Source: an uncultured Candidatus Saccharibacteria bacterium (lineage in GTDB: Bacteria > Patescibacteriota > Saccharimonadia > CAILAD01 > JADZBC01). Taken from it: a stretch of 64,000 nt of DNA. Below are positions 1 to 64,000 of this stretch, one piece after another. Below the pieces are notes generated by a model, which worked only from the letters and a program-made list of their open reading frames with translations, was not told the origin of the DNA and did not search any database. How positions within the stretch are numbered: position 1 is the stretch's first letter; every line of letters starts with the position of its first letter. Location: assembly GCA_964600985.1 (NCBI GenBank), contig CAZRJR010000001.1:45319-109318 (forward strand). Reading direction: 5' to 3'. The position numbers were made by a program, and so were the translations under genes.

Positions 1-567
1 AGTACGCCTATCATAAATGGTGGCGATGGCCGCGGTCAGCACCCCACTCAGGCTATGCTGGACCTCTATACGATTCGTCGCGAATTGGGCGTGCTCGAAG
101 ACCTCCATGTAGTGATTGGCGGTGACTTAGCAAACGGCCGCACTGGCCGTTCGCTGGTCTATTTACTCTCTAAGTATTCTGGGGTGCGCTTCAGCTTTGT
201 AGCACCCGAGAGTTTAGAAATGAGCCAAGATATAAAGGATCACTTGGCCGAGCACAGCATTCCGTTCCGGGAAACGCAAGAACTCGATGAAGTGTTGGCT
301 GACGCCGACGTAGTGTACTGGACGCGCGTACAAAAGGAGCGCCTGGCTGAAGGGGTGGATTACGTTGCTGTTTCGAGCCACTACGAACTTGGCCGAGAAC
401 ACTTAGGGCAGATGAAGCAAAAGTCGATAATCATGCATTCCTTGCCCAGAGTAAACGAGATTAAGACAGAAGTAGACAGCGACCCACGAGCAGCTTATTT
501 TCGCCAAGCGGGCTATGGCTTGCCGGTACGCATGGCAATATTTGAGTGGTCGATTGGACTAAAGTAG
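1..567 (+). CDS. pyrB: aspartate carbamoyltransferase catalytic chain, C-terminal part (5' end lies outside window)
   Basis: Frame 1 is open from nt 1 (STPIINGGDGRGQHPTQAMLDLYTI...). It carries the HPTQ carbamoyl-phosphate motif and the HSLP-type motif (IMHSLPRVNEI) of the ATCase/OTCase fold. The 55..567 entry in the ORF track is the internal-Met remainder. Confidence 0.8.
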   Translation, partial: STPIINGGDGRGQHPTQAMLDLYTIRRELGVLEDLHVVIGGDLANGRTGRSLVYLLSKYSGVRFSFVAPESLEMSQDIKDHLAEHSIPFRETQELDEVLADADVVYWTRVQKERLAEGVDYVAVSSHYELGREHLGQMKQKSIIMHSLPRVNEIKTEVDSDPRAAYFRQAGYGLPVRMAIFEWSIGLK

Positions 568-571
568 CGCA

Positions 572-1351
572 CTAGTTCCGTCCGAGGCGCTTGTCTTCGA
601 TCCGATTGTGAAATCCTTGGCTCGATAATTGTACTAGATTCACTACCTTGTCAGATAAGAATATCTCCACCCCGCTCGCAAGTGGCTTGCTGTAGCCGTC
701 AAAAATAATTTGCAGTGGCCGCTCTGCCAGCGTGGCATTGTCACACATGACCGCAACTACACGATCGCCTGCGAGCACGTGTGGTCGTTGCAGGCTCGAG
801 TACTGAACCGATACATGTGGGTTGTTCGGCGTGACTACATAGGCGTTCTGAATGGTATTGTCTATGATCGGCCCACCGCTTGCGAGCGAGTAGGCAGTAG
901 AGCCCAGCGGTGTTGCAAAGATAATGCCATCACCCACGAAGCTACCGGGTGAGTCTCCGATTTGTAAACTAAACTTGGCCGCGCGGGCACCAAGGCGTTC
1001 GATCGAAATATCATTAAACGCATAGCCAATTATGCCCATGGTATCGCGGGCGGCAAGTAGGGGCGCGGTAATAGTAGAGTAGGAGTCCTCTTGGAGTGCC
1101 CTAATGAGCTTCTCGGTATCGCTAGGTTCAACTGCCTGCAGAAATCCAAGTGTGCCTGCCGATACCCCTACAAATGTTTCAACTGAATCTATGTGGTCGC
1201 GAATCGCCTTGAGCAGTGTACCATCGCCGCCAATGGCAAAAACAATGGGTTTACTTGGTGTATAGTCCAGGCGAGCAATCGCGTCGCGGAGCTGTTGCTC
1301 GACCTTTTGGGACTTGTCGGTTGGCTTGGTAATAAAGATCGGCTCGGCCAT
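572..1351 (-). CDS. nadK: NAD+ kinase
   Basis: 259 aa with the GGDGT motif (VFAIGGDGTLLKAIR) and the NAD-kinase C-terminal beta-sandwich pattern. Confidence 0.85.
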   Translation of the reverse strand: MAEPIFITKPTDKSQKVEQQLRDAIARLDYTPSKPIVFAIGGDGTLLKAIRDHIDSVETFVGVSAGTLGFLQAVEPSDTEKLIRALQEDSYSTITAPLLAARDTMGIIGYAFNDISIERLGARAAKFSLQIGDSPGSFVGDGIIFATPLGSTAYSLASGGPIIDNTIQNAYVVTPNNPHVSVQYSSLQRPHVLAGDRVVAVMCDNATLAERPLQIIFDGYSKPLASGVEIFLSDKVVNLVQLSSQGFHNRIEDKRLGRN

Positions 1352-1359
1352 AGTGCGGG

Positions 1360-1644
1360 CTACACCTTAAACATAATTATTATAGTAAAGGTCATTACTA
1401 GGCCACCTAGCAGTTTGCGAAAACTGCTATCGCCGTTGGTGATCTCTAGGTAGGCCCAGGTAAACAAAAAAGCCATACTCAAAACGCCGAAGCCGTGTTG
1501 TAATGTATTATTGATTGGTAGCATACTCATGAGCTTAGAGCTAATCCAGCCGATTATCGGTAGGTTGGGGGCTTGGGCTATCACAATATTACCGTCACTA
1601 TTACTGCAAAAGTCTTTGATTCTGTGGTTAAATCTTTTTGCCAT
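1360..1644 (-). CDS. small hypothetical membrane protein
   Basis: 94-aa ORF 9 nt downstream of nadK on the same strand, with two hydrophobic stretches. No recognisable motif. Confidence 0.3.
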   Translation of the reverse strand: MAKRFNHRIKDFCSNSDGNIVIAQAPNLPIIGWISSKLMSMLPINNTLQHGFGVLSMAFLFTWAYLEITNGDSSFRKLLGGLVMTFTIIIMFKV

Positions 1645-1733
1645 AGATTTAAGTATAGCAGCTTGAGTCGGGCCACACCGGCTAGATACTGTACCTACGC
1701 TAACAAATAGACATAGTGTCGGTGTAGCACAAC

Positions 1734-2093
1734 CTACCTGGCATCCTGGGCAATTTTACGAATTGCTTTGGCGCGAGACCTTATAACGTTCTTTATAAGC
1801 TCGTCCGACAAGGGATGTTCGAGAGTGAATTGAATAGTTCCTTTTGACGTGGTGAATCCGCTAAGCTGTGGATCCAGTTCGGCAATAGCCTCGGCACCAG
1901 GGAATATACTTAAGTGTTCTTTGAACGCTGCGTAAGCGATCAGGTACTTACCTGCTAGTTTGAATCCCGGCATACCATAGGTAATGCATTCTGTAGCCTC
2001 GGGTTCTGTTTGCTGGATTAGCTTGCGTACGCGTTGCAGTTCGGCGCGCTGTGGAGCTTTTAGCTTGTTGAGGTAATCTTCAACTTCTTTCAT
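1734..2093 (-). CDS. DUF1801 (YdhG-like) domain protein
   Basis: 119 aa. The pattern of the KYLIAYAAFKEHLSIFPG and GTIQF segments is recalled as the DUF1801 family. Assigned from memory. Confidence 0.5.
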   Translation of the reverse strand: MKEVEDYLNKLKAPQRAELQRVRKLIQQTEPEATECITYGMPGFKLAGKYLIAYAAFKEHLSIFPGAEAIAELDPQLSGFTTSKGTIQFTLEHPLSDELIKNVIRSRAKAIRKIAQDAR

Positions 2094-2217
2094 ATTTATA
2101 GTGTAGCAGAAGTTTCTTTACAATTCCTCAGCTAGTTCCTACCCGGCTTGTCAGACATAGTAATTACGCTTATCATGGCTGTAGTACGAAAAGCGTAAGG
2201 CTTTTGTTTAGAGAGGA

Positions 2218-4128
2218 GTGTCGGGAAATATGGCCAGACTACCTGTTCCTGGTAGCGATAAGGGTACCTGGGGTGAAGTACTTAATGAATTCTTATCCGT
2301 AGAACACAATGCCGACGGTACGCTGAAGCCGGGCGGTACGCTTGGTGCGTATGCTCCTAAAGCGAACCCTACTTTTACAGGTGTAGTAACGGTCCCCACT
2401 CCCACGAATGCCACTGATGCAGTTACTAAGGCGTATGCCGATAATCTGGTAGTAGGTGGCGCACCTGATGCTACAAGTAGTGCAAAAGGTCTCATTCAGC
2501 TTACTGGCGATCTCGGTGGTAGCGCGGCTAACCCTAGCGTGCCTGGCTTGGCGAGTAAAGTGCCTACCTCGCGCACAGTTAATGGCCACGCTCTCTCGGC
2601 AGACATTACGCTTAGTAAAGCAGATCTTGGCCTTGGTAGTGTAGACAACACGTCCGATGCCGGCAAGCCGGTCTCAGCCGCCACTGCCGCGGCATTGGAA
2701 GGCAAAGCAGACAAAAGTGCAGTGCCGGTAAACGTTAAGGATTATGGTGCTGTTGGGGATGGAGCTTCGAATGACACAAGTGCTTTTACAGCAGCTATAA
2801 CAGCGGCTGGCTCGACTCGTTCGATATTTGTCCCAGCCGGTACCTACAAGGTTGATCCAGACTCCATTGCTCTTAGTACGAATGCTGTGATTAAAGGTGA
2901 ATACTATGCTCGCACAATTATTATTTCATCTTCGGGTACCAAGGTGGGATCTGGTATTTCTATTCAAGGCCAAGGCGTCGAAGTGTCCAACCTTTATATT
3001 CGGGGCTACTATTCAGGCATTGAGAATTCTTACTCAAACACAAAGATCTATGACAATAAGTTGTCGTACAACGTCATAGGTATTGATTATGCCGCTAACT
3101 CTTACATAACTAAAGCTCGCGGAAACGAAATTACCTTTAATGATTTAGGCATCATAATCCGTACAAACGCACAGCCTTACCAGCTGCTTGTGACTGAGAA
3201 CACCATAGATAATAATAATGGCGTTGGGATTGCCGTATATGCGACTTCGGGTGGGTTAGTGATCGAGAATAACACCATAGAAGGAAACAGGAACTACTCG
3301 ACTAATGTAGGCTGCGGCATACTGATTAAAAGCTCTAATCTTTCGCGAATAAAGATTGATGGTAATTGGTTTGAGACCAATGGCAATCACGCCACTACTG
3401 CGGTAGATATTCTTATGCTAGCGCCCAACACCGAGCCTAGTACAGGAGCTGCATTACGCTCGGCCATTGTAGGTGTTTTACCTACAGGAGAGCAAGCAAA
3501 TTTTACAAGCGGCGGGTGTGCGTATGGTGCCGTGTCGATTACCAATAATGCCTTCATATTTACCAAGTACAATGTGGTGGTGGCTGGATATAAAACTTTG
3601 GTAGGTATTGCAGACAATAGCTTTAAGGGTGTACTAAATCTAAACAATAAGCATATTTTCCTGAATGTTCCCTCGGGCACTACCGGTATGGGTGGCGGCC
3701 GTGTTGTGATCAATGGCAATGGATACAAGAATTCTGACAATGCTGCGATTGACGCTCAGGTGTCCACTGGGATTGGCGACTCTATTGTATATGCCGACAG
3801 CGTGCTCAGCGGAGCAGGGGACATCTACATATATAACGACAACCCTGTAAATCAGATTATCCAAAAGTCCTCCACGTATACCATTACAGCTACAGACTCT
3901 ATCATTAGTGCTGACGCTACAAGTTCGCCATTTACCATTACACTCCCTAGTGCAGTTAATAATACTGGCAGGACCTATGTAGTGAAGCGTGTAAATGCTG
4001 GCGGGAATGATGTCACTCTCAGTGCTGCAGCCGCAGAGACGATAGACGGTGCTGCATCGGCAATGCTAACTGCTCAGTGGCAAACGGTAAAAGTTATATC
4101 AGATGGATCGAACTGGCTTACCGTGTAG
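2218..4128 (+). CDS. phage-tail-fibre-like surface protein with pectin-lyase-type right-handed beta-helix (paralog 1)
   Basis: 636 aa. The N-terminal ~100 aa is nearly identical in pattern to ORF 23695..25086 (LPxPGxDKGTWGEVLNExL...). It carries the phage tail-fibre repeat ANPTFTGVVTVPTPTNATDAVTKAYAD. The central region has the VKDYGAVGDGASNDTSAF motif typical of the pectate-lyase-3/tailspike beta-helix, followed by repetitive N/G-rich beta-helix coils (NNNGVGIAVYATSGGLVIENNTIEGN). Confidence 0.8.
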   Translation: MSGNMARLPVPGSDKGTWGEVLNEFLSVEHNADGTLKPGGTLGAYAPKANPTFTGVVTVPTPTNATDAVTKAYADNLVVGGAPDATSSAKGLIQLTGDLGGSAANPSVPGLASKVPTSRTVNGHALSADITLSKADLGLGSVDNTSDAGKPVSAATAAALEGKADKSAVPVNVKDYGAVGDGASNDTSAFTAAITAAGSTRSIFVPAGTYKVDPDSIALSTNAVIKGEYYARTIIISSSGTKVGSGISIQGQGVEVSNLYIRGYYSGIENSYSNTKIYDNKLSYNVIGIDYAANSYITKARGNEITFNDLGIIIRTNAQPYQLLVTENTIDNNNGVGIAVYATSGGLVIENNTIEGNRNYSTNVGCGILIKSSNLSRIKIDGNWFETNGNHATTAVDILMLAPNTEPSTGAALRSAIVGVLPTGEQANFTSGGCAYGAVSITNNAFIFTKYNVVVAGYKTLVGIADNSFKGVLNLNNKHIFLNVPSGTTGMGGGRVVINGNGYKNSDNAAIDAQVSTGIGDSIVYADSVLSGAGDIYIYNDNPVNQIIQKSSTYTITATDSIISADATSSPFTITLPSAVNNTGRTYVVKRVNAGGNDVTLSAAAAETIDGAASAMLTAQWQTVKVISDGSNWLTV

Positions 4129-4191
4129 CGGCATGCAGATTAGTTATGTGTGCAGCCGGAGAATATGGAGATCACTCCCTTGTCCACGTAT

Positions 4192-4602
4192 CTATAGCTC
4201 GGGAAGCAGTGCATACATTGCGCTTCCCGGGAGCCGCTTTCTGAAGCCAGACTTGGCCCGAGATATGTCATTACTCTGTGGCAGGTTGATCCATGGATCC
4301 ATCCAGTGGTTGCCGTGCCTTACAAGGTAGTGCCCTGCAGGATACTTTTTTGACCTGCGAATTAATACTATCGTTCCTTCTTTATAAATATGCCCCCGTA
4401 GCTTTTTGTTTATGTATCTTGATTGGTAGCGCAGCCCATTGTTGTTTAGTGCTCTGGCAAGGTCTTTCACCCAAAACCTGTTACTCTTGGCTTGCTTTGG
4501 GCCGAGTAAATCTTCGGCTCGCTTGTAGCTAGTGTTAAGAAGGAAGGCAAAACAGGCTATTCCGCAGCCGTATTCAAACTCTTGAGTTATGCTTTTTCTC
4601 AT
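4192..4602 (-). CDS. papain-like cysteine peptidase, C39-like (BtrH-like) domain protein
   Basis: 136 aa. EYGCGIACFAFLL is a candidate Cys-containing motif and GHYLVRHGNHW a downstream His, as in the standalone Peptidase_C39_2 family. Assigned from memory. Confidence 0.4.
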   Translation of the reverse strand: MRKSITQEFEYGCGIACFAFLLNTSYKRAEDLLGPKQAKSNRFWVKDLARALNNNGLRYQSRYINKKLRGHIYKEGTIVLIRRSKKYPAGHYLVRHGNHWMDPWINLPQSNDISRAKSGFRKRLPGSAMYALLPEL

Positions 4603-4794
4603 ACCAAGAGTGTAGATTTTCTAATTATATATGCAATCTAATAAATACGTTAGTTGATTTTAGAAGGCTTTCACCGAAAGAACTTTTGTGTGCAGTGTTG
4701 GGTGCAGTGGCGTCCGCCTAAAACTTTAAAAGACACTGAGCTTTACAAGCCCAAATGCTTATGTTACCGTTAAGAAATAAGCTGGGATATCAAG

Positions 4795-5301
4795 ATGGCT
4801 CAAGTCAAACCAAGACAACTCTCCGGAAAAAAATCCACGAAAAATAGCAAATTAATCAAACCAAATAAAATGAGCAAGAAGGGCTTAGTGCCTGTCATCG
4901 CGGTTGTTGTGCTTGTTGGTGGATTTGTGGTGTTAAAAACTTTTGCTTCAGGAACACCGAATCGAACATCCAGGTCAGTTAAGTTCAGTAAATCTTACAC
5001 AAGTGGAAAGTTCAAAAGTACTGACGGCAAAGTATGCGTCACAGCTCGCTTTAATAGCAAGTTCTTTCCAGGTATAAAGGATAAGTATTACTGGGCGGTT
5101 CAAGTTTGGGATAGGCAGGGGTTCTATGCTACCGTAGCAACTTCGAAAAAGTATCAGGCTAACGGTAATCGCGATCATGAATGTTATGATGGGCGTATCT
5201 ACAAGGGGAATACGTACCGAGTACAATTCTTAGACGGTGATCCAACATACAACTATACTATAAAGGGGAGTTACTACGCGTCTGGCTTCTATCGTAAGTA
5301 G
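4795..5301 (+). CDS. membrane-anchored hypothetical protein (Lys-rich N-terminus, one TM, Tyr/Cys-rich ectodomain)
   Basis: 168 aa with a KK-rich cytoplasmic head, the TM segment VPVIAVVVLVGGFVVL and a C-terminal Y/K-rich domain. Confidence 0.5.
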   Translation: MAQVKPRQLSGKKSTKNSKLIKPNKMSKKGLVPVIAVVVLVGGFVVLKTFASGTPNRTSRSVKFSKSYTSGKFKSTDGKVCVTARFNSKFFPGIKDKYYWAVQVWDRQGFYATVATSKKYQANGNRDHECYDGRIYKGNTYRVQFLDGDPTYNYTIKGSYYASGFYRK

Positions 5302-5343
5302 TTACTAGCATCTCTAAAGCTAGAAATATGCAGACTGTCAGCG

Positions 5344-6303
5344 CTAAAATTCTCCCGCAAAGCTAATTTCGGGTTCAAGGTGGTAACCTGTCTTAGCCAA
5401 TACTTCCTGTTGGATAGAGGCAATAGCATCCCGTATATCTTTAGCAGAGGCTTGCCCTAGATTGAGAATATAATTAGCATGTAATTCTGATATCATCGCG
5501 CCACCAAAGCACCTGCCCTTTAGGTTTGCCCTCTCGATGAGTCGGCCTGCACCAACTCCTTCAATCTTTTTAAAGACCGAACCGCATGACGGATAGTCTT
5601 CGAGCTGTGGCTGCTTAGACTTACGCCACGCTAAGTTTTCTGCAATACGGTGGTTTATTGTCGATCTGTTGCTCGGCTTAAGCTGGAAGCTAGCTTCGAG
5701 CACGACAATGTTGGCATGGTGTAAGATCGAATCATCATAACCGAACTTAAAGAAGGTTTTGTCGACCACCTTTGTATTATTGTCACTATCAAGAATAACG
5801 CTTGAGACAAATAATTCGCTAATAAAAGCTGTGCTCTTTCGGTCAGGTGACAAAAAGTGCAAGTTTTGTCGGAGTGCCCCACCTACACTGCTTGGAATGC
5901 CTACAAAGTGTTCGAGACCAGAAAGTGACTTGGCCTGAGAAGCTGTTATGAGCTTACTAATAGGGGTACCACTTTCACTTACAAGCTTGTGGCGTTCGAA
6001 GTGAAAAGCACGAGCTTGGTTAAGGATCACAATACCGCGAAAGCCCTTATCGCCAATTAGTATGTTGGCGCCTGTGCCCAGGATAAAGTAGGGAATTTTG
6101 CAACGTCTTGCATATAGGACGGCATCCTTGAGCTCATCTTGTGAGTGCACAGTTACAAACAGATCGGCCGGCCCACCAATTCTGTAGGTTGTATACGGTG
6201 CTAAAGAAATGTGCTTTTCTATCCTTCTAGGGTCTAGCATCCCATAATCATAGCAGCCAACGTGACTTCGGCAAAGGAGCTCTGATCTTGTATGTTGCAG
6301 CAC
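5344..6303 (-). CDS. murB: UDP-N-acetylenolpyruvoylglucosamine reductase
   Basis: 319 aa. The FAD-binding N-terminal motif YTTYRIGGPADLFV and GTGANILIGDKGFRGIVI match the MurB pattern. Confidence 0.85.
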   Translation of the reverse strand: MLQHTRSELLCRSHVGCYDYGMLDPRRIEKHISLAPYTTYRIGGPADLFVTVHSQDELKDAVLYARRCKIPYFILGTGANILIGDKGFRGIVILNQARAFHFERHKLVSESGTPISKLITASQAKSLSGLEHFVGIPSSVGGALRQNLHFLSPDRKSTAFISELFVSSVILDSDNNTKVVDKTFFKFGYDDSILHHANIVVLEASFQLKPSNRSTINHRIAENLAWRKSKQPQLEDYPSCGSVFKKIEGVGAGRLIERANLKGRCFGGAMISELHANYILNLGQASAKDIRDAIASIQQEVLAKTGYHLEPEISFAGEF

Positions 6304-6359
6304 GGAGCACCGTGCTATCTGATCACGCGGGCCTTCTTTTTGAATTTACACTGTAACTT

Positions 6360-6395
6360 AGACTCCCGTAAAGGAGTCTAGTCTTGGAGAGTGCC
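6360..6395. repeat. att-like repeat copy A (degenerate) of the tRNA-Lys 3'-flank element
   Basis: agactcccgtaaaggagtctagtcttggagagtgcc contains a perfect hairpin (agactcc-cgtaaa-ggagtct). It aligns to copies B and C with an internal deletion. Confidence 0.6.
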
Positions 6396-6535
6396 TGAAA
6401 GCCATCTGGAGGCAATGGTAGAGTTAATCGCAAATGAGTTATACAAAACGGAGTAACGAAAGACCGCCCGGTGAAGGACGATCTTGTCGTCCGCACCGAG
6501 CGGTGGAGTAACCAGGTAACTCCTGGCGAGCATCG

Positions 6536-7048
6536 CTACCAGACGAGGTAAGCGTCCCCATGAGGATCGAACGCGAGCCCTGACCCATCGATGGGCCGGA
6601 CTTCCACCTCGTAGCTGGGACGAGTCTCCTGGCTGACGAAGGGCTGCCTGAGCCACTTCTCGATACGGAGGCCGAGGTCGTTCGAGATGGCCTGCCTGCG
6701 CATCTCGTAGCCGTCTTCGCAGTCCGGGTCATCTTTGCGGACCAGCTCTGTCGCATCTCGATCGCCTGGCTGGACGTCGATCGCCCAGTCGTCGTGGTTG
6801 AAGTCCCACGGGTGCTGCCGGTGAACGCGGATCTTGACCTCGCCAGGGGTGATCTTGGTCTTGTCGACCTGACTCACGGCACGAGCAACCATCTTGGGCA
6901 GATCCAGAAGGAACCGCCGCGTGAGCTCGAAGCTGTAGGGGAAGCCCGACGTAGTGCATCCAGGGACTTGGCTGCGCCACTTCGCCTCATGGATCTGGTC
7001 TTCATCGGGCAGCCAGCTGGCTGCACAGAAAACATCAACTACGGGCAT
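6536..7048 (-). CDS. hypothetical protein on GC-rich insert
   Basis: 170-aa ORF in a visibly GC-rich block (~6400..7060) that lies between att-like repeat copies A and B. No motif recognised. Confidence 0.5.
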   Translation of the reverse strand: MPVVDVFCAASWLPDEDQIHEAKWRSQVPGCTTSGFPYSFELTRRFLLDLPKMVARAVSQVDKTKITPGEVKIRVHRQHPWDFNHDDWAIDVQPGDRDATELVRKDDPDCEDGYEMRRQAISNDLGLRIEKWLRQPFVSQETRPSYEVEVRPIDGSGLAFDPHGDAYLVW

Positions 7049-7180
7049 TGTAGCCCTCCTTGTTCAGGACGGGCTAGCCGTCATTGGTCATTCCTAACAC
7101 GAGAACTGGTAAATAGTAGTATAAATACATGAAAAAGTCAATGCATTTAAGCCCAAGCAAAAAGTAGTATTTAACTTATT

Positions 7181-7226
7181 AGACTCCCACAAAGGGGTCT
7201 TCAAGCATAAGGTCTATGGAGGGCCA
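7181..7226. repeat. att-like repeat copy B (46 bp)
   Basis: agactcccacaaaggggtcttcaagcataaggtctatggagggcca has 2 mismatches to copy C at 7998..8043. The final tggagggcca duplicates the reverse-complement 3' end of tRNA-Lys (acceptor + discriminator + CCA). Confidence 0.8.
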
Positions 7227-7257
7227 TCGTAGTGCCAGTAGCAACTGCTATAAGGAG

Positions 7258-7974
7258 CTAAGCAGCTGCGGCTAAAGTCACGCTACTAATGTCCCGCTCG
7301 AGAATAGCCTTACGATCAGAGCCAACATCTAAGCCGTAGGCGTTATAAAAAAATGCTTCTGCGTAATCTTCATTAGGCGCCTTACTGCCATATTTTGTTA
7401 CTGCAGTCTCGGACGATAGGGAAACGAAACCAACTCCCTCTGTACCGTATGCTCGTGCTTCTAACATATGACCCATTTCGTGCACGATAGTAATCTCTCC
7501 ATAGCTTAGGTCTGGGCTAACTTTTGAGGTCCAGTCGCCAGGATTAAGAAAGCCCATTTCGACGAGCAGGGCTTCTACATCGCCCACACTCATTGCGGCT
7601 TTTGATGCATCCATAATTATTGCGTTTTCATCTGCTAATGCCTCGCCGCCTGTATCAATTGCTCCATCAGCAAAGTAAATCTTAAGTCCAGGAAATGCTG
7701 CTTCAAGCTGACCACCGAATTGATCTTGCAGCCGATCTAGTGCCGCCTTAGCAGCAGAGGCAAGTGCTTCCATCTGCTCTATGTTGCCAAGCCCTATGAC
7801 CTCGATACCTCCCACGGAGGCCATGGCGTGCTGCTCTGACCCAAATTGTTGCAATATCGTTTCTATTCGGCTAGACTCCATCTCCTTTTCTTGAGGTATC
7901 ATCGCCTTTAACTCATCAGCCAGCTTTTGTGGCTTATCCGTAGCTTCCTCGGGGTTGTTCGAGAGGGTTTCCAT
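7258..7974 (-). CDS. HExxH zinc-metallopeptidase-like protein
   Basis: VHEMGHMLEARAYG carries an HExxH motif. The ORF track extends to 8061, but that start would overlap repeat copy C and the tRNA-Lys 3' end, so the internal Met at 7974 (METLSNN...) is preferred. Confidence 0.55.
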   Translation of the reverse strand: METLSNNPEEATDKPQKLADELKAMIPQEKEMESSRIETILQQFGSEQHAMASVGGIEVIGLGNIEQMEALASAAKAALDRLQDQFGGQLEAAFPGLKIYFADGAIDTGGEALADENAIIMDASKAAMSVGDVEALLVEMGFLNPGDWTSKVSPDLSYGEITIVHEMGHMLEARAYGTEGVGFVSLSSETAVTKYGSKAPNEDYAEAFFYNAYGLDVGSDRKAILERDISSVTLAAAA

Positions 7975-7997
7975 GGACTCATCATACCAACCAAAAA

Positions 7998-8043
7998 AGA
8001 CTCCCGCAAAGGGGTCTTCAATCATAAGGTCTATGGAGGGCCA
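7998..8043. repeat. att-like repeat copy C: tRNA-Lys 3' end plus downstream terminator hairpin (46 bp)
   Basis: agactcccgcaaaggggtcttcaatcataaggtctatggagggcca overlaps the last ~10 nt of tRNA-Lys. On the minus-strand transcript the hairpin is followed by a T6 tract. Confidence 0.8.
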
Positions 8044-8110
8044 GGTGGGATTCGAACCCACGACATGCTGCTTAAGAGGCAGCCGCTCTAACCAACTGAG
8101 CTACTGGCCC
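8034..8110 (-). tRNA. tRNA-Lys (anticodon CTT), CCA encoded
   Basis: The reverse complement reads GGGCCAGTAGCTCAGTTGGTTAGAGCGGCTGCCTCTTAAGCAGCATGTCGTGGGTTCGAATCCCACCTGGCCCTCCA. It folds as a cloverleaf with anticodon loop CTCTTAA and T-loop GTTCGAATC. Confidence 0.85.
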
Positions 8111-8134
8111 GCAATTGTGCGGACATATTGTGCA

Positions 8135-8211
8135 TGGTGCGCCCTGAGGGATTCGAACCCCCGGCCTTCTGATCCGAAGTCAGACGCTCTATCCAGCTGA
8201 GCTAAGGGCGC
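8135..8211 (-). tRNA. tRNA-Arg (anticodon TCG), CCA encoded
   Basis: The reverse complement reads GCGCCCTTAGCTCAGCTGGATAGAGCGTCTGACTTCGGATCAGAAGGCCGGGGGTTCGAATCCCTCAGGGCGCACCA. The anticodon loop is CTTCGGA and the D-loop has A20 (CTGGATAG), typical of Arg. Confidence 0.85.
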
Positions 8212-8307
8212 ATCTCTCATTTAGTGAGGCTCAAGAACCAGGTTATTTTAGCACAAAAATTCATCCACGGCTAGACCTGTTATATAGGAGTCACTACCAG
8301 TATAATA

Positions 8308-9603
8308 GTGCGAATGAAGCACTCCCTACACCATGCCAAGCTGAGTGGCGGCTCCGAGCTCCTACTCATAGATGTGCCAAACTCGCCGGCTCTATACTTT
8401 TCGTCTATTGTGCGCGCTGGATTGCGCTACGGTGAGCCCAAGCGCTCCGAGCTACCTCACTTGCTGGAGCATTTGGCATTTGAGGGCAATAAGGACTACC
8501 CCGACGGCCAAGACTTTGCCTTTGAGGTAGAGAAGCTCGGTGCGTACTCCAATGCCGAAACGAGTGAAACCGCAATTCGCTACTGGTTTGAGTCGAGCAT
8601 TAGCTCGCTCGATAATGTAATTAGTTTGGCCTGCTCACAGCTCAAGGAACCAACCTTTGCGCCCAAGGCTATTCGACAAGAAAAAGAGGTAGTTACCCAA
8701 GAGCTTCTGCGCTATAAGGAAGACGATGGTGAGCGAGCCTGGTTAGCTAACATGCGCCAATTCTTTGCGGATGGCTACCCAAGCATACGGCAGAGCATAG
8801 AGTCGTTGGATGCTATTCGGCGCAAAGACTTGGTGGACTTTTACAATGCCACCCATACTACGGGCAATACTAAGTTTCTGCTCGCGGGTGCGTTTAATGG
8901 CAATGCACAGCATACGGTTCGCCAGCTCGAGCAAAACCTAGCCGACTACCGCGCTGGCAAAGAACTCGACTGGGTGGCGCGCCCTCTTACTCCCAAACTC
9001 GAGCGGAGTAGTAGTTTAACCACTAAGCTTTCTGCCCAGGCGCACTTTCGTCTTACCTTCCACTTGCCAGAGTCACACTACGAGCTCCTGCCAGCGTTGA
9101 GGATATTCAATACTATCTTTAACGTAGGTAGTTTCTCGCGCTATCATCACTTGGCCCGTCGTCGTGGGCTTTCGTACCATCCATACTCTGGTTTTGGCAC
9201 AAACCCGGACTACACGGAGTTCTTCATGGCTGATCAAACGGAGCCGAGCAAAGCCCTGCCGCTCTTTGAATTAGGCGTGCGCGAGCTTAGTAAGATTATG
9301 CAAGGCGAATTTAGCGCGCGTGAGTTTGAGCGAGCCAGGGGTTACGTAACGGGCGATTTTGAATCGAGCTTTCAAAAGCCGAGTAACTTTGCAGGCTGGT
9401 ATGGACATGACTTTAGCGCTGGCCGCAAGCTAACTGACCCAACTGAGTACAAGGCTCGCTTGGAGGCTGTGCAGCCTGCCGATCTAGAGCAGCTGGCTAT
9501 ACTGTTTACATCTGGTAGATGGGTACTAAGCCTAGTGGGGCAGACCATGCGTGAGCAAGAAGATAAGTTCCGCATGGTGCTACGGAAGTATTTAGGGCGT
9601 TAA
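8308..9603 (+). CDS. M16-family (pitrilysin-like) zinc peptidase
   Basis: 431 aa. It carries the inverted zinc-binding motif HxxEH (LPHLLEHLAFEG) with a downstream Glu-rich segment, and its size is typical of M16B. Confidence 0.65.
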   Translation: MRMKHSLHHAKLSGGSELLLIDVPNSPALYFSSIVRAGLRYGEPKRSELPHLLEHLAFEGNKDYPDGQDFAFEVEKLGAYSNAETSETAIRYWFESSISSLDNVISLACSQLKEPTFAPKAIRQEKEVVTQELLRYKEDDGERAWLANMRQFFADGYPSIRQSIESLDAIRRKDLVDFYNATHTTGNTKFLLAGAFNGNAQHTVRQLEQNLADYRAGKELDWVARPLTPKLERSSSLTTKLSAQAHFRLTFHLPESHYELLPALRIFNTIFNVGSFSRYHHLARRRGLSYHPYSGFGTNPDYTEFFMADQTEPSKALPLFELGVRELSKIMQGEFSAREFERARGYVTGDFESSFQKPSNFAGWYGHDFSAGRKLTDPTEYKARLEAVQPADLEQLAILFTSGRWVLSLVGQTMREQEDKFRMVLRKYLGR

Positions 9604-9693
9604 TATCCTTAGACCCGGGCGTGTCTGAAGCGTCTAATGCGGAATTGTTGTCCACCCCTTGTCCTTTTCTTGAGAAGAAGTTAGAGTTAGGCT

Positions 9694-10077
9694 ATGGATC
9701 TAATTCAGCAAGGATATGAACAGAAGGGGGCGTGGGGTATCTCTACATCTATAGACTTGTACGGATGTGACGCTGAAAAAATCCGTAATGCCAAAGCTAT
9801 TGAAAATTTTGTGGTTGAGCTCTGTGATCTAATAAAAGTAACGCGGTTTGGTGAGTGTCAGGTTGTTCACTTCGGTGAAAAAGAAGAGATTGCTGGTTTC
9901 TCTATGACACAGCTTATTGAAACATCGCTTGTTTCTGCTCACTTTGCTAATCAAACAAATACAACTTACCTAGATGTTTTTTCTTGTAAATACTATAACC
10001 CGCAAATAGTTGCTGATTTCGCTAAAAAGTATTTTGAAGCCGAGAATTACGCCATGAATTATAATCTAAGAAAGTAG
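9694..10077 (+). CDS. S-adenosylmethionine-decarboxylase-fold (SpeH/SpeD class 1b-like) protein with substituted processing/catalytic residues
   Basis: 127 aa. It can be aligned by eye to B. subtilis SpeD (GCDxxKL near the N-terminus; IIETSLVSAHFANQ versus VIISESHLTIHSFPE). The Ser that becomes the pyruvoyl group (E-S-H) is Thr here, and the adjacent His and the FPE Glu are not conserved. Confidence 0.55.
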   Translation: MDLIQQGYEQKGAWGISTSIDLYGCDAEKIRNAKAIENFVVELCDLIKVTRFGECQVVHFGEKEEIAGFSMTQLIETSLVSAHFANQTNTTYLDVFSCKYYNPQIVADFAKKYFEAENYAMNYNLRK

Positions 10078-10083
10078 AATAGT

Positions 10084-11298
10084 ATGAATCCAGAAAGGCC
10101 ATCTTCCATTTCTAGCAAAGAAAAGGGCTCTACTGAGTCAGGGAGAGATATCCAGCCATCTGGGTTTGATTTTGAGGCATATCGGGTTTTGTTGGATCAA
10201 GGTGCCGTCGGTTCTCGTAAAATAGGCCTGATGGATCCAGATATGGCACAACAAGCTTTCCTAGACCAAAGGACTGTACTGGTTAACACTCAAGGAATGT
10301 CCGTACCGGCGATTGTGCCAATTGAATATGTGGAAGGGTGGGATCAGGAGCGAGCACGAAGGATTGCGCAGGAAAACGATAGCGAGGGCCAGGAAGTTTA
10401 CTACTTGGCGTTGTCGGGGGATATGATCGAACAATTTGTGCGGCAGCCCGAAGCACTCGCCGATCTGGCTTCGAAGGCGCGAGAAGGATTGAAGTTGTAC
10501 TTTGAGCATACATTGGCTCAAGACGATAAAGTGGTAGAAAACTTAGGAAGATTATTATCTGCAGCTGGTTTAAGCTGGCACGAATTACCGCTCATGGACT
10601 CCCAGGCACAGGAAGGGAGGGAGCAGGCCTCAATGTCCTTTTACGCTGCCCTAACTCATCACACTAGTGTCGAAACGACACCTCTGGAGCCAATTAGTAT
10701 TTACGAAAGATTTGAACAACTTGTTGCAGAAGGAAAATATGAAAAGTTTCCTGAGAACGGCCCAACTATTCTTGGCACACAAGACTTAGACCAACATCTT
10801 AGAGACCAGCTATGGGATTTATATGAACAAAGATTCCAAGATTTAGGAGAGAATCATCCTATTTCAATGGAGGATAATCGAGATTTCTTTGAACAACTCA
10901 TCGAAACACAAGGTACTACTTTGAGTGTGTACTTCAACGAAGGAAGGCCAGTTGCGTTTATGTTCTTTATGACTAGTCCGGAATCAATTTCTTGGATTAA
11001 TTCTGATTTTATAGAGGAGCATACAAGGGGTGAAGAGCGATTCTTGTTCTTTCCTGGTATCGTGGCACGAGCAGATGGCGTCGGGCATTATGCCGAGCCC
11101 GTTATACAGTTGCCGACTCACGTTATTTCTCAGACCAGCTTAGATTATAGAGTTTGTTTTGAGAGCACAAATCGATCAAGTGGCTATATTCCAAGACTTG
11201 TAGAGGATTATGTAAACGCAACAGCAGAGCTTAGTATCGACCCGCCTGCACCCATTGATACAACATATTATCGATGCTTAGAGGTGAAAGGGGCTTAA
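10084..11298 (+). CDS. hypothetical protein (possible acyltransferase-like C-terminal half)
   Basis: 404-aa ORF that starts 7 nt after the preceding gene. It is AT-rich like its neighbours. No confident motif. Confidence 0.5.
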   Translation: MNPERPSSISSKEKGSTESGRDIQPSGFDFEAYRVLLDQGAVGSRKIGLMDPDMAQQAFLDQRTVLVNTQGMSVPAIVPIEYVEGWDQERARRIAQENDSEGQEVYYLALSGDMIEQFVRQPEALADLASKAREGLKLYFEHTLAQDDKVVENLGRLLSAAGLSWHELPLMDSQAQEGREQASMSFYAALTHHTSVETTPLEPISIYERFEQLVAEGKYEKFPENGPTILGTQDLDQHLRDQLWDLYEQRFQDLGENHPISMEDNRDFFEQLIETQGTTLSVYFNEGRPVAFMFFMTSPESISWINSDFIEEHTRGEERFLFFPGIVARADGVGHYAEPVIQLPTHVISQTSLDYRVCFESTNRSSGYIPRLVEDYVNATAELSIDPPAPIDTTYYRCLEVKGA

Positions 11299-12242
11299 CG
11301 TACCCAGTTAACGGAGTATTTTTTCAGGAAAGCACTCGGTCTCAATAGTAACTTATGTTGCCTCAGGCCTTCTATACCCAGGTCTTGCTCGAGGTTAACA
11401 TGGGTTAGGCCGTGATCTGCCAGTAGTCCAAGTGCAGAGTAGAATAGATAATCAAATAGATAATTAAATTTATAACTGCACTTAATATGGTGAATTATCG
11501 CATAACCTTTATTCGGTAGTATAGTGGTAATTAAGAAGCCCTCTATTTTGTTGTTAATGTAGAGGCGTAAGACGTGGCAGCCTGCTCCATTCAGTGAAAT
11601 CAATCTTCGTTGCAATGCAATATTTTCAACCTCTTCAGGGTCGTTACCAAATTGATAGGCACTTTTCCAGTTTCTTAAGAGTGATATTAGCTCTTTGCCT
11701 TCTTGCCCGCCAGTCAGTTTAGTAAATGTTGTCTTGATGTTTTTTTCATAACTCTTTTTGAATGAGTTAATTTGATATCGAAGTCTTTTATATTCAGGAC
11801 CACCCAGGCTTAAAAAAGTTGGGATATGATATACGTAGTCCCAATTGTCCCTGTTTTCAGTAATAGATATAAAGTCCAAATCTATTTCGTGCATAAGACA
11901 TTCTGGCAGCATTGTTAGCATGTATGTAGATGGAGCGTTACCGATTAGCTTTTGTATGGTTTCGTTTGCTAAAGAACTTCCAAGTATACTGATGCTTGGC
12001 TCAAGCGGATTGTTGCTGAATATGTCCGTAAATTTAAAAATGACATTGTTGTTGAGCTGAGCAATCACTAAATCGTCATTTATGTTGAGCCACGTCATGA
12101 GATTTGCGAAACAGAAGTCTGCGTATGGATCAAATTTTTCGTAGAATTCTACATACCACTGACTGTCTGTGGTATCAATCGATCTGAAAGAAGGGAACAG
12201 AGGTAGGTTTCCGGGTAACATATATAGGCAAGCATAGCACAA
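11295..12242 (-). CDS. hypothetical protein, possibly tandem-GNAT aminoacyl-tRNA-dependent transferase-like (DUF2156/FemAB-like)
   Basis: 315-aa ORF convergent with, and overlapping by 4 nt, the preceding gene. The family assignment rests only on size and composition pattern and is held with low confidence. Confidence 0.4.
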   Translation of the reverse strand: MCYACLYMLPGNLPLFPSFRSIDTTDSQWYVEFYEKFDPYADFCFANLMTWLNINDDLVIAQLNNNVIFKFTDIFSNNPLEPSISILGSSLANETIQKLIGNAPSTYMLTMLPECLMHEIDLDFISITENRDNWDYVYHIPTFLSLGGPEYKRLRYQINSFKKSYEKNIKTTFTKLTGGQEGKELISLLRNWKSAYQFGNDPEEVENIALQRRLISLNGAGCHVLRLYINNKIEGFLITTILPNKGYAIIHHIKCSYKFNYLFDYLFYSALGLLADHGLTHVNLEQDLGIEGLRQHKLLLRPSAFLKKYSVNWVR

Positions 12243-12300
12243 CTCTACTCCTGTCGCTATTTAATAAGAAAAAGCTTAACTTCTTTGCTATACTTATGCT

Positions 12301-14580
12301 ATGTATATAGGCCAAGCACTCATATATGTGCCGATCGTCATCGGGGTATTTATTATTGCCTCTCTTACATATTTTCGTAGAGCAACGAACGGCCTTTTTA
12401 TGTTTTCAGTTTTTAGTCTTGTTATAGGCTGCTGGATTGGCGTACAGGGGTTAGCTCAACTCAATACATCGACAGCTAACAACTTAATGTTTATACGAGC
12501 TTCAAGCGCATTTTCTGTTTTGATTGGACTTACATTCTACTTATTTATCTTTTCTTATCTAAAGACTCCACGTAATAAAATACTAGATATTCTTATCTTC
12601 TCATCATCTTTAGTGTTTTTCGGACTAAATTGCACCGGTGTAATGATTCAAAAGGTCGAGGTTACTTCAGCAGGAATATCGGTAACAGAAGCCTCAAGCC
12701 TATACACCGCTCAGTTGATTTTTGTGGGCTTGTTGGTAATCGGGAGTCTTATAAAGCTCTTTCGCATGGCGCGCAAAGAAACTAAGGTAAATAGATTTAA
12801 GAATTACCTTATGATATTCGCTTTCGTTCAAGCGGTAGTTTTTTCTGTTGGGGCAACAATCTTTTTCCCTACTCTCGCTATCAGTCAATATGCAATCGTG
12901 GGGTCTATTTTCCTCATGGTCCTTATTATTGCGTATGCAATCATTAGACATAAGCTGTTTGATATTCGAGCTGTTGTTGCGAGAGCCCTCACTTATTTAC
13001 TTGTAATTGTCACAATATCCATTACCTATGGCTTACTGGCATTTGTACTTGTCGGTGGTTTAATCTTTAAAGACAGTCAGTTGAGCCTTGCACAGCAAGC
13101 CTTCTATGCCATTTTGGCCGTCATCTTGGCCTTTACCTTCCAGCCAATTCGCCGGTTCTTTGAGCGTGTGACCGACAAGATATTTTACCGTGACAAATAC
13201 GATCCGCAACAGCTTATAAATGCAGTGGGGCGTATACTCACAGCCGAGATTCGCCTAAATGTGCTAACAAAAGAAGTAACTAAGGTGATTGAGCAGCAAA
13301 TGCGCGTGGGTAAGGTGGACATCGTGGTGGTAAATGACAAGAATATATACTACCAAGCGCGGGTGTTGCGTGGCGATAGTAGCGAACTGGAGCTTAAGGA
13401 TCTGCAGGAGCTAGGCAAACCCATGCTGGTGGCAGACGATATGAGCACGGGCGATCGCAAAGATATTATGGACAAGTATGGCTTGCGGGTAAGTATAACC
13501 TTGCGTACCTCAGAGGAGTTCGTGGGCTACTTACTCCTGGGGGAAAAGCTCAGTGGCGATATATACAATGAGCAAGATCTAGCAGTGCTGCGAATTATTG
13601 CCAACGAGCTCGCAGTGGCGGTGCAAAACGCCAAGGCCTATACCGAAATTCAACAGTTCAACAAAACCCTGCAAGCCAAAGTGGTCTCAGCCACACGTAA
13701 GTTACGACGGGCTAATGAAGACCTCAAGGAGCTCGACCAGGCTAAGGATGAGTTTATATCGATGGCGTCGCACCAGCTGCGTACGCCGCTCACTACCGCT
13801 AAAGGCTACGTAAGCATGGTGCTCGAGGGTGACTTTGGTAAAATTGCCCCGGCTATGAAGGAGCCACTCACGCAGGCGCTCGACAGCGCGAACCGTATGG
13901 CTGGGTTGGTAAGTGATTTGCTCAACGTCAGTCGTATGGAGGCCGGCCGATTCTTTATAGATCCAACGGACGTGGATCTAAATACCGAAGTGCCAGCGGA
14001 GCTTAACCAGCTGCAGACCATGGCTGATTCTAAGAGTGTAAAGCTTATTTATCATAAGCCAGCTAAACCAGTACCAATGATGAAGCTGGATTTAGATAAA
14101 ACACGCCAGGTGATTATGAACCTAGCCGACAATGCTATTCACTACAGTGCACCACCAAACGGTGGCGGCAAGGTAGAGGTAAGCTTGGAGCTCGATGGCA
14201 AAGACATTGTGTTTAAGGTAGTGGATAATGGTATTGGTGTGCCAGAAGCTCAGCAGAAGAAATTGTTTAAAAAGTTCTTCCGGGCGGCGAATGCGCAAAA
14301 CACCCGCCCGGACGGAACCGGGCTAGGACTTTACTTAGTGAAGCGAGTGGTAGAGGATCAGGGTGGCGAATTAGTGTTTGAAAGTACTGAGGGTAAGGGC
14401 TCAACCTTCGGCTTTAGGATGCCCGTGCATAATAAAATTCACCCTAACTCTAAGGCAGCTCAAAAATTAGCTGGGAACGAGACGCAGCTGAGCCCAAGTA
14501 GTAAGGCTGAGCTACAGCCAGAACCAATGGAGGCTAAGTCGGCCAAAGTGTCGATTGCCACTAAGTCCAAGACTAAATAA
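12301..14580 (+). CDS. sensor histidine kinase with large N-terminal multi-TM sensor domain
   Basis: 759 aa with about 8 predicted TM helices at the N-terminus. It has a HisKA H-box (SHQLRTPLTTAKGY), an N-box (NLADNAIHYS) and a G-box (GTGLGLYLVKRVVEDQGGEL). No response regulator is adjacent. Confidence 0.85.
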   Translation: MYIGQALIYVPIVIGVFIIASLTYFRRATNGLFMFSVFSLVIGCWIGVQGLAQLNTSTANNLMFIRASSAFSVLIGLTFYLFIFSYLKTPRNKILDILIFSSSLVFFGLNCTGVMIQKVEVTSAGISVTEASSLYTAQLIFVGLLVIGSLIKLFRMARKETKVNRFKNYLMIFAFVQAVVFSVGATIFFPTLAISQYAIVGSIFLMVLIIAYAIIRHKLFDIRAVVARALTYLLVIVTISITYGLLAFVLVGGLIFKDSQLSLAQQAFYAILAVILAFTFQPIRRFFERVTDKIFYRDKYDPQQLINAVGRILTAEIRLNVLTKEVTKVIEQQMRVGKVDIVVVNDKNIYYQARVLRGDSSELELKDLQELGKPMLVADDMSTGDRKDIMDKYGLRVSITLRTSEEFVGYLLLGEKLSGDIYNEQDLAVLRIIANELAVAVQNAKAYTEIQQFNKTLQAKVVSATRKLRRANEDLKELDQAKDEFISMASHQLRTPLTTAKGYVSMVLEGDFGKIAPAMKEPLTQALDSANRMAGLVSDLLNVSRMEAGRFFIDPTDVDLNTEVPAELNQLQTMADSKSVKLIYHKPAKPVPMMKLDLDKTRQVIMNLADNAIHYSAPPNGGGKVEVSLELDGKDIVFKVVDNGIGVPEAQQKKLFKKFFRAANAQNTRPDGTGLGLYLVKRVVEDQGGELVFESTEGKGSTFGFRMPVHNKIHPNSKAAQKLAGNETQLSPSSKAELQPEPMEAKSAKVSIATKSKTK

Positions 14581-14598
14581 CTCTATGACCAGTGTGCA

Positions 14599-14820
14599 TT
14601 GTGCTTACGCAGCACTGGCGTTAAACTAGAACCAAATACGGAGGGTGTTATGCTGGCTTACTTTGTAGTCTCATTTGTAGTTTGCCTCGGTGTATCGAGC
14701 GCGATCATGTTGGCGGCGGATCGTAAACAGCACGTGGCAGCTACTGCCTCTTGGCTGGGCGTGGTAGTATTTTCGTTACTTGTAGCAGCTGCGCTGTCAC
14801 TTCTCAATATTGGTCGCTAA
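14599..14820 (+). CDS. small hypothetical membrane protein
   Basis: 73 aa with two hydrophobic helices, immediately downstream of the kinase. Confidence 0.3.
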   Translation: MCLRSTGVKLEPNTEGVMLAYFVVSFVVCLGVSSAIMLAADRKQHVAATASWLGVVVFSLLVAAALSLLNIGR

Positions 14821-14863
14821 GGGGTAATGGCCAGCTTGGTGTGAAAGTGCTAGACTAAGGGTT

Positions 14864-16042
14864 ATGAATAAACTCATTTCGGTTCGAAATGTAAACGTAC
14901 ATGGCAAGCGCGTGTTCTTGCGGGTGGATTTTAACGTGCCCATGGAAGGCGCCAAGATTACTGACGATCGCCGCATCGATGCTGCGGTACCTACCATAGA
15001 ATATTTGCTCGACCAGGGTGCGAGCATAATTATAGCGAGCCACTTGGGTAGGCCAGATGGCAAAGTGGTACCAGAGCTTAGTCTGGAGCCGATTGCTGCT
15101 AAGCTCGCCGAGGTGCTAGACAGAAAGGTAGAGTTTGTAGCCGAAGCAGTCGGGCCTAGCGTGCACGAGCAGGCTAGTAAACTCAAACCCGGGCAAATAC
15201 TTATGCTCGAGAACCTACGTTTTTACCCCGACGAAGAAGCTAACGGCATGGAGTTTGCTCGTGAATTAGCAAGTCTCGCCGACGTGTATGTAGATGATGC
15301 TTTTGCTTGTGTGCACAGGGCCCACGCCTCGATTGTAGGCGTGGCGGCCTTACTGCCACATGCGGCTGGGTTCTTGGTCGAAGAAGAATTCCATACATTA
15401 CATGGTTTGCTCGAGAAGCCCGAACACCCGTTCGTGGCAATCATTGGTGGGGCTAAGGTAGCTGATAAGTTTGAACTTTTAGACAACCTTCTTGGTTTGG
15501 TTGATAGTATTGTGATTGGTGGTGCGATGGCCAATACGTTTTTAATCGCGCAAGGCTATGGAGTGGGTAAGAGTGTAGCCGAACCAGAGCTCAAAGACAA
15601 AGTGACTACATTTATTACTAAGGCTGCTAAGCACGAGGTAGAGTTGGTATTACCAACCGACGTAGTGGTTAGCAAATCGCTTGACAGTAAAGAGGCCAAA
15701 ACGGTGACTGTGGACGATATTGAGGGCGATGATATGGCGCTTGATTTGGGGCCAAAGACTACGGAGGCAATTAAGAAAGTTATAGCGTCGAGCAAAACGG
15801 TGTTTTGGAATGGGCCACTTGGCTATACGGAAAACGAAGCCTTTGTTGCTAGTTCGAGCGCTGTGGCTGAAGCCATTATTACTTCTGGAACCCACTCAAT
15901 CATTGGTGGTGGGGACACATCTGGGTTCTTGGATCAATACAGTAAGCCCGATAAGTTTGGGTTTATTTCTACCGGCGGTGGGGCTAGCTTGGAGCTCTTG
16001 GCCGGCAAAGAACTACCTGGGATTGCAGCACTCCAGAAGTAA
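14864..16042 (+). CDS. pgk: phosphoglycerate kinase
   Basis: 392 aa with RVDFNVP and the hinge/GGGA motifs typical of Pgk. Confidence 0.9.
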   Translation: MNKLISVRNVNVHGKRVFLRVDFNVPMEGAKITDDRRIDAAVPTIEYLLDQGASIIIASHLGRPDGKVVPELSLEPIAAKLAEVLDRKVEFVAEAVGPSVHEQASKLKPGQILMLENLRFYPDEEANGMEFARELASLADVYVDDAFACVHRAHASIVGVAALLPHAAGFLVEEEFHTLHGLLEKPEHPFVAIIGGAKVADKFELLDNLLGLVDSIVIGGAMANTFLIAQGYGVGKSVAEPELKDKVTTFITKAAKHEVELVLPTDVVVSKSLDSKEAKTVTVDDIEGDDMALDLGPKTTEAIKKVIASSKTVFWNGPLGYTENEAFVASSSAVAEAIITSGTHSIIGGGDTSGFLDQYSKPDKFGFISTGGGASLELLAGKELPGIAALQK

Positions 16043-16360
16043 TCCATCTTCATCTTGTAGCTAATCCCGACTTTGGAGTTGGAGATATTATGCTCATCAT
16101 CCCGAGCCTTCTTCGTCACCCTACCCTCCGTGTCATTCCGGCGTAGGCCGGAATCCAGTCCTTAAATAATCTTTACTTTTGAAGATACCAAAAGTAAACA
16201 AAAGTATTTCCGACCTACTGGTTCGCATACGAGGTGCGTTCGTTCGTCTATACCCCAGAATGTCGTGCCCACTGCAAGTTTGAGTACTCTCGTGGCTCAC
16301 TCCGTCTGGATTATAGACTCCTCACTACCTGATGCCCCACGGTCAAGGCGGGGCAGGTGG

Positions 16361-17722
16361 CTACGGTAGTGCGTAAGTATTACGAATGCGGTGTAGCGCA
16401 AAGATATTACCCAGTGACTGATCGCTACCCGGCACGGTGCTAACCGCAGTGCTAAAGCCAGCTTGCTGGGCTGCGGTAATCGACACCGTATTGTATGAGC
16501 CATACGGGTAGGCAAGTGTAGTAATGCTCAGTCCAAGCTCTTGTTCGAGGCGCTGTTTCGAAGTGGTAATTTGATATACTTGATCGCCGGCGCTGAGCCC
16601 GGCGAGCGCCAGGTGGTCTATCGTGTGGGCACCAATCTCGATTAGTTCGCTGGCCACTAGGCCGCGCACCTCGTCCCAATTCATGTATGAGTCTCCGCAG
16701 GCCAAGCCGGGTGTGCGCTCTATGCCAATGCAGTACTTACTCTTCTCGCCACCGATAATAAGGTAGTAGGTGGCGCGCATTTGGTACTTTTGCAGGATGC
16801 TGAGCGCGCGCAGTTGGTCGCTATAACCATCGTCAAATGTTATCACTAATGGCTTGGGCGGCAGGGTGCAGGTTTTACGTAAGCCGCATGCTACCTGGGC
16901 CATGGTAATGGTGGTGTAACCACGCTTTTGTATAATCTGGAGTTGAGACTCGAAGTCGGTCGGCGTTTTATGATACATAACGATCGGGATAAACGTAGTG
17001 TCATGCACAGGTGCAGCAGCTTGGGCGGCTCCGGCATGCTTTGCTTGCTTGGCTTTTGCCTCAGCGAGCTCTGCAATTTTCTGATCCACGAAGGCATTGT
17101 CGGCGCCTAGTTTGCTTTGGAGTGCAGTAAGTCGCCATATAGCCTCGACCGGTTGAGCTGTAGCGAAGAGCCAATTAATGTGGTCAAGTTCATCGCTGGC
17201 GTTATAAAGCCCAGCAATAATAATGCCGTGTGCTACCTGTTCATCGGCAATGCTATGCTCAGTTAGGCTTGCCTGCTTGTAGTCCTCATAGAGGGTACTC
17301 ACGGCACTAGTGGTTTGTGCAGTACCGGGCTGAAGCACGAAAAAGTTGTGGTGCCAGCGGTGTAATCCAAATGCAATAAGCGCTGTAAGACTCGTAGCTA
17401 ATACAATGCCCCTAAAAACTGCAGTGCTAAAATATTTGCGAGGCTCCTTAGTAGATAATTGTAGAGTAGTCTCTGGTTCGGTCTGAGGTATAACGTGCTC
17501 TATGGGTTCGCCCGAGCGCACGCTTTGGGCTTCCGCCAGCTCAACTGGTGGAGTAGTAGTGATCTCTTGAGTATTCGTGAGATCTGCTTGGACCAACTCC
17601 TGGGTGTTAGGATTAACCTCTGATGGTATAGCCTCGATTTCTAAACGAGGTTTTGCGCGGTATACGGCCTTTTTGCGCGCTTTGGTTTTGCGTGATGAAT
17701 GAGTTCTTTTCGATTTTGCCAT
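16361..17722 (-). CDS. polysaccharide deacetylase (NodB-type) with basic N-terminus and TM anchor
   Basis: NodB motif 1 is TFDDGYSDQ and there is a His motif IGAHTIDH. The N-terminus is KR-rich and a TM helix (VFRGIVLATSLTALIAFGL) follows. Confidence 0.8.
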   Translation of the reverse strand: MAKSKRTHSSRKTKARKKAVYRAKPRLEIEAIPSEVNPNTQELVQADLTNTQEITTTPPVELAEAQSVRSGEPIEHVIPQTEPETTLQLSTKEPRKYFSTAVFRGIVLATSLTALIAFGLHRWHHNFFVLQPGTAQTTSAVSTLYEDYKQASLTEHSIADEQVAHGIIIAGLYNASDELDHINWLFATAQPVEAIWRLTALQSKLGADNAFVDQKIAELAEAKAKQAKHAGAAQAAAPVHDTTFIPIVMYHKTPTDFESQLQIIQKRGYTTITMAQVACGLRKTCTLPPKPLVITFDDGYSDQLRALSILQKYQMRATYYLIIGGEKSKYCIGIERTPGLACGDSYMNWDEVRGLVASELIEIGAHTIDHLALAGLSAGDQVYQITTSKQRLEQELGLSITTLAYPYGSYNTVSITAAQQAGFSTAVSTVPGSDQSLGNIFALHRIRNTYALP

Positions 17723-17791
17723 AGCCAGGGGTTAATGCATGTAACTTATATAGTTTAGCAAACTATTGCCCGGGCGCGTAGGCTACAGACG

Positions 17792-18694
17792 TTATTGCGG
17801 CTTGCCGTATATATAGCCAAAGCTTGTGGCTGGCACCCAACGCTGGCTGACTCGGTTCCAGCCAGCAAAGTTCATTTCGCTAATGAGCACGCTATTGCCT
17901 TCTATACGCTCCACGTAGGCGACGTGACCGTACCAGCCAGCCGGTGTCCAGGCAATTGCACCTGGCACAGGGATATTGCCTGTTAGCCAACCTTCGGCCT
18001 TGGCGTGCGCCATCCAGTCGCGGGCATTGCCCCAGCGGGCTCCGGTAGGTCGTCGGCTAGCTACGTAGTAGGTGCATTGGCCGTAGGCGTAGCCACCGGT
18101 TGCGTAGTATTGAAGTTGCGCCGGTGGTGATGATTTGGAACGAAATGCAGGTAGAGCGGCTGTATCCACTGTGGTTGTAGTAGTGCTGGTTGGCTCGGAC
18201 TTGGTTGGTATGTCCTCCGGTTTGGTTTCGGCCGAGGTTCTGGCGGCATCTTCCTTGGCCTGAGTTGGGCTTGAGTTAGTTGCTAGTTTGGATGATTCAG
18301 GAGGGTTAGCTTTGGCCGGTTCCTGCTCACCACCTACCATAGCTACAATGCCTGTGGGTACCGTGGCAACTTCTTGCCCTACATTTGCAACGGCGCTAGC
18401 CATGGCTAAGTCTCGCGCTACCACGTGACTCTGAGCTTGCTCCAGTACGGCAACTACCCGGGCGTTAAAGCTGTTGCTGGCCGCATTGGCGCGCTGGCTG
18501 AATTGAGTGGCGGTAGCAATCACTTCCTTGCCAAACATGGGCAAGCCCCGTTCGCCATAGTTATAAACTAAGCTGCTTGCTCGTAATACTATAGCACTGG
18601 CGCTCGCTACTAGTGCTAATAGTAAGGCAGACTTGAGCGCATGCTTGCGCTGGCGAGCCTTGGCGCGCGCTGCATCCCTCTGCTGTAAGTGCAT
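17792..18694 (-). CDS. CHAP-domain peptidoglycan hydrolase (membrane-anchored)
   Basis: The C-terminus carries CHAP motifs (GQCTYYVASRR ... GHVAYVE) and an N-terminal TM helix is present. ORF 49736..50908 is a paralog. Confidence 0.8.
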   Translation of the reverse strand: MHLQQRDAARAKARQRKHALKSALLLALVASASAIVLRASSLVYNYGERGLPMFGKEVIATATQFSQRANAASNSFNARVVAVLEQAQSHVVARDLAMASAVANVGQEVATVPTGIVAMVGGEQEPAKANPPESSKLATNSSPTQAKEDAARTSAETKPEDIPTKSEPTSTTTTTVDTAALPAFRSKSSPPAQLQYYATGGYAYGQCTYYVASRRPTGARWGNARDWMAHAKAEGWLTGNIPVPGAIAWTPAGWYGHVAYVERIEGNSVLISEMNFAGWNRVSQRWVPATSFGYIYGKPQ

Positions 18695-18784
18695 GGTATA
18701 AGTATTGATAGCGTTTTCTCCGATAGATCATCGTACCTTATCTGGCAAGCTGATTTCAAGCATAACTACGAACAAAATTCGGTA

Positions 18785-20482
18785 CTATTTTGTGGTGTTT
18801 GGGGTGGTATTCTCGAGCTTACCACTGAGGTCAATGAATTTGTACGGTTGCCACATGTTGTCTATGTAGTGGTTGTCGGGCAGCAGTGGCAAGTTGGTGC
18901 CAAAGTAGGTATTAAACACAGTGCGGAAGGAATTAACCGGTGATATAGTTGGGTAAATAACGCCGGATGGAGCGCCGGGCAAGTAGTAGGCGTTGAGTAT
19001 GCCGGTCTTTTGTTGCAATTCGCTACTAGTAGCTTTGTTCCAGTTAAAGCCCTTAGTGTTGCCATCAAAGCGCTTGGGGTATGGACCTTCGTCAGCCTGC
19101 AGGATAATAATTGGCTGCTTGTTGGGGTTACTGGTTAGCTGGTTAATGAGCTGAGTGACTTGATCATTGGTATACTTCATTTGTTCTATGTAGAGTTGCT
19201 TCTCACTCATAGCTTTACCACGCTGAGCTGGCGCGCCGTTGGCATTGAATACATACGGTGGGTGCGGTAGTAATATGTGAGCAAAGACCATCTTGGGGCC
19301 AGGCGACGGAGCGACGGTACTACGCAGCTGGGCAAGTTCGTATAGGGCACTTTGGGCATGCAGGCTCTGTGCTGGAATGGTGCGTGTGCTAAAAAGTGTA
19401 ACACCACCAAGTTTGTACGTGGCGCCCATATTAACTTGCAAGATACTGCGGCGTAGCAGAATCGACTGGAAGTCGGACACACTAAAGTTATGTCCGAACA
19501 ATGTGACGCCCCGAAACGAGTGTAGGCTAGTGTTGGCACCTGGATTAGAGCGGGTAGGGTCCCACCACGAACCGAGTTGTGTGTAGCTATAGCCTTGCGA
19601 CTTGGCGAAACTCGCCGCACCGTTAGCAAGGATCATACGCTGTGTGAGTTTGGTGGAACTAACGCTGACCTGATCTTTGGCGCTAAGCGTGGGTAAGTAT
19701 TGACCATTGAGTGACGATGCAACCGACTGCACAGTGTACGGGTAGTTAGAGTGGGCGTCGGTAAGTTGAAAACCTTTGGAACTCAGAAAGTTTATAAAGT
19801 CATCGTTGCTAAATCCGTATTGGGTCCGTAGCGTTTCTTGGCTGGCATAACGATCAAGGATAATGTAGTACATATCTGGCTTCTTAGCTGGGGCAGTGCT
19901 GGCCTTGGCACTGGCAAGCGGCGAGCTAATAGGCAGTGCATCGATGCGATAGTTCATTATATGGTAGTGGGCGATTGTGTAACACGTGTAGGCAAGGCTG
20001 GCGCCCATGAACACCGCCACCAGCCTTACCGGGGGCTGCCAGCTTTTAGTCGAACGGCGCATGACGTTGGTAAGCAACACAGCAAATACAATGCAGTACA
20101 GTATGATTATTCTGCTGGTGTGGAAGACTGGATTGCCCAAACCAATGGCCGAGAGCACATCGGTAATGTTGTCCTGGAGTGGTATAAAGGTAAGGATTAT
20201 GAGGAGTAGAGCGCTCGCAAGCAAACTAGCTTTGTACACGTGTCGTAGCAACAACCAGCTAAGGCCGAATAGAAGCACTGCTAGACCAAGGTTACATAAA
20301 AGTGGAACCGCCAGCTGACTAAAGTGCAGTTGACTTTGGTTTACGGCGAACATGGAGACAACGGGCCAAGCCGCGCAGAATATGAGCAAGGCAGCAGCTG
20401 GTAGGTTGCGTAGCAATGCAGATTTAGATAGTTTGCGCGGAGCAGTAAGTGGTTTTTTACTCGGCGGCTGTCGGTGTTTCAC
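18785..20482 (-). CDS. membrane protein with extracellular sulfatase-like (alkaline-phosphatase superfamily, LtaS/MdoB-like) domain
   Basis: 565 aa with about 5 N-terminal TM helices followed by a ~370-aa soluble domain (MYYIILDRYASQETL...). The architecture resembles LtaS/phosphoglycerol transferases. Family assigned with moderate uncertainty. Confidence 0.45.
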   Translation of the reverse strand: MKHRQPPSKKPLTAPRKLSKSALLRNLPAAALLIFCAAWPVVSMFAVNQSQLHFSQLAVPLLCNLGLAVLLFGLSWLLLRHVYKASLLASALLLIILTFIPLQDNITDVLSAIGLGNPVFHTSRIIILYCIVFAVLLTNVMRRSTKSWQPPVRLVAVFMGASLAYTCYTIAHYHIMNYRIDALPISSPLASAKASTAPAKKPDMYYIILDRYASQETLRTQYGFSNDDFINFLSSKGFQLTDAHSNYPYTVQSVASSLNGQYLPTLSAKDQVSVSSTKLTQRMILANGAASFAKSQGYSYTQLGSWWDPTRSNPGANTSLHSFRGVTLFGHNFSVSDFQSILLRRSILQVNMGATYKLGGVTLFSTRTIPAQSLHAQSALYELAQLRSTVAPSPGPKMVFAHILLPHPPYVFNANGAPAQRGKAMSEKQLYIEQMKYTNDQVTQLINQLTSNPNKQPIIILQADEGPYPKRFDGNTKGFNWNKATSSELQQKTGILNAYYLPGAPSGVIYPTISPVNSFRTVFNTYFGTNLPLLPDNHYIDNMWQPYKFIDLSGKLENTTPNTTK

Positions 20483-21891
20483 GCTCGACTCTTCATGAGG
20501 TACATAGTGCGCTTAGAGCCTTTGATCGGCGTGGTCTCAATTATAGTAAAGAAGCGCTTAAACGCAGTTTCAAAGCCTGCTGCATCATAGTCGCCAAACA
20601 CATCCTCGCGACTCATGAGTAAGCGCTTAACCATACTATCTTGTTTGGGTACAAATTCGATAATAAGGTATTTACCAAGGCTGCGAAAGTATTCTGCTAC
20701 GTGCCCAAAGGGTACGTTATTACCAATGGTCAGGTGGTGGATCAGTGCAAGCGCCATGAGAGTATCGGCTGGTCCACGCTGGGCAAGCGAACTACGCTCT
20801 TGGCCCGCCCAGCCAATGCCCGAGCTAGGGTTGGTAAGGTCTACGAGCAGGGGTAGGAGCTTGGTGTTGCTTTCTGACTTGGCATGGAGATAGTTGTGCT
20901 CTATGGCGATAGGGTCGTCGTCAAAGCAGAGCGTGGTTCGATTCCGGGCACTTGCTAGGCGACTAAACACACCGCTATTGCCGCCCAAGTCCCATACTTG
21001 CTTAGCGCGAGTGCGCTCCAGGTAGCGTTCAACAATTGCCTTTTTGTCATTAAAGCTGGCTTTGGTGTAGCTGTGCTTGTCGTAGTAGTCCCCCCAAGTA
21101 GTTTGCTCGCCCTTAGGCTGCCATTTAAGTGAGTTTATGGCGCTCTCTAGACTATGAATGAGGGCGAGCATGCCCTGACGAGACAACTTGGCGGCACTTG
21201 GCTTGTTGTTCGGCGTATTGTTGCCGGCATGCTTAGCCTGCGAGCGAGCATGCAGGTGAATGTGCAGGGCTGTACTTGGCTTAATCCGACTACTGGCTCC
21301 AAGTAGCTTACTGGCTAAATCAAGCGGGACTCCGTCGATATACACGCGCAGGAGTTGGCTGAGCCGAACATCACGCTGTGCCATAAGGGCAAGTGGTGCC
21401 AGGAAGTGCTGGCAGAATTGCTTATATGCCACCCAGGGTTTGCCCTCTTGGTAGGCTTCGAATGACAGCGTGTCAATCATGGTCGGTAGGCCATCGATGA
21501 ACTGAATGTTGTAAGCACTGGCATCCTTGAGGCTCATGCCATGTTCGAGTGCAACTTTTTGTATGTTCAAGGTTGCAAGTGCGGCGTCCTTAAGCTGGCT
21601 AAAGCTCCATTCGTATGGGTAGGAAATAAACTCAACCAAGCTGGGTTTAATGATTTTGTAGACTACCCCACTGTCCTGGGGTGAGGCTGGCTGCTGGTTT
21701 GCATCCATTTCTTTGTGAGCAACGAGGAGCTTGGCTTCGGTGAGCTTATGGTAGAGTCCCGAACTCATCAGGAGTTCATAATCTGCTCTGCACACTTGAT
21801 TGATTTGCCGGTACACCGCGCCGTTATGACTAAACACAAACCCACTTGGGTCGCGAAACGAAGCTGGGTTGGTGTGGATTGCTTCGGTCAT
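20479..21891 (-). CDS. two-domain protein with C-terminal class I SAM-dependent methyltransferase fold
   Basis: 470 aa. Motif I is VWDLGGNSGVFS in the C-terminal half. The N-terminal ~280 aa (SFRDPSGFVF...) is of unknown function. Confidence 0.55.
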   Translation of the reverse strand: MTEAIHTNPASFRDPSGFVFSHNGAVYRQINQVCRADYELLMSSGLYHKLTEAKLLVAHKEMDANQQPASPQDSGVVYKIIKPSLVEFISYPYEWSFSQLKDAALATLNIQKVALEHGMSLKDASAYNIQFIDGLPTMIDTLSFEAYQEGKPWVAYKQFCQHFLAPLALMAQRDVRLSQLLRVYIDGVPLDLASKLLGASSRIKPSTALHIHLHARSQAKHAGNNTPNNKPSAAKLSRQGMLALIHSLESAINSLKWQPKGEQTTWGDYYDKHSYTKASFNDKKAIVERYLERTRAKQVWDLGGNSGVFSRLASARNRTTLCFDDDPIAIEHNYLHAKSESNTKLLPLLVDLTNPSSGIGWAGQERSSLAQRGPADTLMALALIHHLTIGNNVPFGHVAEYFRSLGKYLIIEFVPKQDSMVKRLLMSREDVFGDYDAAGFETAFKRFFTIIETTPIKGSKRTMYLMKSRA

Positions 21892-21893
21892 AC

Positions 21894-22169
21894 CTACGAG
21901 CTTTTTTGGACTGATTGCTTAGTTTCTTTAGTGGGTGATTCTGGGCCGGCTTTAGCTTTTTTGTGAAAGATTCCGCCGAAGAATGCACTGATTTGCTTCC
22001 AGAAAACTTTTACAAGGTACGATACGGTGGCCAAGGCGGCGATTACGATCTGTACAATACTCGATCCCATACCCGGGTCGAGGTAAGCGTGGGCTGGTTT
22101 TGGCACAACTTGCCACAGGATTAAACTTAGTATAAAAAGGTGCGACGCAAAGACTAAAATTCGTTTCAT
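21894..22169 (-). CDS. small hypothetical membrane protein
   Basis: MKRILVFASHLFILSLILWQV... is the internal Met of ORF 21894..22205. It has two hydrophobic segments and abuts the gene downstream. Confidence 0.35.
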   Translation of the reverse strand: MKRILVFASHLFILSLILWQVVPKPAHAYLDPGMGSSIVQIVIAALATVSYLVKVFWKQISAFFGGIFHKKAKAGPESPTKETKQSVQKSS

Positions 22170-22291
22170 AGTGATTCCATTTAGGTTTTTATAATTATGG
22201 ACCAAGTCGCGATTGACTTACGAGGAGGGAGAAATAGCAAATTCCTTCTTACTATTGTAGACCACTCCAGCTGAAGATCAACTTAACTGGG

Positions 22292-23689
22292 CTACGAAGG
22301 GGGCGTATAGCGGGGGCCATCGCCAACCGAGAAGATCCGCGGACTATCGCCATCGGGGAGATTGATGAGAGTTACATGGCGCCCATTCTCATACCCGCCA
22401 GCGTGGAGAAGTGCGGGGTGATAGATGGCGCCACTCTCAAAGTCATATTCGCCATCCGGCGTGTTTGGTGGGGGGCAGTTACCTACTCGAATAGCGAATT
22501 TAGATCCAGAAACGGCTTCTTGAGTTAAGTTTGAGCCGTAGAGGCCAACTGGACCATTGACGCCGCGATAGCACCACATCCACACATCGTCTCTAAGTAG
22601 GCTGAGTGTTGCAGCTACGCTCCCTACATTATTGCCGTCGTTCCAGCCCGCACCGTAGCCAAATATCTCATCGATTTGCCAGGCGGAACCATTCCACCAC
22701 ACATGGTTATGGCGTGTATCGTGCGACAGTGAGGGAATGGTTGAACTATCGTTAGCCCCTGAGCCTGTCGCTATGAAGTGAAAGTGCCCATCCTTATCTA
22801 CACACCTGCCACCCGCCGTGGCTCCACCGATACTAACTCCACCTACTTTAATCGCGGCTGCGCCAACGCCAGCTACACCATCGAGCGTAGTACGGTAGGT
22901 AAATGGTGCGGTAACTGCTTCACCCAATACATTCTCCCAGGTACTACCCTTGTCGTGGCTGCGCACATAAAAGTATTCGGACATGGTGGAAGGTGTGCTG
23001 GTCGACATACGCCATACATATACACAGTGCAATGTGTCTTGGAGATCTACGAACGAATGAAGTAAATAGGCGCGGTCAGGAATATCGTCAGTGTCGGCTG
23101 CGTTATCCACGCCTAGATTTGGCGTAGTCATAATTTCGCCCGTGCCCACACAGGGCTGCCAAGTATCTCCAGGATTTGGTCCGAGTCGCCACATAGTCTG
23201 GTCGCGACCAACCGGGTTGGCAGTATCTGACTGATCCTGGTGCCATATGAGCGTGCCATCCGAGAACACCTCGTAAGCCTGGTAGGTAGTATAATTAGCG
23301 CCCGAGGTAAGCCAGTTAGCTGGGTTTGGTGCTTGGGCCCAGCTGGATATGTTATGCGGGCTCGTTGATTTTATGTACTTCATGGGTTGCTGGTGGCCGT
23401 TTCCGGATATGTGTATGTAGCCCTGGGCATCTACTGCTAAAGCTGCCGCGAAGTGTGAGTCCGAAACTTCAATTGGCCCAAAGGTAGCCGAGGCGGTTCC
23501 TGGCGTAGCTACATTGGTTACGTCTACGGTTGTCCACGAGGTACTGGTGCGCGGCCGTTGACAAACCAATAGCCGCCAGTCAACAGTAGTAACCAGGCAG
23601 TACTCGTAGTTGGCGGTGCGCCAAACGGTCGGCCAAGCCGAGGCAGTACCGTTGCGAGCGTTGCCGAGGGCTGTTGCGTAGCCAGCCAT
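22292..23689 (-). CDS. BNR/Asp-box repeat beta-propeller protein (sialidase-like glycosidase fold)
   Basis: 465 aa. SHDKGSTW is a canonical Asp-box (SxDxGxTW). The Trp/Gly/Asp-rich repetitive composition fits a propeller. It starts 5 nt after the stop of the fibre-like gene upstream. Confidence 0.6.
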   Translation of the reverse strand: MAGYATALGNARNGTASAWPTVWRTANYEYCLVTTVDWRLLVCQRPRTSTSWTTVDVTNVATPGTASATFGPIEVSDSHFAAALAVDAQGYIHISGNGHQQPMKYIKSTSPHNISSWAQAPNPANWLTSGANYTTYQAYEVFSDGTLIWHQDQSDTANPVGRDQTMWRLGPNPGDTWQPCVGTGEIMTTPNLGVDNAADTDDIPDRAYLLHSFVDLQDTLHCVYVWRMSTSTPSTMSEYFYVRSHDKGSTWENVLGEAVTAPFTYRTTLDGVAGVGAAAIKVGGVSIGGATAGGRCVDKDGHFHFIATGSGANDSSTIPSLSHDTRHNHVWWNGSAWQIDEIFGYGAGWNDGNNVGSVAATLSLLRDDVWMWCYRGVNGPVGLYGSNLTQEAVSGSKFAIRVGNCPPPNTPDGEYDFESGAIYHPALLHAGGYENGRHVTLINLPDGDSPRIFSVGDGPRYTPPS

Positions 23690-23694
23690 GTGGC

Positions 23695-25086
23695 CTACGC
23701 CCTATGAAGCTTTACTACTGCCGAATTGAGTACCATGTCTATCTGTGCGCCAGTCGTAGAGAAGGTGGTATAGGCACGAATAGTGTGAGTTCCCGATTGA
23801 TCAATGCTCGATGTTGCCGAGCCGACCGATGTAGTACCGGTGACCGCCCATCCAGCAGTTGAACCGTTGGAGAGGTGGAAGATGCCCGAACTTGATTGTG
23901 TGCTAAGGCTCGAACCGATTACTATTTCGATAGCAGCACGCCATTTGCGTCGATCGGCATTGGCGGCTACACTCGTCATGGTATCAGTCATAACAAGCGT
24001 GTCGGCAATGTAGAGTCGAAAACCAAGATCTATGGCAGAACCCGAATCATTGTTAAATGTACCGGCTAAGGTGAGTTCAATTACATCACCAGTTTGTAGC
24101 TTTCCACTCGCGACTGAGTATGAGTACAGGTCACCATTAGAGGTGACAGTGCTTGGTGTGGCGCTGGAATCGAGTACATGGGTACCGCTCGAATCTACAT
24201 ACGACTTGGTGGTAACGTCGTTTGCATCCACGGGTGTAGCGGCCGATAGTATGGTGAAACGACCAGTTGCCGAGGAGCTCATAAACGCCGAGCCGTTAGC
24301 TGTGGTTATGCCTAGTCCTGGTGTTCCAAATGCGTTACCAAGCCCTGCGTAGTAGCCTGTGGGTACATCGGTAGGGTAGGCTAGTACCGAGCCTGCTCCA
24401 ACTGTAACCACTCCATTACCACTGGGGTCTACAGTGAGGTTACCCGTCATGGTGCCGCCAGACTTTTGAAGACTCGACGTGAACTCAGACTCATTCACAC
24501 TAATGGTAGATATACCAGTAACTGGTGCAGATATGTCTATGCCGGCACCCGCTACGAGCTCTGGCGCACCGAGCTGCGAGTTTACATATTGCTTGGTGGT
24601 GGCGTCGGTGGCATTAACTGGTTCGGGTACGGTAACTGTGCCGGTAAAGGTGGGGCTTGCTAGGGGGGCTTTGCTGGCTAGATCACTGGTAAGGTTGGCT
24701 ATCTTGGACTGAGCAATCGCCGCACTACTGTTTACGTTGGCATCCACAATTGCATTGGCTGCTATTTGCGGACTGTCCGCAGTGCCGGCTAAGTCGCCTG
24801 CCAATTGAATCTTGCCCTTCGAGGAGGTAGTGGCATCGGCCACTCCCGAGGAAACAAGCCCATCGGCGTAGGCTTTGGTAACGGCCTGATTGGCACTGGT
24901 GGGTGTAGGTACAGTTACACTACCGGTAAAAGTAGGGTTGGCAAGCGGCGCATAGCTAGCCAGCGTACCACCCGACTTAAGCGTACCGTCGCTATTATGC
25001 TCTACGCCAAGGTACTCATTAAGGACTTCTCCCCAAGTGCCTTTGTCGCCTCCTGGCTGCGGTAACCGTGCCAACTCCACCTCCAT
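23695..25086 (-). CDS. phage-tail-fibre-like surface protein (paralog 2)
   Basis: 463 aa. Its N-terminus (LARLPQPGGDKGTWGEVLNEYLGVEHNSDGTLKSGGTLASYAP) matches ORF 2218..4128. It has three tail-fibre repeats of the form (A/S)NPTFTG.VTVP.P...A.TK.Y(A/V)(D/N), with Ser/Thr/Gly-rich beta-strand regions after them. Confidence 0.75.
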   Translation of the reverse strand: MEVELARLPQPGGDKGTWGEVLNEYLGVEHNSDGTLKSGGTLASYAPLANPTFTGSVTVPTPTSANQAVTKAYADGLVSSGVADATTSSKGKIQLAGDLAGTADSPQIAANAIVDANVNSSAAIAQSKIANLTSDLASKAPLASPTFTGTVTVPEPVNATDATTKQYVNSQLGAPELVAGAGIDISAPVTGISTISVNESEFTSSLQKSGGTMTGNLTVDPSGNGVVTVGAGSVLAYPTDVPTGYYAGLGNAFGTPGLGITTANGSAFMSSSATGRFTILSAATPVDANDVTTKSYVDSSGTHVLDSSATPSTVTSNGDLYSYSVASGKLQTGDVIELTLAGTFNNDSGSAIDLGFRLYIADTLVMTDTMTSVAANADRRKWRAAIEIVIGSSLSTQSSSGIFHLSNGSTAGWAVTGTTSVGSATSSIDQSGTHTIRAYTTFSTTGAQIDMVLNSAVVKLHRA

Positions 25087-25210
25087 TTACCAAACGTGTA
25101 TTACGCTTATGATATCATGTTGCTTTCTACTAAGGAAGCCTGGCATTAACCTGTTACTTTTGTACTGTTTTTGTTATGCTTAAGCTAATTCAAGTAATAC
25201 GCAGGAGTAG

Positions 25211-25555
25211 GTGGAGAGAATGAAGCGGGTAGGGCAGATTCTAGGAATATTGGTTGCTAGTTTGGTGCTATGCTCCTGGTGTGCAGTGCCAACTGCAGCG
25301 CGGGCCGACAATAGCTATTCGTGTGGCACCTATAGCGCGGGCGATTACCAAGCTGGCTCGTGCGATGCGGGTGTTGTGGACCAGGTGACCCAGCCAATTA
25401 CGAACTTTATAAACAACACACTACCGGCAACTGGTACCACCATTCCGGTATTTATAGGTGCAGCCGTAGTCACACTCGGCGGGCTTGGGGTGTATCTGGT
25501 TCTCAAAAGGCGTCGTAAGAATTCTGAGCAGGAAAACGTTTCAATTGAGGGTTAG
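25211..25555 (+). CDS. small LPXTG cell-wall-anchored surface protein (sortase substrate)
   Basis: 114 aa. It has an N-terminal signal peptide and the C-terminal sorting signal LPATG, followed by a hydrophobic segment and the KRRRK tail. Confidence 0.7.
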   Translation: MERMKRVGQILGILVASLVLCSWCAVPTAARADNSYSCGTYSAGDYQAGSCDAGVVDQVTQPITNFINNTLPATGTTIPVFIGAAVVTLGGLGVYLVLKRRRKNSEQENVSIEG

Positions 25556-25616
25556 CAACTTAGAGGGTGGGTCATATGGGGTTGAGCCGAAACAGCTTAC
25601 TGTGTGAGATGGTGGC

Positions 25617-26145
25617 CTAGTTATGGATATTAGTAAAGCCTAGTTTGTTCTCTAGATAGACAACTGTTGGGAGATTAAGGAGATGGAACTTCACGCCAAA
25701 AGACGATAGTTTATATCCAATCTCTGGGTTAACTCCACGATCCACAGAGACTAGGTTAAAAGATTTGTCCTCGTACTTCTTCAAAAAAGTCTCGATACTA
25801 TCAAATAGTACTAACTCAACATGCTCTAGACCTTCTTTAACCTCTCTTCCAGGATTTGGGGCTGGTAATTCAATCGTATCTATTCTCCATTTCTCATGGT
25901 AAATGGGAGAATCCAGTCGAAATGTAGCAATGGGTCTGCCGTTAATTATTAACCTCTCCCAGCAACTCAGCTACAAGGGCCAGATCGGCCTTCTTCTGTT
26001 CATAGTTCTTCATAGAATGTGTCCTGTAGCATATATGATCCATCTGAACAAAGTCGGCCATATCAAAGCCTTCGGCCTCTATTTCGGCGGTAATATCCTT
26101 CAGGAATACTTTGTAATCACCAACAATCTTTTTGAGTTCATTCAT
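25617..26145 (-). pseudogene. VOC/YecM-like protein interrupted by a +1 frameshift near 25942
   Basis: The 67-aa ORF 25942..26145 ends with a TAA stop. The adjacent +1 frame continues without a start codon for ~108 aa (GRPIATFRLDSPIYHEKWRIDTIELPAPN...FTNIHN) down to a TAG at ~25617, so together the two pieces make a ~175-aa protein. Confidence 0.5.
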
Positions 26146-26333
26146 ACTTTAATCCTAACACAAAAGACTCCTCTCAAAGTCTTTTGTTGGCAATTACTAC
26201 ATTGGTGATCCTAATGACTGAAATCTCGAACTTCAAGGACAGTTTGAGGATCTTAACTGCGAAACCCTAGAAACGACAAAGCCGACTGACGCGCGAGGCG
26301 CCAATCGGCAATGCCAGTTCGGTACTCCGATGT

Positions 26334-26825
26334 TCAGTACGACCAGTAGTCGCCGTAGTCGGAGAACGGGTCGTCGTAGTCGTAGCGACGGTGGCCGACG
26401 TCGACGAGGCTGAAGGCGAAGTCGCCTTCGTCATCAGACTCCATCTCGCGAGCGGAGGCCTCATCGTCTCGACACCACCAGCAGAGCTTCTCGCCACCAC
26501 AGGTGATGTACCAGGTCTCGGCGTCCTCATCGAACACCAGGTGATGCAGGCGCTCGTCCTCGAGGACCTGCATCCGGAAGAGGCGCCGACCGAGCTCGTC
26601 GTGGGTGCGGTAGTCGTCGACGTGGATGCCGAGATCGAAACGCACGGTGACCAGGGCCTTCTTGCCGGGGGTGAACGAGACACCGGGGCCGTTGAACGGG
26701 CCGTAGGGTCCTGGGATCGGCAGCACATCGACGAGTGTGCGGTCGAGGATCTGGAGGGTGACGTTGACCTGGCGCTCAGCGGCGAGCAGCAGGTCTTTCG
26801 AGGTGCCCTCGTACTCGATGGACAT
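26334..26825 (-). CDS. hypothetical acidic protein on high-GC insert
   Basis: It starts at the internal Met (MSIEYEG...) of ORF 26334..26915. Over a sampled 60 nt the minus frame shows the canonical high-GC codon pattern (GC3 ~85% > GC1 > GC2 ~40%), whereas the antisense ORF 26391..26894 does not. Two Cys pairs are present (CGG...CWWC). Confidence 0.45.
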   Translation of the reverse strand: MSIEYEGTSKDLLLAAERQVNVTLQILDRTLVDVLPIPGPYGPFNGPGVSFTPGKKALVTVRFDLGIHVDDYRTHDELGRRLFRMQVLEDERLHHLVFDEDAETWYITCGGEKLCWWCRDDEASAREMESDDEGDFAFSLVDVGHRRYDYDDPFSDYGDYWSY

Positions 26826-26946
26826 GTTTTCCAGGAGGCACATGGCCGTCCCTTTCATGATCGTCTTGGATGGGTGCGAACTGACAGAACTTAACGTTCG
26901 TCGTAATAATAGCATAAAAATAATAAATTGTCAAGACTGGTGATCC

Positions 26947-26965
26947 CGCGGGGAATACTAGATGT
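26947..26965. repeat. 19-bp direct duplicate of the tRNA-Glu 3' end (att-like)
   Basis: tggtgatcccgcggggaat matches 27103..27121 exactly (reverse complement: T-arm 3' half + acceptor + CCA of tRNA-Glu). Confidence 0.9.
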
Positions 26966-27102
26966 ATAACCATCGTCATTCGTTAAGCCCAAAAGCAAGC
27001 TTTCGGCTTTGTCTCACTCCTCGATTATCGAACCCCTTCGGTGCTCAGTCGCCAACGCAACTACCATACAAAAAGCCCGAGCATAGGCTCAGGCACTTTG
27101 TA

Positions 27103-27177
27103 TGGTGATCCCGCGGGGAATCGAACCCCGATTGCCAGGATGAAAACCTGGTGTCCTAACCGTTAGACGACGGGACC
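27103..27177 (-). tRNA. tRNA-Glu (anticodon TTC), CCA encoded
   Basis: The reverse complement reads GGTCCCGTCGTCTAACGGTTAGGACACCAGGTTTTCATCCTGGCAATCGGGGTTCGATTCCCCGCGGGATCACCA. It is closely similar in architecture to E. coli tRNA-Glu, and the anticodon loop is TTTTCAT. Confidence 0.85.
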
Positions 27178-27624
27178 TCGTCCAAGCATGAACTTTAGCT
27201 TCTCGTCTCGCAGTATGCAAGCCTGTCAGCTGCCGTCATGCTTCTCCACTCGATTTTGTAAACAGCTTCTAGCGTCGCTTCGGTTCACAAAATCGGTTAA
27301 GGTCTAAAACAGACAAATTAACCATGTAATAGTAGCATTTTAGTACCTAAGTTTCAAGGTGGCAGGCGCCCATAAAACGAAAGAACCCCACGGATTCTAT
27401 CCGTAGGGTATGTATGGTGTCCGCCTGGGGCGAGACCCGGGTGTGAACGATGTGTTCTGCCCGGGTCTCGCCCGACCCGCTCTCCGTGGTGTGGAGAACG
27501 TGGGGCTCCCCCTGTCCGGTGGAGGGAGGACCGCTTGGCGTGCGCCAAGCCGGGGGAGCCCCGAAGGTGGCCGGTCGCAACTGGGGCGGGCAGCCAGCGC
27601 GACCGGCCGATCTTGGCGGCTTGT

Positions 27625-28107
27625 TCAGCCGCCGTCGACCGGTTGGCCGACGCTCACCTCATTGGTCGAGGTGTCCACCACCTTGCACTTCACACCCTTG
27701 GTGTACGGGGTGGCGTGCTTGGCGTCCGGCGGCAGGATCTGGGCCTGTCGGCACGTTGTGACGACCGTGTGGCCATCCGTGGTCTTCACCACCTTCCCGT
27801 GGGTAACCATCACGTGGTCGCATCTGTTGCCATCCGCGAAGGTCGCGTCGAGGTTCAGGCTGTGCGCCTTCATGTAGGCGCGGTAGCCAGCCTTGATGGC
27901 ATCCTGCTGCCCCTGGCACTTGCCGGCGTTGTAGCCGTGGTTGAAGCCATCCTCGTAGCGGTGGGTGTGATACTGGGAGGCCCAGTAACACATTCCGGCG
28001 ATGATCGCCAAGCTGATCACAAGGATCGGCACGGCGGGGATGTAGGGGCGACTGCCAGTCACCCCATCGGTGCCCTTGCGGGCGGTGTCTGGTGTGGGGG
28101 AGGCCAT
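27625..28107 (-). CDS. hypothetical membrane-anchored/secreted protein on high-GC insert
   Basis: 160 aa with an N-terminal TM/signal segment (IPAVPILVISLAIIAGMCYWA) and an extracytoplasmic domain with 4 Cys. Its composition is more protein-like than the low-complexity Ala/Gly/Arg-rich antisense ORFs. Confidence 0.4.
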   Translation of the reverse strand: MASPTPDTARKGTDGVTGSRPYIPAVPILVISLAIIAGMCYWASQYHTHRYEDGFNHGYNAGKCQGQQDAIKAGYRAYMKAHSLNLDATFADGNRCDHVMVTHGKVVKTTDGHTVVTTCRQAQILPPDAKHATPYTKGVKCKVVDTSTNEVSVGQPVDGG

Positions 28108-29101
28108 GCCGCCCCTCCTTTCTGAGGTGCGTTCGTGATCCGGTTGATCACGAAAAGTGAAGCTATAATATCAGAAAGATAGCATTAAGTCAATACTCTT
28201 ATGGGGCTTAGAACAGAGAAACCCGCTTGAGTCTCTCGGATGTCCTTTGTGGGACGGTAGAGAAACCCAGGCGGGTGGTTGGGTGTGGTGCGTCGACTAG
28301 CTCTGGATCACCTGCCAGCCCTGCAGATGGCGGTAGAACATCACTGCGATCATGAAGAGCACAACCACAATGACGACACACAGGAGTTTGCACAGGAGCT
28401 CCCGATCTCCCGCCTTGACTGCCGTGTCCTGACGATCGTGCAGGTATGGCTGGGTGTAGGGCGCGTAGGGCCAGTATTTACGCATATCACCTTCTTTCAG
28501 AGGGTTGGCGCTGCCATCATGGCGATAACAGCGATGATGAACAGGATGGCGCAAGCACGCAACAGCGGTAGTAGAAGACATCGCCGACGTGGCCAGGTAA
28601 CGCTGGGTTGAACGGCTTGGCCAGGCCCTACGTAATGCACCCGCGGATGATCCGTGGTGTAGTGGCGCTGCATCACAGGGTCACGCTTCGTGCGCAAACT
28701 GCTAGCAAGAACCCCACCAGGATCACCAGGACCAGAAGGCCCCGACTGCCGATCGTCATCGCGCCGTCGCCATGACGATGATCAATCCCGCGATGATGAG
28801 TAGCAGCAAGACCCGACGAAGTGACCTTGAAGTGTTAGACGAACTCGTCTGACACTCGTTCTGCCACCATGGCTTCGGAATGCCGTACCTCGGTTCGCCA
28901 AGGCGACCGTCTTCACCATCACTTCCTTCCACTACATTACCTCCTGATTGTCGGTATGTTTTTTGGTTATTTCCAGGTGCTAAACAGCGTGGCTCAACTA
29001 TATTCTTGCAAAAAGGAAAAATCAATATATTTTCTCGATTGGTGTTTGTGCCGGATTAGCCTATAATAAAGCGTAAGAACTAAGATTAACCTGGGCGGCG
29101 G

Positions 29102-29920
29102 ATGAGTAATAGGGCTACATTGGTAGTGGCGAACTGGAAGATGCACCTGCGGGTGACGGAGAGCTTGGCGCTTGTGGAGCGCCTAGGTAAGCAAGTGGAG
29201 ACTAAGGCTAACACCGAGGTGGTGTTGTGTCCGCCAGTGAGTGCTGCAGGTACGATAAAGCTTTATATGGAGGCGCACGAGCTAGAATTCAGCCTGGGCG
29301 TACAGAATGTAAACGAGCGTGACGAAGGCGCATATACCGGCGAAGTATCTGCTGCTATGGTGCGGGGTTTAGCCAAATACGCCATTTGTGGTCATTCCGA
29401 GCGGCGTATATACAGTCGTGAAACAAGTAAACAGGTCGCAGCCAAAGTAGCGGCCTGTGTGCGCAATGGTATTCGACCAATTCTGTGTGTGGGCGAGAAT
29501 TTAACCGAGCGCGAGGCACGGCACGGTAAACGACGCGTGTTGGACCAGCTACGGGTGGGGTTGAGTCTAGTGCCGCGGAGTGAGGCTGGTGGGCTAGTAG
29601 TAGCTTACGAACCAGTCTGGGCCATTAGCACCACGAAGCATACTCGACACGCCAACCCTGACGACATTGCGCCTATGCTACAAGCTATTCGCCACGAGCT
29701 CGAGGAGATCTATGGCGAGGAGGTAGGCGCCCAAATTCGAGTGCTCTACGGGGGGAGTGTGGACAGCCATAATGCCGGTGCATACCTGGGTCTCGATGAT
29801 TGCCATGGGTTACTAGTAGGAAATGCAAGCCTAAATTGGGCAGAGTTTAGCGCTATAGTACGCACGGCCCAAGATCGCGACCGTGGACAGCCTCGACACC
29901 AAGCAGTTGGCGCCGTATAA
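29102..29920 (+). CDS. tpiA: triosephosphate isomerase
   Basis: Contains VANWKMH, CGHSERR and AYEPVWAI motifs. The C-terminal ~20 aa may be over-extended. Confidence 0.85.
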   Translation: MSNRATLVVANWKMHLRVTESLALVERLGKQVETKANTEVVLCPPVSAAGTIKLYMEAHELEFSLGVQNVNERDEGAYTGEVSAAMVRGLAKYAICGHSERRIYSRETSKQVAAKVAACVRNGIRPILCVGENLTEREARHGKRRVLDQLRVGLSLVPRSEAGGLVVAYEPVWAISTTKHTRHANPDDIAPMLQAIRHELEEIYGEEVGAQIRVLYGGSVDSHNAGAYLGLDDCHGLLVGNASLNWAEFSAIVRTAQDRDRGQPRHQAVGAV

Positions 29921-29965
29921 TACGGGGCAATAAACTAAGATTAGTAGTATCAGCAGGAGAAACAC

Positions 29966-30487
29966 ATGACCACACTAAGTTATGGCGAAAAAGCCCCCGA
30001 GGTAGTGAATGTAGTAATCGAAATCCAGCGTGGCGGACGCAATAAGTATGAGTACGACAAAGCAAGCGGACAGTTGGTGCTCGACCGAGTCAATGCTACT
30101 ATGCTGGGCTACCCGGCCGACTACGGCTATGTTCCTGGCACGCTCTGCGAAGATGGTGACCCAATTGATGCGCTGGTGGTGATCGACGAGTCTGTACCGC
30201 ATGGCGTAGTGGTGCCATGTCGGCCTGTAGGTGTGCTCTACATGGTGGATGGTGGCGAGAGCGACGAAAAGCTCATATGCGTGGCCGCCGATGACATTAC
30301 CAAGGACCATGTGCAATCGGTTGAGGACTTGGACGCCAACTTTAAACAGATTGTAGAGCACTACTATGCTCACTATAAGGACTGGAAGAAGGACTGGAAG
30401 GGTGCAGAAGTCAGCTTTAACGGTTGGGGTGACGCGAGTGAGGCTAGAAAGGCCATTGCTGATTCGATAGAGCGCGCTAAAGTTTAG
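29966..30487 (+). CDS. ppa: inorganic pyrophosphatase
   Basis: 173 aa. DGDPIDALV and the Asp-rich metal-binding motifs match family I PPase. Confidence 0.9.
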   Translation: MTTLSYGEKAPEVVNVVIEIQRGGRNKYEYDKASGQLVLDRVNATMLGYPADYGYVPGTLCEDGDPIDALVVIDESVPHGVVVPCRPVGVLYMVDGGESDEKLICVAADDITKDHVQSVEDLDANFKQIVEHYYAHYKDWKKDWKGAEVSFNGWGDASEARKAIADSIERAKV

Positions 30488-30559
30488 ACTGAAACCTTAC
30501 TCCTGGCCTCATAAAACTTCGACCTGGATACTGTAAAGCACAAGCTCTATAATAGTATT

Positions 30560-30862
30560 ATGTCAGCACATCGCTTATTCAGGAGAAATAAAAAAAGAGC
30601 TTTGAAATCCGGAAAGTCTGAATTTGATCGACTTGTCTACTTTGCAATCATAATCGGACCTTTACTCACACTTCCACAGATTTACACTATATGGGTCAAG
30701 GGCGAGAAGGGTGTCTCGGTTATTACATGGGGAGCATACTTGGTCGCGTCCGCGATATGGCTTATGTATGGACTGAAACACCGCGACAAGCCGATAATTG
30801 TGACGGAAGTAGTGTGGATAATCTTGGAGCTCTTCATTATAGCTGGTCTTCTAAGATTCTAG
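30560..30862 (+). CDS. SemiSWEET/PQ-loop family small transporter
   Basis: 100 aa with three TM helices. A PQ motif sits in TM1 (LLTLPQIYTIW). Confidence 0.55.
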   Translation: MSAHRLFRRNKKRALKSGKSEFDRLVYFAIIIGPLLTLPQIYTIWVKGEKGVSVITWGAYLVASAIWLMYGLKHRDKPIIVTEVVWIILELFIIAGLLRF

Positions 30863-31088
30863 AATTGCCTCGTTGCTTTGAGGCTGTAACAGGTTAGAAG
30901 TTACGAAATTTGATTGACAGACGAACACATTTTTAATACACTAAAGCCAATATAAAAAGCCAAATGCCAAAGCTATTCTCCCGGCAATTACAGAAGACCT
31001 AGTAAGGGAGCAAAAACAAAAGCCTATTCACTAACGAAAGAGGCTTATTATTTTACCTAGTTACAGACGTTACGGACGCAATCAGCCA

Positions 31089-32300
31089 ATGGGGCTAAAG
31101 GGGGCACGATCTCCGCTCCAGCGCTTACTAACACGGGCCAAGGCCTACATAACTCCGCGCAAGCTTATGGCGGGCGGAGCTGTTTTGGCGTTGGCGCTGC
31201 TCACTAATGCCTACGCGCAGAACAAACTTACCCTTAATAGCAAAGCCTACGCTGATGGTCAACACCTAGTAAGCGTGTATGTAGACGGCAACAAGCGTGT
31301 GGTCGCTACCTCGGCTAGTACAGTGGGGGCGGCTCTCGAGCAAATTAAAGTAGATTTGGGTAAGGGCGATGTGGTGGAGCCGGTGCTGACTACGGTGGTG
31401 GATCAGCCAATGTTTAACGTGAACATATATCGTGCTATGCCTGCTACTATATTCGATGATGGTAAGAGGGTGCAGGTACTGACTGGGTACCAGTCCCCGC
31501 GCCAGATTGTAACAGCTGCTGGACTAACTACTTACCCCGAAGACCTAGTGCAGATGGACCGTGTAGACGACTTTGCACTTGGCGACACGGTAGGCCGACA
31601 GATTACCATAACTCGGGCTAAGCCGGTACAGGTGATCCTGGCAGGTCAGGTGTATAACTTCCGTACTCAAAAAGCTACGGTGGGTGAGCTGTTCACCGAA
31701 AAAGGCCTGCAGGTAAGCGCCAGCGATGTAGTAAACACCGGCCTCAGCGAGCCACTTAGTTCGGGCCAGCGCATAGTTGTAAATCGCCTAAGCCAGAGCA
31801 TTGCGCAGTCCAAAGAGCCAATCCCAGCCGGTGTAAGTTATGAGTATGACGCGAACCAGCCAGTAGGCTATACAGCGGTAAAGCAAGCTGGTAAGGACGG
31901 TACCAAGATTGTGAGCTACCTGGTAAACCTTACGAATGGCGCCGAGACGAGCAGAAGCAGGTTGGACGAGAAGGTGCTCGAGCCTGCTGTAGCGCGTGTG
32001 ATAGTCAAAGGGAGTAAAACTGACGCTATTGGTGATAATGCAACTCTGTTATATAAGTTGAGGATGTGTGAGGCGGGGGGTGATTACAGTAAAAATACAG
32101 GCAATGGTTTTTATGGTGCATATCAATTCATGGACAGTACGTGGGATAAGTATGGTACGGGTTACGCTCTTGCATCCGACGCACCCCCTGCTATTCAGGA
32201 TTCTATAGCTCTTCGAAATGCTCGCGCTAGTGCTGGAGGATTTTGGTCTCAACATCCGGGGTGCTCAAAGATCCTTGGACTGCCGAAGTTTCCTTATTAG
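31089..32300 (+). CDS. RpfB-like protein (DUF348 repeats + G5 domain + Rpf/transglycosylase-like domain)
   Basis: It has a signal/TM segment, then repeated ~50-aa DUF348-like units and a G5-like segment (GKDGTKIVSYLVNLTNG). The C-terminus is RMCEAGGDYSKNTGNGFYGAYQFMDSTW, the Rpf transglycosylase signature (CESGGxW...GLYQFxxxTW). Confidence 0.7.
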   Translation: MGLKGARSPLQRLLTRAKAYITPRKLMAGGAVLALALLTNAYAQNKLTLNSKAYADGQHLVSVYVDGNKRVVATSASTVGAALEQIKVDLGKGDVVEPVLTTVVDQPMFNVNIYRAMPATIFDDGKRVQVLTGYQSPRQIVTAAGLTTYPEDLVQMDRVDDFALGDTVGRQITITRAKPVQVILAGQVYNFRTQKATVGELFTEKGLQVSASDVVNTGLSEPLSSGQRIVVNRLSQSIAQSKEPIPAGVSYEYDANQPVGYTAVKQAGKDGTKIVSYLVNLTNGAETSRSRLDEKVLEPAVARVIVKGSKTDAIGDNATLLYKLRMCEAGGDYSKNTGNGFYGAYQFMDSTWDKYGTGYALASDAPPAIQDSIALRNARASAGGFWSQHPGCSKILGLPKFPY

Positions 32301-32312
32301 GTATAGTTTTAA

Positions 32313-33131
32313 ATGGACTTATCGGATCGTAAAAATCTTAAATTAGCACTTAAGCTATCGGGTTTGGAAGCCAAAAAGTCGTACGGGCAAAATTTTTTGA
32401 TCGACCGAGACGCTTTGGCACGAATTGTAGGCGCAGCTCAGCTGCAGCCGACCGATACTGTGCTTGAAATCGGTCCAGGACTTGGCGTGCTTACCGATGA
32501 ACTCGTAAAACGGGCTGGGCGCGTAGTAGCAGTCGAGGCTGATGCCGAGCTGGCAGAACTGCTAGTGCGCAGAATGCCCAACAATGCTGAGATTGTGCAG
32601 GCTGATGCGCTCACCTATGACCTTAGTGTATTGCCGGCGGGGTACAAAGTGGTTGCAAACCTGCCATACTACATAACCTCGGCTCTCCTGCGCTCACTCC
32701 TGGAAGCAAACAACAAACCCACGAGCATTACAGTGTTAGTACAAAAGGAAGTCGCAGAGCGCATAATTGCCAAGCCGGGCAATATGTCGATATTAGCTTG
32801 CAGCGTGCAGTACTATGGCACACCAAGCTTGGTAGATATAGTTCCTGCCAGCAGCTTCTACCCTGCACCTAAGGTTGACTCAGCTATTTTGCACATTGAC
32901 CTCCATACCGAGCCGGCTTTCGCGGCTGATCCTAAATTGCTCTTTCGATTAATTAAGGCTGGCTTTGGCGAAAAGCGCAAAATGCTCCGTAATTCGTTGG
33001 CCGGCGGGCTGGCAATAACGTCCGCCGAGGCAGTAACGCTGATTGATCAAGCGGGCCTCAGGGAGACTGCCCGGGCGCAAGAGCTTGCTATGACCGATTG
33101 GCAGCGCTTGTATCATGCGCTCTATGTGTAG
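32313..33131 (+). CDS. rsmA: 16S rRNA (adenine1518/1519-N6)-dimethyltransferase
   Basis: Contains SYGQNFLID, LEIGPGLGVLT and NLPYYITS motifs. Confidence 0.9.
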   Translation: MDLSDRKNLKLALKLSGLEAKKSYGQNFLIDRDALARIVGAAQLQPTDTVLEIGPGLGVLTDELVKRAGRVVAVEADAELAELLVRRMPNNAEIVQADALTYDLSVLPAGYKVVANLPYYITSALLRSLLEANNKPTSITVLVQKEVAERIIAKPGNMSILACSVQYYGTPSLVDIVPASSFYPAPKVDSAILHIDLHTEPAFAADPKLLFRLIKAGFGEKRKMLRNSLAGGLAITSAEAVTLIDQAGLRETARAQELAMTDWQRLYHALYV

Positions 33132-33185
33132 TTCGATCTAGAGACTAACCTGAGCCGTGCTTAGGGCTTATGCTACAATAAGCAT

Positions 33186-35210
33186 ATGCGCTTTACTCGT
33201 TCTAAATCTCGTTTTCGTCGCCTGCGCGGACTTATGCTTATGCTGTTTGGATTGGCGCTCGTTAGCTTCGGCGCCCATAAGCTCTACGCTCAGAGTGATT
33301 TTGCAATCGACACCACGGTGACTTACCAAGTAGAAAGTACCGGTAGCACCAAGGTGATAGAGCAATACTCGGTGGCCGGGGCAGCTAGCAACAAGTACCT
33401 CGATAGCATTACGCTGTCTACGCCGGTCGATGATGCCAAGAACGTTAGCGCGGCCTATGCAGATGGTACAGCTATCCCGACCACTGTAGCTACCAAGAGC
33501 TCGGACCAGCAGGGCTACACATATAACTATGTCGAAGTTACGCTAAAGTTTCCACGCAAGAACGTTGGCGCTACGCCTTGGCAGTTTAGCCTAAGTTATG
33601 ACACACTCAAGCTGGTTGACACCAAGGGCACGGCACATACAGTATATGTGCCGGCTATTGCCGCCAGCGCTCAGCAAGACGCTAATTATACCGTGTATGT
33701 AACGGTTCCTAAGGACTTTGCTATGCCACACAGTTCGGGTGTAGTGCCTACCTCCGAAGGTATCACCAACGGTCGCGCTAAGTACAGTTTTACCCAGCAA
33801 GACCTGGCCAAGCAAGCGATCGCACTTACCTTCGGCGATCAAACAGTGTATAACGTGAATTTTAATTTCCCGTTGCGCAATGACGGCGCCGTAGCGCGTA
33901 CTATGACGGTTACGTTGCCGCCCGATACATCGAGCCAAAAGGTGTACATAAACTCACTCGATCCTAAGCCGAAAGCAACCCGACTCGATAGCGACGGCAA
34001 TATATTAGCCGACTTTACGGTACCTGCCCGCACCACTATTACGGTCAAAACTAATATTTCCGCAGTCGTAAAGTACTTAGAATACGACCTTTCGGCTGGC
34101 GGTGCCAAGGGCGACATCCCGGCTGATTTGGTAAAGACATATACAGCTCACACCCGTTATTGGCAGACTCTCGATCCAGATATAGTAATCAAAGCCAAGC
34201 AGGCAGCTGCTGACATACCTAAGGTCGCCGACCAGATCAAGGCCATCCAGAAGACGGTGGTGGATACCTTGTCATATAACGATAAGAAGATCAAGTACAA
34301 TGTGCGCCAGGGTGCCGCCAAGGCATTGCAGAACCCGACCAACGCGGTGTGCTTGGAGTATTCAGATCTCATGATTGCTTTGCTGCGTGCCCAAGGAATT
34401 CCGGCTCGTATGCCGGTTGGATATGCCTATACCGGGGATTTAAAGGCCTCGAAGGCCGTATCGGATTCGCTGCATTCTTGGGTAGAGGCATACATTCCTA
34501 ATGTGGGCTGGATAAACGTCGATCCTACATGGGGCGAAAAGTATGATAATTTCGGCAAGAGCGACTTGGATCACTTGGCCTTCGCGTTGTGGGGTGCGAG
34601 CGATAGTAGTCCGGCAGCTGTCATGGTAGGCACGGCTGACACCGGCTACCAGTACGAAGCTACGACTATTAGTTATGCGGGCGAATTACCTAAGCCAAAG
34701 TTAACTAATGCCGTGGTCGGTACACGCTGGGTGATTTTGCCCTACGTAAGCGTGGTACAGTACAAAGTTAGTGGCCCTGCAGGAGTAGCTGGCGACAATT
34801 ACGAACTCGTGGTAAGCGGCGCGCTCAACAAAACAATTGAGTTAGGTTCGCTAGCACCTAGCCAGCAAGTGGCGGGCTATATGCCACTAGTGGGCGCCGG
34901 TTACTTGGGCGCCGTAAACTTAGCGTTCAAGCAAACTGGTGATGTGCCCTCGGCACTAAGTAGTGCTAGTGCTCAGTCGAACTACTTGCCGCTGATAGGG
35001 ATAATTGCGCTTGTGATTGTGATCTGCTTGCTGCTGCTGTTAAAATGGATACTTAAACGCCGCAAGGCTCGCGCCAACGCCGCTTTGTGGAAGGGTGGTA
35101 AGCCCGAAGAGCGAGAGCAAGCGGCAGAACGTAGTACCGAAGAAATACTCAAGGACATATCTGTCCGCACCAAGAAGATTCAAAATGACTCCGACCAATC
35201 AGCCAAGTAA
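33186..35210 (+). CDS. transglutaminase-like cysteine protease domain protein, N-terminal signal, C-terminal TM anchor
   Basis: 674 aa. The transglutaminase core has Cys (NAVCLEYSDLMIALLRAQGIPAR), a downstream His (SLHSWVEAY) and an Asp (NVDPTWG). A C-terminal TM segment (LIGIIALVIVICLLLLL) and a KRRK tail follow. Confidence 0.7.
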   Translation: MRFTRSKSRFRRLRGLMLMLFGLALVSFGAHKLYAQSDFAIDTTVTYQVESTGSTKVIEQYSVAGAASNKYLDSITLSTPVDDAKNVSAAYADGTAIPTTVATKSSDQQGYTYNYVEVTLKFPRKNVGATPWQFSLSYDTLKLVDTKGTAHTVYVPAIAASAQQDANYTVYVTVPKDFAMPHSSGVVPTSEGITNGRAKYSFTQQDLAKQAIALTFGDQTVYNVNFNFPLRNDGAVARTMTVTLPPDTSSQKVYINSLDPKPKATRLDSDGNILADFTVPARTTITVKTNISAVVKYLEYDLSAGGAKGDIPADLVKTYTAHTRYWQTLDPDIVIKAKQAAADIPKVADQIKAIQKTVVDTLSYNDKKIKYNVRQGAAKALQNPTNAVCLEYSDLMIALLRAQGIPARMPVGYAYTGDLKASKAVSDSLHSWVEAYIPNVGWINVDPTWGEKYDNFGKSDLDHLAFALWGASDSSPAAVMVGTADTGYQYEATTISYAGELPKPKLTNAVVGTRWVILPYVSVVQYKVSGPAGVAGDNYELVVSGALNKTIELGSLAPSQQVAGYMPLVGAGYLGAVNLAFKQTGDVPSALSSASAQSNYLPLIGIIALVIVICLLLLLKWILKRRKARANAALWKGGKPEEREQAAERSTEEILKDISVRTKKIQNDSDQSAK

Positions 35211-36666
35211 GTTTTATGTAACCACGCCGATTTACTACATTAATGATCGGCCGCATGTTGGTCATGCTTATTCTACGATTGCGGCCGATGTACTGGCTCG
35301 TCATTGGCGTACCAAGCTGGGGGTGGAGAATGTAAGGTTCTCGACGGGCACTGACGAAAACTCCAAAAAAACAATCGAGGCCGCTGAGCAAGCTGGTAAA
35401 GACGTTGGTGCATACACTGACGATATGTCGCGGCTATGGCGCTCTACTTGGGACGAGCTCGGCATTAGTTATGACGACTTTGTGCGTACGAGCGAGGGTA
35501 GGCACCAGGTAAGTGTAGAGAGTTTAATAACCAAGATTTACGATGCAGGCGACATAAGCAAGGGAAACTACGAAGGTCCATATTGCTTCCGCTGCGAGGC
35601 CTTTTATAAGCCAGAAGAATTAGTGGATGGTGATTGCCCGATTCACAAAAAGCCAGTTGAAATTGTTAGCGAAGCCAACTATTTCTTTGATCTGCCCAAG
35701 TACGGTGAGCGGGTTAAACAGGCAATTAGCAGCGGAGAACTTGAGGTTCTACCATTGTCGCGCCGCAACGAGGTGCTGGCGTTTATAGATCGTGGATTGG
35801 AGAAGATTTCGATCTCGCGCGCCAATCAAGAAATTGGCCTGGAGCTGCCGTTTGATCGAACGCAAAAAACATACGTCTGGGTAGAGGCACTCATAAACTA
35901 CTTAACCGTCGCCGGCTACCCCGATATCACCTACTCACAGTGGTGGAGTAATTTGACCCATATTGTTGGTAAGGACATCATTAAATTCCACTGCATTATA
36001 TGGCCGGCTATGCTCTTGAGTGCCGGCTTAGAGCTACCAAAACGAGTTTTTGCCCACGGTTTCTTTACTATCGATGGCGAGAAGATCTCTAAGAGCTTGG
36101 GCAATACGATCGATCCAATCAAGGTAAGAGATGAGTATGGCAATGATGCGCTGCGCTACTTTTTGCTTCGCGAAATTCCGTTTGGTGCCGATGGCGATTA
36201 CTCCAATGAGCGATTCAATACGGTGTATGAGACTGAGCTTGCCAACGATCTAGGCAACCTTGTGCAGCGTGTGGCGGTGATGACAGCTAAATACTGTGAC
36301 GGAAGGTTTGTGGCTCAGGCTGTTAGCAGACCTCAGACTGTCAATGAAAAAATCGAAGAACTTAAGTTTGATGATGCGCTACGTGAAATATTTGCAGTTG
36401 TTAAAGAACAGAACCAGAATATCGAAGAAGCCAAACCTTGGCAGCTAGCTAAGACCGACCCACAAGCAACTCAGAAGTTGCTGAATGGCATTATTGTCGA
36501 ATTACTGTGGGTTGCCCGTTTACTTAAACCATTCTTGCCAGATACGGCAAAGAAAATTCAAGACACCTTTGCTGACGGCAAAGTCGATTCAGAGGTTGGT
36601 ATTCTGTTCCCACGGGTTGAAGTGGGCGGTTCTACACAATCGAGTGGCGGAGACAATAATGAATAG
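35185..36666 (+). CDS. metG: methionyl-tRNA synthetase (short form)
   Basis: The HIGH motif is PHVGHAYSTI, the KMSKS motif is KISKSLGN, and a CxxC/CxxH knuckle is present (CFRCE...GDCPIH). The internal Met at 35185 is preferred over the ORF-track start at 35095, which would overlap the upstream gene. Confidence 0.9.
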   Translation: MTPTNQPSKFYVTTPIYYINDRPHVGHAYSTIAADVLARHWRTKLGVENVRFSTGTDENSKKTIEAAEQAGKDVGAYTDDMSRLWRSTWDELGISYDDFVRTSEGRHQVSVESLITKIYDAGDISKGNYEGPYCFRCEAFYKPEELVDGDCPIHKKPVEIVSEANYFFDLPKYGERVKQAISSGELEVLPLSRRNEVLAFIDRGLEKISISRANQEIGLELPFDRTQKTYVWVEALINYLTVAGYPDITYSQWWSNLTHIVGKDIIKFHCIIWPAMLLSAGLELPKRVFAHGFFTIDGEKISKSLGNTIDPIKVRDEYGNDALRYFLLREIPFGADGDYSNERFNTVYETELANDLGNLVQRVAVMTAKYCDGRFVAQAVSRPQTVNEKIEELKFDDALREIFAVVKEQNQNIEEAKPWQLAKTDPQATQKLLNGIIVELLWVARLLKPFLPDTAKKIQDTFADGKVDSEVGILFPRVEVGGSTQSSGGDNNE

Positions 36667-37108
36667 TAATGACGATGTACGACATACGCAAGAACAGAGA
36701 GTAGACGACTTGATTCGCCCGCTTTTATATGGCGTAATGGCTACCGTCTCACCCCAAGGCAAGCCACAGTCAGCTGTGGTTGCTTTTTCTCAAACCGATC
36801 AATTAGAGCTCATTGTGGCTACAGGTAGTGATACACGCAAGTTTATTAATCTGAGTGCAAACCCATCCGTTGCTATGACAATTGGTTGGGATGATTGGGT
36901 TACGGTACAGTATGAGGGGATAGGGCAAATTCTCAAGGACGAAGAAGCAGAGCGGGCCAAGGCAATTCATATTGCCAAACACCCTGGTTCTGCTGAGCAT
37001 GCCAATAAGCCTACAGAGCGCTACATACACATCAAGCCAAGCTGGATTCGCTACTCGGATTTGTCAAAACATCCTGCAGAGGTGTTTGAGTTACGCTATG
37101 CTGATTGA
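36659..37108 (+). CDS. pyridoxamine-5'-phosphate-oxidase-like FMN-binding split-barrel protein
   Basis: ~149 aa from the internal Met (MNSNDD...). The pattern (SAVVAFSQTDQLELIVATGSDTRKFINL) is typical of the PNPOx-like/general-stress-26 family. The ATG overlaps the metG stop. Confidence 0.5.
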   Translation: MNSNDDVRHTQEQRVDDLIRPLLYGVMATVSPQGKPQSAVVAFSQTDQLELIVATGSDTRKFINLSANPSVAMTIGWDDWVTVQYEGIGQILKDEEAERAKAIHIAKHPGSAEHANKPTERYIHIKPSWIRYSDLSKHPAEVFELRYAD

Positions 37109-37883
37109 TACCCACGCCCATATTCACTTCGACGACTATAAAGATGACTTGCCTGCTGTACTAGCAAACGCCAAGGCCAACGGTGTGGAGCGAATTATTT
37201 GTGTGGGTACCAATGAGTTAGACTCGCACAGAGCACTCGATTTTGTAACTGACGAGCTGGTGTCTAAACAGGCTAAGGGTGTCGCGCTTGCGGCGACTGT
37301 GGGGCTGCACCCTCATGAAGCTCATAAAGGTCAGTCAGCGCTGGAAGCCATTGCCTTCTTACTTAACGTGGGTCAGCCCGTAGCGATTGGGGAGTGCGGC
37401 TTAGATTACTACCGCAATCTTTCTACTAAAGAACAACAACATACTGCACTGGAGTTTCAAATCAGATTGGCACTTGAACATAACTTGCCACTAGTGTTTC
37501 ATGTGCGAGAAGCTTGGGATGACTTCTTTGCAATGGTGCAAAAGTATCCCGATCTGCGTGGCGTAATTCATAGCTTTACCGGTGGCCCACACGAGGTAGA
37601 GCGCGCTATGCAGCACAATCTTTATTTTGGGCTAAATGGGATCATGACATTTACTAAGGATACTCAGCAGCTCGAAGCTGCTAAGCTCATCCCATTGGAT
37701 CGCTTACTGCTCGAAACCGACTCTCCATACCTGTCGCCAGCCCCACTACGGGGCAAGCGCAATGAACCGGCCAATGTAGCGGTGATCGCACGATTCTTAG
37801 CAGATTTGCGGGGCGAAGATTTCGCAGATCAAGTTGAGGCTACAGGCAAAAATGCGCAAAAGTTATTTGGCGGCACAGCATGA
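37098..37883 (+). CDS. tatD: TatD-family metal-dependent DNase/hydrolase
   Basis: The LIDTHAHIHF HxH motif lies at the N-terminus, taken from the internal Met MLIDTHAH. Further His/Glu/Asp ligands are present (GECGLDY, FHVREA, HSFTG, LETDSPY). Confidence 0.85.
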   Translation: MLIDTHAHIHFDDYKDDLPAVLANAKANGVERIICVGTNELDSHRALDFVTDELVSKQAKGVALAATVGLHPHEAHKGQSALEAIAFLLNVGQPVAIGECGLDYYRNLSTKEQQHTALEFQIRLALEHNLPLVFHVREAWDDFFAMVQKYPDLRGVIHSFTGGPHEVERAMQHNLYFGLNGIMTFTKDTQQLEAAKLIPLDRLLLETDSPYLSPAPLRGKRNEPANVAVIARFLADLRGEDFADQVEATGKNAQKLFGGTA

Positions 37884-38443
37884 GGCCGGATCATGGTGGG
37901 TTGCCAGAAGAACCGAAAGATCCTCGTCGGAAGGACCTTGGGCCGGCGACTATGGAGCAAAAAGATGAGGTTCGAAATTTGGCAAGGTCTATTTTAAATA
38001 GGGTGCGACCGAAGGGCGCAGAGGTACCTGCGAGAGAGCATATTAGGGCTACCTTGCCAGACGGCCGAATGATGCATATAAAGTTTGTAAACCAACCAGT
38101 GGCGAGTGAGCCGGTATGGAGCTGCATGATCGTAAGCCGCTTAGATGGCAAAACAACCCAAGCAGTAGAGTATGAAATTATCTATGATCGCGACGAAAAC
38201 TTTCCCTTTATTCAGCATGTAGATATTACCAGCGTTGAAGACACTATAGGGTTTCTAGATGGTAAAGAGGATGATGTGATTGCATGGGGCGAGAGATTGA
38301 AGGAAGAGAAAGCCGAGCGTTATGCTAAGGATGACATGCTTATGAACCCCACGGTCAGTGCGGTCGAAGCAAGAAGTTTGGCGCATGACATCGACACCAT
38401 GACCCACTTATCTGACGACCAGATATTCTATTCTCGGCTATAA
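37880..38443 (+). CDS. hypothetical protein
   Basis: 187-aa ORF that overlaps the tatD stop by 4 nt. No motif recognised. Confidence 0.45.
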   Translation: MRPDHGGLPEEPKDPRRKDLGPATMEQKDEVRNLARSILNRVRPKGAEVPAREHIRATLPDGRMMHIKFVNQPVASEPVWSCMIVSRLDGKTTQAVEYEIIYDRDENFPFIQHVDITSVEDTIGFLDGKEDDVIAWGERLKEEKAERYAKDDMLMNPTVSAVEARSLAHDIDTMTHLSDDQIFYSRL

Positions 38444-38462
38444 TCTGCTAGAATAATGCGCT

Positions 38463-39644
38463 ATGAAGGCTCGGAACCGAATATATCTAGATTACGCTGC
38501 TGCTACTCCCCTCGATAGTAGGGTGGCAGAGGTAATGGCTGAGGCTCAGCAAGTGTATGCTAATCCTAGTACTCTCTATACTGAGGGGCGGGTAGCAAGG
38601 GTGGCTTACCAGGATGCTAAGAAGCGAATTGCTATGGTGCTTGGTGTGCGTGCCGGTGAGATCATGCTCACCTCGGGCGCTACAGAATCGGATAACTTAG
38701 CAATTCTCGGTGCAGTGCGGCCACATTTGGCACAAAATGCCCACATAGTAACTATCCCGACTGAGCACAAATCCGTGCTCGAGCCGATTGCTCAATTAGA
38801 ACACGAGGGCGCGAGTGTGAGTATGGCGCGCGTTGACCACAATGGGGTAGTAGACCTGGTAGATTTAGAACGAGCAATAGGGGAGTCGACCGTGTTGGTC
38901 TCGATTGCAGTCGCTTCGAGCGAGATTGGCACCATTCAGCCCATGGCAAAAATTGGTCAGTTGATCACAAAGATTAAGAAAAATAGGGTAGAGCGGGGGA
39001 TTACTACTCCCCTACTTCTCCACTCGGATGCTTCGGCAGCGGCCGGCCTACTCCCCCTCTCCCCCGCTCGCCTTTCCGCCGACCTTCTCACGCTTAACCC
39101 TTCTAAGTTTTATGGCCCGCGTTCGGTTGGCATTTTGCATGTAAAGTCGGGGACTCAACTCTCGCCCATTATATATGGCGGCGGCCAGCAGGGCGGTTTG
39201 CGCCCAGGGCGTGAAGATGTGGCGAGTGCTCTGGGCGCTGCTATGGCGTTCGAACTTTCCGAGCAGGCACGACAGATTGAGGCTGCTCGGCTGGCACTCC
39301 TGCGCGATGAACTCCTGCGCGGTTTAGCACAGGCGCTACCCAGCCATCTACTAAACGGTCACCCTACTCGGCGCTTAGCCAATCATGTAAGCATTTGCCT
39401 ACCAGGCCTAAACGGTGAAGATATACAAGCACGCTTAGACGCCCGAGGATTTGCTGTAGCTACAGGTGCTGCCTGTGAAGCCACGAGTGACGCGCCGAGC
39501 ACCGCTATACTAGCTTTGGGTCGAAGCCAGACCGAAGCTCAAGGGTCGCTACGCATTACCTTGGGGCGTGATACGACAGCTGAGCATATTGCAAGTTTTA
39601 TTGATGCTTTAAAGCAAGTAGTGCAGGATCTTGCTACACTATAA
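38463..39644 (+). CDS. cysteine desulfurase (class V aminotransferase, IscS/NifS-like)
   Basis: The N-terminus has YLDYAAATPLD, and a PLP-lysine region and the conserved GGGQQGGLRPG loop are present. Confidence 0.8.
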   Translation: MKARNRIYLDYAAATPLDSRVAEVMAEAQQVYANPSTLYTEGRVARVAYQDAKKRIAMVLGVRAGEIMLTSGATESDNLAILGAVRPHLAQNAHIVTIPTEHKSVLEPIAQLEHEGASVSMARVDHNGVVDLVDLERAIGESTVLVSIAVASSEIGTIQPMAKIGQLITKIKKNRVERGITTPLLLHSDASAAAGLLPLSPARLSADLLTLNPSKFYGPRSVGILHVKSGTQLSPIIYGGGQQGGLRPGREDVASALGAAMAFELSEQARQIEAARLALLRDELLRGLAQALPSHLLNGHPTRRLANHVSICLPGLNGEDIQARLDARGFAVATGAACEATSDAPSTAILALGRSQTEAQGSLRITLGRDTTAEHIASFIDALKQVVQDLATL

Positions 39645-39646
39645 CT

Positions 39647-40237
39647 ATGCATAAATTCCTTATCAGTTTGGGAGTAGTATGTGGTGGATTGGCTATTGTG
39701 GCTGGTCTGGCATTCTTTGGCTTGGGCTTTTACCTTTCACCCCAAGACAAGCTTGAAAAAGCGGACGCCATTGTAGTGGTGTCGGGGGGGCAAACGACCA
39801 CTCGGGCGGAGTACGGCATAAAGCTCTACAAAGCTGGCTATGCGCCAACCATTGTTTTTAGCGGTGGTGCGATTGATGATGGACCGTCGAATGCGGCAGC
39901 AATGCGCCAGCAAGCTCTTGAGGCTGGTCTGAGTGACGACAACATCCTACGCGACGACGACTCACAGAATACCTACGAAAACGCAGTAAATTCTAAGCGA
40001 CTATTGGATAGCATTGGGGCCAAAAAGATCATACTCGTAACCTCTCCCTACCACCAGCGCCGCACCGACCAAACGTTTCGAAAGGTACTAGGGCCGAACT
40101 ACAAAGTAATTGGCTCGTCGGCCGTGGATAGTCGCTGGAGCAAGTCGGCTTGGTGGGAGACTGGCTTTGGCTTTAATATATCTATGAGTGAGCTGTATAA
40201 GCTCCTCTACATTGGGCTAACCGGTAGTTACCAATGA
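39647..40237 (+). CDS. DUF218 (YdcF/ElyC-like) domain protein
   Basis: 196 aa with an N-terminal TM segment. VVSGGQTTTRAEYGIKLYKAGYAPTIVFSGG is the characteristic DUF218 core. Confidence 0.6.
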   Translation: MHKFLISLGVVCGGLAIVAGLAFFGLGFYLSPQDKLEKADAIVVVSGGQTTTRAEYGIKLYKAGYAPTIVFSGGAIDDGPSNAAAMRQQALEAGLSDDNILRDDDSQNTYENAVNSKRLLDSIGAKKIILVTSPYHQRRTDQTFRKVLGPNYKVIGSSAVDSRWSKSAWWETGFGFNISMSELYKLLYIGLTGSYQ

Positions 40238-41391
40238 GCGAACGTGTTTTTGTAGGTCTGTCTGGCGGGGTGGATAGCTCGGTGGCTGCTGCGTTGTTGC
40301 AGCAGCAAGGCTACGACGTGGTGGGTGTGTTCATGAAAAACTGGAGTCGTGACATCGGTGCTAACCACTGCCCGTGGCGAGAGGACCTAGCCAGTGCACG
40401 AAGTGTGGCTGCGCATCTTGGCATTGAACTACGGGTGTATGACTTTGAGCAGCAATACTTTGATAGCGTTGCTAAATACATGATCGAAACATACCAGAAG
40501 GGACTCACGCCGAACCCAGATGTAATGTGCAATGCCGAAATAAAGTTCAAAGTGTTTGCCGAACGGTGTTTTAGCGAAGGGGCAGATTATATTGCTACCG
40601 GCCACTACGCCAGGGTCGGTCGCTGTGCGGAGCACTCTGCTGTGTCGCAGCCTCAAGTGCTCGCTCGGCTCGGGGACACCACACCTCTGCTGCGCGCTTC
40701 AACTGCTCCGCGTATAGCATCTCTGCACAGCAACCTTCAACACATCTGCTTAAAGCGAGCAGCGGATGCCAATAAAGATCAAACGTATTTTTTGTATCGA
40801 GCGCCGGCAGAGAATTTAGCTCGCACCCTTTTTCCACTCGGTGAACTGCCTAAGCCAAGGGTGCGTGAGTTGGCACATGAGCTTGGCCTGCCTACGGCAA
40901 ATCGGCCTGACTCTCAAGGCTTATGTTTTGTAGGTAACATCCCTTTGCGTTCGTTCCTGGGTGAATTTATACCTCCTAAGCAAGGAGATATCATCGATCA
41001 AGATGGTAAAGTGATTGGGCGGCACGATGGCGCTTTCTTCTACACTATTGGCCAACGACACGGGTTGGGCGTAGGGGGTGGGAAGCCATACTTCGTATAT
41101 CGTATAGACGTCGTCAAAAACGAGCTACATGTTACGACCGATCCCGAAGCGCTCGAAATGAACACAAGAGAATTTACTATAGGTGACTGCGTGTGGTTGA
41201 CTCAGCCAAAAGAGGATGAGATGTATAATGTGCAGGTGCGTTACCGCACGCCGGCCAAGCCTGGTCGGCTAACAAAGCAGGGGCACAACTGGCGCGTAGT
41301 ACTCGAAAATCTGGAGCGGGCGATCACGCCTGGCCAATCAGCAGTTATATATGACGACGACGTGGTTGTGGGTGGTGGAATCATAGCGTAA
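40234..41391 (+). CDS. mnmA: tRNA-specific 2-thiouridylase
   Basis: PP-loop SGGVDSSVAA and catalytic Cys residues are present. The C-terminal beta-barrel ends ...VIYDDDVVVGGGII. Confidence 0.85.
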   Translation: MSERVFVGLSGGVDSSVAAALLQQQGYDVVGVFMKNWSRDIGANHCPWREDLASARSVAAHLGIELRVYDFEQQYFDSVAKYMIETYQKGLTPNPDVMCNAEIKFKVFAERCFSEGADYIATGHYARVGRCAEHSAVSQPQVLARLGDTTPLLRASTAPRIASLHSNLQHICLKRAADANKDQTYFLYRAPAENLARTLFPLGELPKPRVRELAHELGLPTANRPDSQGLCFVGNIPLRSFLGEFIPPKQGDIIDQDGKVIGRHDGAFFYTIGQRHGLGVGGGKPYFVYRIDVVKNELHVTTDPEALEMNTREFTIGDCVWLTQPKEDEMYNVQVRYRTPAKPGRLTKQGHNWRVVLENLERAITPGQSAVIYDDDVVVGGGIIA

Positions 41392-41407
41392 GTGGTATAA
41401 TTCGCCC

Positions 41408-42160
41408 ATGGAACCAGACGTAAATCAGCCCTCAACTCCCCCTTCAGCTCCTGCTCCAGGACAGTCATTTCAGCCATCGGCGCCCAATCCTTCAGCCAAA
41501 AAACCTAAAAGGGCGGGTGGGCCAAGCACATACCATGTGTCATGGCCGGTAGTGTTTGTGGTACTCATACTAATAATTATGTCTCTCGGTGGCTGGGGTT
41601 ATCTTCGCTACGCTCGCTTGCAAAGCCAGCTTAGCTATAAGGTCGAAGCCTTAAACAACAAGCAAAAGGAGCTCGACCAAACTAAGGCTGATTTAGCAAC
41701 CGCAAGCAAGGTGGTTAATCAAGTTACCGGTGCCTCGGCTACTGTTACTATATCTGAGTGGGGGGTTACGTTTACACCGGGTGCTGATTTAGTGCGCTTC
41801 ACATATGTTATGAACAAAGGCCAGGTTGTACCTTCTACTACCAGCCTCATGGAACTCGCCTGGACTAAGGCCACCGCCCAGACTGCAGTTGGGGACTACT
41901 TGTGTTCGCCTGCCGACTATCCACTTGGGTACATGGCGCGAGGTAAGGCGACCGACAAAGTGCCCGTGGCTGGCAATATTCTGTTTAAAGACTACGCCGA
42001 CACAAAGAGTAACAAAGACGTGATTCAAGTCGGTGAATATTACTATGTAGTTATCGGTCCACAAAGTTCCTGCTCGACCGACAAATCGGTGAGCGATCTC
42101 GTAACCAAGCAAACGGCCGCTCTCAAGGCTGCCTTGCAAACCATGGTATTAGCTCGGTAG
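41408..42160 (+). CDS. hypothetical membrane-anchored protein (Pro-rich N-terminus, single TM, ectodomain)
   Basis: 250 aa with the TM segment VVFVVLILIIMSLGGWGYL. Confidence 0.45.
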   Translation: MEPDVNQPSTPPSAPAPGQSFQPSAPNPSAKKPKRAGGPSTYHVSWPVVFVVLILIIMSLGGWGYLRYARLQSQLSYKVEALNNKQKELDQTKADLATASKVVNQVTGASATVTISEWGVTFTPGADLVRFTYVMNKGQVVPSTTSLMELAWTKATAQTAVGDYLCSPADYPLGYMARGKATDKVPVAGNILFKDYADTKSNKDVIQVGEYYYVVIGPQSSCSTDKSVSDLVTKQTAALKAALQTMVLAR

Positions 42161-42200
42161 CTCTCGCCGCCACGACAGGTTATATAGTATAATATCGGCT

Positions 42201-44078
42201 ATGAATGTAGCTGAAATCCGCCATAAATATTTCGAATTCTTTGAGTCCAAAGGCCACAAGCTCATTCCGCGGGCCAACCTTGTGCCGCAGAATGACCCAA
42301 CAACGCTCTTTACCGGCTCTGGCATGCAGCCACTTTTGCCGTATTTATTGGGTGAGCCCCACCCAGCTGGAACGCGTGTCGTTGACTCACAGGCATGCTT
42401 TCGTGCTGAAGATGTCGAAGAGGTGGGCGACAACCGCCACACTACATTTTTTGAGATGCTCGGCAATTGGAGCTTCGGTGCCTACTTTAAAACGGAGCAA
42501 ATCAACTACTTCTTTGAGTTTTTGACCGAGGTAGTGGGCTTGGATCCGAATAAACTCTATGTGACTACGTTTATTGGTGATGAATCAAATGGTATAGGCA
42601 AAGACAGCGAGGCGGCAGAATTGTGGCAAAAGCTATTTGCCAGCAAGGGAGTCATGGCCGAAGTAGCCGAGATCGGCTCGGAAAGCGCTGGGTATAATCG
42701 AGGCATTAATCCTGGTGAGCGAATATTTTACTATGATGCCAAGAAGAACTGGTGGAGTAGGGCGGGCGAGCCTGCTAATATGCCAGCCGGTGAGCCGGGC
42801 GGGCCAGATAGTGAGGTGTTCTATGATTTTGGTACACCACATGATACAACCTTTGGCGAGCATTGCCACCCTAACTGTGATTGCGGCCGCTATATGGAGA
42901 TCGGTAATTCGGTATTTATGCAATATGTGAAGCGAGCCGATGGCGGATTCGATGAGCTAAGTCAGCGCAATGTGGACTTTGGTGGCGGACTTGAGCGTAT
43001 AGCAGCAGCTGCCGAAGGTAGTGGCGATATGTTCCGTATTAGTGTGCTCTGGCCGATCATTGAGCACTTGGAGCGGCTCTCCGGTAAAAGTTACGCCGAC
43101 CAGCCGCTACCGATGCGGATTATTGCAGATCACTTGCGAGCTTCGGTATTTCTGGCGGCCGATGGGGTAGTGCCAAGCAATACCAAGCAGGGTTATGTGA
43201 TGCGCCGCGTGCTGCGCCGAGCTATCCGCCAGGGCTTAGTGTTGGGACTGAGCGACGACTTTCTGGGCGACATTACGCACGTAATCGCAGGGCTATACAA
43301 GCATGATTTTCCGGAGATTGCAGAGCGTGAAGGCGATATTGTTCGTACACTGATGCAGGAAGAAAAACAATTCCGTCACACCCTAGAGCGCGGCTTGCGT
43401 GAGTTCGAGAAGCTTACGGCTGAGTCCAAGAATCTAAGTGGCAAAATAATCTTTGAGCTTTCTGACACCTATGGTTTTCCGAGTGAGCTAAGTGTAGAAG
43501 AAGCCGAGGTGCGTAACATTCCCCTGGACACCAATTGGCAGGACGAGTTTGCTAAGCTAATGGCCGAGCAAAAGGAGCGAAGTCGCACCGCAACAGCCGG
43601 ACAATTTAAAGGCGGTTTGGCCGAGCATAACGAAACAACTACTAAATATCACACAGCTACACACCTTATGTACCGAGCACTCCGAAATGTGTTGGGGGAT
43701 CATGTGGTGCAGCGCGGTAGCAACATTACCAACGAGCGTTTACGCTTCGACTTTAGTCACCACGCCAAAATGACACCAGAGGAGATTAAGGCCGTTGAAG
43801 ATATAGTGAACGATGCGATTGCTAAAGACTACCCTGTGTCGTGGGAAGAGATGCCGACCAAAAGGGCATTCGAGTTGGGTGCGCTGGGTGCCTTTGGTGA
43901 CAAGTATGGTGATAGTGTAAAGGTCTACACAGTGGGCAATAAGGATGGTGACTGGTATAGCAAGGAAATCTGCGGCGGACCACATGTAGAGCACACCGGC
44001 GAGATTGGTAAGTTTAAGATTACCAAAGAAGAATCATCCTCGGCCGGCGTGCGTCGTATTAAAGCAGTTATAGAATAA
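42201..44078 (+). CDS. alaS: alanyl-tRNA synthetase, truncated form (catalytic + editing domains, no C-Ala domain)
   Basis: The N-terminus has class II AlaRS motifs (FTGSGMQPL, FEMLGNWSFGAYFK). The editing domain has HTATHLM...H. At 625 aa it is much shorter than the ~870 aa canonical form. Confidence 0.85.
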   Translation: MNVAEIRHKYFEFFESKGHKLIPRANLVPQNDPTTLFTGSGMQPLLPYLLGEPHPAGTRVVDSQACFRAEDVEEVGDNRHTTFFEMLGNWSFGAYFKTEQINYFFEFLTEVVGLDPNKLYVTTFIGDESNGIGKDSEAAELWQKLFASKGVMAEVAEIGSESAGYNRGINPGERIFYYDAKKNWWSRAGEPANMPAGEPGGPDSEVFYDFGTPHDTTFGEHCHPNCDCGRYMEIGNSVFMQYVKRADGGFDELSQRNVDFGGGLERIAAAAEGSGDMFRISVLWPIIEHLERLSGKSYADQPLPMRIIADHLRASVFLAADGVVPSNTKQGYVMRRVLRRAIRQGLVLGLSDDFLGDITHVIAGLYKHDFPEIAEREGDIVRTLMQEEKQFRHTLERGLREFEKLTAESKNLSGKIIFELSDTYGFPSELSVEEAEVRNIPLDTNWQDEFAKLMAEQKERSRTATAGQFKGGLAEHNETTTKYHTATHLMYRALRNVLGDHVVQRGSNITNERLRFDFSHHAKMTPEEIKAVEDIVNDAIAKDYPVSWEEMPTKRAFELGALGAFGDKYGDSVKVYTVGNKDGDWYSKEICGGPHVEHTGEIGKFKITKEESSSAGVRRIKAVIE

Positions 44079-44145
44079 TTTACAAAAGCAAACGCCCTCC
44101 CCGAAGGGAGCGCATTCGCTCCTCCGAAGAGGGGTGGTCCGGACT

Positions 44146-44913
44146 TTACGATCGGGATGCTTCGATATCTCGAAACATATTCAACTGGTCGATGTAGGCC
44201 TTGCGGCTTTGCATCGAGTAGTGTAGCGCGATGGTCAGGCAGAAGGTTGCAATGATCGCACCTGCTACTCCCAGACAGAGCCAGCCAAGGATGATCGACA
44301 GACCCTGGAAGCCGAACTTAACCTTCCCAGCCGTCACAGATCCCCGGGGTTCGATATTGAGCCGCTTGGAGATAACGCCAACCTTGCCGCCAGTTGTGGC
44401 CAGCAGAACTTCGTGGAAAGCCGTTCCTGTCGTGACCACAACGAGTGGCGCTACCCACCAACCATACATGGCAATCAGTTCGCAGACCAGCGCGATGGCA
44501 ATTGAGACCACCAGGAGCTTGTCTGCCAGCGGGTCAATTGCTTTACCATAGCGGCTTTCAGTACAAAGACCTCGAGCAAGTTCGCCGTCGATGCCATCAC
44601 TGATTATCAGTACGCCCGCGCCAAGGATCCAACCAGCTCGCTCCCAGAAGTTCGTACTGGCAACAAGCCCCCAGACGACGATCCAGAAGGTCCCCAGCCG
44701 GATGGTTGTGATGCTATTGGCGAAGTTGCGTACTAGCCAGGGGCGAGTATCGGGGTATTCTTGCCCTTCTACTCTGTCTGCGAAAAGAGGACGCGTGTCT
44801 GGCCAGTGCATGCAGATCCAGAATTCTAGCGGGTGCAAGAGCCACCGGAAGAACTCTTGAGACATCTTCGAGGCACGCTCAGAGAAGTCTGTTAGCTTTT
44901 GCTGAACGTTCAT
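44146..44913 (-). CDS. CDP-alcohol phosphatidyltransferase
   Basis: Signature DGIDGELARGLCTESRYGKAIDPLADKL (D-G-x2-A-R...G-x3-D-x3-D), with multiple TM helices. Confidence 0.75.
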   Translation of the reverse strand: MNVQQKLTDFSERASKMSQEFFRWLLHPLEFWICMHWPDTRPLFADRVEGQEYPDTRPWLVRNFANSITTIRLGTFWIVVWGLVASTNFWERAGWILGAGVLIISDGIDGELARGLCTESRYGKAIDPLADKLLVVSIAIALVCELIAMYGWWVAPLVVVTTGTAFHEVLLATTGGKVGVISKRLNIEPRGSVTAGKVKFGFQGLSIILGWLCLGVAGAIIATFCLTIALHYSMQSRKAYIDQLNMFRDIEASRS

Positions 44914-45045
44914 GACTCCTCCTAAGAGCTCGGGTAATGGGTACAGAAAGAACGTGGATATACCTTACAACAGATTAGGGCAATTCTCAAGCTCTAGCGT
45001 AACGACCAGCTAAGCGTTACAATTATGAGGTAATACAAAGGCAGT

Positions 45046-46314
45046 ATGGCGTTTAAGATTTCTAAAATCACCAAGAAGCTCAACAAAAGGCCCAAGAACC
45101 AATATTTGGTGGCACTTGACATTGGTACCGAGTACGTAAAGGCGTTAATTGGTGAGGTAAAGGGCGGCAAAGTAGAAATAATTGGCGTGGGTCGCCAGCG
45201 TCAACGACTCACTGACATGGCGAATGGTGCGGTTACTGACATTGCTGGCGTGGTAGAGAACTGCGACGCAGCACTCAAGCGTGCCGAAGAAATGGCCGGG
45301 GTGGTGGCTAAAGATGCGGTAGTCGGTATAGCGGGCGAGCTAGTAAAAGGTGGCTCTACCACGGTAAGTTACCGCCGAGCACGACCCAATATGCAGATCG
45401 ACGAAACCGAGCTACGCGATATAATCGAGCGAATTCAGAAGGATGCCTTCGAGAAAGTGCGCAAAGAACTAACCTGGGAAACCGGCCAAAAGGAGCTGGA
45501 CGTAAAGCTGGTAAACGCCGCGGTGGTAGACGTATATATAGATGGCTATAGGGTTACAAACCCGGTCGGATTCCAGGGGCGCGACGTGACTATTCAGATC
45601 TTTAACGCTTTTGCCCCCATGGTGCATTTAGGCGCTTTGCAGTCCGTAGCACGCGACTTAGACCTAAACCTCATTAACGTAGCTGCTGAGCCATTTGCGG
45701 TTGCTAAGTCGGTAGGCGCCGATGACTCTACGGAATTTAGCGCGATATTTATAGATATGGGTGGTGGCACGAGTGACATTGCAGTGGTGAATAACGGCGG
45801 CGTGGAAGGCACTAAGATGTTTGCCATAGCGGGCCGTAGTTTTACTAAGCGAATTGCGAATTCGCTGGGTTTGAGCTTCGAAGACGCCGAGAAGCTGAAG
45901 CTTGATTATTCGGCTGGCAAGTTGAGTGAAGCTAAGACCAAGCAAGTGGCCAAGGCGCTCGAGGGTGATATAGAGGTTTGGTTGAGTGGTGTAGAGCTAT
46001 CGCTCGCGGAGTTTGACCAGCTGGACCACTTGCCTGCCCGCATACTGTTGTGTGGCGGCGCGAGTGCTTTGCCCGAAATCAAAAAAGCCCTTAGCTCAGC
46101 TGAGTGGCAAAAGAAATTACCGTTTGCCCGCAAACCAACCATAGACTTTGTGAGCCCCAGCGAAGTGAGTCGTGTGGTCGATACTACCGCCAAGCTTGTA
46201 AATCAGCAGGACATTACGCCTATGGGGCTAGCGAATCTGGGCCTTGATATTGTAGGTAGTGAGAACTTAAGCGAGAATATCATTCAACGCTTGAGCCGTA
46301 CGCTGAGTTTGTGA
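45046..46314 (+). CDS. actin-fold ATPase, FtsA-like (PilM-like not excluded)
   Basis: 422 aa. The N-terminal LVALDIGTEYVKALIGEV has a phosphate-1-like motif, and a second one is IFIDMGGGTSDIAVV. No ftsZ gene follows. Confidence 0.6.
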   Translation: MAFKISKITKKLNKRPKNQYLVALDIGTEYVKALIGEVKGGKVEIIGVGRQRQRLTDMANGAVTDIAGVVENCDAALKRAEEMAGVVAKDAVVGIAGELVKGGSTTVSYRRARPNMQIDETELRDIIERIQKDAFEKVRKELTWETGQKELDVKLVNAAVVDVYIDGYRVTNPVGFQGRDVTIQIFNAFAPMVHLGALQSVARDLDLNLINVAAEPFAVAKSVGADDSTEFSAIFIDMGGGTSDIAVVNNGGVEGTKMFAIAGRSFTKRIANSLGLSFEDAEKLKLDYSAGKLSEAKTKQVAKALEGDIEVWLSGVELSLAEFDQLDHLPARILLCGGASALPEIKKALSSAEWQKKLPFARKPTIDFVSPSEVSRVVDTTAKLVNQQDITPMGLANLGLDIVGSENLSENIIQRLSRTLSL

Positions 46315-46366
46315 CCCTTGTTACAAACCATAACGTTTTAGCAACTTTTGCGCTATAATAGCTCTT

Positions 46367-48025
46367 ATGGATAATGCCGAAGTTATATACCTTGAAGTAG
46401 ATGCCGAGATTACCGAGGCGATAGATAAACTTAAGGCTGCAAAGGGTGACAGCGTAAAGCTAGTTGTGCCTGCGCGCTCAAGCTTGCTACAAAGTAGCGT
46501 AAATCTAAAACTGCTCAAAAAGTCCGCCAAGGACCATGGCAAAGAGCTGGCATTGGTCACGGGCGATAAGACCGCTACGTACTTGGCGGCAGGGGCTGGC
46601 TTGGCAGTGGCCAAGACGGTAAAGGCAGAGCCCAGAGTGCCAGAAGCAGTGCGTGAAGAAGCTGAGCCAGATATTGTAGAGCCCGAGGAATCAGCCGGAA
46701 AGGGTGGTGAGAGTAAATCAGGTAGTAAGTCTTCATCGAGCTCTGGTGGGGGCAAGAGCAGTAAAGCCAAGTCCGACGAGACGGTCGAAGAAGCAATTGT
46801 GTCCAAGCGTATGGTGGGCGAAGAGGATCTGGAGCCCAACGAGTCGGCTGTGAGTAAAAAGAAGGCCAAGGTGCCTAACTACAGCGCTTTCCAGAAGAAG
46901 TTGCTGGTAGCTGCTGGGGTAGTGGCCGCAATTGTGGTGGCGATTATACTGTTTATAACACTCCCAACTGCCAAGCTAATTGTGCTGGCTAAGGCCGATA
47001 AGCTGCCGATTAACTCTAACTTTGTGGTCGACGCTACGGCTACGCAGAACGACCCACAGGCACTTACCTACGCAGGACAAAAGCTCACTCTACAAAAGGA
47101 CCTTACGCAGAACTTTACTGCAACTGGCAAGAAGGATGTGGGCACGAAGGCTACTGGCACGGTTGCTATATCTAACTGTTCAAATTCAGACGACTTTACG
47201 ATTGCGGCGGGCACAGTACTTAGTTCAAGTGGTAAGAACTTTACGCTGAACTCGGCAGTTGCGGTGCCGGGCGCTAAGTTCTCAGGTGGAAACTGTTCGA
47301 AAGCAGGCGTAGCAAATGGCGCGATTACTGCGAGTGCCAATGGTGATAGTTATAATCTTGGCGGAGTTACCTTCTCGATTGCAGGTTATGATCCTAAGGT
47401 GAGCGCTAAAGGTTCCACATCTGGTGGTGCATCCAAAACTGTTACAGTGGTAACGCAGGCCGATATAGACGCGGCGACTCAGCAGGCAGTGGAAGCAGCG
47501 GCCAGCAAATCGCGCGATGAGTTGTTTGCTAAGGCAGGTAAGGACGGTGTGTTGTTCGAGGATACCCTGGCTACCAAGCAAGACTCCGTTACCTCGAGTG
47601 CGCCTGTTGGTAGCGAGGCTAGCAATGGCACGGTCACGGTTAAGGTAACTTACTCGGTCTACGAGACTACCAAGGAGACTATGAACTCACTCTTAAACAC
47701 TTTGGCCAAAGATGGATTGCCCAAGGGCGATCAGCAGCTGTATCAAAACGGTATCGACGACGCGGTCTATACCTTCGTAAAGAATGTGAGTGATACCCGC
47801 GTGCAAATGAATGTGGCCACCAGCGCCTACTATGGTCAGCGAATTGATACGGCGCAAATAGCCAAACAAACTGCCGGCAAGTCAAAAAAGGATGTGACTG
47901 CAATAGTGCAAAAGGATAACCCTAGTGTCGTCTCTACCGAGGTGAATAGTAATCCTTCGCTAATGCCTAGTATGCCTATGCTCAGTAGTCACATACACGT
48001 TATCATCAAGGTGAGTACGCAATAG
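46367..48025 (+). CDS. hypothetical bitopic membrane protein (acidic/Lys-rich cytoplasmic head, TM, large Ser/Thr/Gly-rich ectodomain)
   Basis: 552 aa with a TM segment near residue 190 (LLVAAGVVAAIVVAIILFITL). It lies directly downstream of the ftsA-like gene. Confidence 0.5.
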   Translation: MDNAEVIYLEVDAEITEAIDKLKAAKGDSVKLVVPARSSLLQSSVNLKLLKKSAKDHGKELALVTGDKTATYLAAGAGLAVAKTVKAEPRVPEAVREEAEPDIVEPEESAGKGGESKSGSKSSSSSGGGKSSKAKSDETVEEAIVSKRMVGEEDLEPNESAVSKKKAKVPNYSAFQKKLLVAAGVVAAIVVAIILFITLPTAKLIVLAKADKLPINSNFVVDATATQNDPQALTYAGQKLTLQKDLTQNFTATGKKDVGTKATGTVAISNCSNSDDFTIAAGTVLSSSGKNFTLNSAVAVPGAKFSGGNCSKAGVANGAITASANGDSYNLGGVTFSIAGYDPKVSAKGSTSGGASKTVTVVTQADIDAATQQAVEAAASKSRDELFAKAGKDGVLFEDTLATKQDSVTSSAPVGSEASNGTVTVKVTYSVYETTKETMNSLLNTLAKDGLPKGDQQLYQNGIDDAVYTFVKNVSDTRVQMNVATSAYYGQRIDTAQIAKQTAGKSKKDVTAIVQKDNPSVVSTEVNSNPSLMPSMPMLSSHIHVIIKVSTQ

Positions 48026-48444
48026 TGGGATTGCGTTCAGGGCAGTCCGTAGTTGCATTTGACTTTGGCAGTAAACGAATCGGTGTGGCTCTGGCTGAGT
48101 ATGGTTCTAGTCAGCCCCGACCGCTTACCACTCTCGATGCTACAATGAATCTATGGGCCCAGGTGGGCCATATACTGCGACAGCATAGCCCTGTAATTGT
48201 TGTGGTGGGATGGCCGCGTGGTCTGGATGGCCAGCGTACTGCGCAAACTCATGCTGCCGAAAATTTTGCCAAAGAACTCGAAGCCCGCTATAGTGTCGAG
48301 GTAGCCTTGCAAGACGAAGCACTGAGTAGCGAGGAAGCGCAGGGTAGACTGGACCCTAGGCTCGCAATTCGCAAGCAACGCCAGCTCGTTGATGCGATTG
48401 CTGCACAAGTTATATTGGAGGATTATTTGCGTGAGCATGCTTAA
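48025..48444 (+). CDS. ruvX: putative pre-16S rRNA nuclease / Holliday-junction-resolvase-like
   Basis: 139 aa with the N-terminal VVAFDFGSKRIGVALAE RNase-H-fold motif of the YqgF family. Confidence 0.8.
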   Translation: MGLRSGQSVVAFDFGSKRIGVALAEYGSSQPRPLTTLDATMNLWAQVGHILRQHSPVIVVVGWPRGLDGQRTAQTHAAENFAKELEARYSVEVALQDEALSSEEAQGRLDPRLAIRKQRQLVDAIAAQVILEDYLREHA

Positions 48445-49444
48445 GAAGATTATTTTAGCCAGCATAGGTATCGTGGGTATTGCTTTTGTAATCCTTGCAT
48501 CTCTTTGGGTGTTTGGCGTGTATGTACCGCAAAACAGCCAGGCTTCCAAGTCGGTGATCATCGAAATTTCCCCTGGTTCATCCATCAGCTCCATTGCCGA
48601 GACGCTTCATCGTAACAACATAATTAGCTCGGCGTTTATATTTAGTCTCTATGCTCGCACCAGCGGCAAGGGCGATAGACTTATTCCTGGCACTTACCAG
48701 TTTAAGGGTAGTATGAATATACCTCAGATTGTTGATTACTTAGCTAGTGGCCGAGTGGCTGCTCGCAAGATTACTGTGCCGGAAGGCTATACGGTGAACC
48801 AAATCGCCAGGCTATGGCAGGGTGCAGGATTTGGGAGTAGCGATGAGTTTATAGCTGCCGCGAGTAAGACGTACACTTACTCATTCCTGCCAGCTCCGGG
48901 AGGAAGCTACAGATACCAGGTAGAGGGCTATTTATTTCCGCTCACCTATAGTGTAAGTGTGAACGCTACTGCCGAGAGCTTCGTGCGCCAAATGTTGGCG
49001 GCTTTTGAGGCTCAAGCACTACCGACCATTACGCAGGGGCTGAGTTCGGGTGGTCAGCTCAAAACGGTGCAAGACGTAGTCACGCTGGCTTCCATCGTAG
49101 AGCACGAAGCGAATGACGTTGATAACCGCGGTAAGGTTGCCGGTGTGTTCCTGAACCGCTTAAGCCGTGGTATGGCCCTCGAGAGTGACGTAACGGTTGT
49201 ATACGCCACAGGCAATACGAACTTAACTGCCACTGATCTGTTGAGCCCATCTTTGTATAACACCCGATTGCGCAAAGGTCTGCCGCCAGGACCAATTTGT
49301 AATCCGAGTTTAGAAGCGATTCAGGCCGTGTTAAACCCGACTAAAACAGACTATATTTTCTTCCTGGCGGGCAAGGATGGCCAGGTATACTATGGTAAAA
49401 CTCTCCAGGAACATAACCAAAACATCGCTCGCTACCTAAAATAG
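48437..49444 (+). CDS. mltG: endolytic murein transglycosylase (YceG-like)
   Basis: An N-terminal TM segment is followed by the YceG-like domain with the Glu-containing segment LASIVEHEAN. The start is taken at MLKKIIL, overlapping the ruvX stop. Confidence 0.75.
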   Translation: MLKKIILASIGIVGIAFVILASLWVFGVYVPQNSQASKSVIIEISPGSSISSIAETLHRNNIISSAFIFSLYARTSGKGDRLIPGTYQFKGSMNIPQIVDYLASGRVAARKITVPEGYTVNQIARLWQGAGFGSSDEFIAAASKTYTYSFLPAPGGSYRYQVEGYLFPLTYSVSVNATAESFVRQMLAAFEAQALPTITQGLSSGGQLKTVQDVVTLASIVEHEANDVDNRGKVAGVFLNRLSRGMALESDVTVVYATGNTNLTATDLLSPSLYNTRLRKGLPPGPICNPSLEAIQAVLNPTKTDYIFFLAGKDGQVYYGKTLQEHNQNIARYLK

Positions 49445-49735
49445 GCATTTTATGCTTTATTTAAAGATAAAACGATGGGTTGACCGCTCGATTAGGCCGT
49501 GATAGACTTATCTACGTAACTCTACCAAGCATATCCAGTTCTTATGATGTGCAGCGGTAGATGAGCCTGCACCAGTTTGTCAGACAAGGAGTTTTAACGA
49601 AACAAAGGTCGAACCCTCTTGTCCTGGAATCAACTAGGAGAAAGACAAGCCGCAGTATGAACGCAGTTCTTTTTAGTTCAAACGCGTTAGAGGAGATGCT
49701 TTATTAGTAGAAAAGCACTTGGCCTCACCCTTAGA

Positions 49736-50908
49736 GTGCGTCACGAGTCATTCGTTGGCGTGGGAGGTAGCCATACTTTTTCGAAAATAAAAAACTCGCA
49801 CATTGCGGCTCAAACGGGCTCAGATGTGCAAAATAAAACTCGATTCTCTCAGGCTCAAACTGGCCTAACTCAAAAAATCCAACTCGATGCCCTTAAGCGT
49901 AAGGGAGGTGAGCACAAAGCAGGCTTTGCTCGTTTTGGTGTTCATGTTGCTGTCCTCGCAATGGTAGGCGTGTTTGTAGTGGCTGGCAGGTATACTCCAA
50001 GCTTTGCCCAAATGGGCGGGAGCGGGGCTGCGGTGCCTACAGCTGATCAGACTTCTGAGCTTGCTGCTGGCGCTGTAGTAGCCTCAGCTACCAATAGTGT
50101 AATTAAGGCTGATGTAGCCGAAATAGCCAACACTGCTAGCTCGCAAGTATATCTTGCTACAGCCGGTGATGGCTTCTTGGCTAAAAAGCAGCCTATACAG
50201 GTGTCCGCCCAAACGCACGATGTAGCCACCTACGCGGTTAAGAACGGCGATACGCTCTGGAGTATCTCGTCTCAGTTCAACATTACCACCGACACGATTA
50301 AGTGGGCCAACGACCTTAATGACGACAGTATTCTTAAGCCTGGCTCACAGCTTACCATTTTGCCCGTTAATGGCATTCTCTATGAGGCTAAGGGCGGTGA
50401 AGACTTGGGAGTACTCGCTACTAAATACCAGGCGAATGCGAGCATTATAGATAGCTTTAACGACCTTCAGGGTGCTGCACCAGTAGCTGGGACGAAGCTT
50501 ATTATTCCGGATGGGGTAATGCCGCAAGTAGCGAGTGTGGGCGCACCAACCGTGGCGAGACCTGCTGCGGTAGCGGCTGCTGCGTCTCCTGTGTTCTCTT
50601 ATCGTGGGAGCGGCAGTGGTTATACACCTGGCCAGTGCACGTGGTATGTGGCCTCACGACGTGCCATTCCTGGTAATTGGGGCAACGCCATTAGTTGGTA
50701 CTACAATGCTCAAGCAAGCGGCTATGCCGTGGGCGTTATACCTCGTGCTGGAGCAGTTGGCTGGGAACGCGGCATTAACCACGTAGTGTACGTAGAATCA
50801 GTTAACGGCGACGGTTCGGTCAATATTTCGGAAATGAACTTTAACTACCAAGCTGGGGTTCTTCACCGCCGCACTATGCCAGCTAGTGCCTTTCTCTACA
50901 TTTACTAA
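49736..50908 (+). CDS. LysM (x2) + CHAP peptidoglycan hydrolase, membrane-anchored
   Basis: It has a TM segment, two LysM-like repeats (YAVKNGDTLWSISSQFNITTDTIKWAN; YEAKGGEDLGVLATKY...) and a C-terminal CHAP domain (GQCTWYVASRR...HVVYVESV). It is paralogous to 17792..18694. Confidence 0.8.
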   Translation: MRHESFVGVGGSHTFSKIKNSHIAAQTGSDVQNKTRFSQAQTGLTQKIQLDALKRKGGEHKAGFARFGVHVAVLAMVGVFVVAGRYTPSFAQMGGSGAAVPTADQTSELAAGAVVASATNSVIKADVAEIANTASSQVYLATAGDGFLAKKQPIQVSAQTHDVATYAVKNGDTLWSISSQFNITTDTIKWANDLNDDSILKPGSQLTILPVNGILYEAKGGEDLGVLATKYQANASIIDSFNDLQGAAPVAGTKLIIPDGVMPQVASVGAPTVARPAAVAAAASPVFSYRGSGSGYTPGQCTWYVASRRAIPGNWGNAISWYYNAQASGYAVGVIPRAGAVGWERGINHVVYVESVNGDGSVNISEMNFNYQAGVLHRRTMPASAFLYIY

Positions 50909-50980
50909 ACATTCTTAATTTGCATTACAAACCCGCTTGGACACACGACCAAGCGGGTTTGTATAAGGTACAATGTATAA

Positions 50981-53128
50981 GTGACTATTCTCGATGATCT
51001 TAACGAAGCCCAACGCACTGCGGCCATTACGATTGATGGCCCAGTACTTATGTTGGCCGGAGCTGGGAGCGGTAAAACCAAGACGTTAACCCATCGTATA
51101 GCCTACTTGTTGCTCGAAAAGCGTGTGCAGGCAACGCAGATTTTGGCCGTGACCTTTACTAATAAAGCCGCTAGCGAAATGCGCGAACGTATTAGTACGC
51201 TCATGGGAGTGCGTGCTGACTCATGGAGTTTTTTGCCCTTTTTAGGTACCTTTCATGGTATCGCTAATAGAATATTGCGCCGCGAAGCTGAGTACATCGG
51301 CTACCCACCCAACTTTCTAATATACGACACCTCGGACAGCCAAGCCGTGATTAAGCGCATATTGCGAGATCGTCACCTGGACGAAAAAATGTACTCACCA
51401 GGTCTGATGCTCAATCTCATTTCATCAGCCAAGAACGAACTTCTCACTCCTGCCCAGTATAAAGACCTTGCGGCCGGCAAGATGCAAGAAATGGCGGCCG
51501 AAATCTATCCCGCATATCAGCGCGCACTCAAGGAAGCTGGTGCTATGGACTTTGACGATATGATCATGCAGTTTGTGCGCTTGCTGCGGGAGAATCCCGA
51601 GGTGCTGCAAAAGTACCAGAATCAATTCCGCTATATTATGGTCGATGAATACCAGGATACAAACCATGCTCAATACCAGCTCATTCGCATGTTGGCTGCG
51701 GCTCACCACAACATTTGCGTAGTTGGCGATGATTGGCAGAGTATTTATTCATGGCGGGGGGCTAATTACGAGAATATATTGAACTTCGAAAAGGACTATC
51801 CTGAGGTGCAGGTGGTTAAGCTGGAACAAAATTACCGTTCCACCCAGACTATCTTGGATGCCGCTCATAGTGTTATTACCAAGAACACATCTCGCAGTGA
51901 AAAGAAACTATGGACTGATTTGGGGGCGGGTAGTAAGATCATCTGCGAAACCGTCGGCGATGAGCAGCAAGAAGGCAGGTTTGTGGTGGAGGCCGTTACT
52001 CAGCTGCGCAATCAAGACCCTAGCTTGAGTCTCAGCGATTTTGCAGTACTGTATCGCACTAATGCTCAGTCACGTACGCTCGAAGAATCGTTCCTGCGCT
52101 ATAATATGCCTTACCAAATTATCGGTGGCGTGCGGTTCTACGAGCGGAAGGAAATTAAGGATATGCTGTCCTACCTGCGCTATATATATCAGCCAAGCGA
52201 CCTAGTGAGTTTGGCACGAATTATTAATCTGCCACCACGTGGCTTGGGCGAAAGTAGCTTAAGCAAGTTCTTTGCCTACGTGCGCGAACAAGGCGTGAGC
52301 GCTCTGGAGGCCATGACTGAGCCTAGTCAGATTCCTGGACTTACACCTCGAGCCGCTCGCAGCTTTGAGCAGTTCGCAACATTGGTTACGAGTTTGCGTG
52401 CCGACGTAGAGCGCCTCAATCTCGGGGGCCTTGTGGAGGTGGTATTACGCCGGAGTGGCTATCAAGACTGGCTGAGCGACGGTAGCGCGATTGCTGAAGA
52501 CCGGCTCGAGAACTTACAGGAGTTCATTGGCGTAGCTAAGTCGTACGACCATGTGGGCCTCGAGGACTTCTTGACCGAAATTGCCCTGATCGCCGACGTA
52601 GACCAGTACAAAAAGGGTGTAGAATCAGTCACACTCATGACGCTCCATGCCGCTAAGGGTCTGGAGTTTAATACGGTATTCATGGTGGGGATGGAGGAGG
52701 GAGTTTTTCCACACTCACGTACGTTCTTCGAGCCCATGGAGCTCGAAGAAGAGCGCCGCCTTTGCTATGTGGGTATGACGCGAGCCAAGCAGCGGCTGTA
52801 TATGGTGAGTGCGATGAGTCGCATGCTATATGGTACGAGTCAGCACAATGCTCCATCGCGGTTCTTGAGTGATATTCCAAGTGATTTAGTAACTATCCGC
52901 CAGCCAGCTCAGTTTGAATCCATGCCCTCGGTTTTCTCGAGCTTTATGGGCTCTACTCCCACAACTCAGCGCAGTGAATTCGACGCCAAGCAGGGCGATA
53001 AAGTCGTGCACCCAAAGTTTGGCGCAGGGGTAGTGGTAAGTCGTGATGGTCATGAGGTAGTAGTTCAATTTAACTCAGTTGGAAGCAAAACCTTGAATTT
53101 AGAATACGCTCCGCTCAGACGGGCTTAG
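50981..53128 (+). CDS. uvrD: UvrD/PcrA-family ATP-dependent DNA helicase
   Basis: Walker A is AGAGSGKT. Helicase motifs are present (DEYQDTN; VGDDWQSIYSWRGA; TLHAAKGLEF; YVGMTRAK). Confidence 0.9.
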   Translation: MTILDDLNEAQRTAAITIDGPVLMLAGAGSGKTKTLTHRIAYLLLEKRVQATQILAVTFTNKAASEMRERISTLMGVRADSWSFLPFLGTFHGIANRILRREAEYIGYPPNFLIYDTSDSQAVIKRILRDRHLDEKMYSPGLMLNLISSAKNELLTPAQYKDLAAGKMQEMAAEIYPAYQRALKEAGAMDFDDMIMQFVRLLRENPEVLQKYQNQFRYIMVDEYQDTNHAQYQLIRMLAAAHHNICVVGDDWQSIYSWRGANYENILNFEKDYPEVQVVKLEQNYRSTQTILDAAHSVITKNTSRSEKKLWTDLGAGSKIICETVGDEQQEGRFVVEAVTQLRNQDPSLSLSDFAVLYRTNAQSRTLEESFLRYNMPYQIIGGVRFYERKEIKDMLSYLRYIYQPSDLVSLARIINLPPRGLGESSLSKFFAYVREQGVSALEAMTEPSQIPGLTPRAARSFEQFATLVTSLRADVERLNLGGLVEVVLRRSGYQDWLSDGSAIAEDRLENLQEFIGVAKSYDHVGLEDFLTEIALIADVDQYKKGVESVTLMTLHAAKGLEFNTVFMVGMEEGVFPHSRTFFEPMELEEERRLCYVGMTRAKQRLYMVSAMSRMLYGTSQHNAPSRFLSDIPSDLVTIRQPAQFESMPSVFSSFMGSTPTTQRSEFDAKQGDKVVHPKFGAGVVVSRDGHEVVVQFNSVGSKTLNLEYAPLRRA

Positions 53129-53182
53129 AGGCTGCCTGTATCGCCTTGTAGCAATACAACTGTAGTGGTATAATGTCAATAT

Positions 53183-54466
53183 ATGTTTACAGATAATGTT
53201 ACAATTCGAGTCGTTGCCGGCAAAGGCGGTAATGGCAAAATGAGCTTCCGTTCGCGTCACGGCCAAGCCAAGGGCGGCCCCGATGGTGGTGATGGAGGTA
53301 ATGGTGGCGACGTAGTACTGCGCGCAGATAGTAATAACTCCACGCTGTCGAAGTTCCGATCGGCGCGCTTGTGGCAGGCTGACCCAGGTGTGGATGGCGG
53401 CTCCAATGACCGCAGGGGGCGGAATGCCGAAGCTCTCGTACTCACCGTACTACCCGGCACTAGTGTGTATCACGAGGGCGTCTTAATTGCCGACTTAGTA
53501 CACGATGGCGATGAGGCAGTCGTGGCACGAGGTGGCCGCGGCGGCTATGGCAATGCTCACTTTACATCCTCTACCCGCCAAGCTCCCAAAATATCCGAAC
53601 TCGGCGAACCAGGCGAAGAAAAGGACTTGCAGCTCGAGCTTAAATTGGTTGCCGACGTGGGCCTAGTGGGCTTACCTAACGCCGGTAAATCAACGTTACT
53701 GAGCGTAATCTCAAATGCTCGTCCACAAATCGCGGACTATCCCTTTACTACCCTAGTGCCCAATCTTGGCGTGGTGGACATGGATGGTAAGACATTCTTG
53801 GTCGCTGACATACCGGGCTTGATCAAAGGTGCAGCCGAGGGCAAAGGCTTGGGCGATGAATTCTTGCGTCACGTAGAGCGCACAAAGGTGCTGATCCATA
53901 TGATTGACGCAACAGCAAGCGATGTAGTGCAGGCTTACACTACTATCCAGCATGAGCTTCAGAATTACCGCATTAATCTGGCTGAATTGCCGCAGGTTTT
54001 GGTGCTTAATAAAGCTGATGGCTTGAGCCAAGAGGAACTCGATGCTAAGCGGCAGCTGCTAGCACAGGCAGCCGGACTAAAACCAGTCGATGTCATGGTG
54101 ATTTCGGCAGTTGCCAAGCAAGGGCTTGATGTGCTTCTGCGCAAAGTTATGCGCTTGCAGGAACAAATGGCGGAGCGCGAAGTGGCAGAACAGGCCCTCG
54201 AGCAAAAGTCTGAGTCAGCTATGCCGGTAATTCGCTTGCAAGATTCGAGTGACTTTTGGCAGGTACACAAGGTGGACGATACTACATTCGAGGTTCGTGG
54301 CACGGCACTCGAGGGTTTTGCAAAGCGCAGTAATTTGAATCAGTGGCAATCACGTGAGCGCTTGCTCGACATATTTAAGAAGCGCGGTGTATTGCGCGAG
54401 GTGCGGCGCCAGGGTGGTGGCGAAGGCGCTACTCTACGTATCGCTGGTAAGGAGCTGCAGTGGTAA
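53183..54466 (+). CDS. obg: GTPase Obg
   Basis: The Gly-rich Obg fold N-domain is present (GGNGKMSFRS...GGPDGGDGGNGGDV). The GTPase G1 motif is GLPNAGKST, with G3/G4 motifs and a C-terminal extension. Confidence 0.9.
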   Translation: MFTDNVTIRVVAGKGGNGKMSFRSRHGQAKGGPDGGDGGNGGDVVLRADSNNSTLSKFRSARLWQADPGVDGGSNDRRGRNAEALVLTVLPGTSVYHEGVLIADLVHDGDEAVVARGGRGGYGNAHFTSSTRQAPKISELGEPGEEKDLQLELKLVADVGLVGLPNAGKSTLLSVISNARPQIADYPFTTLVPNLGVVDMDGKTFLVADIPGLIKGAAEGKGLGDEFLRHVERTKVLIHMIDATASDVVQAYTTIQHELQNYRINLAELPQVLVLNKADGLSQEELDAKRQLLAQAAGLKPVDVMVISAVAKQGLDVLLRKVMRLQEQMAEREVAEQALEQKSESAMPVIRLQDSSDFWQVHKVDDTTFEVRGTALEGFAKRSNLNQWQSRERLLDIFKKRGVLREVRRQGGGEGATLRIAGKELQW

Positions 54467-55041
54467 GAATTAGCTACGAGGTGGCTGACACACTCATAGT
54501 AGCCGATACACAGCCAGATTTGTTTTCGCCAAAAGGTCTCGATATGGGCTCGCAACTACTTCTTGAAAGTGTAGCTAAACTAGGGGATTATAACAGCGCG
54601 CTGGATTGGGGTTGTGGCTGGGGGGCAATCGCGCTATGGCTGGCCAAGCACCAGCCGAAGAGCCACGTGGTGGCGCTTGATAGCGATATAGCGGCTGTTA
54701 CTACTACTCAATCAAATGCCCTGGCGGAAGGAATTGAGAACATCCAGGTTGTTGCCAGCCACGGCTATAGTGAAGTTAAGAATTCCAACCTTGATCTTAT
54801 TTGCTCAAATCCACCCACTCATCGCGGTCGCGAGGTGGTAGATAGTATGATTGCCGGATCGTTTGACCGACTTAAGCCCGGCGGAAAGCTCATTCTGGTA
54901 GTCGAAGCTCGCATTAAGCCTTGGGTGGCGCGCGAGATGACCAAAGTATTTGGTGGCTACAAGATTCTCAAGCGGGGCCCCAAGAACGTAGTGTTAATGT
55001 CATCCAAGCCAGACGGTTCTACTGGCACAGATATGCTATAA
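54460..55041 (+). CDS. class I SAM-dependent methyltransferase, RsmC/RlmG-like small-domain type
   Basis: Motif I is LDWGCGWGAIALWLA. LICSNPPTH is an NPPxH-type motif for N-methylation of nucleic acids. Confidence 0.65.
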   Translation: MVRISYEVADTLIVADTQPDLFSPKGLDMGSQLLLESVAKLGDYNSALDWGCGWGAIALWLAKHQPKSHVVALDSDIAAVTTTQSNALAEGIENIQVVASHGYSEVKNSNLDLICSNPPTHRGREVVDSMIAGSFDRLKPGGKLILVVEARIKPWVAREMTKVFGGYKILKRGPKNVVLMSSKPDGSTGTDML

Positions 55042-55294
55042 TTCTCTTATGGTAAATGTAAAAAAAGCCGACGAGTTTTTTAAAAAAGAAATTGATACAG
55101 CCGAGATCGAGACGAGCGCTCACTACACCTACCGTGATGGCTTTCGGTTGGGGTTAGGCTTTTTTGTAGGCTTCTTGTTGGGATCGGTAATTCTCACGGT
55201 TCTCGTGATGGTGCTAAGTAGCGTATTGCGCTGACGGCTACATGTTCGCTGGTTGATTTTTTGCTCGTTTTAGCGCACAATTGTTGCTTGGTGC

Positions 55295-55370
<76 letters not shown>

Positions 55371-55398
55371 GGGATTATACTAACGCGGAGGAACTTTC

Positions 55399-55833
55399 GT
55401 GGAAGAACGAATCAAGCAGTCGAGTCAAAAAGCTCGAGAAAAAGCAAGAGCATCCAGGCAAAAAGCTCGCGCCGTTGCTAAGAATCAAGCGAGTGGCTTT
55501 GCTACATTTATTCGCGAACAAGGCGTGGTAGGGCTGGCAGTCGGCTTTATTCTTGGTGCTGCAGTAGCTAAGGTAGTTACCTCGCTCGTAAACGACATTA
55601 TTAACCCCTTACTTGGCGGACTACTCGGTCAAGCAGGTGGGCTCAAGACTGCCACCCTCAAGGTTGGTTCGGCTACGGTGGCCTGGGGCAACTTTGTAGC
55701 TACACTCATCGACTTCACGATTATTGCTGCCATAGTTTACTTTGGGATTAAGATCCTGCGCTTAGACAGGATAGATGTAAAGGCCGAAAAACAACTGGCC
55801 AAGGTTGGTACCATCGAGGCCAAGCTTCCATAA
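55399..55833 (+). CDS. mscL: large-conductance mechanosensitive channel
   Basis: FATFIREQGVVGLAVGFILGAAVAKVVTSLVNDIINPLLG closely follows the MscL TM1 consensus. There is an extended basic N-terminus. Confidence 0.8.
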   Translation: MEERIKQSSQKAREKARASRQKARAVAKNQASGFATFIREQGVVGLAVGFILGAAVAKVVTSLVNDIINPLLGGLLGQAGGLKTATLKVGSATVAWGNFVATLIDFTIIAAIVYFGIKILRLDRIDVKAEKQLAKVGTIEAKLP

Positions 55834-55864
55834 CGAGGTTTGTGTTAAAATAGCTTCAATACGT

Positions 55865-57139
55865 ATGAAGCAAGCTGCAAAAAAAATTATTACCCGCCGG
55901 CTCACTCGCAAGCTAAAGCTGCTCCTTAGTACACACAAGCCAACGGTTGTAATGGTAACCGGAACAGTTGGCAAAACCAGTACTAAGGTCGCAATCGCAC
56001 AGGTGCTCGAGGCTGCTGGGCGCAAGGTGGGCTATACTGAAGACAGTTACAACAGCGACATTGGTTTGCCACTGAGTGTATTTGGGCTCAAGGTACCAGA
56101 CAGATTGGGCGATGTACGGGCGTGGCGTGGTATATTCAGAGAAATAGACAAGCAAATCGCGCAATTTAACTATGACACACTGGTGCTAGAAGTCGCCGAA
56201 GACGACCTTGAGCTTATGCTGCCGTTCGTGGAGCTTATTAAGCCAACCCTAGGTGTGGTTACGGGGGTTTCTTTAGCACACACTGCTCGCATGGGGGGGC
56301 TAGATAAGATCCTTGCTGATCTCAAGAAACTAACCAAACCGGTACCTAAACTCATTTGCAATGCGGACTTTGCTGAGCTACGCGCGGGATTTAAGCCAGT
56401 TGCCACATATGGTACCACTGCAAAGGCCGATGCTATGGTAGAGAGTGCCAAGCGAGCTACCGATGGCAAACTCACTGCGGAATTAAGACTATTTGGCTCT
56501 ACAGAGGTGGTTAAAACTCAGCTAGTCGGCCGCCATAGTGTGTCAGTACTCTTAGCTGCTAGTGTAGTAGCCCATGAGTTAGGGGTGGAGACGAAAGTAA
56601 TCGTGTCTGCCCTCGCTAAAATCACTGCAGTAAAAGGCCGCATGAACTTGCTGCCGGCCGTGAATGAGGCACAGTTAATCGATGATAGCTACAATGCAGC
56701 TAGCCCAGTTGGAGTGTTTGCTGCGCTCGATACCCTTAGTGAATTTAAAGGCCGCAAAATTGCAGTATTGGGCAATATGAATGAGCTTGGCACCAAGAGC
56801 GAGCAGGCACATCGTGAGGTCGGTGCTTACGCTGCAAACATTGCCGATATGGTAGTGGTAATCGGCCCTGATGCCGAAAAGTATCTCGCGTCTGCTGCAA
56901 TTGATGCTGGCATGGATAAGTCGGCGGTTAAGGTGTTCCATACACCCTACGAGGCCGGGCACTACTTGAAAAAGAAGGTTACTAAGGGTGATGTGGTATT
57001 GGTAAAGGGATCGCAGAACAAAGTTTTTTCGGAAGAAGTCAGCCGCATATTGCTCGATCCTAAACTCGATCCAGCTGATGTGCTGGTGCGTCAGTCAGAC
57101 TTTTGGAAGCGTAAAAAGAAAAAGGCGTTTGCACAATAG
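55865..57139 (+). CDS. murF: Mur ligase family protein, MurF-like (short N-terminus)
   Basis: The P-loop VMVTGTVGKTSTK is followed by NSDIGLPLSVF, which resembles the MurF NNxIGVPLT motif. The start is taken at the internal Met MKQAAKK to avoid overlapping mscL. Confidence 0.55.
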   Translation: MKQAAKKIITRRLTRKLKLLLSTHKPTVVMVTGTVGKTSTKVAIAQVLEAAGRKVGYTEDSYNSDIGLPLSVFGLKVPDRLGDVRAWRGIFREIDKQIAQFNYDTLVLEVAEDDLELMLPFVELIKPTLGVVTGVSLAHTARMGGLDKILADLKKLTKPVPKLICNADFAELRAGFKPVATYGTTAKADAMVESAKRATDGKLTAELRLFGSTEVVKTQLVGRHSVSVLLAASVVAHELGVETKVIVSALAKITAVKGRMNLLPAVNEAQLIDDSYNAASPVGVFAALDTLSEFKGRKIAVLGNMNELGTKSEQAHREVGAYAANIADMVVVIGPDAEKYLASAAIDAGMDKSAVKVFHTPYEAGHYLKKKVTKGDVVLVKGSQNKVFSEEVSRILLDPKLDPADVLVRQSDFWKRKKKKAFAQ

Positions 57140-57904
57140 ATGAGCGCTCAATCAGTTGACCCACTTTTAAACAAGAAGGTTATTAAGCTAGGTTTTCAGG
57201 CTTCGAATGAAGAACTGGAGCGCGTAAAAAAAGCCACTGAGATTGAGCGCGAATGGTGGTCTGAAAGAGAAGCGTATAGTAGTTTTTCTGCCATTGAAGA
57301 GGACGTAGGCCGGGGTCATATGACCAAGGTCGAGGGCGCCACGAATTATCTTCCGGCAATGAGATTCAGGAATCCAAAGCTCAAGATACAGTATCCACCA
57401 TACTTAGAAGGTTTAACCAAGGCGCTATTGGATGAACTGACGCAAGAATGGCGAACGCGTATGGATGCCGAGGATCAGCCTAAAGATGTACGACTTGCCG
57501 TAGCTAACCTAACAATTACCCAGGCTTATCAAAAAGAACTTGCCAAAAGTGGAAAGTTGGCCATTTTAGGCAATCCACATGTTCGTGGCGTGGCGTTTGA
57601 TATCGATGCTAGTGCATATTATTTTGGCGATACGCCAGTTAATGATCGACAAAATCTTAAGAGTGAATACGACAAGCGCTTCACTGACGCTCAGGCAGCT
57701 TCGTATGTTCCGCCGTTTAGGAATTTTGATGAACACCTCACACGACGACCTTTGGAGATATTTGGGGAAGTTCTACAACAAGCCAAAATAGACGGAAAGC
57801 TTAACTTTGTTCTTGAATATCCTGGAACTAATAATGCAAGCTACCATATTTGTCGTAATCCAAACTATAAGCCTAAACTTGACAGTATGGCTCGCGGAGA
57901 CTAA
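57140..57904 (+). CDS. hypothetical protein
   Basis: 254-aa ORF that immediately follows the murF-like stop, with no motif recognised. A terminator follows it. Confidence 0.5.
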   Translation: MSAQSVDPLLNKKVIKLGFQASNEELERVKKATEIEREWWSEREAYSSFSAIEEDVGRGHMTKVEGATNYLPAMRFRNPKLKIQYPPYLEGLTKALLDELTQEWRTRMDAEDQPKDVRLAVANLTITQAYQKELAKSGKLAILGNPHVRGVAFDIDASAYYFGDTPVNDRQNLKSEYDKRFTDAQAASYVPPFRNFDEHLTRRPLEIFGEVLQQAKIDGKLNFVLEYPGTNNASYHICRNPNYKPKLDSMARGD

Positions 57905-57997
57905 ACTAGCCCCATGAAATCACAACAACTCAACCTGCTGGGTCTCTTGCTTCGCTCGCCACGGTAGGTTTGTTGTATACCATATAAAAGATCTCCA

Positions 57998-58017
57998 GAC
58001 CGCCGCGAGGCGGCTTT
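57998..58017 (+). terminator. Rho-independent terminator candidate
   Basis: A ccgcc-gcga-ggcgg GC hairpin is followed by TTTTT, ~90 nt after the stop at 57904. Confidence 0.5.
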
Positions 58018-58263
58018 TTGGTTCGCCCGATTGCTTCCCAATATCGGTCTGGAAATCACATTTGCAGACCGAAGCAGGAAACAACCACGAGCTTGGAGGC
58101 TCACATGTGTAATGACGATCGCTCTAAGGCTCGCCGTGACCACAACGGCGCAAGCGACGAGGACGGAGTGGTCTACCCGCAGGCCGAGAGCTGCCCGCAC
58201 TACGGCACACCTTCTCGGGCTCTGCCGCCTGATCACCGCAACTACCCCGCCTGATCGGCCCTG

Positions 58264-58295
58264 CCAGCTGGGGTAAGTGGCAAGTGCCACTTACC
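58264..58295 (+). promoter_or_regulatory. perfect 14-bp-stem hairpin in leuS leader
   Basis: In ctggggtaagtggc-aagt-gccacttaccccag the 14-bp arms are exact reverse complements. A T-rich tract follows (cacctcacttttact), 50 nt upstream of the leuS ATG. Confidence 0.4.
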
Positions 58296-58344
58296 CCAGC
58301 ACCTCACTTTTACTATTAACCAATAAGTAGGCTACAATACAGGT

Positions 58345-61300
58345 ATGAGTAATCAATCCCCCAAATACAATCCGCAAGACATCGAACCCAAATGGCAAAA
58401 GATTTGGGATGAAACTGGTGTGTACACCGCTAACTTAGAGAGTGATAAGCCCAAGTACATTGCCATGAGTATGTTTAACTACCCTAGTGGTGCCGGCATT
58501 CACATTGGCCACGCTATGAACTACACCATAAGTGATGTAAAGGCGCGCTTTAAGCGCCAACAGGGATTCGAAAGCTATCATCCGGTTGGCTGGGATGCCT
58601 TTGGTTTACCGGCCGAAAACTATGCCATTAAGGCAGGTGTGAGTCCACAAGAGAGCATGGCTACCATCATCCCGAGCTATCATAAACAATACAAGGCCAT
58701 GGGTTGGAGCAATGACTGGGAGAAGGAAATATCTACCCACTTACCCGAATACTACAAGTGGACTCAATGGATATTTAGCCAAATGTACAAGCACGGCTTG
58801 GCGTACCAAGACAAGCGGATGCAGTGGTGGTGCAACAAGTGTCAGACTGTGCTTGCCAACGAGCAAGTGATAGACGGCAAATGCTGGCGGCACGACGGCG
58901 CAGATGATCCTATGGTAGAAAAAAAGGAAGTAAAGCAGTGGTTCTTTAAGATTACCGAGTATGCCGATGAGCTCTTAGAAGCAACTGATGATCTTGATTG
59001 GACTGAGAGTGTGAAGACAGCACAAAAGAATTGGATCGGCCGGAGCGTGGGAGCAGAAGTTAAGTTTGCAGTGGAAGGCAGCGAAAAATCTATTACAGTC
59101 TTTACTACCCGAGCCGATACACTCTTTGGTGCTACATTCCTAGTACTTGCTCCTGAGCATGAGTTGGTAAATAAACTTACCACTCCAGAGCAAAAGGAGG
59201 AAGTTGAGGCGTATATTGCGGCTGCCGCTCTTAAGACCGAGGTTGATCGCCAAGCAGCCAAGCAAAAAACGGGTGTATTCACTGGGGCGTACGCAATTAA
59301 TCCAGTAAATGGTGAGAAGGTGCCAATCTGGATAGCGGACTACGTGCTAACTGGTTACGGTACAGGTGCAATTATGGCGGTGCCAGCGCATGACGAACGA
59401 GACAATGAATTTGCAAAGAGGTTCAATCTGCCAATAGCTCCAGTTATTAAGCCGGTGACCGGCGTTCCTCAGGAGAACCCCGAGTACCGGAAGAGTATTG
59501 TTGCAATCGTATACAATCCGCGAACAGAAAAGTACCTTTCGATTAATTGGGGCAAAGATGGTGGCAATATATTCATCGGTGGCGGTCAAGAAGAGGGTGA
59601 AGATATTGTGACAACTGCCTTGCGCGAGATTCGTGAAGAAACAGGTTATCAGAATGTCAAACATACTGCTACTACGCCAACAGACATTGAGCACCACTAC
59701 TTTGCACATAGTAAGAGGGTAGCTAGAAGGATTGATTGTTCTGGATTACTATTTGAGCTAGAAGATGATCAACAATTTCAACAATCACTTGAGGCTGATG
59801 AACAGGGTAAATTTACAATTGATTGGCTAACAAAAGACGAAGTACTAAAGAGTGTTAAAGATGAACTACATAGAACATGCTTTGAACAGCTTGTATTAGA
59901 ACAAGTTTTTACAGCAGAAGGCCTGCTTATTAACTCAGGGGCATATAACGGCATGACTACGAGTGAAGCGCGTGATAGGATAATTACCGATTTGGCAGGC
60001 AAGATTGGTGATGAGGCTGTTGACGTTGAGTACACTACTAATAGCGAGCCGGTCTTTATACAGAAAGTTTCAGGAAGTGCCGTAAAGAAAGATCAGCCCT
60101 TTGTAGAACGTGAAGCTATTACGGCAATCGTAAAGCATTGGAAAGAAGATAAATATATTGGCCTAAAGTGGAAGCAAGTTGATTGGGAGACGTTGATTAC
60201 AGGTGGAGTTGAGGATGGCCAAACTCCAGAGGAAGCTGCTATCGCTGAGATTCGTGAAGAAACAGGTTACTTACACCCAGTTCTTAAGCAGGATTTCGGC
60301 ACAATGCATGCTAAGTTCTTCCATGTTCCAAAGAACGAGAACAGACACGCACACTTCTCTTGCTTGTACTTTGAATTGGCCGATGGGGTGAGAGAGGAGA
60401 TTGCTGAAGAAGAACAGCAGAATCATGAAGTTGTATGGTTGAGTGCTGAAGAAATGACAAGTTTTAAGCTACCAGCTTCGCACCGGTATATGTGGGATCA
60501 ACTTAGAGGGAATTCTTCTGGCTTAGCTGCGGAAAAAGTTAATTACAAAATGCGTGATTGGTCAGTATCACGTCAGCGCTACTGGGGTGCGCCGATACCG
60601 ATTGTGAATTGTGAAAAGTGCGGAACAGTATTGGTCCCAGAGGACGAGTTACCAGTAGAGTTGCCAGAGCTTACCGACTTCGTGCCAAGTGGTGATGGCC
60701 GCAGTGCCTTGGCCCGTGCTACTGATTGGCTCAACACTACCTGCCCTGATTGTGGTGGGCCGGCTGAGCGAGAGACGGATACCTTAGACACGTACATTTG
60801 TTCTAGTTGGTATATGTTCCGCTACTTTGATCCGCGCAATCAGCAAGAGATCTTTGAATCCAACGTAGTTAACAAGTGGATGCCGATCGATTTTTATAAT
60901 GGTGGCGATCATGCTACTGCCCATATGCTTTATGCACGGTTTGTAACCCGATTCTTTAGCAAGATTGGTTTGGTGAACAGCCCGGAGCCCTTTAAGCAGT
61001 TCCTATTTAACGGGAAGGTGCGGGCCAGTGATGGTAGCGCGTTTTCGAAGTCTAAGGGCAACGGCATAGATCCACTCGATGTAATTAATAATGGCTATGG
61101 CGCTGACGCTTTGCGCATGTACTTGATGTTCGCGGCTCCATTAGAGATTGACGCTCGTTGGGATCCGCAAGGGGTGCCGGGTACATTCCGGTTCCTCTCG
61201 CGGTTGTGGAACTTGGTTAGTGAATACCAAGCTGCGCCACAGAGTGAGTTGAGCGAAGCAGCGGGCCGGACAGTACTTAGTCCCATGCATGCTATGGTCA

Positions 61301-61743
61301 AAAAAGCTTCGCAAGATATCGAAGAAAACCACTATAATACTGCCATTGCGGCGATTATGGCTGGGCTCAATGACTTGTATAAGCAAAGGAGCACGCTAGT
61401 GCGAGGCAAGGTGTGGCAGCAAGCGCTCGAGATGATCGTGGCTACTGTAGCGCCATTTGCGCCACACATTGCGGATGAGTTGTGGCAGCAGCTCGGTCAC
61501 AGCAGCAGCGTGCACAAGGACACTTGGCCGAAGTGGGATGAGGCATACCTTGTGAGTGACGTTATCACGATCGTGGTGCAAGTAAATGGTAAGCTACGTG
61601 GTGAGTTCAGTGTATCTACCGATAGTACAAAGGAGGACTTGGAAGTAGAAGCGCGCCGCTTGGCCGAAGAAAAGGGGTGGATAAAAGATGAGGTTAAACG
61701 AGTCGTGGTCGTGCCGGGGAGGCTGGTTAACATAGTAGTTTAG
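58345..61743 (+). CDS. leuS: leucyl-tRNA synthetase carrying two in-frame Nudix-box-containing insertions
   Basis: 1132 aa. The HIGH region is YPSGAGIHIGHAMNY, the CP1 editing region has TTRADTLFGAT and VPAHDERDNEFAKRF, and NSGAYNG, MRDWSVSRQRYWGAPIP and the KMSKS-like FSKSKGNG are present, with the C-terminal domain. Two extra segments carry Nudix boxes (see findings). Confidence 0.9.
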   Translation: MSNQSPKYNPQDIEPKWQKIWDETGVYTANLESDKPKYIAMSMFNYPSGAGIHIGHAMNYTISDVKARFKRQQGFESYHPVGWDAFGLPAENYAIKAGVSPQESMATIIPSYHKQYKAMGWSNDWEKEISTHLPEYYKWTQWIFSQMYKHGLAYQDKRMQWWCNKCQTVLANEQVIDGKCWRHDGADDPMVEKKEVKQWFFKITEYADELLEATDDLDWTESVKTAQKNWIGRSVGAEVKFAVEGSEKSITVFTTRADTLFGATFLVLAPEHELVNKLTTPEQKEEVEAYIAAAALKTEVDRQAAKQKTGVFTGAYAINPVNGEKVPIWIADYVLTGYGTGAIMAVPAHDERDNEFAKRFNLPIAPVIKPVTGVPQENPEYRKSIVAIVYNPRTEKYLSINWGKDGGNIFIGGGQEEGEDIVTTALREIREETGYQNVKHTATTPTDIEHHYFAHSKRVARRIDCSGLLFELEDDQQFQQSLEADEQGKFTIDWLTKDEVLKSVKDELHRTCFEQLVLEQVFTAEGLLINSGAYNGMTTSEARDRIITDLAGKIGDEAVDVEYTTNSEPVFIQKVSGSAVKKDQPFVEREAITAIVKHWKEDKYIGLKWKQVDWETLITGGVEDGQTPEEAAIAEIREETGYLHPVLKQDFGTMHAKFFHVPKNENRHAHFSCLYFELADGVREEIAEEEQQNHEVVWLSAEEMTSFKLPASHRYMWDQLRGNSSGLAAEKVNYKMRDWSVSRQRYWGAPIPIVNCEKCGTVLVPEDELPVELPELTDFVPSGDGRSALARATDWLNTTCPDCGGPAERETDTLDTYICSSWYMFRYFDPRNQQEIFESNVVNKWMPIDFYNGGDHATAHMLYARFVTRFFSKIGLVNSPEPFKQFLFNGKVRASDGSAFSKSKGNGIDPLDVINNGYGADALRMYLMFAAPLEIDARWDPQGVPGTFRFLSRLWNLVSEYQAAPQSELSEAAGRTVLSPMHAMVKKASQDIEENHYNTAIAAIMAGLNDLYKQRSTLVRGKVWQQALEMIVATVAPFAPHIADELWQQLGHSSSVHKDTWPKWDEAYLVSDVITIVVQVNGKLRGEFSVSTDSTKEDLEVEARRLAEEKGWIKDEVKRVVVVPGRLVNIVV

Positions 61744-61767
61744 TCCCTCTCATGCCAAAAAGCCTTC

Positions 61768-61795
61768 GACTCCGCCCCGGAAGTGGGGCGGAGTC
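61768..61795. terminator. bidirectional Rho-independent terminator
   Basis: gactccgcccc-ggaagt-ggggcggagtc is an 11-bp perfect stem. The flanking aaaaag on the plus strand gives a T-tract for the minus-strand gene, and gttgttgt follows on the plus side, weaker for leuS. Confidence 0.7.
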
Positions 61796-61812
61796 GTTGT
61801 TGTACGAGCTGC

Positions 61813-62172
61813 TCAGGCCTGTGCTTGCACCTTGTACTCGCGTTCCTGGGGGTTCTGAGCGTGGAACTCCACAGCCTTCTCGAACAGCAAGATCTCGGTC
61901 TCGGAATCGCGTGCCAGGAATGCGTTGAGCCAGTCCTTCCAGCTTGCTTCGAACTCCCTTGGCAACGGGTAGGTGTGGTCGATGAACGAGAAAGAAGCCT
62001 TGATCTGCGTGGAGAGCGCGGTGTCCTCCACCTCTTCGAGAGACTGCTTGCCGCACATCAGGTGGCAGATCCTGTTCAGTTCTCTGATATCGGTCCACGC
62101 CACCCAACCGGTTGAGGGGCTAGTGAGGAAGCCCAGGGCTTCTGCGAATGTTCCTTGCAACTGCTTGGCCAT
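61813..62172 (-). CDS. hypothetical protein on GC-rich insert between leuS and yceD
   Basis: 119 aa from the internal Met (MAKQLQGTFAEALGF...). The ORF-track start at 62313 lies in AT-rich intergenic sequence. The gene is visibly more GC-rich than its flanks. Confidence 0.5.
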   Translation of the reverse strand: MAKQLQGTFAEALGFLTSPSTGWVAWTDIRELNRICHLMCGKQSLEEVEDTALSTQIKASFSFIDHTYPLPREFEASWKDWLNAFLARDSETEILLFEKAVEFHAQNPQEREYKVQAQA

Positions 62173-62248
62173 TCCTGGCCTCCTTTGGTCCACAGGTTCA
62201 TTAGGTAGAACGAGAGTATTATACAATTCATTGGTCGGTTGAGCAATA

Positions 62249-62689
62249 ATGAGGCATTGCAAAGAATGCGAAAAAATGCTACAATTCGTAGCGAAGAATA
62301 TGCTAATAAACATTCTGGATCTAAGCCGAAAGCCCGAGGGAACTCAAGATACTCGAGCCATTCACATTGACACTTTAGAAGACGTAGACTTGGCAAAGCC
62401 CTTTGAGGCCCAGGTAGAAGTTATGGTAATAACGCCACAGCACTTTTCGGTGCACACACGAGCTAGCCTGGTGGTAAACCGCACGTGTGATCGTTGCCTT
62501 AAACCCTACGAGTACCCACTGAGCCTGGACTTTACCCAAGAGTTTGCCGACGACAGCGATGACGCCGACTGGCCTATAGTAAACAACCAGATCGATGTGC
62601 TTGAGCCGATTCGCCAAGAAGTCTTACTAAACATTCCAATGAAAAGCTTGTGTTCACCAGATTGCAAAGGCATTCTTGAGCCACACTAA
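62249..62689 (+). CDS. yceD: YceD/DUF177 family protein (23S rRNA accumulation protein)
   Basis: 146 aa with paired Cys motifs (CDRCLKPYEY ... CSPDCKG), positioned immediately upstream of rpmF, which is the conserved yceD-rpmF arrangement. Confidence 0.65.
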   Translation: MRHCKECEKMLQFVAKNMLINILDLSRKPEGTQDTRAIHIDTLEDVDLAKPFEAQVEVMVITPQHFSVHTRASLVVNRTCDRCLKPYEYPLSLDFTQEFADDSDDADWPIVNNQIDVLEPIRQEVLLNIPMKSLCSPDCKGILEPH

Positions 62690-62716
62690 CTAATACCAAC
62701 AGGAAATAGGAACCTT

Positions 62717-62884
62717 ATGCCAGTACCAAAAAAACGCACCTCCAAAGCTACTAAGGGTCAGCGTCGTAGTCACGACAGCCTTAAGTCAACTCAGCTTGTA
62801 GTCGAAAAAACTTCGGGCACTAGCCTACCGCGACGATTGCACAAAGCTGCAGCACTGGGTATAGCACGAATTAAGAAAGTTTAG
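62717..62884 (+). CDS. rpmF: 50S ribosomal protein L32
   Basis: MPVPKKRTSKATKGQRRSHDSLK... is the canonical L32 N-terminus. At 55 aa it falls below the ORF-track length cutoff. Confidence 0.85.
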   Translation: MPVPKKRTSKATKGQRRSHDSLKSTQLVVEKTSGTSLPRRLHKAAALGIARIKKV

Positions 62885-62892
62885 GCCATAGT

Positions 62893-63366
62893 ATGGCTTC
62901 GAATCGTCACCTCGGCCGGATCGTAGCGCTCCAAAGCTTGTATGAAAACGATTTTCGCAGCGATATAGCTGAGCTTGCTACAGACCTCGACGAGATAATT
63001 AAGCGAAACTTAAGCGTCTATGGCGAGAGTATAGAAGACACGAGTTTTGTATCCGACTTGGTTAAAGGTACGATCGAGCACCAAGAGCAGGAAGACGCCA
63101 TGATCGTGCCGGCAGCTCCGGAGTGGCCGATTGACCAGATTGCTAAAGTAGACCGAGCGATTCTGCGCATGGCCCTGTACGAACTAGCCATTAAGCGCGA
63201 CGTACCGCCCAAGGTGGTGATTAACGAGGCAGTTGAGTTGGCTAAGTCGTTTGGTGGGGACAATTCCAGTAAGTTTATAAACGGTGTGCTAGGTACTATT
63301 TATCGACAGAGTGATTTTTATGAACCAGAAGAAGACAAACAAGCCCAAGCTAAAAAGTCAGCGTAA
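62893..63366 (+). CDS. nusB: transcription antitermination factor NusB
   Basis: 157 aa. RHLGRIVALQSLYENDF and the two all-helical subdomains match the NusB pattern. Confidence 0.85.
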   Translation: MASNRHLGRIVALQSLYENDFRSDIAELATDLDEIIKRNLSVYGESIEDTSFVSDLVKGTIEHQEQEDAMIVPAAPEWPIDQIAKVDRAILRMALYELAIKRDVPPKVVINEAVELAKSFGGDNSSKFINGVLGTIYRQSDFYEPEEDKQAQAKKSA

Positions 63367-63826
63367 GGGCGATTCGCGCGCCAAGGCAATACCGGAGTAT
63401 ACTGCTGGTGGCATAACGTTTCGTAGGACTAAAAGTGGTGCTATAGAGTTTTTGCTTATGCAAGACCACCGTTCGCGTTGGACAATTCCTAAAGGTCACG
63501 TAGAGTCGGGCGAGACGCTCGAACAAACTGCCTTGCGCGAGATGCAAGAAGAAGCCGGCCTTACTAAACTCAAAATTGTAGATCGCCTAGACAAAGTGCA
63601 TTTCTTTTACCGTCGCGAGGGTAAGCTGATATTTATGACGACCTTTATATTCCTTATGGAAGCACTCGACCCTGATGAGCCCTTGGTGTTAGAGGACATT
63701 CAATGGGTCCAGGACCTTAAATGGTTCCCGGCTGACCAAGCACGTGCTTTAATAGAGTATAAGGGCACTAAGCTACTACTCGATATGAGCGTGCAGAAGC
63801 TAAGAGAAATGGGGCTAGAGGTATAA
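63320..63826 (+). CDS. Nudix hydrolase
   Basis: The Nudix box [23 protein letters not shown] fits Gx5Ex7REUxEExGU. The exact start is unclear because any ATG start would overlap the nusB 3' end; a GTG/TTG start is possible. Confidence 0.7.
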
Positions 63827-63837
63827 CATGTTTGAGC

Positions 63838-64000
63838 AAAAGAAAATCGAAGACATACTAGGTATAGTATTTAGCTCCCCGGAGCTCATAAAGCGCGCCT
63901 TCGTGCACCGTAGCTATATAAATGAGCACCCTAAAGCCGGGCTAGAGCACAATGAGCGCTTGGAGTTCTTGGGTGACGCTGTGTTGGAGCTTGTAGTTAC
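63838..64000 (+). CDS. rnc: ribonuclease III, N-terminal part (3' end outside window)
   Basis: [15 protein letters not shown] is the RNase III signature motif. The frame remains open to the window end. Confidence 0.8.

Follow-up and report, generated by a model that had tools for sequence, protein, structure and literature searches.

Apart from type IV pili and a few adhesins, little is known of how ultrasmall epibionts select their hosts and breach them (PMC10633639, PMC11623550). In an uncultured Candidatus Saccharibacteria bacterium, a stretch of 64,000 nucleotides (contig CAZRJR010000001.1, here called the window) carries two genes, ORF1 and ORF2, whose products resemble phage tail fibers, and the question is what such proteins do in this genome. 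A first-pass annotation of the sequence left two answers side by side: fiber or depolymerase modules domesticated as cell-surface proteins, or remnants of decayed prophages.

Two old paralogs with a common N-terminal module

In the list of open reading frames, ORF1 extends from 2230 to 4128 on the plus strand and encodes 632 amino acids (aa) from ATG 2230, and ORF2 extends from 23695 to 25074 on the minus strand and encodes 459 aa from TTG 25074. The first-pass annotation had recognized both frames but let ORF1 begin at GTG 2218, 4 codons upstream, and gave the other as 23695..25086, whereas it lies on the minus strand and more likely starts at the TTG. ATG 2230 and TTG 25074 are likely the true starts, because they are preceded by ribosome-binding sites of the GGAG type (GAGAGGAG and GGAGGTGGAG, respectively) and agree with the database copies P0001 (632 aa, 100% identical to ORF1) and P0121 (459 aa). 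Both proteins then begin with M-A-R-L-P, and the common N-terminal unit, termed N-module here, therefore starts at residue 1 in each.

The shared N terminus had been put at ~45 aa; it exists, but its extent was underestimated, as 76 of 108 residues are identical (70%, BLASTP E = 2e-46). The N-modules themselves (ORF1, 2230..2343, plus strand, 38 aa, MARLPVPGSDKGTWGEVLNEFLSVEHNADGTLKPGGTL; ORF2, 24961..25074, minus strand, (M)ARLPQPGGDKGTWGEVLNEYLGVEHNSDGTLKSGGTL) are 82% identical at the amino acid level. With dN at 0.15 in the N-module and synonymous sites saturated, the two N termini are old paralogs under purifying selection. The GC3 values of ORF1 and ORF2 (0.43 and 0.49) lie within the range of the window (0.525 +/- 0.10).

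The consensus of the first 33-38 residues is MARLPxPGxDxGxWGxxLNxFLxVEHNxDGTLK. In a library of 1.84 billion proteins the N-module has 5,082 cluster representatives; of 120 homologs, about 90 carry it from residue 1 onward. It is not specific to this genome, as the family also occurs in phages; for example, the ORF2 module is 56-62% identical to the N termini of proteins from the Streptomyces phages BRock and GiJojo. Monomer models predict a helix (residues 17-29) and a short strand (pLDDT 70-80), and three proteins (P0222, P0224, and P0225) contain 2-3 tandem copies. Profile searches yielded neither a Pfam nor a PDB match for the N-module, the PDB sequence search returning spurious cyanovirin "DGTLK" matches only, and an NCBIfam search gave nothing useful. 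A relationship to Mtd_N (PF18454) was rejected (hhalign probability, 0.2%), and the likeness to repeats of the RHS-type protein P0315 looks like chance, these repeats being FG-GAP-like. We also considered a double-glycine leader cleaved by the C39-like neighbor of ORF1; this idea was dropped, as family members do not conserve the "GG" that follows the module and the peptidase match did not reach the cutoff. Judged by these searches, the N-module represents a very large unnamed family that is worth defining in its own right.

Domain architecture of ORF1

The shaft of ORF1 (repeats and linker, 2344..2727, plus strand) contains the motifs NPTFTG..VTVPTPT..DAVTKAYAD, APDATSSAKG.IQL.GDL, and LGLGSVDNTSD..KPVS. 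ORF1 scored 25.1 bits against DUF5907 (PF19264), just under the 27-bit cutoff, PHROGs models of minor tail, tail fiber, and virion structural proteins matched residues 71-196, and in tblastn the shaft matched tail proteins of Gordonia, Vibrio, and Escherichia coli phages. The Pfam scan matched no family of lambda/T-even fiber repeats, so that the earlier description of the repeats as a lambdoid/T-even signature was too specific.

The shaft is followed by a predicted right-handed parallel beta-helix (2728..3852, plus strand), with Pfam scores above the cutoffs for PF12708 (E = 1e-12, 48.7 bits, cutoff 27) and PF13229 (E = 7.7e-11, 42.3 bits, cutoff 25.9). The AlphaFold2 model reached pLDDT values of >90 over residues 170-480, and Foldseek searches of the PDB retrieved alginate epimerase/lyase, GH87, RbmB, and the tailspikes of Sf6, HK620, and Det7 (E = 2e-8). 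The pectate-lyase-3-type beta-helix assumed in the first-pass annotation is thereby confirmed, and we regard it as a putative polysaccharide-cleaving domain of the pectate-lyase-3/tailspike-depolymerase type.

The C-terminal ~90 aa (3853..4128, plus strand), modeled with low confidence by AlphaFold2, are 39-47% identical to the extreme C termini of minor tail proteins of Arthrobacter and Microbacterium phages, and the same type of tip recurs as the C terminus of other Saccharimonadales module proteins. Actinophages account for 27 of the 43 matching records. The domain is widespread at the C termini of receptor-binding proteins in viruses: haloarchaeal, E. coli, Microcystis, and Thermocrinis viruses have it too, so that it is found across unrelated hosts, archaea among them, and does not mark Actinobacteria specifically. 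According to these matches and the model, ORF1 is a mosaic protein of the phage-receptor-binding type, composed of N-module, fiber repeats, predicted beta-helix enzyme, and C-terminal tip domain.

ORF2 and its BNR_4 neighbor

ORF2 scored above the DUF5907 cutoff (38.5 bits versus 27 bits, E = 1.3e-9). Its C-terminal part (23695..24186, minus strand, about residues 301-463) was modeled as a beta-sandwich with pLDDT values of 70-88. PDB matches of this domain were weak (PL7 lyases, the CBM2 of phage J-1 Dit, galectins), and stronger matches in BFVD were to Caudovirales proteins, among them the KP34 depolymerase with its C-terminal part. The beta-sandwich is a putative glycan-binding tip, and ORF2, as predicted from sequence and model, consists of the N-module, two rounds of fiber repeats, and this lectin-like tip. 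Both ORF1 and ORF2 thus have the architecture of phage receptor-binding proteins, as had been proposed.

The gene for a BNR_4 beta-propeller protein (22292..23689, minus strand; PF15892, E = 1.3e-22; phrog_23037, E = 6.7e-15) begins 5 nt downstream of ORF2. Its product is 24% identical over 69% of its length to the tail spike of Klebsiella phage MY01. The pair of an ORF2-like gene and a BNR_4 gene was found again in another genome (L122 and L123), and BNR_4 recurs with the ORF2-like subfamily only. The term "orphan" is therefore inexact for ORF2, which forms a two-gene cassette with BNR_4, a protein resembling glycosidases or tailspikes. On the minus strand the two genes are the first in a series of envelope genes with the same orientation (sulfatase/LtaS-like, CHAP, and polysaccharide deacetylase).

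Genomic surroundings

Pfam scans of 46 ORFs distributed over the 64-kb window detected no capsid, terminase, portal, tape-measure, or integrase gene; apart from the fiber-type genes, the ORFs represent housekeeping and cell-envelope functions. The first-pass annotation had reported both the absence of phage structural genes and, next to ORF1, a DUF1801 gene, which Pfam likewise identified, and neither ORF1 nor ORF2 lies inside a prophage. The other neighbor, annotated as a C39-like peptidase (4192..4602), gave a weak match of 18.8 bits (E = 0.0015) against a cutoff of 22 bits.

Gene order in the window is common to Saccharibacteria UBA5148, with protein identities of 40-59%. High-GC islets beside tRNA genes suggest past integrations; in the high-GC stretch at 25.6-29 kb a tRNA was the sole match of an Rfam scan and blastn. 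Scans for promoters and terminators gave results not above chance.

Relatives in Saccharimonadales and in phages

That the N-module recurs as a family was evident from 202 confirmed matches in GTDB species genomes. The best 80 of these 202 matches came nearly all from Saccharimonadales, where a single genome has 2-5 loci or more; at one locus (L077) five family genes stand in tandem. Chromosomal copies can adjoin core genes, in L010 for example the rplKAJL operon and dnaX. Clustering of the neighbors at 80 Saccharimonadales loci (about 1.4 Mb) gave no conserved partner gene, and the DUF1801, C39-like, and BNR_4 neighbors in the window had no homolog across the 80 family loci. Genes for TatC and TatA adjoin module genes in six other loci. 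Resemblance to proteins of viral contigs was limited at the 80 loci to the module genes and adjacent fiber-like genes. The partner domains of the family (GDSL esterase, GDPD, beta-helix, BppL_N, PTR, K1-lyase_C, and Phage_tail_C) are enzymes and binders of the kind that phage receptor-binding proteins typically carry.

The ORF1 beta-helix is 58% identical to that of P0004, encoded on a phage contig with a GC content of 69% whose capsid protein is 72% identical to those of Arthrobacter globiformis phages. As far as such similarities can tell, the family's working parts have their closest likeness in phages that infect soil Actinobacteria, and the likeness to Arthrobacter and Microbacterium phages lends indirect support to a role of the fibers at the host surface.

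Alternative roles of ORF1 and ORF2

ORF1 and ORF2 might serve in trans as the receptor-binding fibers of a phage-derived particle whose genes lie elsewhere in the genome, such as a tailocin, a GTA-like particle, or an unlinked prophage. As a common adaptor, the N-module would then plug interchangeable fibers into one baseplate, and the particles would be assembled in the cytoplasm and leave the cell by lysis. Several observations are in line with this idea. By hydropathy scan and reading of the termini, no signal peptide, membrane helix, or sortase signal was detected in ORF1, ORF2, and BNR_4 (maximum 19-residue hydropathy, 1.1-1.5), and the N termini of ORF1 and ORF2, with a single Arg and no hydrophobic region, do not carry a twin-arginine signal. 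The secretion signals for which the first-pass annotation had suggested a check were thus absent in all three respects, Sec, Tat, and LPXTG, a pattern to be expected if the proteins join a virion while still in the cytoplasm. On phage contigs, genes with the N-module lie within tail clusters, beside tape-measure, minor tail, and tail-fiber genes, and in L092-L095 and L099 directly after the tape-measure gene. The many paralogs with one N terminus and different tips recall multi-fiber phages, and the fiber/spike genes of RcGTA are likewise placed away from the main structural cluster. Against a particle stands the lack of any tail or capsid homolog in the 64-kb window or within 10 kb of about 80 chromosomal copies. 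Moreover, the neighbors of module genes in the different phage groups had no protein in common that could serve as a universal docking partner, the tandem modules would be odd for a docking plug, and the literature searched reports no such particle for these 0.5-1 Mb genomes. We consider this explanation the main rival to the one that we favor, though rather unlikely.

Still less probable is that the proteins act on the cell's own surface, remodeling its extracellular polysaccharide, or that they serve as antiphage decoys which compete with the fibers of an infecting phage for the docking site on the tail and so spoil progeny virions. In favor of these roles are the envelope genes following ORF2 and BNR_4 and the occurrence of the N-module in phage tail-cluster proteins. 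In addition, a known TM7 phage has pectate-lyase spikes in which the start of the beta-helix resembles that of ORF1 (40.6% identity over residues 163-257). However, the fibers of this TM7 phage carry an N terminus of the Mtd_N type, which is unrelated to the N-module, and the closest relative of the ORF1 enzyme is encoded on an Arthrobacter-type phage contig rather than by a Saccharibacteria phage. A role at the own surface is also weakened by the absence of an export signal, and the decoy version is without precedent.

That the two genes are functionless leftovers of decayed prophages, as the phage-type character of every domain and the high-GC islets by tRNA genes might suggest, is highly improbable, given intact frames of 632 and 459 aa with the base composition of the genome, the purifying selection on old paralogs, the conservation of the family in multiple copies in many species with reduced genomes, the two-gene cassette kept between genomes, and the absence of phage genes nearby, both in the window and at ~80 related loci. 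Of the two answers offered at the outset, domestication thus fits better than decay, given the intact genes, their window-like GC3, purifying selection, and multi-copy occurrence beside core genes.

Proposed function

The explanation that we favor, although we would give it slightly less than an even chance, is that ORF1 and ORF2 are retained, functional fibers of the phage type that bind and cleave glycans and are probably aimed at the surface of an actinobacterial host. Saccharimonadales (Saccharibacteria) would have retained and expanded a chromosomal family of fibers or spikes of the phage-receptor-binding type, in which the conserved N-module of 33-38 residues is followed by phage-fiber shaft repeats and a functional end that can be exchanged. 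In ORF1 this end would be the putative beta-helix polysaccharide depolymerase with its receptor-binding-type tip, and in ORF2 the lectin-like beta-sandwich; ORF2 and the propeller enzyme BNR_4 next to it are probably expressed together. If phage tailspikes are a guide, the fibers are probably trimers that attach to a glycopolymer in the envelope of another cell and cleave it locally. The most likely target would be a wall or capsule glycan of the epibiont's actinobacterial host, because the enzyme and tip of ORF1 are nearest to those of Arthrobacter and Microbacterium phages. The analysis itself establishes the architecture and fold of the proteins, the size and spread of the family, the location outside a prophage, purifying selection, and the ties to actinophage proteins; trimer formation, enzymatic activity, the target glycan, an extracellular location, and the role of the N-module are what we infer here. 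Conceivable roles of the N-module are those of an anchor, an export tag, or a cap that nucleates the trimer; it could also be a virion-docking element, since phage proteins with the N-module sit in tail clusters.

A broader version of this proposal, possible though doubtful, is that soil Saccharimonadales co-opted a whole receptor-binding toolkit of phages for recognizing and opening their actinobacterial hosts. One N-module would be combined with tips that can be swapped for one another (depolymerase, esterase, phosphodiesterase, and lectin), and these would be traded with the actinophages preying on the same hosts. That a Saccharibacterium can be bound and infected by the prophage of an actinobacterial host (PMC13578794) would provide a route for an exchange of modules. 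The fibers may exit the cell already folded and in an unconventional way, because they are expected to fold like phage spikes and lack a Sec signal; the adjacency of tatA and tatC hints at one route.

In the literature that we searched, DUF5907 was not mentioned, and Saccharibacteria were not linked to chromosomal proteins resembling tail fibers. A multi-copy family with the build of phage receptor-binding proteins would supply concrete candidates for the determinants of host range, and tips in common with phages of the presumed hosts strengthen this candidacy. Host prediction for uncultured Saccharibacteria would become testable by matching fiber tips to those of actinophages.

Comparison with known systems

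Phage tailspikes and fibers (those of Sf6, HK620, and Det7, phi29 gp12, and actinophage minor tail proteins) have their parts in the same order: a short conserved N-terminal unit, then shaft repeats, then either a right-handed beta-helix enzyme or a lectin-like tip, and last a C-terminal domain. The likeness to actinophage minor tail proteins extends to sequence similarity with ORF1, the predicted folds agree with those of phage spikes, and the phage members with an N-module sit in tail clusters. Unlike phage spike genes, those of the ORF1/ORF2 type are chromosomal, dispersed in multiple copies among housekeeping genes, and have no linked virion genes; tail genes surround the phage relatives of the family, but neither the genes in the window nor ~80 chromosomal relatives.

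RcGTA has fiber genes that are unlinked to the structural cluster and encode proteins without secretion signals, as in ORF1 and ORF2, whereas for the genomes considered here a structural cluster is neither seen nor known. Mtd_N and BppL_N resemble the N-module in being short (25-37 aa) conserved N-terminal units of phage fibers; Mtd_N is found at the start of some homologous shaft proteins without an N-module, and in some family members the shaft contains segments of the BppL_N type.

Among cellular proteins, a close parallel is found in Bdellovibrio, which displays mosaic adhesins resembling phage fibers for prey recognition (PMC10769870). The mosaic adhesive trimer (MAT) proteins of Bdellovibrio bacteriovorus start with a signal peptide followed by a conserved, beta-rich N-terminal domain of ~130 aa (PMC10769870), whereas ORF1 and ORF2 have no signal peptide and carry at residue 1 the unrelated N-module of 33-38 aa that is also used by phages. 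Both are multi-copy chromosomal families of phage-fiber-like proteins in a bacterium living on other bacteria, with a conserved N-terminal end and variable tips, which in MAT proteins include lectin-like, TNF-like, and beta-helix domains.

Results

Both fibre-like genes proposed in the first-pass annotation, ORF1 (2218..4128, plus strand) and ORF2 (23695..25086), were present in the ORF list of the window, ORF2 on the minus strand, which had not been stated. The database copies P0001 (632 amino acids) and P0121 (459 amino acids) start four codons downstream of the proposed starts. GGAG-type ribosome-binding sites precede ATG 2230 of ORF1 and TTG 25074 of ORF2, and from these codons both N-termini read M-A-R-L-P, as in the remaining family. 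A common N-terminus of about 45 residues had been claimed; it is real but more than double that length, as the first 108 residues were aligned by BLASTP with 70% identity (E = 2e-46). The DNA of the common region is only 64% identical and synonymous sites are saturated, which rules out a recent duplication or gene conversion. Together with a dN of 0.15 over the first 38 codons, this saturation identifies ORF1 and ORF2 as old paralogs kept by purifying selection. That they are dead remnants of decayed prophages, as suggested earlier, is very unlikely in our estimation.

Pfam scans of 46 ORFs spanning the window revealed housekeeping and envelope genes only, including those for PGK, TIM, MurB, a Mur ligase, MetRS, AlaRS, LeuRS, UvrD, Obg, FtsA, YceG, hydrolases of the CHAP/LysM type, a sulfatase/LtaS-like protein, and a polysaccharide deacetylase. 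Among these 46 ORFs there was no gene for a capsid, terminase, portal, or tape-measure protein or for an integrase, in agreement with the initial inspection. The GC and GC3 values of ORF1 (0.47 and 0.43) and ORF2 (0.53 and 0.49) lie inside the spread of the window. The gene order Mur ligase-LeuRS-p157 is that of Saccharibacteria UBA5148 (38-59% protein identity), and the nearest relatives of the fibre family belong to the Saccharimonadales, which makes the assumption that the source organism is an episymbiont a reasonable, though inferred, one. In LeuRS itself (58345-61743, 1,132 amino acids), the catalytic part is separated from the anticodon-binding part by an unusual insertion, a NUDIX domain (residues 613-716). 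Three small ORFs without a Pfam match (6536-7048, 26334-26915, and 27625-28107) have a GC of 0.61-0.64 and a GC3 of 0.77-0.86, compared to window means of 0.50 and 0.525, and adjoin tRNA-Lys/Arg and tRNA-Glu genes (8034-8211 and 27103-27177). Recent transfer from a source of high GC, e.g., an actinobacterial host, may account for them; alternatively, they may be spurious ORFs in noncoding DNA of foreign origin.

In the 636-residue numbering counted from GTG 2218, ORF1 starts with a conserved N-terminal unit, here termed N-module (residues 5-42), followed by fibre-shaft repeats (residues 43-170). The latter match DUF5907 below the cut-off as well as PHROGs families with the annotations minor tail, tail fibre, and virion structural protein, and by tblastn they recur in the tail proteins of phages infecting Gordonia, Vibrio, and E. 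coli. The right-handed beta-helix that had been recognized in ORF1 (residues 171 to ~545) was recovered with Pfam (PF12708, E = 1e-12; PF13229, E = 7.7e-11), in an AlphaFold2 model with pLDDT >90 for residues 170-480, and by Foldseek, which matched it to alginate epimerases and lyases, GH87 glucanases, and the RbmB lyase and to the tailspikes of Sf6, HK620, and Det7 and phi29 gp12. The fold is therefore certain; the substrate is not. The C-terminal domain (residues ~546-636) shows 39-47% identity to the very C-terminal ends of minor tail proteins from Arthrobacter and Microbacterium phages, such as Lifes gp41, encoded two genes after the tape-measure gene. Of 43 phage records with this domain, 27 were actinophages, including all best matches; the others included haloarchaeal tailed, E. 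coli, Microcystis, and Thermocrinis viruses. The domain is thus a tip domain found generally in receptor-binding proteins, and its closest cultured relatives occur in actinophages.

ORF2 consists of the N-module, two rounds of shaft repeats (DUF5907, E = 1.3e-9), and a C-terminal beta-sandwich (residues ~310-463, model pLDDT 70-88). The sandwich matched PDB entries weakly (PL7 lyases, phage J-1 Dit CBM2, and galectins; E ~1e-3) and predicted viral structures far more strongly (E down to 6.5e-11), among them the C-terminal region of the capsule depolymerase of KP34. On the strand of ORF2, a gene for a beta-propeller protein, BNR_4 (PF15892, E = 1.3e-22), starts five bases downstream; this protein is similar to a phage family in PHROGs and to the "tail spike" of Klebsiella phage MY01. 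A second small-genome chromosome likewise has an ORF2-like gene directly followed by BNR_4, located among genes for TsaE, TsaD, and RNase Y (L122, L123), indicating that ORF2 belongs to a two-gene cassette. The window thus contains three phage-receptor-binding-like genes rather than two. ORF2 and BNR_4 lead an extended series of envelope-related genes in one orientation (16361-25074, minus strand), continuing with those for a 103-residue membrane protein, a 470-residue protein without Pfam match, the sulfatase/LtaS-like protein, a CHAP hydrolase, and the polysaccharide deacetylase.

The N-module (consensus MARLPxPGxDxGxWGxxLNxFLxVEHNxDGTLK) forms a family. About 90 of 120 ORF1 homologs carry it at residue 1 with 61-87% identity, all downstream parts being variable, and phmmer, run against all 1.84 billion cluster representatives, yielded 5,082 N-module proteins (E <= 0.001); in ~140 of the best 150 the match covered residues 1-40. 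No counterpart was found in Pfam, NCBIfam, or the PDB, and a literature search retrieved no publication on the family or the module; the short phage-fibre domain Mtd_N was rejected as a relative because it proved unrelated. A few metagenome proteins (P0222, P0224, P0225) contain two or three tandem copies. The N-module is thus no cleaved leader but an autonomous folding unit. Six FG-GAP-like repeats of P0315, a 2,065-residue RHS/YD-type metagenome protein, weakly resemble the N-module, probably by chance.

Further domains in the homolog lists were beta-helix, K1-lyase_C, GDSL esterase, GDPD, BppL_N, PTR, Phage_tail_C, Gly_rich_2, and PF13884 (Peptidase_S74); all are typical of phage receptor-binding proteins. 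Most sit in proteins with the N-module; homologs of the shaft or beta-helix without it were the source of K1-lyase_C (P0005), Mtd_N, and PF13884. Several metagenome proteins (P0143, P0154, P0155, P0161, P0170-P0174) combine DUF5907 repeats and PF13884 with a classical N-terminal signal peptide, a different, Sec-exported use of the same shaft; the only source name, Bacteroidota, belongs to P0211, a relative that has a signal peptide but other domains.

Scanning GTDB species genomes with one peptide pattern, and hence with a bias toward this subtype, gave 202 confirmed matches. The best 80 were nearly all from Saccharimonadales MAGs with several loci per genome, and clustering of their neighbours revealed no conserved partner gene. 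Two MAGs hold four loci each, and one Saccharibacteria MAG has five tandem genes (L077, 10001-19278) with almost identical N-termini and differing C-terminal parts. Some copies directly follow the rplKAJL operon. Around the genomic loci, similarity to viral contigs was limited to the module genes and adjacent fibre-like genes.

The N-module also occurs in 35 IMG/VR contigs (GC 34% to 70%), where its gene is part of tail clusters transcribed in one direction: immediately behind the tape-measure gene (L092-L095, L099), among tail and tail-fibre genes (L086), or after a minor tail protein gene (L104). In the 115-kb Streptomyces phages BRock (gp186, L002) and GiJojo (gp34, L004), the N-module heads proteins encoded, oddly, within the large tRNA array and at a great distance from the tail cluster. 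The annotated start of gp186 overlaps tRNA-Lys, so that the true start is probably the downstream M-T-R-L-P. Outside the N-module family, the closest relatives of the ORF1 beta-helix come from true phage contigs, where their genes stand right behind that for the capsid. P0004 (58% identity over ~370 residues) lies on a contig of 69% GC (L120) whose capsid shares 72% identity with the capsids of Arthrobacter globiformis phages, and P0006 (44% identity) on an SU10-like podophage contig. Together with the relatives of the C-terminal domain, the P0004 contig links the two working parts of ORF1 to phages that infect soil Actinobacteria of the Micrococcales type.

Discussion

Our favored, still tentative reading is that the fibres are retained, functional phage-type glycan-binding and -cleaving proteins used by the epibiont itself, probably against the envelope of an actinobacterial host. 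Actinobacteria are the growth hosts of cultivated Saccharibacteria (PMC10633639), and a saccharibacterium can be bound and infected by a prophage of such a host (PMC13578794). Both findings make it plausible that modules are exchanged and that a target glycan is shared. In ORF1, ORF2, and BNR_4, neither a signal peptide nor a membrane helix was found, nor was a twin-arginine motif or a sortase signal, which counts against a simple surface-adhesin role. It is exactly what is expected under the main rival explanation, cytoplasmic assembly of the fibres onto an unlinked phage-derived particle, which we consider unlikely overall. The genome does have sortase-anchored surface proteins, as shown by a 114-residue protein with an LPXTG-type signal (25211-25555) encoded divergently from ORF2; this anchoring is absent from the fibre proteins. 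At six loci of other genomes (L007, L031, L033, L049, L077, L122), tatC, often with tatA, was only one or two genes away from an N-module gene, in co-directional, divergent, or convergent arrangement. This proximity could hint at export of folded fibres or could be inherited synteny, and the N-module is not a canonical Tat signal. Remodelling of the own surface or an anti-phage decoy role is improbable in our view.

The spikes of the known TM7 phage DolZOral124 have an Mtd_N-type N-terminus in place of the N-module. The mosaic adhesive trimer (MAT) fibres of Bdellovibrio possess a signal peptide and a 130-residue N-terminal domain, and their presence at the cell surface has been demonstrated (PMC10769870); ORF1, ORF2, and BNR_4 differ from them in lacking the signal peptide, and the signal-peptide DUF5907 proteins are nearer the MAT design. 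We rate the fibre family as falling with the domestication of phage fibres by bacteria that live on other bacteria.

Follow-up and report, generated by a model that had tools for sequence, protein, structure and literature searches.

In integrons, small cassettes stand in arrays; most of them are ORFan and hold a single gene, and each has its site at the 3' end. The sites share one orientation, and attI is the primary site. The cassette site, attC, is an imperfect palindrome of 57-141 nt with R''/L''/L'/R' boxes (GTTRRRY core) that forms single-strand hairpins. The intI gene, which encodes a tyrosine recombinase marked by the IntI-specific insertion, adjoins the array, and the cassettes rely on Pc.

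Several other known systems are also comparable with the locus described below. The CIMEs of streptococci are integrase-less derivatives of tRNA-targeting integrative elements; they are flanked by att sites, and their integrase is supplied by another element. These kilobase-scale ICE remnants occur singly or in pairs, and a case in S. agalactiae also lies at a tRNA-Lys CTT gene. The IMEX at dif and the pdif modules of Acinetobacter plasmids have no recombinase and are moved in trans by the host tyrosine recombinase, at 28-bp dif-like sites with an 11-6-11 layout. In the streamlined genomes of Prochlorococcus, tycheposons and tRNA islands show partial-tRNA repeats between insertions and cargo-only remnants (bioRxiv 10.1101/2020.12.28.424599).

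Here we describe a tRNA-Lys locus from the Saccharibacteria, a group of the CPR. The window, i.e. the whole stretch of DNA analysed, has a length of 64 kb. Coordinates without a contig name refer to it, and features of the tRNA-Lys locus are on the minus strand unless marked (+).

The tRNA-Lys locus and its repeats

The locus is headed by two tRNA genes. tRNA-Arg(TCG) (8135..8211; ARAGORN; Rfam tRNA, 72.3 bits) is the upstream partner of tRNA-Lys(CTT) (8034..8110; ARAGORN; Rfam, 75.5 bits), which is the proposed anchor of the array, in an attB/attI-like role. An Rfam search of 5000-9000 gave these two tRNAs and nothing else. The tRNA-Lys gene is intact, and direct repeats of its 3' end bracket the inserts. 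On the tRNA side, the conserved flank is an M16 peptidase gene (8308..9603, +; Pfam), syntenic in the related loci L085 and L086 with 69-71% nucleotide identity. The distal flank is murB (5344..6303; Pfam MurB_C, 1e-26, and FAD_binding_4). Its true start is probably near 6240, because homologue alignments begin near residue 20. A further candidate core after murB was rejected, the similar stretch being coding sequence of a convergent gene.

A first-pass annotation, made from the DNA letters, had reported a 46-bp repeat pair with two mismatches. The repeat search of the window recovered this pair, at 7181-7226 and 7998-8043, with 96% identity, and a 22-nt family with three copies (6358-6379, 7179-7200 and 7996-8017). 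The right end of the repeat had been read as the end of the tRNA gene, and the ARAGORN and Rfam results agree: the last 10 nt of tRNA-Lys, TGGCCCTCCA (8034-8043), are the repeat core. Within it, GGCCCTCCA occurs just twice in the window, at 8034-8042 and 7217-7225. The hairpin pattern AGACTCCCRYAAAGGRGTCT, with up to 2 mismatches allowed, had exactly three matches in 64 kb, all of them at this locus, and none in 100 shuffles.

Copy 1, adjacent to the tRNA (7998..8043), consists of the core (8034-8043), a spacer (8018-8033) and a terminator hairpin (7998-8017). Its RNA fold has -15 kcal/mol, with a U run past the stem, and the family profile matches it at 8022-8043 (E 0.014). In copy 2 (7181..7245), the core (7217-7226), spacer (7201-7216) and hairpin (7181-7200) are extended leftward by a 19-nt cassette-specific arm (GTTGCTACTGGCACTACGA, 7227-7245), which is borne by the cassette and is itself a member of the repeat family; this copy is the top profile match of the window (E 1.4e-9). 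Copy 3 (6360..6433) is degenerate. The first-pass annotation recognised it but ended it at 6395, whereas the fuller copy continues beyond its perfect 7-bp hairpin (6360-6379) and a 27-nt spacer (6380-6406) into an arm and core at 6407-6433. These read TTGCGATTAACTCTACCATTGCC-TCCA and are the third-best profile match in 64 kb (E 0.044).

The palindromic part of the repeat is limited to the terminator stem of 6-8 bp, which varies or is missing between units. The conserved part is the asymmetric arm plus GGCCCTCCA. No consensus secondary structure was predicted by RNAalifold for 21 repeat copies, which, together with the restriction of the palindrome to the terminator stem, argues against an attC-type site. 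By eye, 2-4 pairs are kept inside the arm (GT.G / C.AC), and its loose likeness to a tRNA T arm is suggestive only.

Directly 5' of the gene next to the tRNA, a T run and an extended -10 box (TGGTATGAT) lie at 7975..7997, with the -10 hexamer (7981-7986) 6 nt before the ATG. Its equivalent is part of the repeat family in relatives, where the module TTTTTGATTGGTATGAT-N6-ATG is found 5' of most cassettes in L085, L086 and L097. From this sequence pattern, we regard 7975..7997 as a putative leaderless promoter.

Two single-gene inserts

The cargo of cassette 1 is ORF B (7258..7974, 238 aa), whose base composition did not deviate from that of the other ORFs of the window. It had 26 homologues, with an invariant H165-E-x-G-H169 and E202-D-Y-x-E206. 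The best fold matches of its AF2 model (pLDDT 86) were anthrax lethal factor, Pro-Pro endopeptidase and M1 peptidases, all of them weak (E >= 0.013) and falling in the M34 and M1 zinc peptidases. The HExxH peptidase proposed at first pass is therefore plausible as an HExGH zinc peptidase: the motif is invariant, and the fold matches to M34 and M1 are weak. Lying next to the tRNA between near-perfect 46-nt repeats, and with its native composition, this cassette is probably the newest arrival. A newest unit beside the primary site would resemble integrons.

ORF A (6536..7048, 170 aa), the cargo of cassette 2, is foreign by composition. As the first-pass annotation had stated, it is GC-rich, with a GC of 0.616 and a GC3 of 0.772, compared with 0.494 +/- 0.039 and 0.499 +/- 0.058 for the 27 other ORFs of the window (z = 3.1 and 4.7). 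Two close and 33 remote homologues were found. In this family, the Met-Pro N-terminus is kept in at least 90% of the sequences, and R117-R118 is invariant. All top fold matches of its AF2 model (pLDDT 92) were 4-OT, MIF, CHMI or cis-CaaD (best E 4.7e-3), which points to a tautomerase-like fold. Neither ORF A nor ORF B had a match in Pfam, PHROGs, NCBIfam or PADLOC. In a search for the origin of ORF A, neither it nor the locus L002, which holds a homologue, matched the phage and plasmid collections (tBLASTn, blastn).

ORF A is preceded by an AT-rich leader, the 5' part of cassette 2 (7049..7180), with a promoter-like site from the promoter scan (TTGACT-17-TACTAT, 7141..7113) and an AAGGAGG ribosome-binding site, read in the sequence, before the ORF. 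Over the last ~55 nt up to the ATG, the leader shows conservation with L001 and L002, the loci of ORF A homologues. In the 3' UTR, RNA folding gave a GC-rich stem-loop at 6463..6504, which is probably ORF A's own terminator; the fold of 6400-6540 (minus strand) has -53 kcal/mol (z = -4.4), and 0 of 200 shuffles were as stable. With a GC-rich foreign ORF in an AT-rich cassette frame and a decayed distal site, cassette 2 is probably the older one.

Next to murB, a 50-nt stretch at 6310..6359 (+) matches the 3' end of a reverse-oriented Exo_endo_phos-type cassette gene. Window positions 6378-6310 aligned with L086 8903-8974 at 83% over 72 nt (blastn, E 1.7e-14), and this L086 stretch comprises the hairpin and the last ~15 codons of the gene at 8928-9743 (minus strand; PF03372). 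By this alignment, the stretch marks a former third cassette, deleted but for 50 nt. A kinship of the 136-aa ORFs of the window and L086 was considered and rejected.

Arrays in related Saccharibacteria

In a murB search of the GTDB species genomes, the closest Saccharibacteria were 54-59% identical and had no such tRNA-Lys neighbourhood. Because the window's species is absent from these genomes, the array loci were gathered through ORF B homologues. All comparison loci are metagenome contigs, and some of those from Logan break at the repeats. The window arrangement was reproduced in an independent Logan contig, L004.

The array architecture is common to a clade of Saccharibacteria. In the relatives, tRNA-Arg and tRNA-Lys(CTT) are followed by 4 to at least 10 units of 0.36-2.1 kb, which usually carry one gene each. 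The Arg-Lys pair also heads the arrays of L085, L086 and L097. Each unit ends, just past the stop codon, in GT(T/A)(G/C)C-N7-(C/T)C(T/C)AC-GA-TGGCCCTCCA, the last part being the tRNA 3' end. This 3' site of ~29 nt thus consists of a cassette-specific arm, which in most units starts no more than a few nt past the stop codon, and an invariant core, (T)GGCCCTCCA, i.e. the acceptor 3' strand of the tRNA, the discriminator base and CCA. The next cassette begins directly past a core, usually with a spacer, a terminator hairpin, a T run and a -10 box, which is usually extended and lies 6-7 nt 5' of the next ATG.

In L097, the tRNAs are followed by 10 units in 8.4 kb, with internal cores from 1414 to 9068 and a weak one at 6433-6461. 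Cores run from 5242 to 11716 in L086 and from 5932 to 10291 in L085 (these ranges span the first to the last internal core and leave out the copy at the tRNA end), and L108 has five cores in 3.7 kb. All cores have one orientation, and both gene orientations occur (L108, L097). In L097, 14 terminator-like sites compare with 7.5 +/- 2.3 in shuffles, and the top five are the repeat hairpins. Cores in L085 and L108 also enclose the housekeeping genes murI-ddl, an unusual content for a purely accessory cassette array.

A profile of arm, core and spacer had 58 matches, all in array loci and all on the tRNA strand, and none in ~1.1 Mb of other bacterial loci. By these matches, the repeat element is specific to the clade. 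A dispersed terminator or REP-like family was not borne out, nor was the common genome-wide terminator family considered in the first-pass annotation: the three copies in 64 kb all lie at the tRNA-Lys locus and are the profile's top three matches in the window. Searches with two repeat patterns gave 0 matches in viral contigs, and in metagenome contigs 0 matches for the first and one locus, L098, for the second; these collections barely cover the clade.

The first-pass annotation had interpreted the repeats as att-like copies of the tRNA-Lys 3' end and its downstream terminator that delimit two single-gene inserts, and it had allowed for an ancient structure of identical content in relatives. 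The content of the tRNA-Lys locus differs between genomes and the repeat family is kept, in agreement with the former and not with the latter.

Other tRNA genes show the same architecture, each with its own cognate core. In the window itself, a tRNA-Glu locus of this architecture lies at 26203-27177; its GC-rich ORF is an ORFan, with no homologues found on search.

Cassettes at changing positions

The ORF B cassette changes its position between arrays. In the window it is the first unit, in L085-L087 the second and in L097 the fourth. At tRNA-Lys(TTT), it takes first place in L095, L098 and L110, and in L094 it follows a 143-bp unit as the second. A 61% homologue of ORF B directly follows tRNA-Glu in L101-L103. 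As in integrons, the same cassette is thus found in different arrays, at different positions and in different genomes. At the nucleotide level, ORF B is 84-87% identical to the copies in L085-L087, L097 and at tRNA-Lys(TTT), compared with 69-71% for the flanking M16 gene.

A single cassette also sets two near-identical contigs apart. L087 and L085 are 100% and 99.8% identical on either side of a ~790-bp cassette (GC 0.56) that is missing from L085; it is bounded by repeats, and a 90.8% identical copy lies elsewhere in the L086 array. The junctions fall exactly past the CCA. L085 and L086 share a 503-aa gene, and their divergence after it starts right past ...CCAAGCATAAGCATTATGA. In several cassettes (L097 2928 and 5830, L085 6748, all of L108), nothing is shared to the right of the CCA. 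The 143-bp unit of L094 has no gene and is bracketed by CCAGTGGGCCCTCCA only. Circular or empty-site junctions were not observed directly.

Search for a recombinase

The first-pass annotation had found no integrase, and our searches of the window agree. XerD, IntI1 and resolvase seeds found nothing by tBLASTn in the window and the array loci; the best match of the IntI1 seed, with E 0.79, was spurious. No integrase or transposase was found by Pfam among 28 ORFs of the window and 10 cassette ORFs of unknown function, and none of the flanking and cassette ORFs had a Phage_integrase domain. The window has no Xer gene. Each insert of the window has one ORF, and neither ORF A nor ORF B is a recombinase. 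The ~35 units of the window, L085, L086, L097 and L108 are likewise free of integrases and integrase fragments, and no element bearing an integrase was seen in the 64 kb or the fetched loci. A mechanism of the IS200/IS605 or group II intron type was rejected, as no such genes or RNAs are present.

Comparison with described systems

We found no published description of this cassette arrangement. It resembles integrons in its arrays of small, mostly single-gene and mostly ORFan cassettes with a site at the 3' end and all sites in one orientation. In contrast to integrons, it is a tRNA gene's 3' end that takes the place of attI as the primary site, and the cassette site is a pseudo-tRNA 3' end instead of attC. 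No intI lies beside the array (tBLASTn, Pfam), and each cassette appears to have its own terminator and promoter, without the reliance on Pc.

As in CIMEs, direct repeats of the tRNA 3' end (attL/attR-type) bracket inserts without a recombination module. However, the units here are uniform, hold one gene and stand in rows of at least 10, and no cognate integrase-bearing element was seen. The tRNA 3'-end repeats and the intact tRNA are shared with islands and prophages of tRNA-targeting integrases, which differ in having an integrase gene in the insert, usually beside the tRNA. Tycheposon islands are also seeded at tRNA genes, with tRNA-derived repeats separating successive insertions. Unlike the regular single-gene units described here, with their conserved arm and no recombinase, tycheposons have multiple genes, their own tyrosine recombinase and a replication module. 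IMEX and pdif modules are similar as small gene modules without their own recombinase between short sites, but the invariant element here is the tRNA 3' end. By inspection, the one dif-like feature is a palindrome resembling the inner dif arms, CATAA-GCA-TTATG, in one spacer type (type A); its centre has 3 nt and not 6 nt, and CATAA-N3-TTATG is missing from several units.

Proposed explanation and alternatives

We favour, with fair rather than high confidence, the explanation that a gene-cassette array is anchored here on the 3' end of tRNA-Lys(CTT), in a short form with two cassettes. A cassette would be excised as a circle, and the core of this presumed intermediate would recombine with the tRNA 3' end or any core of the array, site-specifically at GGCCCTCCA. 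Integration would regenerate the tRNA and leave the cassette bracketed by direct repeats. We infer a site-specific recombinase as the catalyst. Because none is encoded at the locus, it would have to act in trans from elsewhere, as a tyrosine recombinase of the host or of a helper element, or as something else. The repeat would insulate the cassettes, putatively by ending the upstream transcript and starting a leaderless transcript of the next gene.

Alternatively, natural transformation and homologous recombination might shuffle the cassettes with no dedicated recombinase. The repeat would be portable homology: repeat-gene-repeat DNA would swap or add units by RecA crossovers, and the direct repeats would yield deletions. 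Natural competence and DNA integration by homologous recombination have been described in Saccharibacteria (PMC10633639), and the loci have no recombinase. Identical stretches reach ~60 nt in the commonest repeat type, so some rearrangements could stem from RecA-dependent recombination, a point against the array reading. The window copies share an unusual spacer and stem variant, which fits gene conversion. We nevertheless consider this alternative unlikely. At many junctions, the shared sequence is limited to 9-16 nt (15 nt in L094; L097 2928 and 5830; L085 6748; L108, with just the arm end and core), too short for efficient RecA recombination. Without exception, the conserved block stops exactly at the terminal CCA of the tRNA, the fixed and free positions of the arm are as expected of a protein-binding site, and the same architecture recurs at different tRNA genes with cognate cores. 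The entry of a new unit into a single site would also be left unexplained.

The first-pass annotation had considered the inserts decayed or minimal islands, i.e. two integrase-bearing islands that entered the tRNA-Lys 3' end in tandem, with later loss of the integrases and of most cargo. A tRNA-targeting integrase classically leaves direct repeats of a tRNA 3' end as its footprint, remnants from tandem accretion are on record, e.g. in tycheposon islands (bioRxiv 10.1101/2020.12.28.424599), and both the foreign composition of ORF A and the degenerate distal repeat would agree with such a history. It is nevertheless improbable: the ~35 integrase-free units have one compact build, most of them with the arm within a few nt of the stop codon, relatives hold 4 to at least 10 of them in a row, and one single-gene unit recurs intact at other positions and other tRNAs. 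Random decay would not keep leaving exact one-gene units with intact sites. Because of the uniform builds, the lack of integrases, and the changing positions and tRNAs, we interpret the units as mobile single-gene cassettes and not as eroded islands.

A fixed intergenic module of terminator and promoter that spread by local duplication, or an assembly artefact, in either case without mobility, would fit the terminator-like hairpin and -10 box of the repeat and the purely metagenomic comparison data, but is very improbable given the cassette present or absent between 99.8-100% identical contigs, the one cassette in different contexts in independent JGI, NCBI, ENA and Logan assemblies, the window arrangement repeated in Logan contig L004, and the lack of the element in the other 60 kb of the window, bar the analogous tRNA-Glu locus.

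Implications for Saccharibacteria

Beyond the cassette array at this locus, we tentatively propose, with confidence just short of even, that a clade of Saccharibacteria has an undescribed, integron-like form of gene capture. Its primary sites would be the 3' ends of tRNA genes (Lys-CTT, Lys-TTT, Glu-TTC) and its cassette site a pseudo-tRNA 3' end. Each cassette would bring its own terminator and leaderless promoter, the recombinase would be unlinked, and both native and GC-rich foreign genes would be captured.

Such a system would parallel integrons independently, with another site logic, and it bears on the origin of cassettes and their sites. The arm-plus-core motif (profile R1) is a search key for arrays and their cargo in metagenomes, and the sites could act as landing pads for genetic tools in cultivable Saccharibacteria. 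CPR bacteria, including Saccharibacteria, have tiny, reduced genomes, and their gene acquisition is poorly understood. With native-type and GC-rich foreign ORFs in one cassette frame, the array would give gene flux a compact and expression-ready platform. If this is true, the system would be, in genomes below 1 Mb, a main way for these epibionts to gain and lose genes.

Repeats and gene order at the tRNA-Lys locus

Sequence reading and a repeat search both showed that 7181-7226 and 7998-8043 form a 46-nt direct repeat whose copies differ at 2 positions, as the first-pass annotation had described. ARAGORN and Rfam placed tRNA-Arg(TCG) at 8135-8211 and tRNA-Lys(CTT) at 8034-8110, both on the minus strand. 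By the latter placement, the final 10 nt of tRNA-Lys make up the repeat's right end, which also agrees with the annotation. The sequence GGCCCTCCA occurred exactly twice in the window. The order on the minus strand was M16 peptidase (divergent), tRNA-Arg, tRNA-Lys, repeat 1, ORF B (7974-7258, minus strand), repeat 2, ORF A (7048-6536, minus strand), repeat 3 and murB. The repeat search also revealed a hairpin family with three copies (6358-6379, 7179-7200 and 7996-8017). Allowing up to 2 mismatches, the hairpin pattern had 3 sites in the 64-kb window, all at the tRNA-Lys locus, and none in 100 shuffles.

The degenerate third copy proposed earlier was present, but fuller than claimed. Sequence profiles (A4 and R1) were built from the arm, which is the cassette-specific stretch following a stop codon, the core, which equals the tRNA 3' end, and the spacer. 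With filters off, the best three matches in the window were 7206-7247 (E 1.4e-9), 8022-8043 (E 0.014) and 6407-6433 (E 0.044). Because the last of these covers an arm and core (TTGCGATTAACTCTACCATTGCC-TCCA), followed by a 27-nt spacer and the hairpin, repeat copy 3 is a full but decayed site.

Cassette arrays in related Saccharibacteria

For comparison, contigs of related Saccharibacteria were reached through homologues of ORF B. Their flanking M16 gene was 69-71% identical to that of the window at the nucleotide level. The tRNA-Arg/tRNA-Lys(CTT) pair was also found in three of the contigs (L085, L086 and L097), with a long series of inserts behind it, not one or two. Searching for the hairpin first and the core second gave a recurring unit: stop codon, arm (consensus GT(T/A)(G/C)C-N7-(C/T)C(T/C)AC-GA), core (TGGCCCTCCA), usually a spacer (AGCATAAGCATTATGA; TAGACCTTATGMTTGA in the window), usually a terminator hairpin, T run, -10 box (often TGGTATGAT) and, 6-7 nt further, ATG. 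The hairpin had the variants GACTCCTTTGCGGGAGTC, AAGACGTGAAAGCGTCTT and CCCCTTGTAATCGAGGGG, or was missing.

The L097 array had 10 units of 360-2110 bp each, 8.4 kb in total. From first to last internal core, not counting the copy at the tRNA end, the arrays spanned 5242 to 11716 in L086 and 5932 to 10291 in L085. Five cores within 3.7 kb were found in a more distant lineage (L108/L109, ORF B 72% identical), with the arm GTTCCAATAnnCCCCACAAT, genes in either direction and all cores in one orientation. Across 1.26 Mb of retrieved sequence, the profile had 58 hits, every one in an array locus and on the tRNA strand; ~1.1 Mb of other bacterial loci gave 0.

Cell-wall housekeeping genes stood between array cores in L085 (murI-ddl, 8395-10301) and L108 (reverse-oriented murI, 1559-2263). 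The neighbour at the array end was murB in the window, and in L085 a csoR-DUF305-copA copper operon came after the last observed core. Directly upstream of tRNA-Arg, L085 (4716-5051), L086 (4026-4361) and L097 (250-585) had a conserved ORF of 111 aa that matched no family. This ORF was missing from the window; there the M16 gene lies immediately next to tRNA-Arg.

At the distal end, window positions 6310-6378 were 83% identical over 72 nt to L086 8903-8974, which comprises the hairpin and the 3'-terminal ~15 codons of an Exo_endo_phos gene in reverse orientation, the next cassette in L086. This remnant abuts murB, and the match indicates that the window array formerly had a third cassette, since deleted. 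The window murB (5344-6303) was closest to Saccharibacteria MAGs (54-59%). In the comparison with loci L008-L063, its best relatives outside Saccharibacteria were Gemmatimonadota and Acidobacteriota MAGs (50-55% identity), and their being nearly as close hints at an old lateral transfer.

Cassette mobility and the proposed crossover site

Counted from the tRNA, the ORF B cassette came first in the window, second in L085-L087 and fourth in L097. Behind another tRNA, Lys(TTT), it was first in L095, L098 and L110, and second in L094, after a 143-bp unit. At every position, including those behind tRNA-Lys(TTT), it retained its own CTT-type arm. A 61% ORF B homologue lay directly behind tRNA-Glu in L101-L103, and homologues of 46-51% occurred in ordinary chromosomal contexts. 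L087 and L085 differed by one cassette of ~790 bp (GC 0.56, two small ORFs), found only in L087; the sequences flanking it matched at 100% and 99.8%. At the borders of this cassette, arm end, core and spacer were duplicated over 33-43 nt, and L086 held a 90.8% identical copy of it at a different position. L086 and L085 were 98.5% identical up to a breakpoint right after ...CCAAGCATAAGCATTATGA.

The geneless 143-bp unit of L094 was bracketed by CCAGTGGGCCCTCCA only. Several units (L097 2928, L097 5830, L085 6748 and L108) shared nothing right of CCA, and left of the core the arm differed from cassette to cassette. The sole segment common to all junctions was GGCCCTCCA, which comprises the tRNA's acceptor 3' strand, discriminator base and CCA. 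The conserved block stops exactly at the last tRNA base, the footprint expected of a site-specific crossover at a tRNA 3' end, and the first-pass reading of the repeats as att sites was right. With moderate confidence, we propose site-specific exchange at the core derived from the tRNA as the way in which the cassettes move. The main rival, natural transformation with homologous recombination, draws on the competence documented for Saccharibacteria (PMC10633639) and could explain swaps between long type-A repeats, but it accounts neither for the short-identity junctions nor for the fixed endpoint at CCA. Identity at many junctions extends over too few nucleotides for homologous recombination to work efficiently.

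Regarding site-specific exchange at the core, tBLASTn with XerD, IntI1 and gamma-delta resolvase queries gave no match in the window or any array locus. Pfam searches returned no recombinase or transposase among 28 window ORFs or ten cassette ORFs of unassigned function. Since neither approach found a recombinase at these loci, we infer the catalysis. CIMEs, IMEX elements and pdif modules are moved by a recombinase supplied in trans. By analogy, the likeliest agent would be a recombinase of the host or of a helper element, encoded away from the locus and acting in trans on the cassettes. The cassette arm resembles the tRNA T arm (GTGGG-TTCGAAT-CCCAC-C), and the single TTT-specific unit carries CTTGC-N7-TTCCAG, matching the T-stem ends of that tRNA (CTGGG...CCCAG); this likeness is suggestive only.

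Expression signals and cargo genes

Folding gave short stems for the repeat hairpins, with U runs behind them. L097 was enriched in terminator-like sites, with 14 compared with 7.5 ± 2.3 after shuffling, and the repeat hairpins ranked as its best five. The position of the -10 box, 6-7 nt upstream of ATG and without a ribosome-binding site, points to leaderless cassette transcripts. The same arrangement at murB makes it the host's own style. Unlike other cassettes, ORF A had a TTGACT-17-TACTAT site upstream. Its 5' UTR, with AAGGAGG, was conserved in its two close homologues, and on its 3' side ORF A had a strong stem-loop of its own, rich in GC (z = -4.4). With these signals of its own, ORF A is a foreign module within an AT-rich cassette frame.

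The GC richness noted earlier for the ORF A segment held: GC (0.616) and GC3 (0.772) were 3.1 and 4.7 SD above 27 other window ORFs. Only two close and 33 remote homologues were found; N-terminal Met-Pro occurred in at least 90% of the family sequences, and an Arg-Arg pair was invariant. The structure model was confident (pLDDT 92), and its fold matches were to the tautomerase superfamily only (4-OT, MIF, CHMI, cis-CaaD; best E 4.7e-3). The close homologues occurred in unrelated backgrounds, AT-rich in L001 and GC-rich in L002/L003. Non-coding flanks were conserved between these homologues (84% and 76%; L001 1-800, L002 840-1668, L003), namely a promoter region with the inverted repeat ATGATACCAC...TGGTATTAT and ~120 nt past the stop. 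Such conservation despite different backgrounds suggests that another small mobile module carries ORF A. The neighbouring gene in L001 was AT-rich and Bacteroidota-like, with a signal peptide.

The base composition of ORF B was ordinary for the window. H-E-x-G-H and E-D-Y-x-E were invariant in its family (22 sequences), and its structure model was confident (pLDDT 86). The top fold matches (anthrax lethal factor, Pro-Pro endopeptidase and M1 aminopeptidases) were weak (E >= 0.013). Together these features make ORF B a probable small gluzincin-type metallopeptidase, in partial agreement with the earlier metallopeptidase-like label.

A second locus at tRNA-Glu

The window holds a second instance of the tRNA-anchored cassette architecture, at 26203-27177 (minus strand). 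An exact 19-nt copy of the 3' end of tRNA-Glu(TTC) (27103-27177, minus strand), ATTCCCCGCGGGATCACCA, was located at 26938-26956, 165 nt downstream, after a geneless unit with a terminator hairpin. Beyond it, a TTGACA-17-TATTAT promoter preceded an ORFan that is rich in GC (26334-26858). After this ORFan came the degenerate core AGGATCACCA at 26203-26212, and then a hairpin, T run, TAGGAT and ATG.

On the 5' side of tRNA-Glu, a block with GC >= 0.60 (27250-28125) contained an ORF (27625-28107, minus strand) whose 160-aa product probably has a membrane segment and matched nothing in Pfam. This DNA looks foreign and lies on the 'wrong' tRNA side for 3'-end integration. Elsewhere in the window, two large ORFs, 2218-4128 (plus strand) and 23695-25086 (minus strand), were alike in their N-terminal motif, (A/E)LARLPxPGxDKGTWGEVLNE(F/Y)L, and in having repeats rich in Ala/Thr/Ser. 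The two probably encode paralogues of a surface or fibre-like type.

Relation to known systems

Searches of the full-text literature on integrons, cassettes, islands and integrases of Saccharibacteria/Patescibacteria and on integron-like tRNA arrays turned up no account of the architecture. Of the closest described systems, integrons have the array logic in common, but their sites, the place of the integrase and the mode of expression are different. Tests for two integron hallmarks found no adjacent intI at the array loci and no structured attC sites in the repeats, so the locus is not to be classed as an integron. The other closest systems are tandem tRNA-targeted elements with their integrase-less CIME derivatives, and the tycheposon islands of Prochlorococcus, with partial-tRNA repeats and remnants (bioRxiv 10.1101/2020.12.28.424599). 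The first-pass reading of the locus as decayed islands was not right: it belongs, with two cassettes, to a conserved cassette-array architecture anchored on tRNA genes.

Follow-up and report, generated by a model that had tools for sequence, protein, structure and literature searches.

Saccharibacteria, whose genomes are very small, live on host bacteria, and the locus described here raises the question of what such an organism does with three tightly packed genes, and whether these act together. The window, by which we mean the whole 64,000-nucleotide stretch of Saccharibacteria DNA that was analysed, carries gene 1 (9694-10077, plus strand, 127 aa) and gene 2 (10084-11298, plus strand, 404 aa), both confirmed as open reading frames and separated by a 6-nt spacer. 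Gene 3 (11295-12242, minus strand, 315 aa as an open reading frame) is convergent with gene 2, and the 3' ends of the two share 4 nt. The reading frames, tight spacing and convergent overlap described in an earlier sequence-only reading of this DNA are all real, with the refinement that the start of gene 3 is probably the ATG at 12221 (308 aa) and not the TTG at 12242, a choice backed by the consensus N-terminus of its relatives. An M16 peptidase gene lies on one side of the cassette, and on the other a 7TM-receptor histidine kinase gene (12301..14580, plus strand) with HisKA_7TM, HisKA and HATPase_c domains. A scan for promoters and terminators gave counts no higher than those in shuffled sequence.

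The identity of gene 1

The AdoMetDC fold that the sequence-only reading recognised in gene 1 is borne out by the Pfam AdoMet_dc profile (PF02675), which matches residues 20-126 over profile positions 4-106 of 107 (E 4.8e-24). That reading went on to see a Thr in place of the pyruvoyl-forming Ser at E76-T77-S78, and this proves to be a one-residue register error. The predicted pyruvoyl-forming residue is S78, the S of 'ETS', whose TCG codon we read from the sequence at 9925..9927 on the plus strand, and S78, H83 (+5) and C98 (+20) have a spacing identical to that of S63/H68/C83 in the T. maritima AdoMetDC. These three residues are kept in 120, 118 and 118 of 120 relatives, respectively. The supposed replacement of the xHxFPE motif holds in part: the catalytic His is retained as H83, and only the 'PE' that follows differs. 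The Pro of the H-T-x-P-E motif is fully conserved in bona fide AdoMetDCs (PMC10407285), and on the equivalog model for those enzymes (TIGR03330) gene 1 scores 36 bits, below the cut-off of 75.65.

Gene 1 carries the motif QLIETSLVS.HFAN…Y of SpeDC, AdoMetDC-fold, pyruvoyl-dependent enzymes which decarboxylate L-ornithine and were characterised by Li, Liang, Phillips & Michael (J Biol Chem 2023; PMC10407285). The Gln, Thr, Phe and Tyr diagnostic of SpeDC correspond to Q73, T77, F84 and Y92, a mapping drawn from the ODC-active SpeD2 sequences in Fig. S5 of that paper, and are kept in 118, 120, 117 and 103 of the 120 relatives. With the ODC-active SpeD2 domain of Ca. Omnitrophica KXK35843, whose sequence was read from the OCR text of the supplement to PMC10407285, gene 1 shares 46% identity over 123 aa, ungapped (E 5e-43). 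SpeD2 domains that share this IETS site process themselves at its Ser, on which the 'Pyruvoyl' label sits in Fig. S5 and at which S229A is the processing-site mutant, and they decarboxylate L-ornithine (PMC10407285). Homologs with ETS at the cleavage site that both self-process and decarboxylate are thus already in the literature, and the earlier view of gene 1 as a degenerate, repurposed fold is refuted. The assayed SpeDC enzymes, one CPR member among them, act on ornithine only, and on neither arginine nor lysine (PMC10407285).

Our assignment was made through the Pfam profile and literature sequences; a single-sequence search of gene 1 against the PDB returned only spurious poxvirus primase matches (E about 0.1). 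More than 2,600 close relatives occur in CPR and DPANN with the site invariant, and the motif is invariant or nearly so across all 120 aligned relatives, which is the opposite of decay. That gene 1 encodes a normal SpeDC-family proenzyme, predicted to be an active ornithine decarboxylase, is well supported by these sequence comparisons. Taken alone, it is ordinary, another member of that family. An active pyruvoyl enzyme can be mistaken for a dead one when the register is off by a single residue near its autoprocessing site.

Two double-GNAT neighbours

The protein encoded by gene 2 is soluble and highly acidic (404 aa, pI 4.53, net charge -34), and its fold is that of two GNAT domains in tandem. 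Its family has a median pI of 4.6 and a median net charge of -29, and is without a basic inter-domain helix. The earlier statement that gene 2 has no recognisable family stands for curated sequence models, with no Pfam match above threshold (the best, Acetyltransf_6, reaches 16.8 bits against a cut-off of 22) and no NCBIfam or PDB sequence match, but falls for the fold, which is recognisably a tandem GNAT. Nor is gene 2 a 10-member orphan, an exhaustive profile search having recovered 449 representative clusters. We found no paper describing this acidic tandem-GNAT family.

Foldseek places gene 2 equally near tandem GNATs of the aminoacyl-tRNA and acyl-CoA types, at low TM-scores (0.25-0.37), so that an acyl-CoA and an aminoacyl-tRNA donor are not separable by this comparison. 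The window protein and its closest relatives carry R329-A-D-G332-V-G334 (R-x-x-G-x-G) in the beta4-alpha3 loop; across 62 members of the family the sequence of this R/Q-x-x-G-x-G/A loop, the pyrophosphate-binding loop of acyl-CoA GNATs, varies. Predicted strand 355-362 (beta5) carries E360, which is at least 90% conserved, and the invariant Y368 begins helix 368-379 (alpha4), positions that would fit a catalytic Glu on beta5 and/or a Tyr opening alpha4. Of the listed relatives, about a tenth (about a dozen) bear a hydrophobic N-terminal module; the N-terminal extensions of these long relatives are conserved, Ala/Gly-rich and hydrophobic, and no Pfam domain was found in them. Gene 2 likely encodes an N-acyltransferase for the amine that gene 1 would supply.

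For gene 3, the likeness to DUF2156 that the sequence-only reading tentatively proposed was sound. The Pfam LPG_synthase_C/DUF2156 model matches at 62 bits (E 6e-17) against a gathering cut-off of 27.5, with relatives reaching 92 bits, and the double-GNAT fold resembles the catalytic domains of L-PGS and MprF. Its best functionally characterised structural neighbours are all aminoacyl-tRNA transferases, L-PGS and MprF being the nearest. Between the GNAT lobes runs helix 149-168 (GPEYKRLRYQINSFKKSY), residues 146-170 having a net charge of +5; G148 is invariant and R155 at least 90% conserved. A positively charged inter-lobe helix is an aminoacyl-tRNA-binding feature of DUF2156 enzymes (PMC7334510). 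Gene 3 is a standalone protein of the aminoacyl-tRNA-transferase fold, with a predicted aminoacyl-tRNA donor. It is not an MprF, because the DUF2156 domain spans the entire protein (308-315 aa) with no fused N-terminal flippase domain, and there is no transmembrane domain. Searched against the PDB up to E 10, the gene 3 profile reached only 2hqy and gave no residue-level alignment to MprF. The structure of this standalone DUF2156 type dates from 2006, and our literature search found no function for 2hqy-type proteins.

Conservation and composition of the locus

The proposal that the three genes form a functional module is upheld by their co-occurrence across 25 distinct gene 2 loci, of which all named ones are from Saccharibacteria and so are not phylogenetically independent. 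(The scan used a 25-sequence gene 2 alignment, a 62-sequence alignment being too diverse.) In 19 of the 25, gene 2 is immediately preceded by a decarboxylase gene on the same strand, at gaps of -8 to +17 nt in most loci; six have no decarboxylase on the contig. The upstream enzymes have unrelated folds: SpeDC in 6 loci, PLP-dependent ornithine/lysine decarboxylase (ODC/LDC) in 12 and PvlArgDC in 1. Because the SpeDC-linked members fall into two separate clades of the gene 2 tree, there have been at least three decarboxylase replacements, and the filling of one slot by three unrelated folds suggests that the amine product is what matters. Against the PDB, the PLP enzymes match lysine/ornithine and ornithine decarboxylases at about 1e-57 and DAP decarboxylases at 1e-33 or worse. 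Their identification as LysA was rejected, since they score 174-196 bits on the lysA model, below its cut-off of 297.9, and the PDB favours lysine/ornithine and ornithine decarboxylases by more than 20 orders of magnitude.

Gene 3 adjoins gene 2 in 21 of 23 loci, and the 7TM histidine kinase follows the module in at least 16. These include one (L019) in which the kinase and genes 2 and 3 all point the same way, with 1 nt between genes 2 and 3, so that the adjacency survives a flip of gene 3. Elsewhere (L005/6) the decarboxylase-gene 2 pair sits in another neighbourhood, without gene 3 or the kinase. SpeDC genes far outnumber gene 2 genes, and in another Saccharibacterium (L017/18) SpeDC lies beside the same kinase type with unrelated genes between; SpeDC therefore also works without the gene 2 module, and lineage synteny could account for some of the linkage. 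Four ORFs considered as diverged gene 2 or gene 3 homologs proved unrelated (316 and 245 aa in L018, 192 aa in L015, 266 aa in L014); a 401-aa ORF in L016 is homologous to gene 2. In L001, L015 and L014 small multi-pass membrane ORFs lie interspersed, an EamA-type exporter gene lies near the DUF2156 gene in L014, and cell-wall enzymes, a polysaccharide deacetylase and a CHAP-domain protein, are encoded nearby.

The tandem-GNAT family, of about 450 representative clusters, is linked with a standalone DUF2156 protein and with a basic-amino-acid decarboxylase, of whatever kind the genome encodes. Short of experiments, genomes can hardly give a stronger sign of metabolic coupling than a swap among three unrelated decarboxylase folds in a single slot. 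We found no description of the decarboxylase-gene 2-gene 3 module in the literature.

The cassette is indeed more AT-rich than its surroundings, as the sequence-only reading had noted: genes 1, 2 and 3 have a GC of 0.375, 0.449 and 0.383 and a GC3 of 0.328, 0.400 and 0.399, against means of 0.508 (sd 0.047) and 0.528 (sd 0.081) for 46 window genes. The edges of the low-GC region are not exactly those of the cassette, because it reaches into the kinase gene by about 700 nt (12001-13000, GC 0.384). The horizontal acquisition that was drawn from this contrast is not demonstrated. The offset recurs in two diverged loci (L001 and L011, gene 2 identity 66% and 50%), which speaks against a recent insertion, and in almost all loci it is gene 3 that has the lowest GC; reading the low GC as recent transfer is thus unproven. 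In most PLP-type loci the offset was not found. The syntenic slot M16 - decarboxylase - gene 2 - gene 3 - kinase - PGK is kept in relatives down to 34% gene 2 identity.

What the module may make

We consider it reasonably likely that this conserved Saccharibacteria module makes and then conjugates a polyamine, by a SpeDC step, N-acylation by gene 2 and aminoacyl transfer by gene 3, the polyamine being most likely conjugated by gene 2 and probably by gene 3 also. The earlier guess of small-molecule or aminoacyl modification is plausible. The gene 1 proenzyme would self-cleave between T77 and S78, turning S78 into the pyruvoyl cofactor, and would decarboxylate L-ornithine to putrescine. Gene 2, 6 nt downstream and presumably co-transcribed with gene 1, would bind the cationic diamine and N-acylate it, the donor most likely being an acyl-CoA used by the C-terminal GNAT domain (E360, Y368). 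Gene 3 might, more tentatively, move an amino acid from aminoacyl-tRNA onto the same molecule or a related envelope acceptor. The end product would be an acyl/aminoacyl-putrescine conjugate, and the module may be under the control of the neighbouring 7TM histidine kinase. Since relatives use PLP ornithine/lysine or PvlArgDC-type decarboxylases, the module may be supplied with putrescine, cadaverine or agmatine. Double-GNAT aminoacyl-tRNA enzymes are known to aminoacylate small amines (PMC12945691). That a minimal genome should spend three or four genes on a polyamine derivative suggests that such a compound matters for the envelope or lifestyle, and 2hqy-type standalone DUF2156 proteins gain a testable function.

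It is possible, if rather unlikely, that the module remodels envelope lipids. Gene 3 would aminoacylate a membrane lipid from aminoacyl-tRNA, like the MprF synthase domain or fungal ErdS, gene 2 would either couple a fatty acyl chain with the diamine or place the diamine on a lipid or cell-wall acceptor, giving a cationic envelope component, and the kinase would sense envelope or cationic stress. Two-component systems respond to such stress for mprF in Firmicutes. All characterised DUF2156 enzymes in the fungal and bacterial literature that we read act on lipids, namely PG, cardiolipin, DAG or ergosterol (PMC7334510), which together with the hydrophobic module fused to about a dozen listed gene 2 relatives hints at a membrane rather than a soluble acceptor. 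The likeness of gene 3 to L-PGS and MprF, the membrane ORFs within L001, L015 and L014, the adjoining kinase, and the nearby deacetylase and CHAP-domain protein are consistent with such a role. However, gene 3 lacks both a flippase and a transmembrane domain, the window's gene 2 protein is soluble and acidic, and nothing points to a lipid acceptor; the account also overlaps polyamine conjugation, differing from it only in the acceptor.

We regard as unlikely a tRNA-dependent route to an aminoacyl-polyamine, in which the decarboxylase gives the scaffold, the DUF2156 protein ligates an amino acid and an MshD-like GNAT acylates the new alpha-amino group, an order of DUF2156 ligation and then tandem-GNAT acylation that the last two steps of mycothiol synthesis formally parallel. 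If true, this route would give 2hqy-type standalone DUF2156 proteins their first function and would be the first case of a simple polyamine being modified in a tRNA-dependent way; with cysteine as the amino acid, it would yield a polyamine-based low-molecular-weight thiol in CPR bacteria.

Polyamine homeostasis alone is a doubtful explanation. Gene 2 would then be a SpeG/SSAT-like acetyltransferase neutralising excess putrescine for export, for example in ornithine-consuming acid relief, and gene 3 and the kinase would be syntenic neighbours with a separate function, as the loci with a decarboxylase-gene 2 pair and no gene 3 (L005/6) and the exporter close to the DUF2156 gene in L014 might suggest. 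Against this, gene 3 stays beside gene 2 in 21 of 23 loci, an adjacency that outlasts its flip to co-directional order with a 1-nt gap, and a 400-aa tandem GNAT is much bigger than known polyamine acetyltransferases. That there is no functional coupling at all, SpeDC making putrescine for general needs in a position inherited with the gene order of a small, compact genome, seems very improbable. SpeDC is very widespread without gene 2, unrelated genes separate it from the same kinase type in L017/18, and a single phylum supplies all named loci, but an inherited gene order fits poorly with three unrelated folds in the same slot after at least three replacements, with reading frames that overlap or nearly abut, and with a decarboxylase-gene 2 pair kept in a different neighbourhood. 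That gene 1 is a dead AdoMetDC fold which has taken on a new role, non-enzymatic or at least not that of a decarboxylase, within an island recently acquired by horizontal transfer, a view for which the low GC of all three genes and the sub-threshold AdoMetDC score of gene 1 speak, is scarcely credible against an intact and exactly spaced Ser/His/Cys triad, an IETS site known to process and support ODC activity (PMC10407285), the invariance of that site in 120 relatives, and a syntenic position and low-GC offset common to diverged relatives.

Polyamine conjugation, the reading we prefer, has partial parallels in known systems. Gene 1 has the fold, size, processing Ser, His(+5), Cys(+20), Gln/Thr/Phe/Tyr and identical QLIETSLVS.HFAN core of SpeDC, for which many homologs in CPR and DPANN have already been noted (PMC10407285). 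There, speDC clusters with speD/speE, casdh/casdc or hss, whereas here its neighbours are a tandem GNAT with no curated model and a DUF2156 gene, a context absent from that paper. With class 1b AdoMetDCs (SpeD/SpeH, for example that of T. maritima) gene 1 has the fold, autoprocessing chemistry and triad spacing in common; bona fide AdoMetDCs have an E-S-H cleavage site and HT.PE, whereas gene 1 has T-S at the cleavage site (E-T-S-L) and HFAN (H-F-A-N-Q), and lies under the TIGR03330 cut-off. Assayed SpeDC enzymes failed to restore spermidine synthesis in an E. coli speD mutant (PMC10407285).

Gene 3 differs from MprF, aminoacyl-PG synthases and fungal ErdS in standing alone, without a flippase domain or fused aaRS, in clustering by sequence only with 2hqy, and in having a decarboxylase and a GNAT, not a hydrolase, as its genomic partner. 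The double-GNAT aminoacyl-tRNA enzymes that act on small molecules (Orf11/Sbb17/Sba18, DhpH/DhpK, PacB and VlmA) belong to actinomycete antibiotic clusters, whereas this module is found in a minimal-genome epibiont and its putative acceptor is a simple polyamine. The acyl-CoA tandem GNATs MshD, MAB_4324, GlcN N-acetyltransferase, ORF14 and Eis are only 7-12% identical to gene 2, whose family varies in its CoA-binding loop, reaches threshold on no curated GNAT model, stands out by its acidity and in some members has a hydrophobic module fused to it. For the PLP decarboxylases that replace gene 1, the best solved match is the Selenomonas ruminantium lysine/ornithine decarboxylase (5gjm, 1.7e-57), whose fold is unrelated to that of gene 1, which has no known GNAT or DUF2156 partner, and whose diamine-carboxyl attachment would need other chemistry. 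In S. ruminantium this decarboxylase supplies the diamine for peptidoglycan, an instance of an enzyme dedicated to producing a diamine that becomes covalently linked to the envelope.

The predicted decarboxylase encoded by gene 1

Three open reading frames make up the cassette, lying where the sequence-only reading had placed them: gene 1 (9694-10077, +, 127 aa), gene 2 (10084-11298, +, 404 aa) after a 6-nt spacer, and gene 3 (11295-12242, -, 315 aa), which is convergent with gene 2, overlaps it by 4 nt, and most likely starts at an ATG at 12221 to give a protein of 308 aa. An M16 peptidase gene flanks the cassette on one side and a HisKA_7TM histidine kinase gene on the other. Immediately upstream of the peptidase gene, ~1.5 kb from the cassette, lies a tandem tRNA-Lys(ctt) and tRNA-Arg(tcg) pair (8034-8211, -).

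Gene 1 belongs to Pfam AdoMet_dc (4.8e-24) and scores under the equivalog cut-off for bona fide AdoMetDC (36 vs 75.65 bits). More than 2,600 close relatives, at 60-70% identity, are found in Patescibacteria and DPANN archaea, and the near-invariance of IETS[LCM][IV]S[AG]HFAN across the top 120 of them argues for selection and not decay. Processing and catalysis in the T. maritima AdoMetDC require S63, H68 and C83 (Li et al. 2023, PMC10407285); gene 1 has S78, H83 (+5) and C98 (+20) at identical spacing. It also carries, as Q73, T77, F84 and Y92, the Gln, Thr, Phe and Tyr that are diagnostic of the SpeDC clade of pyruvoyl L-ornithine decarboxylases (PMC10407285). Each residue of both sets is kept in 103-120 of the 120 relatives.

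The earlier description of gene 1 as a degenerate fold is wrong on these grounds, as is the alignment of its E-T-S with E-S-H on which it drew; the right register pairs T-S with E-S. Homologs with ETS at this site are known to be ODC-active: the core QLIETSL[IV]SGHFAN…YLD[IV]FS, common to gene 1, recurs in two characterised fusion proteins, in their ODC-active SpeD2 domains, where the 'Pyruvoyl' label stands on the Ser of IETS (PMC10407285 Supplementary Fig. S5), and S229A is a mutant of the predicted processing-site Ser in the second domain of a fusion protein (PMC10407285). Gene 1 aligns gap-free with one ODC-active SpeD2 domain at 46% identity. The assayed SpeDC enzymes, among them one of CPR origin, accept L-ornithine but neither arginine nor lysine (PMC10407285), and this substrate use, together with the shared core, runs directly against the claim of a fold without decarboxylase activity. 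Judged by its residues, gene 1 should be an ornithine decarboxylase of the active type.

Genes 2 and 3

Gene 2 falls below threshold for all curated models. A word-indexed search recovered only 10 related proteins, and an exhaustive profile search expanded the family to 449 representative clusters, of which 174 reach E ≤ 1e-30. The AF2 model (pLDDT 83, pTM 0.81) is a tandem GNAT, for which Foldseek returns aa-tRNA enzymes intermixed with acyl-CoA-type tandem GNATs at low TM-scores, so the donor is not fixed by the fold. Strong acidity is uniform across the family, with a median pI of 4.6 and a median net charge of -29 (-34 in the window protein), and no basic inter-domain helix is present; this would fit polycation binding better than tRNA binding. 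E360, conserved on beta5, and Y368, invariant at the start of alpha4, occupy the usual positions of GNAT catalytic residues and are putatively catalytic. About a dozen gene 2 relatives among those listed (L019 416-1050, P0241, P0263 and about ten other long proteins) carry a conserved N-terminal module of ~200 aa, hydrophobic and Ala/Gly-rich, with the motifs E-x-x-P-x-NE-x-x-R and K-x-x-QDP-x-RT…RYG. The module has no Pfam match and may be a membrane anchor or a transporter-like domain.

Gene 3 matches LPG_synthase_C/DUF2156 above threshold, and its AF2 model is confident (pLDDT 89). Against the PDB, a profile of its relatives matched the structural-genomics protein 2hqy (2.7e-52) and nothing else; the literature that we looked through records no function for 2hqy. 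Between its two GNAT lobes it retains the basic helix that binds aa-tRNA in DUF2156 enzymes (PMC7334510); in gene 3 this helix carries a net charge of +5, and G148 is invariant. Gene 3 has no membrane domain, which rules out MprF.

Conservation and composition of the module

We annotated 25 distinct gene 2 loci with custom HMMs and Pfam. A decarboxylase gene lies immediately 5' of gene 2 on the same strand in 19 of the 25 (SpeDC in 6, a PLP-dependent enzyme in 12, PvlArgDC in L019), mostly at gaps of -8 to +17 nt; in the other 6/25 none was found on the contig. The PLP enzymes group with ornithine/lysine decarboxylases, and an assignment to LysA was rejected. Gene 3 adjoins gene 2 at 21 of the 23 loci with downstream DNA, and a 7TM histidine kinase follows the module in at least 16. 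At the PvlArgDC locus, gene 2, gene 3 (1-nt gap) and the kinase are all co-directional. In a neighbor-joining tree of gene 2 (no bootstrap), the SpeDC-linked members form two separate clades among the PLP-linked ones, which implies at least three decarboxylase replacements.

The components also occur apart. SpeDC is much commoner than gene 2, and in L005/6 the decarboxylase-gene 2 pair has other neighbours and is accompanied by neither gene 3 nor the kinase. In this one lineage an APH-family kinase gene (aminoglycoside/macrolide phosphotransferase-like; L005 7193-8101, - / L006 4263-5171, -) is convergent to gene 2 in the DUF2156 position. Distant DUF2156 relatives without gene 2 are still near a canonical AdoMetDC/ADC-type gene (L015) or PvlArgDC (L014). 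Small multi-pass membrane ORFs of no family, without homology to gene 2, are interleaved with decarboxylase and DUF2156 genes (L001 7395-7889, L015 5421-5999, L014 5084-5884), and in one lineage (L023) an inserted ORF of 397 aa (3725-4918, +), which has no Pfam hit, separates the PLP decarboxylase from gene 2. In Saccharibacteria GCA_001790445.1 (L017/L018), SpeDC lies near the same kinase type, and the slot between them (3179-4859, -) holds two different unannotated genes, of 316 aa and 245 aa; these are related to neither gene 2 nor gene 3 and may form an alternative cassette for this slot.

All named gene 2 loci are from Saccharibacteria and so have ancestry in common. L032 and L037, at 66-67% GC, may come from outside the group. 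The gene 2 relative in L037 (4989-5977; contig 67% GC) is split, probably pseudogenised, and lies beside genes for a DDE transposase and a Fic-domain protein, a setting which suggests that the family is present, or has moved, beyond Saccharibacteria.

The low GC reported for the cassette holds up when set against the 46 genes in the window that encode 150 aa or more (mean GC 0.508, sd 0.047; mean GC3 0.528, sd 0.081): genes 1, 2 and 3 have GC of 0.375, 0.449 and 0.383 and GC3 of 0.328, 0.400 and 0.399, and the low-GC stretch extends into the 7TM-coding portion of the kinase gene. This could go back to an old replacement whose source was a low-GC relative; a composition specific to these genes is also possible. 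Most PLP-type loci show no offset, and their genomes are low-GC themselves. The horizontal acquisition proposed earlier is unlikely as a recent insertion, since the slot M16 - decarboxylase - gene 2 - gene 3 - kinase - PGK is conserved in relatives with gene 2 identity down to 34%, and the offset recurs in L001 and L011.

Elsewhere in the window, three ORFs (6536-7048, -; 26334-26915, -; 27535-28125, +) have high GC (0.61-0.66, GC3 up to 0.82; window average 0.50) and no Pfam hit, and may represent foreign DNA or non-coding sequence. The second and third of them flank tRNA-Glu (27103-27177). The leucyl-tRNA synthetase (58345-61743, +, 1132 aa) has an unusual architecture, with a NUDIX domain (PF00293, 2.4e-21, ~residues 613-716) inserted between the editing and anticodon-binding domains.

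A proposed pathway and its relation to known systems

The first step, in which gene 1 would convert ornithine to putrescine, is well supported. Repeated non-orthologous replacement of the decarboxylase and its tight coupling to gene 2 suggest that the amine is the gene 2 substrate. Fold, charge and the placement of its motifs suggest that gene 2 N-acylates this amine, the donor probably being acyl-CoA. Gene 3, by its fold and adjacency, may then place an amino acid from aa-tRNA onto the same product or onto an envelope acceptor. Small-molecule acceptors have precedents in Orf11, DhpH/K, PacB and VlmA (PMC12945691). The main rival to a soluble product is a lipid or envelope acceptor, to which two things point: known DUF2156 enzymes are lipid-specific, and some gene 2 relatives carry hydrophobic N-terminal fusions.

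We found no description of a module of decarboxylase, acidic tandem-GNAT, standalone DUF2156 protein and 7TM kinase in the literature searched. Gene 1 by itself adds one more member to the already known SpeDC family, and the module as a whole is a variation on chemistry of kinds already known.
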